From: Octopus bimaculoides
Taxonomy: Eukaryota
Direction: 5' to 3'
Length of the DNA: 64,000 nt
Assembly: GCF_001194135.2 (NCBI RefSeq)
Contig: NC_068981.1
Coordinates: 41,477,317-41,541,316 of the forward strand
Shown here: one piece after another, positions 1 through 64,000 of the stretch
How positions within the stretch are numbered: position 1 is the stretch's first letter
Layout of the letters: the number at the start of each line of letters is the position of its first letter
Program-made: the position numbers and the translations under genes
Notes under the pieces: generated by a model
Told to the model about the DNA's origin: nothing
Seen by the model: the letters and a program-made list of their open reading frames with translations, nothing else
Databases searched by the model: none

Positions 1-1079
1 CCCCTCTCTTTCTCACACACACACACATATTGAATCTTAACTGCTCAACCCTGGAACATCTGAAGTAAATAACATGACCTGCTTGAAAGGTTCATCTGTA
101 AAATAATAATTTCTTGCTGCAATCAATAACCTAGTGACATTGCATGTTAACAACAATGGGGTCAGGCCTGTCTTGTCTCCTGTTATTGCAATAATACAAA
201 CACAATTACTGAAGCAGATAATATGAACTACTTGGTAAGATTTATAAAGCAATAACTGCTTTATCTAGAAATTATTAGGATATTGCCTTAACGCTAAGTA
301 ATTTTTTTATATTTGACTTGTAGTTGTTCTTGTGCTGTCCCATTTAAACAGAATATAGGTAGTTGGATTGACTAAGTGTGAATCACAGACCCAATGTTCC
401 AAATACTCCTTGCTTTCCTCCAGGTGAGGACCACACATCACATGATGATATACAGAAGTTTATTGTATGAAGTACAGTGTGACTGTCTGCACATATTGCA
501 TTTTTTTCACAGATTTTCCTTGCAGGTTTGTTGTCAGTAAGTCCCAGATCAAGCAAACCTGTGATCAAGGCATTCCAGCCATGTCTATCTTATCTTTTTA
601 AGAGTATGTAGAACTATGTTATCCAATGTGGCCTTTTCTTTCTTAAGATGATAGAGTGAAGTTTGGCTGCTACTTCTTGCAGGTTAGGCAGCCACAAAGA
701 GGCTCCATCATTGGCTCATGATATAGGCTGGTGGTGGTCCTAGAGAAAAAAAGTAGGTGTGGTGGGTTTGGTTGAAGTACCACAGTTGATATCCCTCTGC
801 AATTATCTCTGGTATTCCAACACAATATTTAGGGCTACTGAAGTTAATGCTATCATTATATGTATTTCTGCAGAGTCGGAGGTTCAGTTTGCTTAATATG
901 GTATAACAGATATATTTGAGGTTGATTGAATATACTCTGTGAGTTGCATCTTGTTGAAACATTCATTCTGTACTTTACATTTTGAACATTTTTGATTTTA
1001 TTGTATAGGGGATCTGTGTATAGCATGGAAAGATGTGACATGTCATTTGTTGCAGGGAGATGAGGTGGGGTGCAAGAAA

Positions 1080-2400
1080 GTCTGGCATAAAACATTGTGG
1101 ATCTAATTACTATTTATTTGTACACTATGTCTGTGATTTCTTTAATTGAAGAAAGTCAAATGTTAGGTAGATGTGTCCTGATTTCAATTAACCTGACCAA
1201 AATTAAGGAAAGCAATGATATGCAGGAGAAGCACTTAGCAAAAAGTAAACTGCTGAACTTGGCATTTATCAACATGGAGAAAGTCTTTGACAATGTCCTA
1301 TGCTGATGACCTTGTTCTTATAGCTGAATCTCTACTAGAATTAGAGAAGAAATTTCATGTATGGATGCAAAGACTGGAATTTAAGGGCCTTAGAGTTTAA
1401 TTTAGCAAAAACCAAAATACTAGTAAGCTGGAAAGCAGACAATTTACTTAACCCTTCAGGGAAAAGGCCCTGTACAATATATAGAAAAGATATAGGTCGA
1501 AATTTCATAAGGTGTGCTCTGTACAAACTGTAGACACATAAGAGGTGCAGTGGAATCACAAGAAGATTAACAGAGAAAGTAATCTTAGTGTGTGGTAGAT
1601 GTACAGGTACAATAAATACTAAGAATATGTAGGAAACAGATTTCCTCATGTGTGCAGGGGGATCATTGGAGATAGTAAATAGTTTTCATTACTTAGGTTA
1701 CCAAATTAGCTGTGGTGGAGGTTCTGAAAGCATAGTTACAAGAATAAGAACCAGCTAGGAAAAGTTCAGAGAGCTATTACCAGGGCTGGCCCTAGGGGTG
1801 CTGGCACCCCAGGCAAGCTGAACTTCAGTATGTACAAGCTGACAGTCGTGGAAAGTTCCTTGTCTTTGTCATGCCCTCTTTGGCCCAAGTTATCGGTACC
1901 TTGAGCCAGCTCTGACTATTACCTTTGTTGGTCACAAAAGGCCTCTCCCTTTTATATGATGCCTGTATACAGACGGCTATGTGACATGGCAGTGAATCGT
2001 GGGCTGTGACTGCAGAGGACATGCAAAAGCTTGAAAGAAATGAAGCCAGCATGCTCTGCTAGACATGCAATGTGCATGTACAACGAAGTGTAAATGTTTT
2101 TAAGAGAAATTGGGTATAAGAGGCATCAGCTGTAGTGTGAGAGAGAGAAGACTGCACATGTATGGTCATGTGATGCATATGGATGAGGACAGCTGTATAA
2201 AGAAGTACCAATCTCTAAATGTTAAAGGAATCTGTAGAAGAGGAAGACCTAGGAGGCATAGGATGAAGTGGTGAGAAATGACCTTCAAATGTTTAGCCTT
2301 AGATGACTAAGGACAGAGACAACTGGCATTATGATGTGCTTGAGAAGACTGCCCAGCAAAGTGAAATCCTTGTCCATGAACCTCCTCCCTCTCCCACAAC
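1080..2400 (+). mobile_element. Decayed RTE-like LINE (RT domain and C-terminus)
   Basis: Frame-broken remnants: LAFINMEKVFDNV (cf. AFIDLEKAFDRV), KTKILVS, F.YLG, KFRELL, GHVM..DED. Confidence 0.75.
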
Positions 2401-3381
2401 TCACCCATACTTTCCTTTGATGTTTTCCCCCACTCTCCTTCATTCTCCTATGTATCCACCTATCAACCTGCATGTTATATGTTCCTGTTAGATCCCCTAC
2501 CACATCTAGTTCCCACCCTCCTTTCGAAATCTTGTGAACTCACTGACCTACCCATCCTCTCTGATCCCTGGTTCACTCCATTATATACAATACCCTGTAA
2601 CTTGGATGTACAGGCCCTCACCCATCTTCCTCTCTTCCCCATCTGAGGAAGCTGTATCTCTCTTCTACTGCAAGACACCTTTCTGTCCCTCCTCCCAATT
2701 GAGGGATCTTGTCTTGCAAGTTACTTGGTGACCCCACTGCTGCTAATGCCTCATAGAAAGCACCTAGTACTTCCACACAGTTTCAATCTACCAAATTTCA
2801 ATCACAAGACTATGGTAAAAAATACTTTTCCCCAGTGTACCACAGTGAGGTTAAACCTAAATTCACAATGTTGCAAAGTAGATTAATAACCATTAAACCA
2901 TGCGTGTGATGAATTGCAGATATATTTAACCCTCATAAGCATGGTAGAATAGAGATAAGGATGATGATGATGATGATGGTAAAAGATTATGTAAGAATGA
3001 ATTTTAGTGGTAACTAATTATAGCTCAGTGGATGTTAAGATCTTCGTATAGATTTAATATGTATACATTTAGATAAAGATAGGGATTTGATGAAGGTTTT
3101 ATGATGTGTCAAAGACAGATTCACTGGTGATACATGTACACACACATATATACATAAAATGAAAAAGAAAAAAATTAATAACTAAACATAAATGTCTCAA
3201 TGAAATGTTTGCACTTTACAGTGTATCTGACTCATATAGGATATTGTTTCTTTTTTTTATATTTTCAAATTTATTATTTTATGTAAGTTCTTTATTTTTG
3301 ACAATGTCATGTATTAGTACAAAGGTGTTATGTTGCCAAGTTATTTAGTATTTGAGACAATTTTTACCTTGAGTATGTCAG

Positions 3382-3413
<32 letters not shown>

Positions 3414-4130
3414 GTCGCGTGTGCATTGTATTTCTCTGCCAGAATTTAATTAGAAGATGGGAAGTTTATAAGGAAATATCGAAAGAATTTTGGTATATGT
3501 GTGTGTACAGAACTGCTGCTTTATCTTGTTGAATATTATAATTAACTATAACCTACCTGTTTTACTGAAGTGACTATTGTTATCCTTATACAGCCTAAGA
3601 GAAAATACAATACAAAGATTGTTGCCAACTTTTAGTGTTTATTTAGAGGATGTGACTAGGTGGAAACAAATGTTCTATACATTTTGTCTTCCTTCAGACT
3701 ATTGTTTCTATAGCCAGACAAACTAAGCTCTAGTTTGATAAACTTCCTTCTGTTGTTTTCCCTCTAATGGTAGGTTGAGTATGTTTACTGAATGGATAAA
3801 ACAAGCAAGTACGTAGATTGTGTTATAGTCAAGTTAATCAGCTCCAGTTCTTAGTGTCTTAGAATAAGAGAGAAATAAAAAAGAATAATAAGTTTTGATT
3901 ATTGGGTAAGAAAATTGCTCCCATACAGAACTAACAACACCTAATTAACAACCCCAGATTTGTCACAGTTGAGAATTTAGAATCAAAATTTAGAAGGGAG
4001 ACATTTTCAAAGAATTATTTTAAGCTAATGTAATCTTTTACACAGAAAACAAGGATTGGAAAACAAATGACAGAAAGGTTCGTAACAGTGAAGTAAAACA
4101 ACTCTATGCAAATTTTGATTGTAGCATTTA

Positions 4131-4347
4131 TGAGGAGGTGCTGAAAAGTTCTTGACTTTAAGGGTCTCGGGATAGGCCTGGTTGGAAGCCCAACCTTCTG
4201 AGTTCTTTTATGGGGCTTAAAAAAACTGAAGGACCATTGCAATAAGTGTGTGAATCTGAGAGGGGGATATGTTCATTAAAATCGTAATTAACTGATCCTC
4301 CTGTATTTTCTTTTACCCAAAGCTAAGAACTTTTCAGCACCCCATCA
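4131..4347. mobile_element. Mariner-derived MITE
   Basis: Inverted termini TGAGGAGGTGCTGAAAAGTTCTTGACTTT / AAAGCTAAGAACTTTTCAGCACCCCATCA, TA-flanked, about 215 bp. Confidence 0.75.
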
Positions 4348-5761
4348 TATATATAGTTTACAATTTAGATTGCAGTATCTTAGTAATTCAGTCACTGTTT
4401 GTCATGCTATCAGAGTGTTGACCTATTCTATCACTGGCAATGACCTGATTCACTAATGTGAAATAAGTATACTGGGAAATGCAGCACAAAACTGCATGTC
4501 AAGTAATTTTAGAGACTAAATTACTCAAAAATGACATCCCCGTGAAAAGCAAGCAAATATGATGGGGATGGGGAGCATTAATAAACTAACTAGAAATAAT
4601 TAAACAGTCACGAAAAAAAATATTAGTGAGTATTTTAACTATTTTGGAACATGTGACGTGTTTCAATTTTATTGAACCTCCTTCATTAAGCTTTAACTTT
4701 GCTTTATTGCTAAAATAATTAAATATTGTACACTAGTTGGCATAGAAAACTATAACAGACTTGCTAAATGATAAATGTTTAGAGAATAAAATAATTTGGA
4801 CATACCAACTGCATGAAAAAGCTAACCAGAAATAATTATGCTATAAAGAAAAAACATTTGGTCAATGAATGACTAATAATGTAATTGTCTTGGAAAATAT
4901 GGGAAACAACTGTGCACATGACATCAACATAGACTTCCCCAAACTAATAGCAGAGTCACTGATTGTACACTGGTTGGCATAGAATATTGTTGTCTTTTTT
5001 TTCCTCACTGCATAATTTTTCTAGTTAGTTTTTTAATATTCCTTACATTAAGTAATTAAATATGTCAACACTTATTTAATTGATTGAAAACTGTTTCTTA
5101 TAAGGTACATGGAAAAGGAAACTTCCTTTGGATCTTTTCCTAAAAGTAAACACATGTAACCCCATAAGGTTACAGCTGTTTATTTTAGTTGTTGTGTATC
5201 TCCAGGCCATCTCTGGTTGTGTCATGCTTTGATCAAAGACCATCTCAGACATGACCATAATGTCTTCAATTCTTTAATAGTATAGCTGGCGCAATATTAT
5301 CTGATGTGTCCTTTCATAAGATGGTAGGATGTGGTTGAGAATGATTTATTTGTTATTTCTAGCAGATTGAATGGCCAAATAAAGGTTTCCTCATTGTTCA
5401 GTTACTTCTGTGTAATATTGGTATATGTTCTGCTGATTATATTTATTAGGTTTAGCATTACTTTGAAAGGCATAATAACTTAATGTGTGTGGCTATAATT
5501 TTTGTTTATATAATACTATGCATATTCTAAAAACAATTGTTAAAATAGTCTTCTGTTCATAACAGCACTTGTGACAAGAAGAGAACTTGCTGTAGAAAGA
5601 TCTTATTAGAATATGATATGAAGGTAATAGGACTATGTTGGACTACTGCTAAGTCCAACAATTAATTTGATGTCATGCTGTTTGGGCTATTTGTGGGATT
5701 AAATGTGAAAAGGATAAAAGTTTTTTAAAATAGTGCAAGAATTTTCTGATACTCTCAAGAA

Positions 5762-5945
5762 TCATCATCATTATCAACATTTAACGTCCATTGTCCATGC
5801 GAGCATGGGTTGGACGGTTTGACCAGGGCTGGTAAGTTGAGGGGGCTACACCAGACTCAAGTCTGATTTGGCATGGTTTCTACAGCTGGATGCCCTTTCT
5901 AATACCAACCAATCCAAGAGTATAATGAGTGCTTTTACATTCCAT
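5762..5945 (-). mobile_element. Family A SINE 3' part ((GAT)n tail)
   Basis: CATCATCA..TTTAACGTCC....CCATGC.AGCATGGGTTGGACG signature. Similar older pieces at about 9205-9420(+), 25095-25245(+), 27230-27425(+), 27684-28020(-), 40330-40520(-). Confidence 0.85.
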
Positions 5946-7767
5946 TTGTGAGACACCTGTATCTGCTATGATTTTACTTGGCTTGATAAACCAAAATCCA
6001 GTTGTTGAATGAAATGAAATTGAATGGAAACTTAATTTTAGTTTTTTTTTTTTTTTTCAATGTTGATTGAAGAAAACTTTAATTTCAAATTTACACAGTA
6101 TTTTGTTTTATAGAATTCTTGTAGATCCCTTGATTTAATAAGTCAAACTGAAAATATTTTTTAGTTATTTATATATTTTTATTATTTTCTTATTTCTTCC
6201 TCGTGTCAAATGATTTTACATTGATATGAAACGGAAATTTCAATAACTGTTATCTTAGTACCTAAAAATGAATCACATGCTCCTACGGATGGTTAAGTTT
6301 TCAGGATATTCAACGTTGTGTTGTTAAATAAACAAGTAAAATGTATAAAACATAGATATTGTAATTTCTTCGAAAAGAAGAGTCCTGTTAAGTGTTTTTG
6401 TTGTGATAAATGTTAACCTCTGAGTTAATTTTTGTCTAATTCAGAACAGATTCATTAAAGAGAGGAATCTGTAAGAAGTTAATTATAAGTTAGCTAATCA
6501 ATTAACAAACTCAAATTGGCAACGGAAGTTTAAAATTTTGTTGTAGTTCCTGTAGAAATACCTAACTTTTTATAAACTTTTCTAACTTTTAAAGATTTTG
6601 CATTTTTTTCTTTCTCTCATAATCATCATACACTTTTGGTTTTAATTTTGTTCTTTGCTTTAGTAATAACTGTTATTTTATACTCGTTTTATTTTTCTGA
6701 TTGGAAATTTTAAATAGGAACTTTTTCTTTATTTTTTCCCCAATTATCAACAAACTTCCTCTTAGACACCAACTTTTGTGAATTTGTAAAATGGTCCTAT
6801 GTTTGTATTCACTGTATACAATAAGAAAATAAAGCAAGTATTCACACAACCAAACTAAAATCTGTTTGCAATTTTTTTAATATTCTCTATTAATTTGACT
6901 TGGTTAAGTTAATAGAAAATATTAAAGTCTAGTATATGAGTTACCCTACCATATTCTATTCAGTGGCAGGGTTGACAAAACATGTAATATGGATAAATAT
7001 ACTTGACTGTACTCTCTTTTATAAATATGTAACCTTGTACCAATGGTTTGTTTTGGAGGACTTTTGAGTTTTGTCCCATGGATAATTTCCAGAAATCCCT
7101 GACATGGAGGTACCATCAGCCAAGCTTGTCCAGGATGCATGCAACAGTTCTTCATGCACTCATCCAGCATTTGAGCATTGCTGGTTTGTGGAGTTATGTC
7201 CTGTGTGTGGTGTCTTGCTGTCCTGTGTGTGGTGAGTCCAACTATCAGCTCAGTCCATTGTGAAGATCATCCCATTGCCTTCGTTTGGCCATCAAGGACA
7301 GGTAGCTGTTATCTTCTAAGGGCTTTGAGAAAAGAAGTTGTGTGGTGGTCTAGATTGAAAGGGCTGAAGACAAACACCTTCCTCTTTGGCTGAGCCCTTA
7401 TCAACATTTTTTTAAGCTTCACTTAAAAAGGAAAGTGAAGATGAAGTTGTAAATGCTATGTCTAAATAAATTTGTTGAAAGCTGAGTGGCAAGCATGGTC
7501 CCAGTGAATGGGCCTGTTCTGAGCATGTGCCTGTAGATTAGAGGAGGACAACTGAGAAAAGACATGGTCATGGTGACTATGGTCTGGTTGGGTTTCTACA
7601 AATAACTCTCAGAGGTCTTCTTTTGGGATTTATTATTTGTTTGAATTTTTTTTATTTCTTATTTCTGTTATTTTGGTATTTTACACACTTTTATGTAATC
7701 CCACATTGTATAGTCCTGTACCATCCTCTATGTTTTTGTCAACTTTAAGTGGTTATTCTGTGAGCTA

Positions 7768-7970
7768 GCAGAATTGTTAGCACACTAGATGAAATGCTTA
7801 GTGGTATTTCGCCTGTCACTGTGTTCTGAGTTCAAATTCCGCCAAGGTTGACATTGCCTTTCCTTTTTTCAGGGTCGATAAATTAAGTACCAGTCAAGTA
7901 CAGGGGTCGATGTAATCGGCTATTCCCCTCCCCTCTAATTTCAGGCCTTGTGCCTTTAGTAGAAAGCATT
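7768..7970 (+). mobile_element. Family B SINE copy
   Basis: Colinear with 13613-13823. Further copies at about 12488-12680(+), 28470-28560(-), 43190-43340(-), 48870-49040(-), 51420-51605(+). Confidence 0.85.
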
Positions 7971-8409
7971 ATTATTATTATTTAAGAAGGGAGGTAGATG
8001 ACAGAAATAGTAGTACAGTAGACAAAATGATTTTATTTATGCTCCCTTACACTGATTAAAAGTCTTGCTGCCTTTTGCCGTTAATCCTTCCAGGAGTAGT
8101 AGTAAAATAAGTATTGTACAAAATTAAATGATCCAATCTACTACATTTCTCTCCATAATTTGCAGCTTTGTCAGCTTATGTAAGAAATCATTATCCATTT
8201 GAAAGATACTTGCAGTTTATATCAAATTTACATGCTTTGAGAGAATACTCAAACAGGATTTGAAGACTACGGTATTACTAATTTCTGGAATGTACTTGTC
8301 TCTTTATAGATGTCTTTATAGAAGTGATTGCATATCTTTCCAGGTATACCAATTATATGTGATATTGGGCACACATTTCTTAAATACCACACTTTCTATT
8401 CAATAACTA

Positions 8410-9205
8410 ATGCATTGAATGTATTAGCGTTTGCACTGATGGTGCTCCATCCATACCAGGTAAAAACAAAGGCTTTGTGCCTCATGTATTATAAAAAAAT
8501 TCACAACTTAAAATTGTCTATTGCATGATTCACCATGAAATTTTGGTGTCAAAATCTCTACCTGATGGTTTCCTGAAGACAATGGACAACATTGTTAAAC
8601 TGGTGAATTACATAAAATCACATTTCCTATGGTGCAGACTTTTTGCATCCCTATGTGAAACTATGGATTCTGATTTTAAGTGTTTACTGCTTCATACAGA
8701 AGTGCGATGGCTCTTGAAAGGAAAATTGCTCTCTCAATTTATCTCTTAGTGAACTGAAATAATATGTTTCTTCGATGCTGAAAATTTTGGATTTGAATTT
8801 CTTAATGATGATAATTGGTGGCTGGAAGTAGTATTTCTCAACGATCTTTTTGAGAAGTTGAATGTTTTAAATTTGAGTCTGCAAGAAGCGAATGAGAATA
8901 TTATTACAATTACAGGCAAATTAAAGTCTTTCACCAACAAGTTAGAACTGTGGATAAGGAAAGTTAAAAACTCGCAGTTTGATTGCTTTCCAGGCATAGA
9001 GGCTTTTCCAAACAAATTAAAAATTTTATCAGAAATGCAGAAGACAGTAGAAAACCTCTCTGTATCATTTTCTAAGTATCTTCCATCACTTGATTATCAA
9101 ATGTATGAGTGGGTCATCAATCCTTTCACAAGATACGACAGTACACACCTGTCATTAACATTAACAGAAGAAAATTTAATAGACTTGAAAAACAATCCTG
9201 TGCAC
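8410..9205 (+). mobile_element. hAT (Buster/Charlie, ZBED5/8-like) transposase remnant
   Basis: CISVCTDGAPSIPGKNKGF...CMIHHEIL...LVNYIKS...LLLHTEVRWL.KG...LNLSLQ...KLELW...EWVINPF, with an in-frame stop and frameshifts. Confidence 0.88.
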
Positions 9206-11499
9206 AAAGCGCCTGTACAACGCCACATAAAAGCACCTGTGCAGTATCACATTAAAGCTCCCAGCACACTCTGTAAAGTGATTGGTGTTGGGAGGGCCAT
9301 CCAACTATAGAAACCATGCCAAATTAGACTGGAGTCTGGGGCAGCTTGCCAACTCTGGTCAAACCATTCAACCCAAGCCAGCATGGACAACAGATGTTAA
9401 ATAATGATGAGGATGATGATGGAGACCAATATATTTTTTTAGTGGCTACCAAGACTGTACCACAAAACTTGTGTTTACTGTTTCTTACATTTTTAAGTTT
9501 TAGAGTTCTGACTATATATCTCAGAAGTTGCACTCAATACATACACACAGGCATACTAAAGCATTCACTCAACATTGCTCTACATCCACAAGTCTACAAT
9601 CGGAGAAAGTCCTCTCTGTATTCTGTACTGATGCTACATCTGTTCTTTTAAATTTGTCAACTCTGAATTGCGTTAATGGACAGCTATCAGATATAAATGT
9701 GGTTTCTTGCTGTAGTGTAGCCAGGTTCTAAAGGTAGTGGTGAGGAAGCAGATAAAAAAAAAGACATCATGACACATACCAAATAATTTTTTATTCATTT
9801 CTCTTATATTACTCGAAATATTCCATTAGTTATAATATACATAAGTGTATTCTACAGTTGTTAATTTCATGTTTCAGTAACAGTGTCATTATATATGAAA
9901 CTTACAACTACTGATATAGGCGTGATATGAAAAGATGAAACTCCACAGGATTGTCCAGTGTCAAGAGGTTATGACATTAGGGTTTGTTATAGTTCTTCAG
10001 ATGTCAGTGGCCACCAACATATCACAGGAGATTGAGCAGACAGTTCAAAAGCACAGGAGGCTGGTCAAATAAAGTAATGATTGCCAAAAGTTCTTCCAAG
10101 GCCATGTGATTAACAAAAAAAAAAAGATTCAACTTTTACCTTACAAGTGAACTAAAGAGTTAAAAAGAAAATTGTTGAAAAGGCACCAGTTATGAAAAAT
10201 GTGCTCATGGGGAGTGGTTGCTCCCCTTCTCTCTTATTAGTTATGCCACTGGATTCTTGATATGTTCATGAGTTTATAAATTTAAATGAGATTATCACCA
10301 TTCATTAAGATCATTATGTAAAATAATTGTTTTAATAATTTTTATTTGTAATTTGTTTTGTTGTCTTTACCGGGGTTTTGAACACTTTGATGCCAACCTC
10401 TTGTTGTAAAAGTTACCATTCTAGATCCATGTATATCTGAGTGATATTTATTATCAAAGAAGAATAAATATTTATATTCATTTGAAAAAACAACCACAAA
10501 GTTCTCAAACTTTGAACAAAGAACATAAATATATAAGTACTTTGTTGTCTTGATACATTTCACTATTTTGTTTAAGTAAATGTTTATCTCCACTATAAAC
10601 ATGGTGACCTAATGTTGCTCTCTCTTTCTCTCTCTCTAAACTTCCTTCTAAGAAATCCTTTAATTAAAGAGATGCAGCCAATCATACAAGCTAGTCACTG
10701 TAATTACTGTGTAAATGTTCTTTGTAGTTTGTTTCAATTTCTATTATTCACACATTAAAAACAATGAGAGTAGTGAGTGGGGTGTTCTACCATTCATGCT
10801 TTGAAACATTTATCTTTTAGTTCTTTATATTTTTTATATTGAATACTTTTTTTTATATAATTTTACAAATCTTACTGCTTTTCTTTCTTTTTTTTATTTT
10901 TTAAGATTTACTAAAGAATGTATAGTGTAAAGAGTATATAATTTCAATGACATTAATTTCTAAGAACTATTGTGTCCTCTACCATAGCTGGTTCCATAGG
11001 CCAGTTATAAAGAAGAAATTGTAAGTGAAGCAAGTAACTCTGTCCTGTGAAAAAAAAAAAGAATTTACAACAGAATCTGTAAGGGAAAATTATCCTGGTG
11101 AAGGAAAAATCACTGTTCATAACATGTGAACTTTGATGATTTGAATTTCCAGCAATAAAGTAGCAAACATGTTTTTCATTGTCATCAACTACAAGCTATA
11201 TAGGAGTTTTCAGTCACTCAACCTGCTAAAAACAGCACCAAAATCTCCCTCTAAACACATTTTATCATCTTAGATAGGAAAAGGACTCATTAAATTATGC
11301 AGTCTCGCATTCTTCTAAAAAGACTGCATAGTCATGTTGAAATGCACTTTTGAGCAGAAGTCTGCTCTCTCGGGTTTGACTTGGAACTAAACAACTATAT
11401 TAGGCAAGAACTGACACCACTGGTGTTTGACTCCTAAGGGCTTGATTTATAATTAAGGTAGTCAAACCATGAAAACAATATCTATTTAAAAAAATTTTT

Positions 11500-11760
11500 G
11501 ATATAAAACAGTAGAATATGGTTTGAGATTTGGCTACTGTTTTTAGCTGGTCAATGCCAACAGTGGCTTTGTTGCATTCAAAAGAAACGTAAAAATGTTC
11601 TGTCTGTACAAGCTGAGTATGACAGTGCATATAATGATGAAATCATGCAGATTGATACCATTTCTTTTGAATAGCCACACCAGTTCACATACCTTGACAG
11701 TTTACAGATGAGTGACAACTTCCAAAACATTGTTGGGCTTCAAGTTCTTGTTGCTTACTC
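11500..11760 (+). mobile_element. LINE RT C-terminal remnant
   Basis: ...KKRKNVLSV...IMQIDTISFE*PHQFTYLDS resembles KKTK.M...I.IDG..LE.V..FTYLGS. Confidence 0.5.
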
Positions 11761-12929
11761 AAATCAATATTTAATTGTTCATGTTGACCAGATATCTGTA
11801 AGTCTTAATCGGAGGAACAACTTTCTGCCTAAACCTCAATCTGCTACCAAGTCAACCATCAACTGTCAGTTGTAGAACATGGTCGTTGAATACCACAAGT
11901 CAACAAGTTATCAACAACAGGACAAGTACCACAAGCCAACCCTACTATCAGCAACATAAAATAGTCGTTTAATATTCACTGTATAGTAGAAGCCACAATT
12001 CATTTTTAAACAATGCAAAGTCTGTAAACATGGCTTTAATGGATCATCCTGGAGATGATCAATAGTAAAAAGTGTTCAAAATATATGTTACTCTACTCTG
12101 TCAACCTATAAACACACCAACCAATAAGACATTCTTTATGCAATCACTCCACCTACAAGAAATAGCAACCACATCTACTTCAAACCACACCCTACCATCT
12201 TAAATAAATAATATTACACTGGATATTTCTGGTATGCAAAGACACAAAAGTCAAGGCAGGAAAACTTTTGATTATAGGTGTGCTTGATCAGAACTGATTT
12301 GAAGCTAAACAACAACTAAATATTTAATCCTAGCACAAAGCCATTTGCAGAACTACGTTTGCATTCATGTAAAGATAGATGAAAATGTTTTGTTGTTTAG
12401 CTCACCTCTACCTTGATTGAGTTGACCTATGATCAATAGCATTCCAGCCAGGATCTGATAGTCTTATTATTTAATCATAATATAAAGCGGTGAGCTGACA
12501 GAATTGTTGCCATACTGAACAAAATGCTTAGTAGCATTTCTTCAGGTTTTACATTCTGAGTTCAAATGTTGCTAAGGTTGAGTTTGCTTTCATTCTTTCA
12601 AGGTCAATAAAATAAGTACCAGTTGAGACATCCATGTAATCAACTTGCCTCTTCCCCACAAATTTCAGGCCTTGTTCCTGATATATCTAAGACTGCATTA
12701 TCCAATGTATTCGAGGATTGTGATTTGATGGAGATTTGGCTGCTATTTTCTTATAGGCCATTCAACTACTTAGAGGAGGCCTCCCTCTCTGACTTATTAG
12801 ATTGCTGTATCCCTTGCACACCAGTGTGCAAAATTCTTTTTGTTGATAGTAACTCTAGTTCTGATCAATGAATCTAGAAATGACTTTGCATTCCACATCT
12901 GGCAGTATTTTTAAGTTACACTAGCCAGA

Positions 12930-13170
12930 TAAAAAGTTCAAAAGCTGACCAACATATTCTCACGGAATGTAACCAAATGTGGTTTATTTTTCAACATAGC
13001 CCCCCCCCCTTGTGGTCCACACACTTCTTCCATCAATGTTGCAGTGCTTGGATCTTGTTGGTCAAAGAAATCAACAGCAGATATGATGTCATCATTACTA
13101 GTTCCCAACCAAGTGTTTTTTTCAGCTACTTGGGTTAAAAGTGTGACCTGCAACTTGGAACATAACATTC
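12930..13170. mobile_element. Mariner terminal/subterminal fragment
   Basis: TTTATTTTTCAACATAGCCCCC...GTGGTCCACACACTTCTTCCATC..TGTTGCAGTGCTTGGATC, typical of mariner non-coding ends. Confidence 0.6.
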
Positions 13171-13612
13171 ATTTCTGTATATTATAAGATAGTACTATAT
13201 TCGAGGAGGATGGTTGACAAAGTTTTTAGAATGTCAGATAGATTGCTTTGTGGTAATTGTTTCAACTCTCTACACTCAAATTCTGCTAAAGTCAACTTTA
13301 CCATTCATCTTTTTGGGATTAATAAAACACACCAGTTCTGTTCTGGGATCAGTGTCTTTTTCACTCACTCTTACTTTTTGTCTATCTTCTCATCTGGAAG
13401 AAATCAGTTGTGGTCAAATCTAGAGAGAAATGGGCTCTGTCATGCCTAAAAGGGGCCCCACAATAAACCCTGTGTTATGATGACACTTCTATGTCTCCAT
13501 TAAGGAGTTGTGGGCCCAAGGCAAAGCAAGGTAATGTTATGTTAAGCTGACTTTTGTCATACCTTAAAACCCCATCAACAAAATTCATTGTTCTATATCT
13601 TAAATATTGTAA

Positions 13613-13823
13613 GGTGGCGAGCTGGCAGAAACGTTAGCACACCGGGTGAAATGCTTAGTGGTATTTCGTCTGTCTTTACGTTCTGAGTTCAAATTCCACC
13701 AAGGTTGACTTTGCTTTTCATCCTTTCGGGGATGATAAATTAAGTACTAGTTGTGCACTAGGGTTGATCTAATCAACTGACCCCTCCCCCAAAATTTTGG
13801 GCCTTGTACCTAGAGTAGAAAAG
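13613..13823 (+). mobile_element. Full-length tRNA-derived SINE (family B) with a perfect 19-bp TSD
   Basis: TSD TATATCTTAAATATTGTAA at 13594-13612 and 13824-13842; A-box-like head GGCGAGCTGGCAGAAACG, B-box-like GAGTTCAAATTCC, core CATCCTTTCGGGG..GATAAATTAAGTAC. Confidence 0.9.
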
Positions 13824-15223
13824 TATATCTTAAATATTGTAAATGTTTCTTTTTTTTTCTGAACATTTATTAATGGTGGTTAATGACTGAAACATAATGG
13901 CCAACATATAAAAATATTAAAACCAATTTATATTTTACGATCATATAATTTTTTAAATTATAAATATTTTGGAATGGTCATTTCTCAAGAATAGTTAGAA
14001 CAGTTACATATTTTGTTTTCTCTCGGGTATTGTGCATTGCTTTGGTGACCTCATTCTATAATATCAAATGACATTCTCTGTAATCACACTTTCCGAACTA
14101 AAGATGTTGAAAATTGACCTGAGTTACCCACTTAATATCATAGCTTTGACAAGTGTTATTTTAATAACCCTTTAGGGATCTGACAGGAGTTAAGTAGTCC
14201 TTTGTATCTGCAATATTCAGGTCAGATGAACTGAGAGTAATTGCAAATAACACTGAGCATTAGTCAGCTGTAGATTACTACCTTGTTACAATGTATGATT
14301 AAAAGTATCTGACAATAACTAATTGGGTCTCTTTTTGTCTATAAATGTTAACACCTTCATGTTATTAGGAAAAGTTTCTTCCCTGAGTACAGTTGACATA
14401 ATTACAAAGCATAAGAAATAAATTTCAAATCAGCATTTGCGTTGTATATTTTTCAACTTAATGGTTAGTAGGTTAAATGTTAATCAATTCACTTCATGAT
14501 CAAATTAGGCTAGTAATTGTGCTCTGCTCTTGGGTACAGTATGTAACTAACTGTATTTGCCTTTGACTACTTGGCTAACAACATACTCTTTCAGACTTAC
14601 CCATGTCAATCCAAATCATGTAGATCTATAACCAAAAGAATTCTTGTTGTGATCATTCCATCTTTTTAGGGGTGTATGAATTACACTGCATTATCTAATA
14701 TATCCTTTCTTTATTTGAGACAGTAAGGAGTAATTTGGCTGCTACTTTTGGTAGGTCAAGTGACTATATAGCACTGGTATGAACACAGAGATGTGAAAGC
14801 ATTACAAATTCTCCATCTTACAGAAATTCACTTTAATTTAGTATGAAAAAGAAAATCATTTGTTTGAAGACTGTCTTTGATGTCTTTTTCTTTTCCAATA
14901 TGTAAAAAGTTTCTAGAAATTAGGAAGTTTACCATTTGCCATTACTGGTCATAAAAGTAGAAGCTCAAATTGAATAGAGACCACTTATTGAATGAAATAT
15001 GACAATTTCTCCATACATTTTTTGGATAAATACTTAACAATTTGACTTTTAATACCATTATAAGAAATGTATATTTGATGTAGATTCTTGCTTTTCTTTT
15101 ATAGTTGCCAACATCATTATCATTTTTCTATATGGCAGCAAGCTTTTATCTGCTTTCTTCTCTCCTTCACTAGAACCTCCTCAAATTATTGCAAAAATAA
15201 TCTGTAATTTCATATAATTTCAG

Positions 15224-15399
15224 ACTAAAAAAAGCTGACTTTCCAGTCAAACTATTACCACATGTCAAAGAATCTGGTTCTAGTGCAGGAAATCTAAAGT
15301 GTGACTGGTTCTCAATTCCAAAAGGAATTCCAGTGCTTGTTGCTTTAGGGGATTTACAATGTGCTATCAGATCCACTATAAAAGATAAAGCAGATGCAG
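15224..15399 (+). CDS. SHPK: SHPK exon, 176 nt (LKKADFPVKLLP...ALGDLQCAIRS...DA)
   Basis: TTTCAG| ... CAG|GTTTGT; phase 2-1. Confidence 0.92.
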
Positions 15400-18300
15400 G
15401 TTTGTCACATTTCTTTCTTTATTTCAGTCTAGGTTATGTTAAGCAAGAACTAAATTATTCATTTGACAGACAAAGGATGAAGTCATTAAAACAATTTGAA
15501 AAGTTGAGGGTTTATATTATCACCAGATTCCTTGACAGAGGTACTTAACTATCAATAACCAAAACCATGTTGTAGTAAAATAGGTGTAAAGTGCAGCCAA
15601 ATCTTACTTAAATTATCCCAAATCACCTTAATGTTTTAAGAAGCAGAAGGACAAATTGGATAATGCAGTTCTAAATACACTGGGGAATATATCTGGATTG
15701 GTGAAGGGCAAGAGGATCACGTTTCACTTAATCAGAACTGACCGAACAAAAATATAGATACTATCCGAAGGCAAATTCATTACTGTAATTGAGCACTATT
15801 TAATTTTATTCACAAGTCATTTCACTCACTTGCAGCGCTTAGCTCAAATTCTTCCATTCCAACTGTAGGTAGTTTTATTGGAGGTGGGGTGGGGGGCTTA
15901 ATGTGATTGCTAATTTTGTAAAAACTACAGGAATGAATTTTTGGAATTTGGCAATAGATTTTAATTTAATAATGCATCATGTTAAAATGTTCTCATATAT
16001 AGAAAATACAATAAAATCATTGAAAACTGAAGACTATAAACTAAAAATTTCAATTGTTTCATCTTTTTTTTTTTACAATATTAACTAAAAGATGACCTAT
16101 GTTTAAGCAAAATTGTTTAAAAAAAAAAAAAAAAAAAAATTATTGCAAGCTTAAAAAAAATATCATTATGCTACCCTTTATTGTAATTGTTTGTATATTT
16201 AAGTAAGGCGTTGTTAATCATGCAGGTTAGTGACTTTTCATCACCATTGTCATCATTTTATGTATGCTTTTCATACCTGAATGGGTTTTAACAGGGTCCA
16301 ATGGGTCACAGGACTACATCTTGGTCCAATGTTTCAGTTTTACCATAGTTTCTATTGCTGGATGCCCTTCCACTTTTTAGAGTTTATTGGTTGCATGAGA
16401 ATCTGTCTAATCTGCACCAGCATGGAAAATGGCCATGAAATTATGATGACAAACATTTTTAGCTTTTTCTTGATTTTTAGTTTCATCTGTATTTTCCAAC
16501 CATCATTGCGAAAATACCAAAGTTATGTAGAAATGATGGATCTTTTTTAAAACGGGGGCCACACTTTTCATTAATGTTTTACGTAGTGTTTTTGGTACCG
16601 AAAGACTTTCAAACTTCGTATACTTATCTATTTTGTGTTATAGAACAGAAAAATATTTTTGTATTCGAATTTATTTCATGTAAAAAATTGTCTTATTTTG
16701 ATAATTTCAACCAATCACTGACAAGTATCCAGCTGTTTACATTTACTCCTTTGGCTGATTAAGCCATAGCTTCGTTTTTATTTGCTTTTTTCATTTTAAA
16801 TTTTCTTTTTTTTCTTCTTCGTTTTATTTGCTTTTTTCTTTTTAAATTTGCTGTTTTACCCTAACCCTAATCCTATCACCGATAGAATTGTTTCAGAATC
16901 GTTTGTTTATGTAGTCGGCACTTAATGTATATCGGCTGAATGGACGTCAGTGATTGGTTGAAATTACAGAAATACAACAACTTTAACATGGAATAACTTA
17001 GTCTTCTTAAAAAAAAAGAAATCCCTAAGAGAAAAAGATGTTTTATATGACACATTCTACCAGTATTCCAAGTTTCAAAGTGTTTCGTTAATGAAAAATG
17101 TGGCCCCCGTTTTAAAAAAGATCCGAAACGATCAAATTGATTAAATTTTCTGTTCAATAAAAGCACATTTTATTTAATACAAAATTAAAACAAAGAAGTA
17201 TCTTCTTAAATGTGTTTTGTGAGTTGCAGTATAATATTAAAAGAAAATATAAAATGTTATCTCAACAATTTAATGTAATTATGGAGAATATTATTTACTT
17301 TTTAATTTTTTCCCCCCTTTTTATTCAGTTCTTAACATCAGTACTTCAACTCAGTTGGGATTTCCCATATCCTTGAAAGGTTTCAAACCTCCACCAACCA
17401 ACCCAGAAAATGCCATTGAATATTTCCCATATTTTGGCAACACATACATTGCAACAGTTGCTAGTCTTACTGGGGGCAGTGTGATGGCTAACTTTGTGAA
17501 AACTCTGCAGGAATGGTTTTCGGAATTTGGTAATTGATTTCAAATTGTTATTTTTATACATATTTTATGATAATATTTACAAATAGTAATATCAGGCGTT
17601 AAACAGATCATGTTCTAACTCACTGCTAGTACTTTATTGAATATTCAGTCCAGAAATACACTATCTCAGATCCAGTAATTATTAGAATAGGTATCAAATC
17701 ATCAAAAAAGGTTCAACTTCAGACCTGTATCCAATAATCATTTCAGTTCATCTTGCCATTGGATTTGGGCTTTGGCTCTGATTACAGGCCGAATGTGGTG
17801 GCTGATATGCAACTGCTCATTCTGTATTCAACTCATACCTAGGCTTCCACCACTAGATAGATATCTTTAAATATTATAGGTCTCTCATCATTTCTCCACA
17901 AACCACAGGAATTCAAAAAGCCAGTAATTAGTTGTAGATAGTTTAGTTCAATACATAAAGTCTCTCACAAAAAAACTGAGAATAGTATGTTCTCCAAGTA
18001 AAGAGACCAAGTTATGTACAACGTGGTTTAAAGAATCAATCAAACACTGAGTCACCATCTCTGAAACAATTTATTTTTTAAATCTTAATCATTCAATTAA
18101 AAATGAAGAATTATATTGATTTCTATAGATAAGTATCCTGATATTTGTATTATCAGGATGTAGCAAATTACTGTCTGTTTTTAAAAGCAGCAGCCTTGTG
18201 ACTATTTTAATTAGACTTAGAATTTCTACTGGCGTTCTAACTTTACAACCAACATGGCAATCTCTATGCAATTCCTTAAGCTCCCAGAAATATGAGTTCA

Positions 18301-18994
18301 AATATCCTCAAATCACACCCTACCATTTAAGAAAAATAAACATTGGACATCATACAAAAAGACAGGGTGATCTTGACTGGATGCCTTGCTCATAGCTCTA
18401 CTTGATCGGAGATGACCCTTGGCCTAAAAAACTATGAACATATCCTTTTAGTTTCCAATGCGCCATGACTGCCATCATGTTAGTTTATAGAGTTCCTTCC
18501 TTTCGCAGAAAGTAGGCTAAAATTATCTCATTTACTACTCTAATTAGATGTTTTAGTTAACCTACATTGTTTTTTTTTTTTATATAGGTGTACAAGTAGA
18601 AGAAGAACAAGTCTGGAAAAAGCTTATAAAGCTTGCTGAAAAAGTACCAAATACTGACCTCCAGATTATACCAACTTTACAAGGGGAGCGCCATAAGCCA
18701 GATCAACGTGGCAGTGTAGCTGGACTTAACATGAATAATATGTCTCTTGGAAAAGTGTTTCGAGCTTTGTGTAGTGGTCTTGTTCAGAATTTGCATGAGA
18801 TGATGCCAAACACTTACCTAGAAGATCATGGCATTAAACGGATCATTGCAAGTGGTTCTGGTGTGACTAAAAATCCTATTGTTCAACAAGAAGTTAAAAA
18901 GTTTTACAAGACTCCAATGGTCAATGGTGATCGCTGTGATTCTGCCTTAGGAGCTGCATTATGTGCTATTAATTCCTGTAATAGTTCACACTGA
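15224..18994 (+). CDS. SHPK: Sedoheptulokinase (FGGY carbohydrate kinase), 3' part only: three exons
   Basis: Spliced peptide ...IPKGIPVLVALGDLQC...AVLNISTSTQL...EYFPYF...ASLTGGSVMANFV...GERHKPDQ...RALCSGLVQNLHEM...SGSG...DSALGAAL, diagnostic of SHPK. Confidence 0.93.
15805..15970 (+). pseudogene. Decayed intronic duplicate of the SHPK 201-nt exon
   Basis: Aligns by eye to about 17320-17545 (e.g. ATTGCTAATTTTGTAAAAAC vs ATGGCTAACTTTGTGAAAAC; GGAATTTGGCAAT vs GGAATTTGGTAAT); indels present, donor GT changed to GC. Confidence 0.75.
16538..17124. mobile_element. Non-autonomous foldback/MITE-like element with nested inverted repeats
   Basis: Outer IR 37 bp with 36/37 match (16538-16574 / 17088-17124); inner perfect 21-bp IR (16702-16722 / 16946-16966); CCCTAACCCTAA core near 16860. 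Confidence 0.75.
17329..17529 (+). CDS. SHPK: SHPK exon, 201 nt (VLNISTSTQL...QEWFSEF)
   Basis: TTTTATTCAG| ... G|GTAATT; phase 1-1. Confidence 0.93.
18588..18994 (+). CDS. SHPK: SHPK terminal coding exon
   Basis: Poly-T tract TATAG| acceptor; GVQVEEEQVW...CNSSH*. Confidence 0.93.
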
Positions 18995-21143
18995 ATTGGG
19001 ACAGGCTTTTATTATATAATACAATGATTTCATAAAGGAAATTAAATTGTGAAATTTATTTCAGAAATACCACAAAGGGTTCTACTGTATTTTACAGGGA
19101 GTTGTTGAATACGTAAGCAGAAAAGTAAGTTACTATAAAGTTTTATAGTCATAATACTTACAATTTATCCAGTTAACAATTCAAAATCCTTAACAAAACT
19201 GTTTTATTTACATAAATCTATTGTATTACCAAGGCAAGAAATACGTTTTTTAAGACAGAAAATATAAAATAACATTAAACAAATGTAATTATAAATGAAA
19301 TAATTTTCCCCCTTGCACTTTCTATTGACAATTTTCCATTGAAAAATCAGTCACAGTATTGCAGTATCATTTCATTTGTCCTCACTACATTGTGGAATAT
19401 TGAGTTTAGTATTTTCTATGAAATATCATAACTTTATATTTTATGGGACTCATTCTGAACAAATGTTATAAAATGAATTTAGGGTTGGTATTTCAAAACA
19501 AATCATATCTTTTGAATTTTCATTTGTAGAATAGTGTATCTTATCACACCAAATTTACTTTTCTCATTTGAAATGTCTTTTTAAAATGACTTATAAAATC
19601 CTCTTTAGATTATTTTAAAAATTCTTATTTACATTCCTTTCATTGTATTACAATTTTTATGGCCAATATTCACAACTAGATGATGATAACCAAAGATTCT
19701 TCTGAACAACCATGAACATTATCGTTATTGTGTATTGATCCATATAGCTACTCTTTCATTTGATTCAATTTTAGCATGAACTTTCTTATCCAATTTAGAT
19801 TTTCAAAGTTGTTCTGTCATGCAAAACATTCTTTATCTCAGTGACCCTTTTGGATTGATGCTAAGATCTTTTTCATTAGTTCTCTGCAATACCTACATCT
19901 CTTTCCAAACTGGAGATAAAAAGATGAAATTTAATTTGACTTGTGGATTAGTGGTTTCTATTAAAAAATAGTTTCTGGAGAGTGTAATTTTGAGGCAGGG
20001 CTGGTAGAAGTTTTTACTTTAAGAACATGGTGCAAGTATATCAAGTGGATTTAAACAGAGCATAGTCTGCAAATTCAAATTGAAAGAATCAGTATCCTAC
20101 ACACAGAAACAATGGAATACTACACAAACATTTGCAAATGATACACCAAGTCTAATTTGTCTCCTAACAACATGAGAGATCCCCTACCAGATAATGTTTT
20201 AAAAGGAAAAATATCTGTGAAAGGAAACAATGACACTAGTAACATTGATTTTAATATTAAACATTATAATAGAAGTTTTGACTGACTGTTTCTTCAGGTG
20301 TAATCTGAAGCTTATAGTTTGAACTATATCTCATAACATTCACTACATTTAGAGATTGTATCTTTAGCCTGTATACATGGCCGAGGATTTAAATATGGAG
20401 GGATTTAAGGATGTGGTATGTTCCACTATTTCATCACAGCAGGTTTCAGAGAGCATTGCCACTCTCAGTAACAGTGAGCTGAATTGAAATGTCATCAAGA
20501 CACATTTTTTACAAGGCAGATAATGAAAGAACACAAAGACAAAAGAACTGTGTCAAAGGTACAGATATATATTTTCATTTAATATAACAGTATGTTTATT
20601 TAACTTTTTTTTTATTAATTCTACAAAAGAGCAAGATTCAAAGTGAATGATAGTCTAAAGAAGTAATTACAATGGGTGAATAGACAGAAACATTAGTAAT
20701 ATGTGGATGTTGTTCAGATAGAAATTGAGATCAAGTTTGTCACATAGAAGACACTTAGACATGTCTTCATTCAACAAATGTGAAATTTATTTAAAATTTT
20801 ACTTCTCCAATCTAATGTTTTTTTATCTTAATAATTTAGTTGACAATCAAATACAAATGGAGGTCTTTTTTTTTCTCTTTTTCTGGTATAAACAAATTAA
20901 ACTTGAGAGGGGAAAAATATAATGAACATATGTAAAGTCAAACAAATAAATTATAATCTCTCAATGATATGATTTATATAGCTTTCAAGTTTTAATGTTC
21001 ATACTGTAAATTCAGTTTGCCACTCTGTTAAAACAAAAGAGTAAAACATTAAATATGAAAGCATGATTAATATGAATATTATACATACATCAATAATACA
21101 TTAACATTTGTATGTTCTTACATGTCACACAAGTCCTGATGCT

Positions 21144-21179
21144 TCAAAAGATGGTAGCCTGAGAAGGTAAATTTATTAT
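21144..21179 (-). CDS. DNA2: DNA2 c31, terminal exon ([11 protein letters not shown])
   Basis: Resembles the vertebrate DNA2 C-terminal L|IIDLPS; stop TGA at 21146-21144. Confidence 0.85.
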   Translation of the reverse strand: MINLPSQATIF

Positions 21180-24100
21180 GTAATTCTGGTTAAAGAAAAT
21201 TCCTGAAAACAATTTTCTCATAAAATGTTCATATTTTTCTTTTTGTCAAAATAATATATTTTTAATGTTATTTTTCAAAATAATATAAATATTAAAAGCA
21301 GAAAAAAATAAATGGATTTCAAAATATATTTTGTTGAATCAATACCAAAAAGAAAGGAAGAAACTATTGATTTCAATTTCTTTTTAATGTTTGCAGTTAG
21401 CTTGATTTGTATCTGTGTTGGCTGCAGCAGCCTCTCCATGTAAATGTATTCTATTCAGATATGTATGCAGACATGTGTAGAGGTTTGTTTGTAATCTTAT
21501 TTACTGCTGATGGCTAAATATTTCTTGTTCCATTCTGTTCATTCAAACTCAAGAATATTCTATACAACTAAATTGAAAAACAACTGTGGCTGTATGTGTT
21601 ATTTTTAGACAGGGATGCTTTTTGTCTCCCACTCTTTCTCTCCCCTATTTTCTTTTTGTCATGTTTGAAGTACTGACTCTTTTTACTTTCAATCTCCATT
21701 ATTTAACTTNNNNNNNNNNATTCACCTTTATACCTCAGTCTTCCAATCTTCTCACTTCCCTTGAGTGACAAACATTTTTTTCTCTTTTCTTCACTCATAC
21801 AGTATGCAAGGCTTGAAATTCTCCCCCATTATCTCTGATTGGACAATCATATGCAGGAAAGATAATCAAAACTTACTAGTGACCCACAAATCTGAACAGG
21901 CTAAATAGCTACTACTTTCATAAGAGTAGTAGTTATTATGTTCAGCTTGGCAAACTAATATGATCTAACTACAGGCAAATAGTATGAAACTCTTGACATT
22001 CTCATTTATATAGATCAGCACTTTAACCAGAGGACTACTGTATCTATATATAGAATGGTTCATTTTAAAAACTACTTGCATGAAATTAGTTGACATTATA
22101 AATAGTGTTTGTTTCATGGCAGATGTATAGTTTTCATTTTTGTGCCCTATGTTTATACCTGAAGTATGAGCAAAATGAGTAACCTGTTTTATTTAAAAGC
22201 ACTAAACAATAGATAGTTCTGAATTTGAATGTCACAATTCTTTTCAACTTTGTTGGCATTAGATGAACTGATCTAAAAGATTCAGAAATATACAATGTTA
22301 TTCAATTAAAAGTTTTATTTTTTTTTTTCTATCTAGCATCATGGCCCACAACACAATATCCTATCCTCTCAGAAATTCTTTTCTTAGGCTAGCTAACCTG
22401 ATAAAGAATGTGTGTGTGGTGGGGTGCTTTTGCATTAATGTGTGCATATGTGTAACAAAAATATACAAAGGATATAAGTTGTCTTTGGATCAATAGCGTC
22501 ATTAAGTCTGCAAGTGGTTTGAATATTTCAAGGGTTTCAGCATTTCCAATGAAAATAAGCTTACATTTTGCTCGAGTCATTGCAACATTTAATCGTCGGA
22601 TATCTTTCAGGATTCCACCAGCCTAAAAACATAAAACAATCTCAAATTATAATTTAACATGTTAAATATAAACCATATAAGCATTAACTAATCACTCATC
22701 TTTCCATTATTTGTGCTACATGTACAGCAACAGATGGTACAAGACCTAACCATATTCAACGGTTCCTATCATCACCCTCTACACTCAACCTCTTCTGTCT
22801 GTCACAAGGTCAATGTATAAGGGTTTACATTGAATCTGTTCATATAGAATACATTCTATCACCCTTGCTATATTGCTAGTCATCAGCTATTGCTCACTGT
22901 CCCCTTGACTAAATATTACTGTCATTTATCTTTACCATTATCCAGCTCTATTATTACCCATTACTCCACTCTCACCTTAAACACAGTTTCTACTATCATA
23001 CTCTTATCTCTTGTTTATACCATCTCTCTCTCTCCCTTGTTCACACTGCCTTGAGTGGATATGTATGTCAGGATAGTGAGAATTCTACTCTTATGGTATA
23101 GAAGTTAAGCTTCTTGTGTGGTGCCATGGTAATGCACTCAATACACTTTGTAAAGTGATTAGTGATGGGAAGGGTATCCTGACATAGAAAGCAAACCAAA
23201 ATATAAAGGCAAGATGTGATACTCCAACCTGTCGGTGTGGGTATGGGAGTAATCTGGATAAGAACTGACAATCCACCCAAACAGTACTGAAAGCAGACAT
23301 AAAGTAATGATATGATATCAATGCAACTTCAAACATTTTTGACTCAAATTTTCATTTATCCACATACATCATGTTAGAGTAGTTTTGCTACATAAATATT
23401 TAAATTTATATCTTGTAATATGCTTGTCTAAATGCTTTATATTTAGCTTTCCGTCAATTTCTTTGAAAGTGTGAAAATGCTCTATGAATAAGTATGGGAA
23501 TAAAAATATATAAGAAAAAGTGTAAGGATATACTATAAGTGCAAGAAAATTTTCTATTTTAAATTTGTACAATTTCCAGTTGTGTGTGTCAAACACTAAA
23601 ATTACAGTAAATATTGCAGATTCTAAAAAACGCCAAGATTATTCAATATTAAGATAATTTTTCTTTAACATTATGGATTCTTACTTACATTGCAAGATTT
23701 TAAATTTTCTTTGGAACTGTTTCTCACAAATGTTACTATGATTATATCTTTATCACGGCCTTGATACTGATCAACTGTATTCACCTCTACATACTGAGCA
23801 GCTTCTTTTCCGATTACATTAATCAGTGTTTGCTGGACAAGTTTTACTTGATTTCTGTATGGAGCTATAACACCAATATCACTGAGGCACATGCCATCCT
23901 AAAAGTACACAAAAAATATTAACCAAACACACATATATATTACCTGAAGTGACATAATTGAAGAAACACAAAGAAAATTGATTACAGACAATCTAGTTTA
24001 ATTGTATCCATTTTTAAACATCAATTTTGATAAGTCTGCAGTATGGGATTTTACTCTTCTTGATCTAATGAGATCTTGTGAGATCTAATATCCTTAGATT

Positions 24101-26358
24101 TAATCTCTGCATTTTCTCAAGAATTTGATTATTTTTAATTACTATTGAATTCATTAACAAGTTGCATAAAGTTTATTATGAAAATAAGGAATTATGACCT
24201 TAGTTCTTTAGCTGCCTCACTAGAAAAAGGACATCACTGATACTCCATGCTGGCATAAATCTAAAACTAATTCTCTTCCTAATCAGTTGTATTATAACTT
24301 TTTTTAATACCCTTCATGACCTGATCCAGCAGTTTGATGTTTGTGTAGTACTCTTTCTTTCTAAAATATCACCTTTACTTTTAAAGTAGTTGATGATATT
24401 GCTACACCAGTCATTGGGTATTGCATTTTTCTATACAACCAAATGATGTTGAGAAAAAAGAAACAGAAAAGCAAAAGTGGATTTTTAAAATTTTCTATTT
24501 ACTTACCGTTTGGAAAGCTGAGACTATCATAGCAATCAACTGTGCCTCAATGTTATTTTGAACTTCTCCTCTCGTATTGTAAGTTTCTGGAGCTGGAACC
24601 TAGAATATTGGCAATGATTAGTGCAGAAAAATGTCACTACAATTGAACAAAAAAGATTTAAATTCTAGGATTTAGTCTTTTCTTTTTGAAACTATTTCAA
24701 CAAAACAAGTAGTAAAATGCTTTTGTTAAAATCAGATGTGAAGAAAATTCTAATGTATTAAGCAGAGCGACTGCAAAAATTCCAGCACAAAACATTACAA
24801 TTCTTAGCTTTTCATAGCACTTTAGCATTATCTGTTATTTAACTTCACTGAAATATTTAGTTTGTAAATGTTTACTAAGTAAAAGGAGTTCAGAAATTGA
24901 GTTGAAAACAGGTAAACGTATTCAACAGCTTATGAAGTTTCACATTCAATATTCTTAGTATTCAACTCAATTTATATGAACCTAGAGAGTAATCCTGTAC
25001 CAACCAAATTAGAAAAGGAAAAGTTAATTTAAATTCAGCAGCAAGAACAGTCAAAGTGATAACAAGAATTTTAGTTTTAAGAAATCAGTTTTATATATTG
25101 TGTTGTTGGCATTAAGAAAAGCATCCAACCTTAGAAAATATACCAAAGCTGACACTAAAGCTTGATGCAGCTCCATGCTTGCCAGATCCAGTCAAACTGT
25201 ACAATCCTTGCCAGCATGGAAAACAGATATTAAATGATGATCATTGTTCTCCATATTAATCACTTTTAAAACATTTTATCAGTTCCTTTTTAGAAACATG
25301 GCAATTGCTGACTTTCATTCCCCCACCCCAACTCTTCATTTAGGGAATTATCTGAAGCAGATGAAAACATTAATGGTAAACAACAGGTTGAGAGAAAAGT
25401 GTTTTGTAAGGAATGGATGAGGTGCTAAGCAATAGTCATGCCAATAATTCAAACACTACTTTAAAGATAAATGGCATTATTACTATTTAGAAAGGCAACT
25501 ATAAAAGAAAGCAAATTTCAACATCTACTTTTCGTTCTTGTATGGGTCAGAAAAATTTGTTGTGGCAGATTTTCTATGGCCAGATGCTTGTCCTGTTACC
25601 TATTTTCAAGCAAGGTAATATTTCTCATATGGCCAGACATGTTTTCCATGGATTATTGGAAATGAAAGATATCATACATGATGTCAGAACAAGGGTATAC
25701 ACAAGCATCTCTCTCTCTTGTGTGTGTTTATGTTTATATATATATATATATATAGGACAGGCTTTTTCAGTTTCCATCTACCAAATCCACTCAAAAGATT
25801 TTGGTCAGCATAGGGCTGTAGTAGAATACACTTGCCCTAGATATCAAACAGTGGGACTGAATCCAAGACCACATGTTTGAGGAAACAAGTGGCATATCAT
25901 ACATCAACACTTTCACCTGGTATCTGAAAAAAATAATGCTTTTCAGCTGAAAGCATTCAAGTTCCAGCCACAACTGCTGAAATATTAGTTTGTAAAAGGA
26001 AAAGAGTGCAAGAATAATAACTAACTATGCTCTGTAATATTCATATAAATAAACTATTAAAAGAAAATACCATTTTTGTATTGAGAAACAGAACTGCTTT
26101 ATTCAATGCTCCACTGACAACATCTAGCATCCAGGATGGGAGATTAGATTTCTGTAAAACAACAAAAATCACAAAAATAAAATATGAATTTTATAACATT
26201 CAGAAAGTCTGAACTAAGTATAGACTGATCACTTAATATATTTGGTAAAATAATATAACAAAATCATCATTCAATATAAAATAAACATTGAAAGTTGTGT
26301 AAGTAAAATACCTAAAAAAACTATTTCCATCAAGCTCTTCCTTACTACAGAAAATCTA

Positions 26359-26392
<34 letters not shown>

Positions 26393-29300
26393 GGACTTGG
26401 TAAATTTTTAAATTGAGTCCATCATTGCCGTTTAATATCTATTTTCCAATGAGCAACACTGAGCTCTGGTGTTGGACTTGGTATGGTTTCTATGGCTTGA
26501 TGCCCTTCCTAACACCAACTGCTTTACAGTATGCACTGGGTGCTTTTTTTCTCATGCCACCAGCACTAGTGAAGTTACCAAGTAATTCACATGAATTTCT
26601 AAGAGGTATCCTAACAGATTGTTTCAATTTTTTTTGTGTCAAACCACTCTCTAAAAGTATGCCAGTGGTGTTTACACTGATTTACATTCTATTGACTTTA
26701 ATGTACCTTGGGTACAGATATCTCACACCTTCCTACAGTATGGAAGTCCTCAAAGACTACATTTATGAAATCAATGCAGGTTTAGGATACATGTGAATAA
26801 TGCATGATTAGGAAGGAATGAAGTGTCACGTCATATCAACTATATCAATTTTGCTAACCCGGAAAGCTCTGCAAAAGCTGTAAAGCATCATTGCTTTTTC
26901 TCCTCAGACTAAAATGTGAAAAATATCTTAACTAAACAAGGAATGGAATATATTAGCAACTGCTGTTTGTAACCTGCTTCAGTTAAAATAACTCTACAAA
27001 GGATAAGATAATATTTACACAGAAAATGAAAAAGACACACCCTTTTAACACACTTAGAAGGTTGAATGGTTCGTGTTGCTACTTCTTCATTACCACACTG
27101 TAGACATCCTTCATAAATCAGCTCATTTGACAGTAACATTATCTCTCTGCAATGAAAAAAAAAGTAGTCTTTAAGTGTTCTTCCACAGCTTGCAATTTTT
27201 CTTGGAGGTGGGGAGTGGGGGAATGTGTTGAGTCAGTGTGCCAGTGGTATGAAAAAAGCACCCAGCACACATAGTAAAGCAGTTCACATTAGGAAGGGCA
27301 TCCAACTATAGAAACCATGCCAAAGATGACACTGGAGCTTGATGCAGCTCTGTACCTCACCAGTTCCCTGTCAAAGTATCCTACCCATGCAAGCAAGGAA
27401 AGTAGATGTTAAATGATGATACTGATGCAAGAATAGTAATAATCTTGACTTATTTGTATGGCCTTACAGACTGGTAGAGAAAGGGAGGAAGAAACCAGAA
27501 AACAAGCTTAATTTCAAACAACATAAACTTCAGCAAAAGCAGGCAAGACAAATGGTAGTATTAAATTGGGTTTAGCATTGACATTAAGTCTACCAACTAA
27601 AAGTAGTTGTAGTCTATTCAATAGGTTTCTGCACAGGTACAAGCTAACCAATTTCACTCACAAAACTTGCATTGTCCAAAAGTATCATCATCATCATCAT
27701 TTAACGTCTGTTGTTCATGCTGGCATGGGTTGGACGGTTTGACCAGGGCTGCTCCAGCCTGATTTGGCATGGTTTCTACGGCTGGATGCCTTTCCTAATG
27801 CCAACCACTCCAAGAATGTAATGGGTGCTTTTGCTTTTACGTACCACCAGTATCTACCACGACTACGATTTCACTTTGCTTCTTCTCAAACACAGCATAT
27901 TGTCAAAGTTGTCGGTCATTGCCTCCATGAGGCCCAGCGCACGAAAGGTACTTTCACATGCCACTGACATGGGTGCTAGTTACACGACACTGGCACTGGC
28001 CACATTGCCTCCATGGGAAGATATTTGTCTAAGATGACATACAAAGAGAACAAAGTTGGAACCATGTGATTGCAGAGTGTATGCCTTAAACACTAGGTTA
28101 TGCATACAATGGTAGTAAATACAGGGATAAAAGTTGAATTATGCTTTGGTACGTATATACAAATACAATATATATATAAGAGCATTACCTGTTCATTCTA
28201 TACTGAAGATTTAGCTGCACAGTTGCACCCTTATCTTCAAGCTCTACAAAAAGACTTTTGTCCATGCCTAAACTCCTGAAAAATGTAAAAATAGAATAAG
28301 TTTAAAGAATTATTAGCAAACGTTTTATAGAATTACCACCACAACCACCTTATACACCCTCATCAAAAGCACCACTATATTTTCTACATTGACGTGGTAT
28401 TAATATGAAGAATGAAATCGTTATGGATGAAAAAAACGAAAAAATTTTATGTGGAATTATTGGAGTAAGTTGAGGCATTGATTAAATCAACCTCAATATG
28501 CAGCAGGTACTTTGTATCATCCCTAGAAGGATGAAAGGCAAAGTTGGTCCAAGCAGGATTTAAACAGCTGCCAAATATTCAAACCATTTCACAAGCAATG
28601 TATCTATGCTGAACTACACATCATTCCCATACTACATTACAATATTTCAAGAGTGTCAATCCTCAGTATTTTATCTATAACTATTTATAGCAGCAACATT
28701 TCACTCACTACTGCCATCTTCATTCCTACAACACTAAATCCTCATTGTTAATGATAGGTTTTTATTCTTTACCAAGTTAGTATAGAATGGCAGAAACAAA
28801 TATGATGTTAAAATTTATGTAAGAGATGTATAGAACAATTACAGATTTAGATTTGTTTGAATTAGATTAAATACACCAAAGTCCACAACTCTGAGATTTA
28901 ATATGCACAAATAATGAAATCATGATTGGAACACTGCCTCTTCACTTCATCTGTTAAAGCTATTATGGTAGCAAGATTAAGAACAGGACATCAATAACCC
29001 ACAGAACATGGTTCTGGATTGTGGTAGCTAAACTATGAAAAGGCAGGAAAATATTCATTTTCTTTGTTAAGAAATCTAAAACATCTCTTCAAAAAAAAAA
29101 AAAAAAAAGAGAATTTTTTGTAGTATCCCAAAATTTGGCATGCTCCCCTACACAGACTCTCCACTTATTACACTCTCCTATCAACATTTCTAACATTATC
29201 AAAAGCAGCATCTGCTTACATAATACCACAGCCTCAAGCAAGGCCAATATAAAACATTTTTCAGCATTCAGTGTCATTTCAATAACACTCACAAGCACAC

Positions 29301-32300
29301 ACACAAAAACATGCTTTTTACCCGCCAAAATAACCAGCTGAATTACTTACTACACTTTATTGCAAATGAGTAGAAGTAGTTATAAATCAAAAAACATGTA
29401 TATATATATATATATAGATAGATAGATATAGATATTTTGTATAAATTTTGAAAAATTATCTATTTACTTGGCCTGATCGCTTTGGACAATAGGAGGAAGT
29501 TGTTTTGAATCTCCAACTAAAATGAATTTTTTGGCAGCAAATAAAGGGCCAAGGCACATGGGCAGCATCACTTGAGAGGATTCATCAATAATACAGACAT
29601 CAAACTGACGTTGACATTGAGAAAAGAGTGTATGGGACATGCCCACACATGTAGTTGCAACAACATTCTGGGGAAGAAAATAAAGGAAAACAGTTTACCA
29701 AAACATTGTACAAGAGCTCAGAAAATAAAATATTAAGCTTCAATTAAAAATATCAAGTTAAATTTCTGTTTTCATTCAGTAAAACGTTTTTCTAATCAAG
29801 TTAAAATCTAACAGACACTGTGTTATAAACTGATTTAAAATTTTAAACTCTCTCCAGAGAAAGTTTTTTGTCAACAAATTGTTTGGATAATCTCAAATGA
29901 CCAAAGTTTTTCGATGCCAAGGTATTTTCTCTTCAGCTATATTGATGATGTTCATAATTAGCGTCACTACATATATTCTATCTTTTATCTTTTATTTGTT
30001 TCAGTCATTGGACTGCAGCCAAACTGAGGCACCACCTTGAAGGGTTTAGTCAAATAAATTGACCCCAGTACATATTTTTTTTTTTTTTGTTAAAGTCTGG
30101 CACTTATTTTGTTGGTCTCTTGCCAAACTGTTAAGTTATGAGGACATAAACGATCTAACACTGGTTCTCAAGTGGTGGTGAGAGACAAACATACACTGCA
30201 ATGTATTTGGTCTGCTGCACTACCATTTATGCCATTCAGTCACTATCTTCAAAACCCCAAATACTGAGTATGTAATCAAATTCACTGTGCTCTCAGGAAA
30301 GTCACACACGAGCTAAGAGAAGAGAGCATTAATCTCTTGGCTGAAGAATTAGGAGTTATGATGAAATAAAACTGGTAATTCTGAGTATTTTCTCTTGATA
30401 AATACTTGGACAAATATCTATATTCTTACAATGGATTCATATACAGCTTTCAATTCCTGCACAGATTTCACATTCTTAGTCAGTTCATCTGTTGAATAAG
30501 GGTAGATATCAGGGTGGATACGATCCTTCCGGCCCATACGTAAAAACTGGATTTTTTCCTAAAAAGGACAAAAATGTAATTCAAAGATTAGAACATGTAT
30601 ATTGAAAAAAAAAAAAAAGTATATTAGAAACTGGTTATAGGAATTAACAGAGAAATAGAAGTTTGTCAACATTTAGATAACATTTCTGTTCATTTGTGTA
30701 ACATCCATTTTCCATGTTGGCATTGGTTAGAAGTGCTTTTCCCATTGACAACCTTTTTGTTTTTTTCCAAGTACTGGGATTTATATTCCACTGGTCTTCA
30801 AAACTGCAGAGTGATTGGTCATAATCTCAATAAAGTATGTAAACATCATTTACTATTTCACTTGAACAAAACCATGAATTGTCAGCATTCAGTCACTTCA
30901 CATATACGACAGGCTTCCAACAGTTTCCATCTCTCAAATTTACTCATCAGGTGTCAAGTCAAGGCTATAGCAGAAGACACTTGCCCTAGGTATAGCACAA
31001 TGGGATTTTGGTGAGTTAGTAGATGTGGGTCCCATTAGTTGTGTCATGGACATGACTACCTCTGTAGTGCTGGTGCCATGAAAAGAATACACTTAGTACA
31101 CTCTATAAAGTGTTAAGTAAAGAGGAACTGTTAAGCTTGTCGAGGACATGACACCTCCAAGGATGGCACCATGAAAAAAAGCATAAAGTGGTTGGCATTA
31201 GAAAGGACATCCAGCCATCAAAGCCAAACCAAAAATGAAACTCATAAGCAAGATGAACAGTACCAGTGAAAACATAAAAAGTGGATGCAAAAGTGATAAC
31301 AATACAGACACACACCATACATGTACAATTTATATTCATTCAGAGTCAAGTGCTGATTCACTCTACATTTACTCAGTGCAGTTACTGCTTGATTGAATTC
31401 ACATGGTGCAATCCTCAACTGATGTGTGAATTTGTAATTGGAGTACAAATAGTGTGTCAAATCAATAAACATTAACTGCAATATCTGACATGAGATTTCT
31501 AAACAGATGCTGTTTTGTCTTTACAGTGAAATACTGTGGTGGTAACATATTACAACTCCAAAAGGAATGTTAATCAAATAATCCAGTAATCACAGATTAA
31601 TTAGTTGAAGTAAATAGGTAGCATTACGATATTTCATCTACTTGGTTGCTTGGCTTCAAACCTTCACTCTCTTCCACATATACAGTAAGTAATTTAGCCA
31701 AAATTTCATATCTCAAGCACAGCATATCGCCAAAGATCAAAAAATAATATCTGAAAAATTGCAAATTTCCATTAAAAAGAAAAAAAAAACATACTTTTCT
31801 CAGTTTAAGAAGTATATTGTCAACAGCAGAGTGGGTAAAACTGGCCACTAATATTGAAATACCACTAGCAACTAGCATCTGAATGAGGGCAACTATAGTG
31901 GAAGTTTTCCCTGAAATTGAAAAAGAAAGCAAGTGTTAGAGTTTAATCTGAAGAAGTATCCAAACAAAGGTGGGATTACAGACACAGAAACATTGAAGAT
32001 CTGTCTACCTACCTGTCCCTGGATAACCACAGATAACGACATAGTCTTCACTCATGAAAACCTAGAAATAGGATAAATTTCCATTAGAGCAGATGATTCA
32101 TCAGTGATGAAGCTGATATTTAGCTAAGCTAGAATAACAGTGACAAGCTTTAAAATGTTAAAACTATTAGTTCAAAGAGTAGTCTATATGAATCCTACCA
32201 CAAGAATTAAGTTGTACTTTAGATCTAGGTCAGCCCTGATAAAGCAGGCCTATGATCCAACCTTGATCATTTCAAGTTATTTTCAATCAATTTTACCTAT

Positions 32301-35300
32301 GATCTCATACATAAGCTTGTGGATTTCATTTCCAATGTGACGAACAAGATGTACTCTTAGTCAAGGCACTTCAATTCATGCTGTTCCAGTCAAGCCAGCT
32401 AGTAAACTAAGTATTAAGACTGACAGAGCACCAGGTCATCATCAAGTAGTGAAGCACTACATCTTTACTCTTTTGTTTTTTATCTATCGCAAGGTCACAT
32501 TATTCAATATATTTTTTATCCCTTTTGAAATAAAATTCAGATGCAATTCGAGGGACATTTAGCTAGGTCAAGAAACAGACTACAGGCTTCTTTGTTGGCT
32601 TGTAATGCATTCACAAGTACTGTGTTATGTTATTCAACAAGAAACACGATCCTACTTTGACAGGGATCAAAAAGAATTGCTATTTCACAAAAATGATACA
32701 GCTGATCAAAATGTGTCTGAATAAAACACAAGGTAATATTCTTGTGCAAAGCTTGCTGCTGTTCTATAAACTGAAGTATCTAGAATTGTTTTGTCTAGTG
32801 GAATACAAATTTTTAAGTCAAAAGTCAATAGCCTTATAATAATTTGCCACTCAAAAAACAGGAAGCACTTTTTCTTCATTGATATATCAGCATTAAAATT
32901 AATTAGGTTGCAAAATCTTTACACAAATAATCTATTAAAATACTTAGATTTGCAGAGACATTCCAATATAGCGGAACTTAGTGTGACAATAGTTTATTTT
33001 CAACAAATCTATTCAATCAATGCTATTATGGAAAAATGGTAATTCAATCAATAATTGTTTCAAATTTTTACACAAGGCCAACAATCTTAGGGGGAGGGGG
33101 ATAGTTGATAACATCAACTCCAGTATTTGACCCTGAAATGATGAGATTTGAACTAAGAGTGTAAATAATGTTAGTGGTGCTGATGATTGTACTGGTGGCA
33201 TAATGATTACAATGTGAGCAACACTGGAAGTGATTCAGAAAACAAGCAATGAAAAGGAAGATAAAATCATAGATTCACCTTTAAAAGTGCCACTTTTTGA
33301 AGTTTGTTTAAAGGCTTGAAAATAGATTTAACTAAAATAAAAAAAAAGGGAGAAATAAAAATTTAAGTTAATAAAACAGTTGGAGAAAGAAATAAAAAAA
33401 ACACTCAAGGATTTATAATTATGCTCCAATTCTAAGTTTTCTCTCAACTGAGTAGGCATATTTCAAAAAGTTAGCATTGAAGGAAACTAAAGCTAGTCAA
33501 ATAATACCTTATGAATAAACCAAGTTTAAAACCTTTAGAAGCTCAGAATACCCAAACTATTATTCTTATACTTAACAACAACAAACTAGTTTCTTTTTGG
33601 TGCACACTCATTATATATCCTTTTCAAATGTACCTAAGCTACAGAAAATGCAGGTAAACATCATTTATAAGTAACAAATAAAACCTGACAGGTGCAGAAT
33701 ATGATTTCTTTTCCTTTTAGAATCATGCATATCTTCAATCCTTGACAATTGTTACCTGCATTTATCAGATTTCAAGCTAACAAGGGAGCATGTATATAGT
33801 TGCTTGATTTGCTAGAAATATCTGCCAAATTTTACTTGGCCATTTAATAAAAAAAGACACTCCTAGATATGATATGCTTAGAAAAAAAGACAAGACGGTC
33901 CAAGCTGGAAGGCTTTTGATCATAGGTTACTTGAGTAAAGTTTACTTCAGGTAAACTGACAGTAACTAACAGATCTTTTTTCCCCCCACTTTTTCCTAAA
34001 TTTTCCATGTATCCTCTTGTATCTCCCCTCACTGCTACTTGATTTATTTCTGTAGTACACCTAATTATGATTATTATACTCATTATGATAATTACATCTT
34101 TTCTGACTTGACTAATATCTAATAAATACAACAAAACATTGCACATCAGTTATAACAGATTAAAATGTTTTACTAATGAAACAAGATTAAGTTATAAGAC
34201 CAAATGACAAGTAGTAAATAACGTTTCCTCAATTCAAACTAGTAAGAATGTGGCATAGCAGCAAAACATCCCACTGAAGATTAACTGCCAGTTAATCTTA
34301 ATCCACATGTAAAATATACTCAACAACCAACTGTAATGATAAGCAAGATTTCAGTCAACATACTCAGGCACTGCCATTGAGAAATGTAGAGATCTAAACC
34401 CCACTTGGCATCTGACTTCAACAAGGTATTTGACAGCATACACAAACCTTCATTTAGTAATGTAGCATTCTTAAAGTTGTTATCATGGAAATCAAACATG
34501 CCAACAGAAAATATTGTGTCAAGACTGAAAACAAGTACTAGCAGCTGATTCAAAATGCTGACAGAAGTACACTGAGAATGCTTTCTATCACTTGTATTTG
34601 CCCTGGCCTATGATTGGGTGCTGAAGAAAGCTACCCAAAGAAAGGACATACAAATTGCTATCCTAGAAAAAATACGAAATAAAAAATAAAAAGGTAAAAT
34701 AAGCCTAAATAAGCTTCAATTTATTAAAAAAAAAAAAAAAAAATGAACAGGTGCTCTTCATTCTTAGTCAAGTTTTAGAAAGTGGTGATTTAAAATCTTA
34801 CCTTTCTGAACAGTGCTTTTTCCTAATGTTGAATGCACTCTAGGTTTTTCATGGTCAATTATCAATTGTCTTAATCTTTCACTGAAAATAAGACATGTTA
34901 CTGATTAAATTATTTACTCAAGAATTACATTTTACACAATACTATGAAAAATATATAAAGTCTATATATATTATGAAAATAGATGTTGTGTATAGACATG
35001 TAAGTGCTCAGCAACAGAAAAACAGTAAAAAAAAGGAGAGTAATGGCAGAACATATACTGCAGAAAGAGAGACTGCTGAGAAAGATATACAAATTGTATT
35101 ATGTAAACTACAGACAAGAGAAGAATTTTGATATTTTGGCATCTTTGTTACTGTTTTAATGCTATATTATACTTGTAATTTCATTTGATGTTAGGTGTTA
35201 CAGTAAACAAACCTGACTTCAGTATTCTACAAAATATCAATGTTAACAGTAACGAACAAATATATTAACAATGCCAACAATAGCTAATGCAGTTTTACAT

Positions 35301-36261
35301 TATATGAAACATCAATATAAAACTACCTTTTGTGACCTCTATCAGTGGATAAGAAAACTTTAATAACAAAACTTTTTTACCTGTGAGCAGTATTTGCCAT
35401 TAAAGTTATCAGATTATTATAGCATGTGCCCCAATTCTCCCAGTCAGAACATTTGTCGACTTTGAAAATTTCTGTATTAACATTGAGGTGGTCATCAAAG
35501 CTCCTGGAATGAAAATGAATGAAATTATGTCATTATGTAAATGAAAAGGATTCTGAAACTTTTAGTTAGTTATTCTTTGTTCTGTTCTTTTGTGGTCTGG
35601 GTCAATCAGATCATATATGTCACAGTTCCTTGGGAAGACTAGGCCACCTATAGACATGACGCTAACATTATAATTATAAATGTAACTGGTTCTTTCATAT
35701 CTAAACTGAAGATTAATAGCTACTATCTACTCAACAGAATAACTTTGATAGTGGGTGTATCTTATCTTGGAGCACAATTGAATAACTTTGGCAGTAGTCA
35801 AACGAATTTTAGTTTTGCTTTAACCCATTCATGAGAAAAAAACACCCGAATTGCATGGATGTACCTCTTTACATTTAAACCAAAATATTGAAATAATTTG
35901 TCATACATTAGTGGTAACACGATTTCACTAGATAAAGATTTCCTTTACACAGTATGACATTTCTATAACTTAATGTTGTGGTCACTGAAACTTTTTGCTT
36001 TTTTTTCCAAATCATTTTTTATTTCTGTAATGGCCTATCATCATCTCAACTTAACATTGACTTTTCCATATTCACATATGTTGGATGGAATTTTACTGAG
36101 GCAGATTTTCTATGGCCAGATGCCCTTCCTATCACCAACCCTCACCTGTTTCCTGACAAGGTAAGATTTTACCTATGATTAGTACTCAAAGAAGATTGGA
36201 ATTGAAAGACACTGCTTACAAAACAGTGACAAGGCAAGGAGACAGTAACACACACACACAC

Positions 36262-36349
<88 letters not shown>

Positions 36350-39300
36350 CACATACACACACACATCAGACTACTTCCAGTTTCTCCTCAACCAAATTTA
36401 CTCAAGACTTTGGTCAGCCTGAGGATTATAGAACAGGATACATGCCCAAGGTACCACACAGTGGGACTGAACTCAATACCATGTGGTTGGGAAGCAAACT
36501 TCTTACCACAGAGCCACAATTGTGGTATGGTTTCTATGGCTGGATGCCCTTCCTTAAACCAACCACTTTACAGAGTGCGCTGGGTGCTTTTTACGTGCCA
36601 GCAGCACGGGTCCGTTAACATAGCACTGGCACAAGTGCATTTTATGTGACACCAGTGGATGACAACACTTTTACTGAAGGGTACATTCTGCTATGAGTGG
36701 ATGAATCTTCTGTAGCATTACATATCACCAGTCAATACATTCCTTTGACATCTTAATGACATGTAACATCCTCGGGTCAGCCATCACCACTTCATCTCAA
36801 ATTTTCCTTGGTCTCCCTTTTTCACAAGTTCCACTAACTTGGAATGCCTGGCACTTTTGTATACAGCCATCATCTTCCATATGCTTCACATACCTGTACT
36901 GGCACAGCCTCCTCTCTTGCATACTACATTTGATTCTTCTTATACCCAGTTTTTTTTCCTTAGTTCATTTGTACTCTGGCATACATGCACACTAACATTA
37001 AATATATATAGAGCATGCTAGTTTTATTTCTTTCTAGTCTTTGTAAATCTTCTTCATTTAAAGCCCATGTTTCAATATTATGCAGCATTGCAGTTCTAGC
37101 ACAAGCATCGTACAATTATGCAGAATGTGCTCATGAACAACACTACATTTATTTAATGATTTTCTCATCACTATTTTGGTAAGTCTATGCTTTGCTGCAG
37201 AGATCTAATAAGATCAAAATAGACTAAAGTTGTTTTCACATCTAGATTGTATAACTAAAAATAATATTAGCCATTGACTAATATTATCTTTCTCTCATCA
37301 AATATCATCATTTTAACATCTACTTTTCCATGGGTCAGATGGAATTTGTTGAAACAGATTTTAACAGCCAGATGCCCTCACAGCATAATTACTTCAAATT
37401 GTTTTTTCTATGTTCTTTGCATAAAATATGGTAGCACTGACTTACAATACATTAGATTGTTTGCTATGATAAATAATAGAGTAAAGAATGAAGTAGTAAA
37501 ATTTTAAAGATAGCCATGACACCGACAGAAAACATAAACCAAAATGTCATCATACCTGTCACACATAACAACAAGATGATCCTCAGAAATACTGTAAATG
37601 TATCCTCTACAAATAACAATCTGTTGTTTGTCTTCAACACTAATTGCAACACTGTCATGAACATTCAATCCAACTGTATTAATGGGTTCAAAAGACTGAT
37701 GTAAGCTGGAAAACAAAAACAAAATATCCATCATAATCATTTCCTTGATAGCAACAGCAATTACACAAATTAGCTAACAATATTTTTTCTAACTTGATTC
37801 TTAGATGCTGTCATCATCATCATCGTTTAACATCTGCTTTCCATGCTAGCATGGGTTGGACGATTTGACAGAGGACTGGCGAACCAGATGGCTCCAATCT
37901 GATCTGGCAGAGATTCTACAGCAGGATGCCCTTCCTAATGCCAACCACTCCGAGAGTGTAGTGGGTGCTTTTTTGTGCCACCGGCACGAGGGCCAGTCAG
38001 GCAGTACTGGCAATGGCCACACTCAAATGGTGTTTTTTTACGTGCCAGCTGCACAGGAGCCAGTCCAGCGGCACTGGCAATGACCTCGCTTGAATGTTTT
38101 TTCACGTGCCACCAGCACAAGTGTCAGTAAGGTGACGCTGGTAACGATCACGCTCAAATGGTGTTTTTTATTGTATTTAATTCTATTTCAATCCAGATCA
38201 GTGATTTTCAAATGGTGCACAGCAAAGGAGTACCTAAGTGAACTGGCTGTTTTAAACTATAATATAAGGCTTAAGAAAATCCAAACTAATGCTTGAGCAT
38301 CTTGTTGAGTAATGAAGACAAACCAATATTACAAACTGGAACCAAAGGAGCTAATTATGAAACCTGTAATAAAACAACAATCTTACTTGGAATATGGGTG
38401 TCTTTTAAACGAGTTGAGAAATTTTTCTGTGTCAGGGAGTGTTTGAGAGCCACAAAACTGGAGGTTGCTAATACATTCCCCTTTTTTTTCTCTGAAATAC
38501 ATAAAGAAATAACATTACATAACCAACTTAAAAGAGAAATAAGATAAATATAATTATTTAACTCTTTCAGCACCAATTACTTGAAATCACTTCTGGCTAT
38601 TATATAAAACTTATGTTCATATTTAAGCTAAAACCCCATCATAATTTTATGTAAGGCCAATTATTTTGTTAATAATAATAATAATAAATAATAATAATAA
38701 TAATAATAATAATATGCTCAGGTGCACTACAACTGATCAGACAAGAGGCAGTACATAGAAAAATGCACAGAAAGTGAACAGTGAATGAGTCATTAATAAA
38801 AAAGGTGAGGTGGGGAGATCAGGTGTACTGATAGCAAATTTCAGGAAGCATGAAAGATTTGAAGAATGTAGTGTCCCAACAACTAAAAACTGATAAGAGT
38901 AGTTTATCCCATGCTTCAGCAATTCTGAGTGTGAAAAAATGTTTTTGAAAGTCATGGGTGTTGTGCTGTATTTTGATTTTGTAAGAATGTCCACAAGTGT
39001 TAGACATATGGAATTCAAAAGGGTGCCCAAGGTTGTTATTGGAAAGATGGTGGGTAATCTTGTGTCAACAAAGTCAGTTGCTAGATGTCAGAGCTGAATG
39101 TGAGCATGCCCAGGGAAGTAAGACATTCAGAGTATGGCAGATATTCATCTGGTTGCATATTTCTGAACAGTTTCCAGGAAATTGATATGCCGAGTAAGAT
39201 ATGGGGCTCCAGACTGGTGATATGTTTCAAATCAACTTAAGTACAGGAAGATGTCACACAGAATGATTGGCATAACAGTGTCCTCATCAACTACTACAAG

Positions 39301-42300
39301 AGTGAAGAGAGAAATCTACAATGGTATCAAACTGATGGACTAGGTTGTGAAAGTTACTGGAAGAGTCAAAGCTTAACTGATTAGGAAGAGAATTAGCCAA
39401 GATGACATGCAATTTAGAGATACCATGATGAAATGTACTCAGTGCATTCTGCTGCTACAGTTACAATGACAACACAAGCCCTGAATTAAACATTGAAAAA
39501 TAACTGGTCTTATACCTAGGTAAAAAATATAAATAATTGTAACAAACCTGTCAATGCCAGTTGAGCACCATATATCACGGATCCCTTCGCCATGGATACT
39601 GCTTTGTTTTTCAAATTCAATCATGATACACCAGCGAATGAAAAAAATAATATGTGACTGGCTTAAATGAGATAAAGATATTTGGTGAAGTTCTTTACGG
39701 TTTTTAGTCATGTTCTCAACATCTGAAGAAAAACTGGAAAGATACAAACAGTACAATAAAATTCAGAATACTCAGTGGTATAAAAAATTTACAAATTATG
39801 CATTTAAAAAGCAAAATATGCAAACAAGATGCTCTTGAGCTGGCCTTTCTCCTCAACAAACTTTTCAAACTTTCTCTCCTTATAAGTACAAAGGAATACA
39901 ACAAATGGCAAAACATGTGAGACAAGTGTTGGAAAAGACCTATTCAACATATTTAAGCATGGAAAAGTGAATGTAAAAATGACAAATTCAATTAAAAATT
40001 AACTTACTTTTGATAAATAGAGCAGCTTAGAAGATGGGGACATTTACTACAAGCAGACACATTGTTGATGGGCTCAGGTAATTTACCAAGAAGTTTTGAT
40101 AAATCCTCTGGAAGTGAATTTTCTCTAAGTAAACTGTTTTGTATATAATACAAAATCTCATTTCTGAGCTGGATTAATCCTGTTAATGAAAAAACAAAAA
40201 AACAAAATGCAACCAGTGAAATTTTTCAAGTGTAAATATATAAAAACATTGGTGTTTGTAAATTTTTTTTTTCTGTTTGTAATCAATTTGATCCTATTTT
40301 TAAAAACGATTCCATATTCCTGTATATGAACTATCATCATTTAACATCCATGTTCCTTGCTGGTATGGACTGGATGGTTTTACAATGGCTTGACTGTCTA
40401 CTATAACATGGTTTCTACAACTAAATGTCTTTCCTAATACCAACCGCTTTACAGCATGTACTGGATGCTCTTTTGGTGCTACCAACACTAATGAGGTCAC
40501 CATGCAACTTGCAAGACAACAAGACTTTATGCTACAACACGAGGGAATTAAAGTATGACAGAATAGAACAGGTTTTTTGTTGTAGAGGGGATACATGGCT
40601 AGCCATATTAAAGGGTGTAAGGTGATGAGGTGTTTATGTGAACTCTCAAAAGTAAGAGGAGAGTAAAAATGAATGGAGGCAAAAGAACTGGAAGTGTGGG
40701 TGAGTGAAGGTAACTAGGACATATAGGAGAGTGAGAGATAGGGAATGGACAAAGAGGTGAATATAATGAATGAGCAAGTGTTGAATGATAAGTAGGAGAG
40801 GTAGGGAAGAATAGGTGAAAACTGTAGAGACTGGATAGGGTTGAGGAGTGGATATAGTGAATGGTGAATAAAGGGTAGGAGTGACTAATGATGCATGAAA
40901 GTAATTCAGTAGTCTGTTGAAGAGAGAGAGAGAGAGGGGTGACAGGAGGTTGGGCAGTTGTGAGTGGAGGGAGAAGAGAAGTAGGTGTAGTGCATGGGGA
41001 GAGTGAGTCTCTATAGTAGTGAAGGTAAGATGATATGGCGGCTTGGGGTGCATGACAATATTAAAGATGAAAGATGGATACCAAGTGAAATGGTTGAAGG
41101 TAGTAAGAAAGATTAGCCAATATCAAGGAAAAGTTGCATTTAGGGAGATGAAGGGCAATGGGGGTGACTTGGTGGAAGGAATTGGACAAGGGGCCCAGTT
41201 GTGTGAGTGTGTATACACACAAACACACACACACATGCACAGTGTTTCCAGAACTTAGTTCCACTGAGTTGGGTAGGTCTTCTAGAGAATTGCATATCAC
41301 TAATCACCTTGGTCTTTTGTTATCTCCTCTGAGAAGTTCAAGATCCTAAAAGTATTGATTATATTGTTGTGCTACTTTGATATTTGAAAACACATAACCA
41401 GAACAACTTAGCCATGCTTTCAGCTTGTTCAACTTAGCCCTTCATGACAATGTCCCAACATGGTTGCAATTCATATCCACTTTCTGACAGATGGTCAAGC
41501 TTGTGCAGTGGAGACCTCAATTTTTCTTGGCCACCACACTACAGTCCCTGCTCACTAAGATAACTTCCCACAAGTGCAAGCCCCATGAGTCAGAATGGTT
41601 GTTCCAGCACATCTCTCTCACCATCCTCTGGAGTAATGCCTTTTCCATTTTGTCTGCTGGGACCACGAGGCAGACCGACAAATCTTTTTAGTTATAGCTG
41701 TTGTAAAGGGTAATTGTGGTAAGTGGAAATCAACTTCAGCTTTGCTGTTATTTGTGCATTTCAAATTCCTTCACCTCTCAAAAACATACCCCTTCTTTCT
41801 AATTCCTAACTAATATAACTGAAACAAGTAAAAGAATAAAAATAAACTGAATGAAACTTAATTTTTTAGATTGAATCATAAAAACATAATCTACCATACT
41901 CAAGAACTAAGTCTTGGGATTATCAACCAAAATCTATATAGTTATTTCAAATGTTATGTTATAGTTCTATATTTTAGATTGGTCAGCAAAGTAAAATTAA
42001 TCTTTAGATCTGTAATGAATAATAATGAATACATTTGGTTAATTACTGTTATACCTCTTTTATTTTGATGTTCAGCTGAAACAGGACTCATGTTTGGTTG
42101 ATCTTTCAAGTAAAGAAGTAAACCCTCTTTTGGATCTTCTCGGCGATCAGACATCATCATAGTGTACAAAGTAACCTGGAATAGAGACAAAAAATTAAAC
42201 AATGGAAGGTAGAGAAAATACCTTTATTGAAAATCAGTAATTCATTTAATTGCTACTTAATACATTTTTCTACTTGTTTCTAGACTTAAAATTTCCTTCA

Positions 42301-45300
42301 GCTTGTGTAACCTAATACATTAAGGTATTTTCTCATCAAAATATGTGCTGAGAACTTAGTCTATTCAAGACAAACAAGTAAAAGAAAAACATAAGATTAA
42401 AAAAATAAAAGAAATGCAAATAATTCAACAACTTTTGCAATGTAAAATACAATACAAATACAACAAACAAGAATATTTGTCTAAGAGACAATGAAAGAAA
42501 TCATAAGAAACTATACCTATATCTTTTCTCAGGTGCTTAGAGCACAGTTTTGCAATTAATTTAATTAGTTACCAGCATACGTACTGTTATACAAATTAGA
42601 ATCTCCAGTTTGCTGATATGATAATATTTGATGAACTTATTATTGAGACTATAGTAGAAGACATTTGCTCAAAATGCCACTCAGTGGAAGTGAACCTGAA
42701 ACCACATGGATATGAAGCAAGTTTGTTAAACAAACAGTCATGCATGGCTACAGTGCTACAAAGATTAAATATATTACCTGGCCTTTATGTTCAGCAGAAA
42801 AAGAAGGATTTCCAGTCTTCAATTCAAGGGGCACTACTTTCCTTTTTAAATTGTGTGTCTGTTGTTAGATAATAATATATAATTTAAATATTAGTTGCAG
42901 AAAGAGTATCTGAATTTTCAGTATTATCCTGACACTCCACCAGAATAAAGATTATATAAAGACAGAAAGAAAATATACTTTTAAAGTTGAGTACAAGATA
43001 AGAGAGACAGCAAGAAAATAGACCAACAATTTGGAATGAATAGCAATCGCAACAAAGTCATGCCGATGCTGGACTTTGCTGGTTCTAGTAACATCCAGTA
43101 GTTTCTAGTTCTGAGCTTTGAACAAACTTATGAATGCTTCAGAATATGTTTCGGAATATTTCTAATATGTATGAGTACAGTAATATTGGTCTCAAATTTT
43201 GGCACAAGGCCAGCAAGCTCAAGAGAAGAGGTAAGCCAATTACATCAATGCCCCCGAAAGATGAAAGGCAAAGTTGACCTCGGTGGAATTTGAACTGAGG
43301 AAGTAAAGACAGATGAAATGGCGCTAAGCATTTTGCTTACATTACAAAGTGTTTCAATATGGGGATGGAAACCAATTAATTGCCATGAACCAGCTCATTT
43401 TTTAACATTTACATCATAAATATATAGTGAAAGCAGGAAATGTTTCAACAAGTTGAGTTATGCTGACCATATAGCTAAGTGTTCAAGTTTTCTTTACTTA
43501 TAGCCTTTGTTCCAGCGCCAGGTTAGTCTGAAAACACAGAAATCAATGTGATCACAGGTGTTCCAGCTGTAACAATATACTTTTCATGCACAGTGATCCC
43601 AGATATATTATATCTAGAATTACACTGTCCACTGCATCTTTTAATACGGCATGGTGATTTAGCTGCTATTGTTTTCAAGGCACATAACTCTATTAGAGTT
43701 CAATTATTCTGCCAACAGGTTTATGCAATTAACACTAATGTCATCTGTAAATATAAAAAAAAACTGACACAAGAAAACAAAACCCACCTTTGCTTGCTTG
43801 AAAATGCATGCATTTAAGACTTGACTTAGATCTGTCATGAACCTTAGAACTCATAAGGCTAGAGCCTAACACAGTTTCTCTAGCATATAAGTGTCAGATT
43901 ATAATACACCCCTTAAACAAGATGCTGGTTCATCACAGGGTTAACTGCCCAGCTAATTCTGGAACTCATTTACAGCCGAGTGGACTGGAGCAATCTGAAA
44001 TAAATTGTTTTGCTCAAGAGTACAATGCAATGCCCAATCTGGGAATCAACAATTTTACAATTGTGAATGCAACAGTCTAATCACTAGGTCACACACCTTC
44101 AAAAAATGCAAGCCAAAAAGAAAAAAATAAGAGGTATGTGTTTAAATAATATAAAAAAATTTATATTACATATGTATATGTTTATCTATGTAGTATAGAA
44201 AGGTTAATAAATATTTAACAAAACACCTATAACTATTTTAACTTACTTTGATTTCCACAGTGAGATCAATTTTTCCTTTCAAACCAAACCTACAGAGAAA
44301 AAAATTGTAAAGTTCAGAAATAATCTTTTACAGGTTTTGGTCATAAGATTGTGGCCATGCTGGAGCACTGCTACTGTTAGTTTAAGTTAATTATATTGAC
44401 CTCAGTACTTTGTCGGTTAATTATTTTATCATCCTAGGAGGACAAAAGACAGAGTCAACTGGACATAAAGAGACATAACTAAAATGGATTGGAACCATCA
44501 TTTTAACATCCACTATTCCATACTTGCACAGATCAGGTATTTATTGAGGCAGTCTTTCAACATCCAGATGCCCTTCCAGTCACCAACCCATAGCTATTTC
44601 CAAACTAGGTAATATTTCCCCATGGCCAGACATGTTTCTGCAGAATATTGAGCGTGGCCGTTGCCAGTACCGCCTGACTGGCTCCCGTAGGATTTTCGAG
44701 CGAGATCGTTGCCAGTGCCCCTGGACTGGCTTGTGCGGGTGGCACATAAAAGACACCATTTCGAGCGTGGCCGTTTTCGTGCGGGTGACACGTAAAAGCA
44801 CCCACTACACTCTCTGAGTGGTTGGTGTTAGGAAGGGCATCCAGCTGTAGAAACTGCCAAATCAGACTGGAGCCTGGTGTTGCCATCCGGTTTCACCAGT
44901 CCTCAGTCAAATCGTCCAACCCATGCTAGCATGGAAAGCAGACGTTAAACGATGATGATGATGATGATGATGAATGACACTGCTTGTATGTCAGTGACAC
45001 TCATTTACAATTAACATGCAATATCAAGATACACACACACACACAGAATGGGCTTCTTTCAGTTTCTATCTATCAAATCCACTCACAGGATCTGGGTAGA
45101 CCAGGTCTGTAGTGGAAGACATTTGCTCAAGATGCCATGCTGTGGAACTGAAACCATTTGGCTGGGAAGCAAATTTCTTAATCATACAGCAATGTCTGCA
45201 CCTATAATATTGTAAGATATTGTCATTTGGCTCACCAATTTTGTGATTCTATTCTGATACACATTATATAAACTCATCATCAGTGTCCTTTCTGCTGTTT

Positions 45301-48300
45301 ACTTAACCATTATCCATATTGGCATAGGGTTAAGCAAGTTAGGGGTCCAAGTCAGATCTTACTTGGATACTGCCCTCTTAGACAGGTCAGAGACAACATC
45401 CCACTAGCATGTTCCATTTCCACCAATACATATCTGACAGATTTCTACACTGTTTCTGTCTCCCAAATTTCACTGACAAGGCTATAGTAGAAGATGCTTT
45501 CTTAAGATGTTGCATAGAGCTTTCAAGCCTCTAAACCATGCAGATTGTCTGTGTCTATTATTAAGTAACTTAAAGAAATTACCAATTTTCCAAAGAAATA
45601 CTCCCCAAAATTTTCAGCCTGTGACTGATTTTTAGTTATATTAGCTTAATTTTTCATAAGAGACATCATCATCCTCCTAATAAACACTTTCTTTGTACTG
45701 GTGAATTATTTAAAGTTTAGTCACAGGAGGAAGAGCAGTGCCTATTGAATTTTTCAGGGCCTCCAAAACTGACAATGGTGGAAGAACAAAGAAATTGTCC
45801 TCATACTGAAGACATGTTCTTTGCATTTAGCAATGTTATAAATCAGTGAAGCTAAGGCTGTATTGCCTTAACGAAAATGCTTTTTAGGTATATTAAATAT
45901 TCATATGAAATAATTGAATATTTGAACAATTTCTTATCTTAATTAGATATCTTGATTAAGTAGTGAAAAAGGTAGATTTTTGATTTTTGACAGAGAATGT
46001 ATGTAGCATATCTTTTCTCCACAATTCTGACTGGTTATCTTTTAAATATAAAGATTTTTATTTCTTTGGGCACAAAGGAAGAGTTCATAGCCAATTGAAG
46101 CAATCACAGTAAACTACTGACACATATAAGAGGTGGTATCAAAAAGTTCCTGGACTGGTTCTGTAGTGTGCCAACAGATGGCAGTACATGGATATGTGCA
46201 GTGAGTGCTAGCAGTGACCATCATGAGGCAGTGTGTCAAGTGACACTGCTGTGTGAAATGCATTTTTGTGATCACATGTATGCTGTAATCTACAATTTTT
46301 GTCATGAACAGGAAGTTTGAACAAAGTGTCAACATGAAATTTTGCATTAAACTTGGGAAGTCTGCTACAGAGACATTGAACATGCTTCGGCAAGCTTATG
46401 AAGAGGCAATGGGTCATATGCAATGTTTCGAGTGGCATGGGCACATGACAGAGCCACAGCCCAATCAAGAGTATACTCATCATTTCTTCAACATCTGTGG
46501 TATTGTGCATCAAGAATTCGCCCCCACCCCTGGACCAGATCGTCATTCAAGAGTTCTACTGTGACGTTTTGAAGCGTTTGAGGGAGGACAGTTGGCAAAA
46601 GCGACTGGATCTTTGGAGCGTGAAGAATTGGATTCTTTATGACTACACTGAGCTCTCCTCACTTGTGAGTTTCTCACCAAAAACATGGTATCGCTTCCAC
46701 ACCCACCCTAGTTGCCAGATTTAGCACTTGCAGGCTTCCATCTCTTCCCCAAGATGAAAATGCAGCTCAAAGGTTGCCGTTTTAATACTATTGTCAAGAT
46801 CAAGAGTGAATCACAGAAGGTCCTCAACTTGTTCACAGATAATGGCTTCCAGGCTGGATTTAAAAAGTGGCAGGAATGCTGGGACCAGTGTATTGCTGTA
46901 CAAAGTGACTATTTTGAAGGAGATGATGTTAAAACTTAAGTAAATAAGTTATTTTTTATTAAACATAACTAGACCAGGAACATGTTGATACCACCTCATA
47001 TTAAGAAGGAATCCCACAAAAATGAAAAAAAGGACTCCAATAGGATTTGACTGCCATTGCCACCACCTAACATCTGCCTGAGTTGGAGAGTTCAACAGAA
47101 TGCAACAAGTCAGAGGACTACAGTGTTCAAAAGCTAGATTTCAACAGCTAGATACCCTTCTTGATGCCAACCATATTACAGATTGTACTGGATGTTTTTT
47201 TCTGTAATACCAACACTAGTACAGTCACTTCGCAACTAGTGAAACTGAAGAACCTATAGTAACCTCTAAAACTGAAAGAGAATGAGAGAGAGAGTTTGAT
47301 TTTAAGCAAGGTTATGAAAGAGAGTAATGTATAAGAGGAACAGATTTATAGTGTGAGAGGTTGGTAGTGGAAAGTTACAAAGTAGATGAAGATGATGATG
47401 AGTTATCCTTTATTATGTTATTTAAAAAAAAAAATCAATTCATTTAAAAAATGAAAAGAAGGAAAACTGGAAGAAATACAATGTAAAGTGAAGGAGAGAG
47501 GCAAGAAATGATAACATGATCCATAAAGTATTATTCCAAGGTAGCTTAGCCAAACTTACCTGGGTGACCAAATATTTTCTTCAATATCACAGACAGACGT
47601 AACTATAGTTCTACTGACATCACTACCACTGAATTAAAAGATACACAGATAAATAGCATTACAAAATGATAGGGACAAATTTCAAAATCAGATCCATTAT
47701 TTATATGAGTCTGTATTGACTATTTTTTTTATTGCATTTACATCTGAATAAAAAGATGAATTTTCAAACTCAGCATTAACTGATACTCTATTAATAGCTT
47801 TCATTTTTTTTATGGTTCATAGAGTAATTCTCATTACTATATTCCCAAACAAAACTGTCAAGCCACAACAATGATAGGTCTATTTTTTTCAATGGAAAGA
47901 GCATTGGTAGTGATCATTCATATGTGTTTGTACATAAATGTGAGGATGGTCAAACATCAGATTCTCTATATACAATAACATCTAGTCTGTTATACAATTG
48001 TGTATGTACAGCAGGGCTTGACTAATGAAATAATACATATTTGATACAACATTTTCTTTATTAACCACCAAGAGTTCACAAAAGCATAAGGGATAGTTGT
48101 AACATGTTGCTAACAACACATGCTTGGTATATAAGTTGTTTGGTAATTGTATCATCTATGCTATTACCAATATATTTATTACTTAAACATATCAATGCAA
48201 ATAGCTCACCAAGAGATTTTAAAACATAAATGATGCTTTACTGAGAAAACAAAGATTCAATGATATTAATTTGTCGTCAACATCATTACAGCAATCTTCT

Positions 48301-49299
48301 ACTTCAATTTAAACTGAATATACAATTCTTACCTCTGTTGCTTCATAAAATCTGTATGATGCTCAATCCATTTCACAATATTTGGAATATATTTTAAAAC
48401 TGCTGCCAGCACCACAGATTCATCAGTACCAAGACCATAACTAGAAAAAAACAAAAGAAGCAACAATCATTTACAGAAACAAGGTTGAGTTCTATAATAA
48501 AATGTGGTTGTTCTTCAATACTGCTTCTATTTTCTCTTGCTTGCACATTTTTTTAAACCCTTTAGCATTTAAACCACCTATATCTGGCCCAGATATTCTA
48601 CCATGGACAACGGACATTAAATGATGATAATGAACTTTACTCCACAACTCTGTTCATAATATTCATATATATATTTCAAGTATATTCATAATACTTATAT
48701 ATATTTCAAGCATTACGTTTATCTACTACTTGAAGCCAAGCATTTTAGAATGAGCCTAATTTAGATCTAACTTATATAATTTATAGTCTGAACTGCTAAT
48801 TGCAATTAAACCTTTAAAATTATTAAACAGAATTTTGATAATTTCCAACAAAGCATAAGGCCACACACTGAGGTGGAAGAGCACAGCCTCTTATAACTAC
48901 ACCAATATTGCACCAGTTCTTATTTTACTGACCCACTAGTAGATGAGAGGACAAGTTGGCTTAGGTGGGATTGAAAATCAAAAGGCAAAGAGGTGTAACT
49001 AAACACTACATGGCATTTTGTCTGCTACTCTGCTAACCAGTCTTTAAAAAGGATTGGTTAATACTCATCTCAGAAAGGTTAAAAAGATAAACACAAACAT
49101 ATGGTTATAGTTCAGTATATAACTGGCCTAAGTTCAATCATTTATATACTCAATAAAGTCTATGAGTTTAAACACGCTCATATGTCTTCGAAAGAAGAAA
49201 ATCTAGATTTTTTCTTAAGCATATCAACTTATCCAAACTCATGAACTCTACTGTACAATACAAAAGAACCACCACAGGTTTCCCTGAACCCAGTTTTTT

Positions 49300-49343
<44 letters not shown>

Positions 49344-52300
49344 NNNNNNNNNNNNNNNNNNNNNNNNNNATGCTGTATCATATTTTCTAGATTAATAACA
49401 GGCATTTTATAACTTTAATCCCAATATTTATGAAAATGTCTAGATTTTTAAAAAATAGTAAAATAGATGTTGGGAATTACTACCGCAAGGATATAAGTAG
49501 AAGCTTCAAACAGTATAAATTCTTACATTTCATGTAGAATATATTTCCTTTTCATAATTGATTTGGTTAATAATATAATTTCCTTTTCTTTGAAAATTTT
49601 ATTTCTTAAAACCTGGAGAAAATAAAAGGTATAACTCAAAAAAAAAAAAAAATTATGGCATATAAAAATAAAGAAATAGCAGACAGTTTATATATGAACA
49701 TAAAAGATTCTTGTAGAGTATATTGCTGTAAATTATTTCAAGGAAGAATAAGTCTAACACAGATTTCCAAAATTCTTTTCATATATATATATATACATAC
49801 ATAGTCAATATTTCGCTACATGTAATCAGACTCCAAAGAATAAACAAAGATGATCATTAGTTAAAAAGTTCATCCTGGACTTTTCAGACTTGTAGTAGAT
49901 AGTTGAAATTTAATTTGAACATTTGTAAAAGTGGGTAGGAAGGAGATGTATTAGATGGAACACAGCTTGTTAGTTTAGAAGTAAAGTAATGTTGTAGTAA
50001 AGGTAAAAACACAGAGGGAGATATTATAGTGTATTGGTGTGCTTGTGGTTGTCGTGTATGATGGTTTACCAATCAGTCACATGGCCTTCGTTAAATACAG
50101 TATAGAAAGTTTGCACATATAAAAGTTGTGCCTTCCCAGATATGTGAACAGCAATCTATTGCAGGGCCCATTTCAACCTTGTTGAGGATCAGCAGGTGTT
50201 CAAAGCTGCAATGTCTTCTAGCATACAAAACAACTAGACTTTAGTATGTTATGGGTATATTAAAGGTGTGGTTACCACATGAGAGATCATCAGACTTTGT
50301 GGAGCAAAGCATTAATAAAGCATGCAAAAATTTTAGTTGTGTTGATCATGAGTGAAGCAGGTGTTGTGCTATGGATAGGGTGCTAAAAGGCACAGGCATG
50401 ACTATGGTTAAGAAGTTCACTCCCCAACCATATAGCTTTGGATTCAATCCCACTGCATGACAGCTTGAGCAAGTGTCAGGGGAGCCTCTATATGGTTTGC
50501 AGCTTGTTAGAAATAGCAGCCAAATCTCCTCATACCATATTCAATATTTAAATTATAAAAAACAAAAAAAATCATTGGATAATGTAGTCTTAGATAAAAT
50601 AAAATAGAATGTTCACTGTTGGAGTGCCTTTGATCATTAGTCTATTTGATATGAGCTGACCTGGGACCTATCAACAAAACTCAGATTTCCCATTATCGTA
50701 AAAAAATGATGGGTGATGGGTCTAACTGAGGATGTCTCATTCCATATATACCTTTCACATGCATTTCTAAAAGTTTCATATTTCTTCAATTCTAATTCTA
50801 TTTTCCCTTCAAAGTTACAAATTCATTCAGATCCTGCAGTAATATACCCATTTCTCATTGAACTTCTTCCAAAAGCATATTCTAAACAACATATTTTCCC
50901 TTATAAAATCAATAAATCTAGCCTCGAGTCAGATAACCTTCAGCCTTCTGGAAGAATGCATTAAAAACCTGTTTACATTTTATTTCTTTCTTTAACACTT
51001 AAAATTATATTTTCATAATAAATGTGCCTTTCAAACACAACTTTTATTGCTTAATCTAGCCAATAAAAGTCTGTATTTCAAACGGCAATAGTTTTTTTTT
51101 ATTATTATGATTAACAGATTCTAAAGCTAGAGTGTTCTAGAAATATTTAGAAAGCTCACTTCATAGACATTCCAATTCTGAAGCTGACAAGAGTTTTAAA
51201 AAATATCAACTGTACTACATTTAACTGCCTCTTTTCTTGCTGTTTTTTACAAGTTGACTAAAAAAATAGATTACTATTATCGACTCGTGAAAAGAAATTT
51301 ATACATCATCATCATCTTTTAACACCTGCCTTTCCATGCTTGCATGGGTTAGATGCAATTCATTGCAACAGATGTCAATCTTGTTGCCAGCCTTCAGGTA
51401 ATATTTTCCTATGGTAGGGTAGTGGACTGGCAGAATTGACAGCATGTCAGGCAAAATGCTTAGTGGCATTTCGTCTTGTCTTTACATTCTGAGTTTGAAT
51501 TCCACCAGGGTCGATAAAATCAGTACCAGTTGAATACTGCGGTCAATGTAATCGACCTACTCCCTTCCCTGAAATTGCTCGCCTTGTGCCAAAATTTGAA
51601 ACCAACATTTCCTTCATGGTGGATATGCTTATATGGAACACTGAAATGAAAGACACCACTTGTACAAGTGATGCTCATTTACAAAAATCACACAATGTCC
51701 AAACAACACACACACACACATGTATTAACACAGTGGGCTTCTTTCAGTTTCCATAAACCAAATCCATTCAAAAGGTTTCAATTGGTCCAGGGCTCTAGTG
51801 GAAGACACTTGGGCAAGTGTCTGGAAAGTAAACATTTTAACTATACAGCCATGTCTGCACTTTTATTCAAGTAATTAGAAGCAGTGTGTAATCATAGAAA
51901 ATAGTAAACCCTTTTCTTCAACTGAATTATTTCTATTTCCTTAGTCAAACTCTGTCCCAGATACTGTTGAAATAGTAATTTTTACACAATTCTCTCTCTT
52001 TATTTTCATTACAAACTGAAACCACCATTGTTTCTTCTAAATATTACAAGTAATGTTTTGAAGCATTAGGTATTTTCTTCATCCATCTCTGACTTATTCA
52101 TGAAGCAAAGAAACATACAAAACAATCTAAAGTATACAATACAATGAAAGAAAATTAGTGAATAAAATGCTATATTGAAAGACAAAGCACTAACCTCTTG
52201 TAAAAGACAATGCACAATACTCCCATATAACATATGCAAGTTTCCTTTGTCAATTCCCTGCAAATAAATATAAATATATTTATCAAAATAAAACTAATTT

Positions 52301-55300
52301 TTCACCAAAGTCACTCTAAAACAAACTGTCTCATTTTAAAGTTATTCAATCAAAACTACTATAGTAACTACTCCCAAGAGGTCACATGCTCATAGATGTT
52401 CAATTATTTATTTCTCAATACATGTGTGTGTGTGTGTGTGTGTGTGTATTGCATATGCAAATTAGTGTTTATAATGTTTAATATCATTTTTCATTAGAAA
52501 TTTTAATAGTTTATTCATTCACAATTTAACTTGCTTGTCTCAAAATTACTCCTAATTAAATATAATATAAAATACTTATACATGTAACTTTCTATCACAG
52601 CTGACTGTGAAATAAAAGCAAAACTTGTTTTTTATCAGATAGAGTTATATATCTTATTCAGGTGTTCTTTAGTGAATTGAAAATTTGAACTTCTGATCAT
52701 GCCATCCTCCCATTACTCTCATCATCATCATCATCATTTAACGTCCACTTTCCATGCTAGCATGGGTTGGACGATTTGACTGAGGACTGGTGAAACTGGA
52801 TGGCAACACCAGGCTCCACTCTATTTTCTATATTTTCCAAAAATTTCAATTAACTGATTTCATTAGTTATATTCCTTGCTTTATTTTTGTAGACTTTGAG
52901 CACTTTCACAGGAATTGTTTTTTACTAATTGCATAGTTAATGAAAGCATTTTTAAAAAATCTCTCTACATACGAGACACAACTATATAATAAATCATGTG
53001 GCTTACTGATCCAGCATTTTAATTTCCTATTATTCATTCATAGACACATATGTGTATCTGTACATGCATGCATAAATCATTTAAAGGACAAAAGAAATAT
53101 AGTAAATAAAATACTAACTCTGAACCTCTCATTCAAAACTGCTCTGAAATAGAAATAAAAAAGATTTTTAAATAACATAACTATAAAGAGGAAAAAATTC
53201 ATTTCAGTGCATAGAAATAAGAGCAAAATACAACAATCAGTATATTTTGAATTCAAAATCTAGAATTTCTCCATTCTGAGCAGTTATTCTATTGACATTT
53301 TGGTCATTGTATTCTCATATAAATAATGAAATTAAGAATATTTTTATCGATGTTCAGGCAACTCTGATTGAGTACACATACATCTAAAGGTATAACCAGC
53401 TCATTCTTTTCAAATATAGTATATTTACGACCACATTAATTGTGCCTTTCTCTCATTGCCTCTTCCAAAGTATCAGTTGATCTACTCTGCTACAAGTACT
53501 TTCCACAGCATTTTTGACACACAGTAGGTGTCTTCTGTAGGTTTAGTATTATATAATCATAACAGTGTTTACTGCTCCTTCACACATTAGCCGATACCTT
53601 TATTGCTAATACATTCTTAATTTTTCATGCAAGCCAATGTTACATTTCCAATGGCTCATAGCAGTTTCATTTCCCTGAAGCCTCAACACACCTTCCACAT
53701 TAAATGCTCACATCTCATCATGCAGCATCACACTCTTTATCCAAATGCTTCATAAAGTATAGTCTTTACAGTAACTAATCATTTATATAATATAAACTAT
53801 CTTCTATAACTAAGAAATCATTTGACTAATTCATGGACTTCATTTCACTGCTGCCTATTTCTGTACAGGTAGCACAACTCAAGTTTTCATTTTGATATCC
53901 TGACAGAGGTAACACTGCATATGCTCTATAAAAATCATTTGTACTGAGTACATAGAATTATAGTAACGAACAGATGACTAACTATATAACTTACCTTTCC
54001 TGAAAAAACAACCTAAACTACAGCATAATATGTCACTCTAAGGCTTTAAATCTATTTAAATATATATAAATATGATGACACAATATGTATAAACAATGTT
54101 TCATGATAGGCTATTCTTTAAAATTTGCCATTACTGAAACAGAAAAGGTATCTTGCTAACATATTTTTTCAGATTGTATATTACATGTGAGAGCTATTTG
54201 CTCTGCAAGTTAGTTTGGCCATACCTGATGTAGATAGTTAATTAAAATATGAAGTATGGGAATATTAAAAAGAATAGCCATAATGGGTTCTATCAAATAA
54301 CAAAAACAGTCAAGATAATTGATACTTACTTTCTCATACAAAACAAAGATGACACGACAGTTGTGCTAGAGACCAAAAAGTCAGGATTAATGACAAGTAA
54401 CCCTGTTTCATCAGTTATGTGATAAACACCAGCTGAATCAATGCTGGCATCAAGAACATGGACAATATCACCTACAGCAGCATAGCTATAACACCTGGTA
54501 AAATACAATGCCATTAGAGATACTAAATTAGACACTGATATTGTAGTTTAAAAAATATTAATAATTTACTTTGAAGGTAATTATTTGAAAAAAAGATTGA
54601 ATTTATAATCCAGGCAATTGCAGATATATATATATATATATATATTATAGCCAAAGTTTTGTTTAATTGTTAATATTTAATAGAAATTTTGATCAATAAT
54701 AAATATTTAATAGGAATTAATATATTACAAACTTCACTACTGATTTTCAAATTATGTGTGAAAGTACGCTCAAGTTTGAGATTTTTTGATATTGTTTTAT
54801 TAAATGAGAAATCAAAGGATGACTGAAATCGATTGGAATTGAACCAAGAGCTTGTTTATTAACTGATGCGAATGTGTTAAGCCCTATCATGTCAGCATCA
54901 ACAAATGAGACACATAATAATTACCATATGTAACAATTGCAGCTATAAATATATTATCTAATCAGCATCATCATGTGATATATATATATATGTCCTACCC
55001 ATGCCAGCATCGAAAATAGATGTATAATGATGATGGTGTGCGTGTGTATGCTTGTGTCTTCTTGTCTTGACATCACCTTATAGTTGTAAATCAGTGTCAG
55101 TCATACAAGCAGTGTCATTCATTACCAATATTCTACAAAAACAAGTCTGGGCATGTAGAAATATTACATTGTTTGGAAACAGGTAAGGGTTGACAACAGG
55201 AAGGGCATTTGTTTATAAAAAATCTGTCTCCATAAATGTATGACCCATACAACCATGGAAAAGTGGACACTAAAAGTGTGTGTGTGTGCGCGTGTGCATG

Positions 55301-55714
55301 TTACTGTCTCCTTGCCTTGACTTCATGTGATAGTTGTAAAATGAGTATCACCATCAGGCAAGTAGTAACCTTCATTTCTAATCTTCTGTGAAAACATCTG
55401 CTCGTGATAAAATATTAGCTTACTTGGAAACATGTGGGAGTTGGTAACAGGAGGGGCATGCAGCTTTATAAAATCCTCCTCAACAAATTCTATCTGACCA
55501 ACTCAAGCATGGAAAGGCAGACATTAAAACAATGATTATATATATATATATATATATATATNNNNNNNNNNGTGGCTGTGTGGTAAGTAGCTTGCTTACC
55601 AACCACATGCTTCTGGGTTCAGTCCCACTGCGTGACACCTTGGGCAAGTGTCTTCTACTATAGCCACGGACCGACCAAAGCCTTGAGTGGATATGGTAGA
55701 CAGAAACTGAAAGA

Positions 55715-55763
<49 letters not shown>

Positions 55764-58700
55764 GTGTCTATGTATGTGTGTCTATGTATGTATGTGTGTA
55801 TGTATGCGTGCATGTGTTTGTCCCTCCATCATCGCTTGACAACTGATGCTTGTATGTTTATGGTTCAGCAAAAGTGACCAATAGAATAAGTATTACGCTT
55901 ACAAAAAATAAGCCCTGGGGTCGATTTACTTGACTAAAAGTGGAGCCCCAGCATGGCCACAGTCAAATGACTGAAACAAGTAAAAGAATAAATAAATATA
56001 TATATAAACAACTTAGAAATTACATACCAAAAACCATGTAGCATACATGAAATTGCGTGATCTTGGTTGGTCAAAACCAACTCAATATCTTGTCTGAAAG
56101 AAACAAATAAATATCTAGGTGTTAACATTTTAAAATATTATCAGGTGGGCAGTAAGAAAGTTGGTTTCAAAGAAAATACACAATGAGAAAGCATTCAATA
56201 ATCTTAGAAGAATATTAAGGAGATGATGATGATAAACAGCATTATAGGATGGACAGGTTAGCAAAATGTCATTTTTTCATGAATCTCAAACCTACTTGCA
56301 CCACTGCATTTATGAGATCCAACAATTTTTGAGACTATATTAAGTATAGTTAAGACAGACTTACTAGAAGATAAGAATAATTAAGTAATAAAAGTATTAA
56401 CCAATATATAGCTGAGGAACAAGTGCATGAATAAAAATGATGGCTAAGGAATGTACAACTCTTGTTATGCTGGTAAAATTATTTTAACAGAGAGATCAAA
56501 GGCTTGAGAAAAAGCTGGAATAAATATTGGACCTCACAGATAATCAAGTTTCATGAGAAAATTATTATATAACAATGCAGTTTATCATGGTTAAAAGTAA
56601 ACATAAAAATGATGATTATGGTGGCAGCAGTGGTGATAACAATGACAATGGTTTATCAGATATATTTAGAAATACCAGTTTCAAATTATGGCACAAAGCC
56701 AGCAATTGGGGGGGGGGGAGTCAACCTTAGTGAAACTTGATCTCAGAACGTAAAGACAGACAAAATGCTGCTAAGCATTCTACCAGGCATGTTAATGATC
56801 CTGCCAGCTCACTGCCTTGATATATTTAGAATATCGAGTGAAATCGTTGCCAGTGCCATTTTGAGTGTGGCTGTTGCCAGTACTGCCTGACTGGCCTTCG
56901 TGCCAGTGGCACATAAAAGCACCCACTACACTCTCTGAGTGGTTGGCGTTAGGAAGGGCATCCAGCTGTAGAAACTCTGCCAAATCAGATTGGAGCCTGG
57001 TGTAGCCAACTGGTTTCACCAGTCCTCAGTCAAATTGTCCAACCCATGCTAGCATGGAAAGTGGACGTTAAACGATGATGATGATGATGATGATGACGAT
57101 GATTAACTCTCCAAATTCTTGATTACTTACCCTTGATATTTGACATCATTGACTTGGTAGCGATTATATAATGAACACACAGGAGAACAAGTCAGTGGAT
57201 TATCTTTGGAACTGAAAACAATAAATCATGAGTAATAATAGAACAGTAATCAAAATTCAAAATAGAAAGGAGAAAAGCTGATATAAAAGAAAAATTAACA
57301 TACGTTTTTGTTTTAGATTTAAAAGGAGAAAGATTTTTTATATCATCACAGAATTCATCATCAGATGCTGTTGACTTGGGCACATCATCAAAGTCAAATG
57401 ATGAATTCCACTGAGAAAGTTCAATATTTTCTTCTTCATCAAGTTTGCTTTGTGGTTCTGAGGAAATATTGTTATTGCTCACAGAAGAAATATGTTTTAT
57501 GTTGGGAACTGGAGAGAATGAGGTAGGCGAGTTAGGTTTGTCCTGAATGTGTTTCAAATTAACATCCACTAAATTTGCATTATCATTTTTACTAGTATCA
57601 TTCAGACTAATACCACTGGATCTTTGCATATTTACATCATTGGAATGATTATGTTTCATATCTGGAGAAATATTACTTTGAATATGGTTAGGGTTAATGA
57701 GGTTGTTTGATAATCCCTTATCACTGGAATTTATTTCTTTAAGAATTTCAGATAATATTTCATTATCATTAATAACAGATCCATTTTCAATACGAGGTTC
57801 ACTTTTTGAAATTTTTTCCATATTAATCTTTACTTCAGTCATAACTTGTTTTCCTTTAGATAAGTTTTGGCTTTTAGCAACAGGAATTTCTGCGAGAATT
57901 TCAGACAGAAATGTATCATTTGTATTATTTAGTTTTTTAGGAACCATATCTTTTTTTGCACCCAACCAATTAAACACTTTATTTTCAGTATTACTACCAT
58001 CATTTTTTCTCAAAGTAGAAACACTTAAATTATTTTTAACATTAGATTTTTTAAGTTCATTACAAGCACTCAAATTCTTTGGAAAATTTTGAACTGGGCT
58101 TTTTAAAGAATCATTTTGCTCCCAAACATCATTTGGGTCCGGGTTTAAATTTTCCCACATAGCTAACTGCTCATCTGAATAGGCTTCACTTAAACTGTGA
58201 TCTTCTAGCGTATTGTTTTCATTATCATCACTATTATCAAGAAATAAATTAGATAACTCAATGCTACATCCAGTATTAAGTGATAGTCCAGTTTTATTTA
58301 ATTCACTGCTGAGGGAACGTTTTGATAATGGTGAACAACCTGGAACTGCTAACCGTTTAACAGATGTTCCTGACAAACCAGTGTAATTTTTTACAGGGGT
58401 CAGAGGTTTATTAATTGGTTCTGCTAATTTCAGTGTAGTATATTCTACAATACTGTCTTTTTTCTGTAGTGATTCAACCTTCTTCATAGATTTCTTTGAA
58501 ATTTTAGACTTTAGTTTACTTTTACAATCTGCTTTTTTATTTATTCGGTTTTCCACTGTATTTTTTAAATCAGAAGAGGAAGAAAGAAAACTGCGTGCAA
58601 AAGATTTTTTTTGTATTCTCTCAAGAGTATCTGAATAATGACTAGTTTCAGGCTGCTTTGCAAATATTGGAGAATTAGATTTTTCAGGAAAATTAGAAAT

Positions 58701-61700
58701 GTTATGGTTAGGAGAAACAGAGCAAGAAAATATTTCCATTTCAGACTTTTCTTCGCTTCCTGGAATGTCTGTATTATGTTGAGGAGAGTTTTGAACAAAT
58801 TTTCCAATGCCATCAAATACATTTGCTTTTTTGATACAAATTTCTTTAACTGGTGTTTCAAGAATAATGTTGGAATCATCAAGATTAACAGTTTCTGCAT
58901 TCATAGATTCTGACAGACTGGAACAACTTAGCAGAGGATGTATACTGGAAGTAGTTAAATTATCAGACGCATCGTCATTCTTTGTACAGGTCGGATGATG
59001 AGAGACTTCGGAAATTTCATCTGATTTGTGAAGATGAGCAGTTTCCTCTTTTACTGATTTCAATATGCCTGAAGTAGTTGGGAGAGGATATGGACCAAAA
59101 TTAGTTAAATCATCAAAAACAGGAGATTTTTTAGAACAAGATCCTTCAGGTTGTATATCAGGAATTGTATTTGATTCATTAATGTCTGTGATTTTCTGTT
59201 TTTGACTACCATACATTTTAAACAACAATGGATCAGTGGAGGTCTGACATGAAATAGGTGGCTTTTTGGTACTTTTAGAAATTTCTGTTTGGTCGCATGC
59301 TTTAAATTGACTATTTGTGAAATTTTCTGGTTGTTCTGCCACATAAACAGTTGAGGCCTTTTTTGACAGCCGTAATCGATTTTTGAAATTTGGTTTTCCA
59401 ACACCAGAAAACATGCTTTTATTTGAATTATTCTGAAAACAAAATAAAGATAATTTCTTTTATTTCTTATATGATCAACAAATAGAACATTACAATACAA
59501 TATAAAGATACATGGAATGAAGTTATATGTGTGTGTGTGTGTGCATACAGGATGCAATGGGTAAATTGTTGGCCTTTTATAATTTTAATTTCGCATATTG
59601 TTTATTTTTGATTTTGTCGGCTACACAGTATGGTGGGTGTCAGTTGGGCACCGTCTGTGAGAAAACCAGCACCATAAAGCAATTCACTCTGCCAGAAATT
59701 TGGAAACAACATGCTGTACTGCTTGACATTCGCACCAGAAGCTCCAATACAAACAGATGGTGAACACACAGAACTGTTGGCTTGCCATGTCCCCAAAACA
59801 TGTACTGAGAATGATAAAAATCAAACATCCAGTCAACATCATGGAGTTTGGAGCGATCACTAGTGATGGTGACATTATTCATCTTCCCACATGGCTTCAG
59901 ACTCAACAGGGTGGCTGCTGGAAGACCCTATGTCTGGCAACAGGATTCTGCACCATGCCACACATGACCTCAATATTCTGATAATGATACAATAAAGTGC
60001 AAAACGTGAAATTGGATACATATTAAATGCTGTGCCTTACCATAAAAAATGAAATTTTTGGCTGGCTGGAATCCTAAATTGAAAACAAATATATATTACA
60101 AAAAAGTTGAACATATTACAGGCAGCAAAAGTATAAACAGACTCAATATAATTAAGGTAGAAAATTAAGTTACATTTTCTATAATTAAGGTAGAAAATGT
60201 TTGTTGAAAACATTTCCATATTTATCTTTGTAGCACTCAATAACAATCTATTTCAAAATCTCCGAATATAATAATGAGCGTAGTGATCTTATATATATAT
60301 TTGTCCAAAACCACATAGGAAGGAGGAGAAATAGTAGTATAAATGAAGGGAGAGGAGAGAAAATAGTAATTCAGTAAAGGAGAAGTAGTGAGAGTAATAG
60401 CCCTGACTAAGAGGAGTGAGAGAAAGTAATAGCAATGAGAGAGAGGAAGTGGCAAAGAACGTGTCATGTATCTTGTTTTTCTCTGCCACAACGTATGAAT
60501 GAGAAAAGAAGGGGTGATAGATGAATAACAACGGAAGGGGTGAAAAAAAAAAATCAGTGTTTCAACTCTGTGTGAGTATATGTGTATGCAAAAGGGAGGT
60601 ATGTGTATGTGGGTGCAATGGAAGTGGGATAGTGAACGATCAATGCTGAAAAGAAAAATCAAACAGCATTTCAACTCTGTGAGTATATGTGTGCATGTGT
60701 GTGCGCGAACAAGGGAGGTATGTGAATGTATGTGAACATTCACAAGTGTATTAATTTGATTTACCATCCATATCTTCTGCTATAATAATACTCTTGTGTA
60801 TTTCTCCATCACAATATCGTCATCATCATTGTTTAACGTCCGCTTTCCATGCTAGCATGGGTTGGACGATTTGACTGAGGACCGGCAGGCCAGAAGGCTG
60901 CACCAGGCTCCAATCTGATCTGGCAGAGTTTCTACAGCTGGATGCCCTTCCTAAAGCCAACCACTCCGAGAGTGTAGTGGGTGCTTTTACGTGCCACTGG
61001 CACGATGGCCAGTCACACGGTACTGGCAACAGCCATGCTCAAAAAGGTGTTTTTTACATGCCAGGAATAGGTGAAAGATGAATAAGGAAAGAATGGGTGA
61101 TAAATGAATAAGGAAGGAAGGGGTGATAACAAACGTGATAGTGGGATAATGGAAGTTCTATGGTGAAAAAAAAAAAAAATCAAACAGCATTTCAACTCTG
61201 CGTGAGTATATGTGTATGTATATAAAAGGGGGTCATGTGAATGTGTGTGTGTGTGTGTGCAATGGAAGTGAACAAATAATGCTGAAAGGAAAACTCAGTG
61301 TTTCAACTCTGTGTGAGTATATGTGTATGTATATAAAAGGGGGTCATGTGAATGTGTGTGTGTGTGCAATGGAAATGAACAAATAATGCTGAAAGGAAAA
61401 CTCAGTGTTTCAACTCTGTGTGAGTATGTGTGTGTATGTGTGTGTGTGCATGTACAAGGGAAGTATGTGAATGTTTGTATCTGTGATTATTAAGTACCTT
61501 ATTTATATATTAAATACTACAATCAGCCGTCATTTTTGATGGCATGGAGCCAGCTAGTTAAGCAATAATACATAATGCAAACATAAGTTAAGCATAATTT
61601 CCACATCAAACATAAACATAATTTGAAGGTAATCAATTATGCAAATAATTAAAATCTTCATAAAGACTTTTTAATCTGATAATTGTCTACCAATAAATAT

Positions 61701-63345
61701 TTTTATTTATCAAATGATGAACTTCAAAAAATATAATTATTTAATGCAAGAAAAGAACAACTCCACTTTACAGTCAATTTTTTCCCCCATTGAACTGTTT
61801 TCAGTCTGCTGCTAGATGAAAAGTCAGCACACTTTTGCCAACTTAACTATGCTAGTTCAAAGTCAACCAACACAAACTGGTCAATTCTACAGGGTGGGGT
61901 TGTAAAAAATTAGTCCTGATCACTATTTTGTACAACTGTTTCTTGTATTTTCTTAGATATACCCAGTTGAACAAACTTGTTTTGTGAAAGACTACTGTAG
62001 TTACTATACTGCATCCAAGAAAAGGCCATTAGCTTGACACAATCTAGAAATATGACCTTTCTACTGTGACAGAAACAATACATTTTCATGAGAGCAACTC
62101 TATACTACTCCTACCTACATCCACTCAATGAATCCACATGCCCTAACCACATTTCAATTCTCAGACCAGCACTCCTATGTGTGTACAAAGTTGTACATCT
62201 ACATAGTGCTTCTTTCATAACAAATTCAGCATGTATGGTGATGGTTAAAGTTCAGCAATGAAATCTATTAAAACCAAAATATTCTTGAGTAATTCAAAAG
62301 ACTATAAGTCATTAACTAATATCATCTTTTCCCTGCTGCATAATTATTCCTATCAGATACAGCTACACAAATTTGACCAATATTAAATATTTTGATCAGG
62401 CATCTTAACCTTCAGATCCTCCACTTCTCTGGAATTCTAATTCTGCTCATCATTCTTCTGCTAATTATCAATATTTAAGATTGAATGAGAGGAACTGTAT
62501 GAGTCAGCTTGTTACTTGTTGATTTCAAATTCTGGCACAAGGCTAGCAATTTTCAGGGAGGTAGTAAATTGATTACATCAATCCCAGTGTTTAACTAGTG
62601 CTTATTTTATTGACCCTAAGAGGGCAAAGGGCAAAGTTAACCCCAACAGCATTTGAACTCAGAATTAAAGATGGAAGAAATGCTGGAAAGCAGTTTTTCC
62701 AGTGCAGTAACAATTCCACCAGCTTGCCACATTAGTTTGTTGTTTAATAATAGTTTCAAATTTTGGCACAAGATCAGCAAGTTCAGGGGATAGGTAAGTC
62801 GATTACATCAACCCCATTGCTTAACTGGTACTTATTTTATAGGCCCCCAAAAGGATGAAAGGTAAAGTCAACCCTGGTGGAATTTGAACTCAGGACATAG
62901 ACAAGCAAAATGCTGCTAAACATTGTACCCAACATGCTAACAATTCTGCCAACTAACCATCTTGTTTGTTACTTAATTTTTTAAAAACTATTAAAAAGAT
63001 ACACAACACTGAATTTAATTTCAAATAAATAATCCTCATTGAAATAATGATAGTTAAATTTTATTTTACATCGAAGTAGCTATGTTTAATAACATTTTTA
63101 GACTTAATCTGTAGACCAACTTTAGATTAACTGACTCTTGGGACTCTTTAGCAGAGTTCACTTTGTTACAAGCATTTAGGCCAGGTTTCTAGAGTGAGGG
63201 TAAATTTCGATCTTCCTTCAACTAGATGATAAAAAGCCTGCATTTATGAAAACAATTCAATACAGGTGAGAGACAATCATCTCTAGTTTTAAAGTTCATT
63301 AAAAACAGATATATTTACCGAGTTGTCTTTCACAGGTTTCCCCAT
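21144..63345 (-). CDS. DNA2: DNA replication ATP-dependent helicase/nuclease DNA2 (31 coding exons, ~1728 aa)
   Basis: Exons join with consistent phases into one 5187-nt ORF. Motifs: Fe-S Cys (FCMRK; [10 protein letters not shown]), nuclease ([38 protein letters not shown]), SF1 helicase ([46 protein letters not shown]). Confidence 0.96.
21180..22475 (-). other. DNA2: U12-type (minor spliceosome) AT-AC intron, last intron of DNA2
   Basis: 5'SS ATATCCTTT (22475-22467); branch-site-like TTCTTTAAC (21197-21189) about 9 nt before the terminal AC (21181-21180); in-frame junction. Confidence 0.88.
21710..21719. other. Assembly gap (N10), inside the AT-AC intron
   Basis: N run. Other gaps at 49344-49369 and 55562-55571. 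Confidence 0.99.
22476..22622 (-). CDS. DNA2: DNA2 c30 ([22 protein letters not shown]...QRQL)
   Basis: Motif VI; ends at the non-canonical donor CTT|ATATCCTTT. Confidence 0.93.
23689..23898 (-). CDS. DNA2: DNA2 c29 ([12 protein letters not shown]...[16 protein letters not shown])
   Basis: Helicase motif V. Confidence 0.97.
24507..24599 (-). CDS. DNA2: DNA2 c28 (VPAPE...[10 protein letters not shown]...)
   Basis: NxxEA motif; phase 0-0. Confidence 0.93.
26071..26151 (-). CDS. DNA2: DNA2 c27 (...SWML...KAVLFLNT)
   Basis: Motif IV-like VxFLxT; phase 0-0. Confidence 0.9.
27041..27146 (-). CDS. DNA2: DNA2 c26 ([23 protein letters not shown]...)
   Basis: Conserved LSNxLxYxGxL; phase 2-0. Confidence 0.92.
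28189..28275 (-). CDS. DNA2: DNA2 c25 (SLGMDKSLF...LNLQYRMN)
   Basis: QYRM motif. Confidence 0.95.
29468..29667 (-). CDS. DNA2: DNA2 c24 (VVATTC...[11 protein letters not shown]...[10 protein letters not shown])
   Basis: Walker B and motif III. Confidence 0.97.
30430..30558 (-). CDS. DNA2: DNA2 c23 ([18 protein letters not shown]...)
   Basis: Conserved FLRxG...HP; phase 0-0. Confidence 0.93.
31795..31910 (-). CDS. DNA2: DNA2 c22 ([10 protein letters not shown]...[14 protein letters not shown])
   Basis: Walker A end and motif Ia. Confidence 0.96.
32013..32061 (-). CDS. DNA2: DNA2 c21 ([16 protein letters not shown])
   Basis: First half of Walker A. Confidence 0.95.
33279..33331 (-). CDS. 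DNA2: DNA2 c20 ([18 protein letters not shown])
   Basis: Q-motif LNxxQ; phase 1-0. Confidence 0.92.
34802..34881 (-). CDS. DNA2: DNA2 c19 ([13 protein letters not shown]...)
   Basis: Conserved LRxLIID; phase 2-1. Confidence 0.92.
35381..35503 (-). CDS. DNA2: DNA2 c18 (...IFKVDK...NNLITLM)
   Basis: Matches the F(R/K)(L/V)D...NL..LM pattern; phase 2-2. Confidence 0.9.
36255..36365. repeat. (CA)n/(AT)n microsatellite
   Basis: Direct inspection. Others: (AT)n near 3386-3410, 49305-49343, 55540-55561; (AAT)n near 38670-38713; (TG)n near 55724-55755; poly-A near 16118-16140 and 26360-26389. Confidence 0.95.
37556..37705 (-). CDS. DNA2: DNA2 c17 (1B beta-barrel: [14 protein letters not shown]...)
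   Basis: AG/GT sites, phase 2-2. Confidence 0.88.
37811..38170 (-). mobile_element. Young family A SINE
   Basis: High similarity to the copies at 44620, 56834 and 60817. Confidence 0.9.
38387..38491 (-). CDS. DNA2: DNA2 c16 ([10 protein letters not shown]...)
   Basis: Resembles the conserved EKxGxCxxNL segment; phase 2-2. Confidence 0.88.
38870..39005 (-). mobile_element. CR1-like LINE 3' fragment
   Basis: [31 protein letters not shown] matches the CR1 C-terminal TRGH.YK...R..FF..RV...WN.L pattern. Confidence 0.75.
39010..39420 (+). mobile_element. RTE-like LINE RT N-terminal fragment
   Basis: Degenerate ...NDW.....YK......Y.GIKLMD.V.KV..R...LIRKRI..DDMQF. Confidence 0.65.
39548..39733 (-). 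CDS. DNA2: DNA2 c15 (...[21 protein letters not shown]...IWCSTGIDR)
   Basis: First AG after the pyrimidine tract keeps frame; stalk region. Confidence 0.87.
40008..40179 (-). CDS. DNA2: DNA2 c14 (GLIQLRNE...[24 protein letters not shown])
   Basis: CxxC-x5-C Fe-S ligands; phase 1-2. Confidence 0.95.
42055..42175 (-). CDS. DNA2: DNA2 c13 ([14 protein letters not shown]...GLLLYLKD)
   Basis: QxxLY motif; phase 0-1. Confidence 0.95.
42778..42858 (-). CDS. DNA2: DNA2 c12 (...[20 protein letters not shown])
   Basis: ELKTG nuclease motif. Confidence 0.95.
44247..44289 (-). CDS. DNA2: DNA2 c11 ([14 protein letters not shown])
   Basis: Catalytic Asp motif; phase 2-0. Confidence 0.95.
44620..44972 (+). 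mobile_element. Young family A SINE with (GAT)n tail
   Basis: ...AAAGCACCCACTACACTCTC.GAGTGGTTGG.GTTAGGAAGGGCATCCAGCTGTAGAAACT...CCATGCTAGCATGGAAAGCAGACGTTAAACGATGATG. Confidence 0.9.
46129..46998 (+). mobile_element. Internally deleted mariner transposon with both TIRs
   Basis: TIRs GAGGTGGTATCAAAAAGTTCCTGGACTGGTT / AACTAGACCAGGAACATGTTGATACCACCTC, TA-flanked; fragments [65 protein letters not shown]. Confidence 0.92.
47560..47628 (-). CDS. DNA2: DNA2 c10 (...[12 protein letters not shown])
   Basis: Hallmark DIEENIWSP motif. Confidence 0.95.
48333..48440 (-). CDS. DNA2: DNA2 c9 (YGLGTDE...[12 protein letters not shown])
   Basis: AG/GTAAG sites; phase 2-2. Confidence 0.88.
49527..49612 (-). 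CDS. DNA2: DNA2 c8 ([11 protein letters not shown]...ILHE)
   Basis: TTTTCTCCAG| ... |GTAAGA; phase 0-2. Confidence 0.82.
52195..52257 (-). CDS. DNA2: DNA2 c7 ([21 protein letters not shown])
   Basis: Nuclease His motif; phase 0-0. Confidence 0.92.
52720..52820 (-). mobile_element. 5'-truncated young family A SINE
   Basis: 3' 100 bp nearly identical to the 44870-44970 copy. Confidence 0.85.
53119..53143 (-). CDS. DNA2: DNA2 c6, 25-nt microexon (AVLNERFR)
   Basis: TTTTATTTCTATTTCAG|A GCA GTT TTG AAT GAG AGG TTC AGA|GTTAGT; supplies the conserved AVLxE motif and bridges phase 2 to 0. Confidence 0.88.
54330..54494 (-). CDS. DNA2: DNA2 c5 (...GDIVHV...[23 protein letters not shown])
   Basis: Conserved DNA2 segment with the first Fe-S cysteine; donor GTAAGT. 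Confidence 0.93.
55572..55985 (+). mobile_element. tRNA-like SINE head with CORE-like segment and microsatellite body
   Basis: GTGGCTGTGTGGTAAGTAGCTTGCTTACCAACCAC...GGGTTCAGTCCCACTGCGTGACACCTTGGGCAAGTGTC. Reverse-strand heads at about 2760-2900, 25770-25890, 36370-36520, 42640-42760, 45040-45190, 51730-51850. Confidence 0.8.
56028..56093 (-). CDS. DNA2: DNA2 c4 ([22 protein letters not shown])
   Basis: AG/GT sites, phase 2-2; OB-fold region. Confidence 0.88.
56834..57103 (+). mobile_element. Young family A SINE; tail lies about 25 nt from the DNA2 c3 donor
   Basis: Same signature and (GAT)n tail. Confidence 0.9.
57131..57211 (-). CDS. DNA2: DNA2 c3 ([27 protein letters not shown])
   Basis: TTTTCAG| ... 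|GTAAGT, phase 2-2; 92-nt preceding intron. Confidence 0.85.
57304..59432 (-). CDS. DNA2: DNA2 c2, 2129-nt exon encoding an S/N/K-rich N-terminal extension
   Basis: Coincides with the 740-aa ORF; acceptor TTTTGTTTTCAG|AATAAT, donor AC|GTATGT; in frame with c3. Confidence 0.9.
59630..59965 (+). mobile_element. Tc1/mariner-superfamily (maT/DD37D-like) transposase fragment
   Basis: [14 protein letters not shown]...[21 protein letters not shown] and ..[15 protein letters not shown]. Confidence 0.75.
60440..61470. repeat. ~100-bp minisatellite (at least 5 units) with (TG)n, split by a SINE
   Basis: Recurrent TTTCAACTCTG(T/C)G(T)GAGTATATGTG near 60560, 60670, 61190, 61300 and 61410. Confidence 0.85.
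60817..61062 (-). mobile_element. Young family A SINE inserted in a minisatellite
   Basis: Roughly 90% identical by eye to 56860-57090, in reverse orientation. Confidence 0.9.
62525..62955 (-). mobile_element. Two adjacent family B SINE copies (about 62525-62715 and 62755-62955)
   Basis: Both read as the reverse complement of the 13613 element. Confidence 0.8.
63319..63345 (-). CDS. DNA2: DNA2 c1 (MGKPVKDNS); exon starts at 63369
   Basis: ATG at 63345, donor TCG|GTAAAT, phase 0 matching the c2 acceptor. Confidence 0.7.
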
Positions 63346-63649
63346 GGTTTATCACAATGCTTGTAAGAACTGGAAGTTTAAAAAGAATATAACAAAATCA
63401 ATTCTAAGATAACGGGTTGTATAAAAAAATACTTTCAAGATTTATTAAATTTCATAAATCATTTAGAGAGAGAGAGAGAGAGAGAGATTACTATCACACT
63501 ACATAGCAGAGGCTCACTCCATTTCTTTGTTTATACAAGCAAATTAAATTAAATAGACTATGCTGTCACTCAACTAGCCAGATACACCAACTAAATCTTC
63601 TGCAAATCACATCCTTTCTTTTTAAATAAATAAAAACAAACATGCTTAC

Positions 63650-63720
63650 CCACTAAAAAATAGGATGGTCACAGTGGAAATGTTCTTGGTCATAAGTCTG
63701 CAGGATAAGAGCGACATGGG
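63650..63720 (-). other. DNA2: Putative DNA2 5' leader exon (upstream boundary/TSS unknown)
   Basis: Strong donor GG|GTAAGC at 63650/63649 inside a relatively CpG-rich region; the next exon has acceptor TTTTAAACTTCCAG| at 63370-63371. Confidence 0.55.
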
Positions 63721-63960
63721 TAAACAACAACAATTAATGTTTATATGAATATTGAGACAAAGAACGCAAAATTAAACGTTTTATGACAATTACTTTCGTC
63801 TACCTCTCTGGTATCGACAACATAAACACCAATTCGAATGGAACACAAATTAGCCAAAAGAATTGACCTCCTTCCTCTTCGGTAATAAAAAAATCAACTA
63901 AGTGTCGTGAGGGGCTAATACAGTTTCGCACCTCTCCTTGAAAAAAATTTTCAGATTCCT
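63721..63960 (-). promoter_or_regulatory. Probable DNA2 promoter/5' region
   Basis: CpG locally more frequent than in the CpG-poor introns; lies directly upstream of the first donor site. No specific factor site is securely identified. Confidence 0.4.
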
Positions 63961-64000
63961 CCAGTTTGGATGTCAGAGATTATGAATATGCAAAAAAAAA

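Follow-up and report, generated by a model that had tools for sequence, protein, structure and literature searches.

In the Octopus bimaculoides DNA2 replication/repair gene, the final intron is most probably of the rare U12 type (minor spliceosome), AT-AC subtype, a reading to which we assign a probability of roughly 0.92. The case for a U12 intron rests upon the placement and conservation of its splice signals, as the window is AT-rich and such motifs by themselves are not rare there. The AT-AC junction itself is already known: the NCBI RefSeq models for octopus use it, and the minor intron is known in human and mouse. As a point of octopus annotation, the junction is thus correct but routine, since current RefSeq models already contain it. 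Judging from sequence comparisons, the octopus intron is the ortholog of the terminal minor intron in vertebrate DNA2 that bears the human variant c.3114+6delC.

The DNA2 gene and its terminal exons

All positions given here are those of the window, i.e. the whole 64,000-nucleotide stretch of O. bimaculoides chromosome CM046601.1 that was analyzed. By its homology, the gene is identified as the DNA2 nuclease-helicase, ortholog of human DNA2. It lies on the minus strand with a CDS running from 63345 to 21144, which is also the CDS range of the annotated locus (L007), and the 1739-aa RefSeq protein XP_052822289.1 was mapped to it at 100% identity, exon after exon. DNA2 exons were found along the entire length of the protein, and its homologs bear PF08696, PF21123, PF13086 and PF13087. 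Homologs were sought using a 684-aa exon composite as the query; the 60-aa spliced peptide yielded zero word matches as a search query and a nuclease-domain composite yielded three fragments only. A human DNA2 sequence served solely as a tblastn probe for finding exons and was replaced by the mapping of the RefSeq octopus protein. No mitochondrial-carrier match was present anywhere in the window for SLC25A16, the neighbor of DNA2 in vertebrate models. The features relevant to the 3' end of the gene are as follows:

21144..63345, minus strand: DNA2 coding range, with 32 coding exons and 31 introns
22622..22476, minus strand: penultimate coding exon (helicase motif ... LIQRQL), 49 aa, last codons CAA CTT
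22475..21180, minus strand: terminal intron, probable U12-type AT-AC, phase 0, nominally 1296 nt including 10 N
21710-21719, no strand: assembly gap of 10 N, 756 nt past the 5' splice site and 530 nt ahead of the 3' splice site
21179..21144, minus strand: terminal coding exon, 11 aa plus a TGA stop (21146-21144), with the 3' UTR next

The penultimate exon is entered via a U2-type acceptor, tttatgtttttag/gc, and its peptide matches residues 996-1044 of mouse DNA2. The terminal-intron splice joins LIQRQL in phase 0 to the 11-aa tail encoded by ATA ATA AAT TTA CCT TCT CAG GCT ACC ATC TTT TGA, and among the junctions with canonical termini, 22475..21180 alone yields the RefSeq protein. The best PDB match, mouse DNA2 (5ean), spans the proposed junction without gaps (E = 2e-10 over 60 aa), aligning octopus QRQL/IINLPSQ with mouse AEQL/ILDLPSR. 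A preliminary description of this DNA had interpreted the 11-aa exon beginning IINLPS as a vertebrate-like DNA2 tail, which is borne out by this gapless alignment as well as by the identical C-termini of the RefSeq models.

The assembly gap within the intron is also present in the chromosome-level assembly GCA_001194135.2 (L007 positions 43627-43636), and a comparison of its flanks found zero 12-mers in common, hence no overlap is seen. As a result, 1286 bases of the intron were actually read. A gap of this kind, unsized and placed between the two splice sites, could be taken to mean that the intron halves are misjoined, with the terminal exon located farther off or on another scaffold and the 1.3-kb intron being an artefact. 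We consider this highly improbable: the strand, order and distance of the exons are as predicted from the orthologs, whose introns measure 397-2424 nt, while the terminal exon sits behind the right 3' signals and the RefSeq CDS ends there. Even a misjoin would alter the length of the intron only and not its type. Likewise, the gap cannot alter the coding frame, because the frame is fixed by the two splice sites. Together with one branch-site mismatch and nearby cryptic GT-AG combinations, the unsized gap is among the points counted against the U12 AT-AC reading.

Splice signals and competing sites

U12 branch sites are typically located about 10-15 nt from the 3' splice site, without a strong polypyrimidine tract. 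The preliminary description had proposed a terminal AT-AC intron at 22475..21180, and the corresponding signals are found on the minus strand at the following coordinates:

22475-22467, minus strand: U12 5' splice site ATATCCTTT, preceded by exon ...CTT, with T at -1
21197-21189, minus strand: branch-point sequence TTCTTTAAC, a single C-to-T change from TTCCTTAAC
21181-21180, minus strand: 3' splice site dinucleotide AC, ...CAGAATTAC/ATA, the intron ending in AATTAC

The published U12 AT-AC consensus consists of ATATCCTT, TCCTTAAC and AC (PMC2831892). Compared with it, ATATCCTTT is a perfect fit to /ATATCCTT at +1 to +8, TTCTTTAAC has one mismatch and the terminal AC is present. The candidate branch adenosines at 21191/21190 lie 10-11 nt before the last intron base, and the spacer between TTCTTTAAC and the junction is 9 nt (CAGAATTAC at 21188-21180). 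The intron thus resembles the canonical U12 AT-AC class (Hall & Padgett / Tarn & Steitz; PMC2831892) in its /ATATCCTT start, its TCCTTAAC-like branch site near the 3' end, its AC terminus, its lack of a strong polypyrimidine tract and its status as a lone case in an otherwise U2-type gene. It differs from this class in the one branch-site mismatch and in being phase 0, a phase that is under-represented among U12 introns (PMC7367187).

Based upon the established minor-spliceosome pathway, several steps of removal can be envisaged. The 5' splice site ATATCCTTT would pair with U11 snRNA and then with U6atac, whereas the branch site TTCTTTAAC would pair with U12 snRNA, for which a G-U wobble would still be possible despite the C-to-T change. 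The branch adenosine would precede the AC 3' end by 10-11 nt, and excision would join LIQRQL to the 11-aa tail in phase 0, thereby restoring the conserved I-x-x-L-P C-terminus of DNA2. If the intron were retained, 28 intron codons would be translated before the stop at 22391-22389, and these would take the place of the conserved tail. Presumably, removal of the intron depends upon U11 and U12, and it may have a gating, rate-limiting or regulatory role for the gene.

The remaining 30 DNA2 introns are all GT-AG with polypyrimidine tracts, and we used them to train an in-gene U2 position weight matrix (PWM), scoring real sites leave-self-out. Real donors scored 3.5-12.2 (median 7.7) and real acceptors had a median of 10.8, vs -8.1 and -6.3 for the 5' and 3' sites of the terminal intron. 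In the window, four copies of ATATCCTTT occur vs 1.3 expected, and branch-site-like 9-mers (at most one mismatch) number 28 vs 23.6 expected; neither the 5' motif nor the branch-site 9-mer is significantly enriched across the window. Placement is more telling. The 5' motif ATATCCTTT sits exactly at the end of the DNA2 homology. Translated in six frames, the window contains 146 [IVLM]xxLP peptides, of which a single one, at 21179, comes directly after an AC or AG and has a branch-site-like motif 6-14 nt ahead of it. Other minus-strand copies of ATATCCTT, at 23531-23524 and 49494-49487, are inside GT-AG introns and far from exon borders, and were taken as chance occurrences.

Several U2-type sites as well as a read-through stop are found around the two ends of the intron:

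22391-22389, minus strand: read-through stop codon reached upon intron retention, giving an alternative tail of 28 aa
22466..22465, minus strand: nearest GT donor, ttt/GTATAT, phase 0, PWM 0.0
22397..22396, minus strand: stronger cryptic U2 donor, cag/GTTAGC, phase 0, three codons ahead of the read-through stop, PWM 6.4
21186 (last intron base; pair within 21159..21187), minus strand: cryptic U2 acceptor AACCAG/, sharing the frame of the tail and adding NY, PWM 2.8
21159 (last intron base; pair within 21159..21187), minus strand: cryptic U2 acceptor CCTTCTCAG/, product ...ATIF*, PWM 6.5

It is conceivable that the major (U2) spliceosome mainly removes the intron through such GT-AG combinations, from the donor at 22466 or 22397 to the acceptor at 21186 or 21159. 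The predicted products would be a 20-aa ending, a longer in-frame insertion or ...ISFATIF*. The sites do exist, some pairs preserve the frame of the tail (either donor joined to the acceptor at 21186 leaves it in frame), and cryptic 5' and 3' sites are used in human patients with +6delC (PMC7507305). The donor at 22397 and the acceptor at 21159 also reach the scores listed above, whereas the donor at 22466 and the acceptor at 21186 fall far below the medians of real sites. Furthermore, the predicted insertion between L and I-x-x-L-P is seen in no ortholog, the predicted RefSeq models use the AT-AC junction, and use of the cryptic sites would leave the cross-phylum invariance of TATCCTT and TTCYTTAAY without a reason. 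Major-spliceosome removal therefore strikes us as very unlikely. A minor-spliceosome AT...AG variant using the CAG at 21186 was dropped, as this site is merely 3 nt past the branch motif.

Orthologous introns and annotated C-termini

In mouse, kea and the frogs Nanorana and Spea, an AT-AC intron is found in phase 0 at the matching codon boundary, and the pearl oyster Pinctada has an intron there as well. The intron ends read as follows:

Mouse: tta/ATATCCTTG...TTCCTTAATTCATCTTAC/
Kea: atg/ATATCCTTT...TTCCTTAACTTCCTAC/
Nanorana: tta/ATATCCTTT...TTCCTTAACACTAGAAC/
Spea: ctc/ATATCCTTT...TTCCTTGACACTTGAAC/
Pinctada: gca/GTATCCTTT...TTCCTTAACCAAATTTCAT/

TATCCTT is invariant across the five-species alignment, octopus TTCTTTAAC lines up with TTCCTTAAC/T in mouse, kea, frog and oyster, and the distance from the branch motif to the 3' end is 7-10 nt in the orthologs. 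The intron bodies are otherwise unalignable across phyla, yet TATCCTT and TTCYTTAAY are unchanged. The last intron of mouse Dna2 (GCA_000002165.1; tta/ATATCCTTG ... TTCCTTAAT-TCATCTTAC/) is like that of octopus in its AT-AC subtype, phase 0, codon boundary, 9-nt spacer and length (1260 nt vs about 1296 nt), but it has G at +9 where octopus has T and the consensus branch base where octopus has T, and the bodies of the two introns are unalignable. The intron of Pinctada imbricata shares the position and phase of the octopus intron; its branch site is TTCCTTAAC without a mismatch, and the tail IYNLPE comes after the intron. Unlike the octopus AT-AC intron, it starts with GTATCCTTT and ends in ...TTTCAT/ if the tail alignment is right, i.e. 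GT...AT. The comparison of intron positions suggested in the preliminary description therefore came out in its favor, with position and phase shared by mouse, kea, two frogs and pearl oyster, AT-AC termini in four of them and a GT variant in the bivalve. Being orthologous to the terminal minor intron of vertebrate DNA2, the octopus intron goes back at least to the last ancestor that molluscs and vertebrates have in common.

Among the database proteins, an [IVLM]xxLP tail is located exactly 41 residues past RRLNVA (motif VI) in 84 of the 119 homologs, a further point at odds with the insertions predicted from cryptic GT-AG splicing, and octopus IINLPS falls at this distance only when the AT-AC junction is used. 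This tail also occurs in gastropods, amphioxus, lamprey and a chytrid fungus, being conserved from fungi to mammals. In other entries the sequence instead reads through the junction, with ISF, the translation of ATATCCTTT, in 29/119 and VSF in 1/119. The ISF entries come from cuttlefish, sea urchin, acorn worm, hagfish, chimaera, teleosts, birds, reptiles and mammals.

Such entries might be taken to indicate that there is no functional intron, the octopus mRNA simply ending by read-through at the 22391-22389 stop, with IINLPS further downstream matching by coincidence. The open frame does run on for 28 codons past the penultimate exon, and read-through annotation is common among the proteins of other species. 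In Spea, however, where the annotated end is 'ISFLK*', the real tail IFNLPPKAHEHFPG* lies 397 nt further on, preceded by a U12 branch site plus AC, and the read-through annotations are thereby exposed as artefacts. In octopus, the read-through peptide has no homology, whereas the downstream exon matches the conserved tail and lies behind a correctly spaced branch site and AC, an arrangement unique in the window. We regard a coincidence of this kind as extremely improbable. As to what retention would produce, the stop near 22389 anticipated in the preliminary description is indeed there, upstream of the gap, although the tail is 28 aa rather than the approximately 29 aa it gave.

That description had also expected gene predictors biased toward GT-AG to mis-annotate the C-terminus, and the ISF read-through in about a quarter of the sampled DNA2 proteins supports this expectation. 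The octopus itself provides a further example, in that older UniProt octopus DNA2 entries are truncated and the 2015 model A0A0L8G6D6 does not include the final three exons. Both predicted RefSeq octopus models, XP_014783794.1 and XP_052822289.1, carry the AT-AC-spliced C-terminus, and the annotated CDS ends at window position 21144. A practical use of these findings is a quality check: a DNA2 protein with "ISF..." 41 residues past RRLNVA is an unspliced-intron artefact, as in roughly a quarter of the sampled entries.

Relation to the human DNA2 minor intron

Human DNA2 is 1060 aa in length. For the variant c.3114+6delC, 3114/3 gives codon 1038 with 22 of the 1060 residues remaining, which corresponds to the L/I-I-D-L-P-S boundary in phase 0; 22 residues is also the length of the tail in the orangutan (Pongo) protein. 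Human DNA2 counts among the genes with a minor intron, whose 5' splice site is hit by this Seckel variant (PMC7507305), the +6 position being the second C of ATATCC. The preliminary description had rightly mentioned a human minor intron with a disease variant at +6, and codon arithmetic places it at the same boundary. The human terminal minor intron, associated with Seckel syndrome / microcephalic primordial dwarfism, accordingly appears to share both gene and boundary with that of octopus, as indicated by codon arithmetic and the primate tail, with mouse genomic sequence as a stand-in; the human tail is 22 aa vs 11 aa in octopus. Octopus adds a mollusc data point, showing that the minor intron of DNA2, the one affected in human Seckel syndrome, is of ancient origin and has remained AT-AC.

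Retention of the AT-AC subtype is consistent with, but not proof of, a conserved reason for minor-spliceosome control of the DNA2 C-terminus. In mouse, splicing of the Dna2 minor intron is altered upon U11 ablation (PMC12956336). One could speculate, though we find it doubtful, that the AT-AC subtype, phase 0 and 7-10 nt spacing have been kept since the mollusc-vertebrate ancestor because slow removal of the last intron limits I-x-x-L-P-tailed DNA2. In this case, octopus would tune its DNA2 output via minor-intron retention as vertebrates would, and pearl oyster-like lineages (GT...AT) would have been caught changing subtype. An Rfam scan of the window found no snRNA and no intronic RNA. As for the splicing machinery, AT-AC splicing in Arabidopsis specifically requires the factor DROL1, and a DROL1-subfamily protein is reported in O. 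bimaculoides, the distribution of the subfamily tracking that of U12 spliceosomes.

The terminal intron of octopus DNA2

The last of the DNA2 introns, on the minus strand, is very probably (roughly nine chances in ten) a U12-type AT-AC intron spliced at the junction 22476^21179, as judged from sequence comparison. All of the features on which the preliminary description had based this proposal were found on the minus strand at the positions it gave (a slash marks a splice boundary throughout).

Features of the terminal intron and its flanking exons
22622 to 22476, minus strand: penultimate exon, 49 residues spanning helicase motif VI and the stretch after it
22475-22467, minus strand: intron 5' end ATATCCTTT, directly after the penultimate exon
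21197-21189, minus strand: branch-site motif TTCTTTAAC, then CAGAATTAC at 21188-21180
21179-21144, minus strand: terminal exon, ATA ATA AAT TTA CCT TCT CAG GCT ACC ATC TTT TGA, 11 residues and stop

The U12 consensus used was ATATCCTT, TCCTTAAC and AC (PMC2831892). In the octopus intron, the candidate branch A and the AC are 10-11 nt apart. These splice motifs are not rare by themselves in a window of 33% G+C: ATATCCTTT occurs 4 times vs 1.3 expected, RTATCCTT 8 times vs 5.7, and branch-site-like 9-mers (one mismatch or none) 28 times vs 23.6. It is placement, rather than motif frequency, that speaks against chance. DNA2 homology ends exactly at the start of the 5' motif, and six-frame translation of the window yields 146 [IVLM]xxLP peptides, of which only that at 21179 directly follows AC or AG with a branch-site-like motif 6-14 nt upstream. 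A further branch-site-like 9-mer, TTCATTAAC (40182-40190, minus strand), is located 1 nt upstream of the CAG acceptor of intron 42054 to 40180; we took it as chance, since the intron has GTATAACAG as its first bases and in other respects looks U2-type.

A composite of the window's exons used as query retrieved DNA2 proteins, with Octopus bimaculoides A0A0L8G6D6 as top match; its exons show 100% identity with the window sequence. Also found were XP_014783794.1 (1695 aa) from the same species and, in the same cluster, XP_052822289.1 (1739 aa), which maps to 32 coding exons from 63345 to 21144. Thirty DNA2 introns have GT-AG termini, their donors resembling GTAAGT and their acceptors being pyrimidine-rich, and intron 31 alone departs from this; AT-AC is the sole canonical terminal pair that reproduces XP_052822289.1 at this position. 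The spliced 60-aa peptide aligns across the junction with mouse DNA2 (PDB 5ean; QRQL/IINLPSQ vs AEQL/ILDLPSR, E = 2.2e-10), which bears out the DNA2-type tail previously read there.

On a U2 scoring matrix built from the 30 GT-AG introns, the terminal intron scores -8.1 (donor) and -6.3 (acceptor). Cryptic U2 GT-AG sites that might be used instead do exist nearby, with donors cag/GTTAGC (22397) at 6.4 and ttt/GTATAT (22466) at 0.0, and acceptors AACCAG/ (21186, tail in frame) at 2.8 and CCTTCTCAG/ (21159) at 6.5. However, the medians for real DNA2 sites are 7.7 (donors) and 10.8 (acceptors), and the insertions expected from cryptic sites appear in none of the orthologs in a set of 119 homologs. 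These sites may be relevant for minor isoforms or for isoforms induced by mutation, as in human patients.

Orthologous introns in other species

Genomic loci were retrieved from five other species, including Pinctada, the bivalve comparison previously suggested, and each of them has a phase-0 intron at this codon boundary.

Terminal DNA2 introns of other species (5' end; branch site to 3' end; length)
Mouse: tta/ATATCCTTG; TTCCTTAATTCATCTTAC/; 1260 nt
Kea: atg/ATATCCTTT; TTCCTTAACTTCCTAC/; 613 nt
Nanorana (frog): tta/ATATCCTTT; TTCCTTAACACTAGAAC/; 885 nt
Spea (frog): ctc/ATATCCTTT; TTCCTTGACACTTGAAC/; 397 nt
Pinctada (pearl oyster): gca/GTATCCTTT; TTCCTTAACCAAATTTCAT/; 2424 nt

When the intron ends are aligned, TATCCTT and TTC-TTAA are invariant, and the remaining intron sequence is unalignable. 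Correctly spliced tails are found in abalone, limpet, dog whelk, scallop, amphioxus and lamprey, and a chytrid fungus has a tail resembling these. The intron thus goes back at least to the common ancestor of molluscs and vertebrates, with AT-AC as its prevalent form.

The Pinctada imbricata intron (locus L001, 51431-53854) starts GTATCCTTT and contains TTCCTTAAC without a mismatch. Provided that the IYNLPE tail has been aligned correctly, the 3' end is ...TTTCAT/ and, with no AG in reach, the intron would have GT...AT termini, which are unusual; in the annotated protein, the frame instead continues into the intron (VSFYKVVVLE). An intronless 1010-aa DNA2 homolog was also encountered on a 1.5-Mb contig of the ENA metagenome assembly ERZ25072999 (locus L002, 6001-9033), with ~50% identity to the oyster protein and the C-terminus ...KVQNVLCPAEIPVK.

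Read-through and annotation of the DNA2 C-terminus

Were the octopus intron simply left unspliced, the frame would run to a stop at 22391-22389, as the preliminary description had it (about 22389), although the resulting tail has 28 residues and not 29. Both the conserved tail and the example of Spea contradict pure read-through. Among 119 DNA2 homologs with motif VI, taken from the top database entries, 84 carry [IVLM]xxLP exactly 41 residues past RRLNVA, whereas 29 (about a quarter) continue at the last-intron boundary with ISF, the translation of ATATCCTTT; one, that of Pinctada, continues with VSF (translated GTATCCTTT), and five show other anomalies (mis-splices at the terminal boundary). 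The ISF observation comes from database proteins P0017-P0119, P0129, P0143, P0149, P0198 and P0234 and, at the DNA level, from the Spea bombifrons locus L006 (17273-17669). There, the annotated end is ISFLK and a stop, while the real tail, IFNLPPKAHEHFPG and a stop, lies further on after a U12 branch site and AC, which identifies ISF as an unspliced AT-AC 5' site. The signature also occurs in cuttlefish, the sea urchin Diadema, the acorn worm Ptychodera, hagfish and chimaera. As a by-product, ISF past motif VI provides an annotation check that flags an unspliced DNA2 terminal intron.

In octopus, both XP_014783794.1 and XP_052822289.1 end in the spliced tail and the annotated CDS ends at 21144, so the junction is already present in NCBI's (predicted) models for this genome. 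In the 2015 gene models, DNA2 was divided into two: A0A0L8G6D6 (735 aa) starts mid-gene, has a spurious final exon (24430-24317, minus strand), and is missing motifs V-VI and the tail along with the three true exons at the end of the gene; a UniRef entry of 740 aa consists of the large 5' exon continued into its intron.

Minor-intron counterparts, predicted splicing and gene context

Position 3114 corresponds to codon 1038 (3114/3) of human DNA2, which leaves 22 residues, the length of the primate tail, of the 1060-aa protein. A published list of minor-intron genes includes human DNA2, and its +6delC in the minor-intron 5' splice site leads to the use of cryptic 5' and 3' sites (PMC7507305); this variant, c.3114+6delC, is a reported cause of Seckel syndrome (PMC6773220), in agreement with the human minor intron and +6 disease variant named in the preliminary description. 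In mouse, U11 ablation alters Dna2 splicing around the minor intron (PMC12956336). The octopus intron is the ortholog of this known human and mouse intron, and RefSeq already annotates it for O. bimaculoides. Our literature search for minor introns together with cephalopods found no paper linking both. Among U12 introns, phase 0 is reported as under-represented in the intronIC/IAOD database, whose 24 genomes include no mollusc (PMC7367187). DROL1, specifically needed for AT-AC splicing in Arabidopsis, has a reported O. bimaculoides homolog (bioRxiv 10.1101/2020.10.19.345900).

Following the established minor-spliceosome pathway, U11 and then U6atac would pair with ATATCCTTT and U12 with TTCTTTAAC, where G-U pairing would still be possible despite a C-to-T change; ligation would join QRQL/ to the 11-residue tail. 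As this intron is the last, its retention would put no stop upstream of an exon junction, so that any intron-retaining transcript that was exported would encode a protein ending in an unrelated 28-aa tail.

An N run (21710-21719) lies within the intron, downstream of the read-through stop, 756 nt past the 5' and 530 nt ahead of the 3' splice site; the coding frame, which the two splice sites set in phase 0, is thus undisturbed. GCA_001194135.2 chromosome CM046601.1 (41496460-41542661, reversed) is identical to the window, gap included, and no overlap between the gap flanks was found, which makes the intron length of 1296 nt nominal only. A scaffold misjoin at the gap would alter only this length, and strand, order and distance are consistent with the orthologs (397-2424 nt). 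Two more assembly gaps, flanked by TA/CA microsatellites, are located in DNA2 introns (49344-49369 and 55562-55571).

Two DNA2 introns are very short (57212-57303, 92 nt; 31911-32012, 102 nt; minus strand) relative to the gene median of ~1.07 kb. A single 2.1-kb coding exon (57303-59432, minus strand) encodes a Ser/Asn/Lys-rich N-terminal extension of ~710 residues (21-730 of XP_052822289.1), for which Pfam gave no match. A length of 1200-1800 aa is likewise found for many DNA2 representatives of invertebrates, vs ~1060 aa in vertebrates. An interspersed repeat, several copies of which have similar translations in minus-strand frames (57025-56795, 44892-44608, 27305-27174 and 9396-9250), lies mostly within DNA2 introns and is probably a common octopus transposable element.
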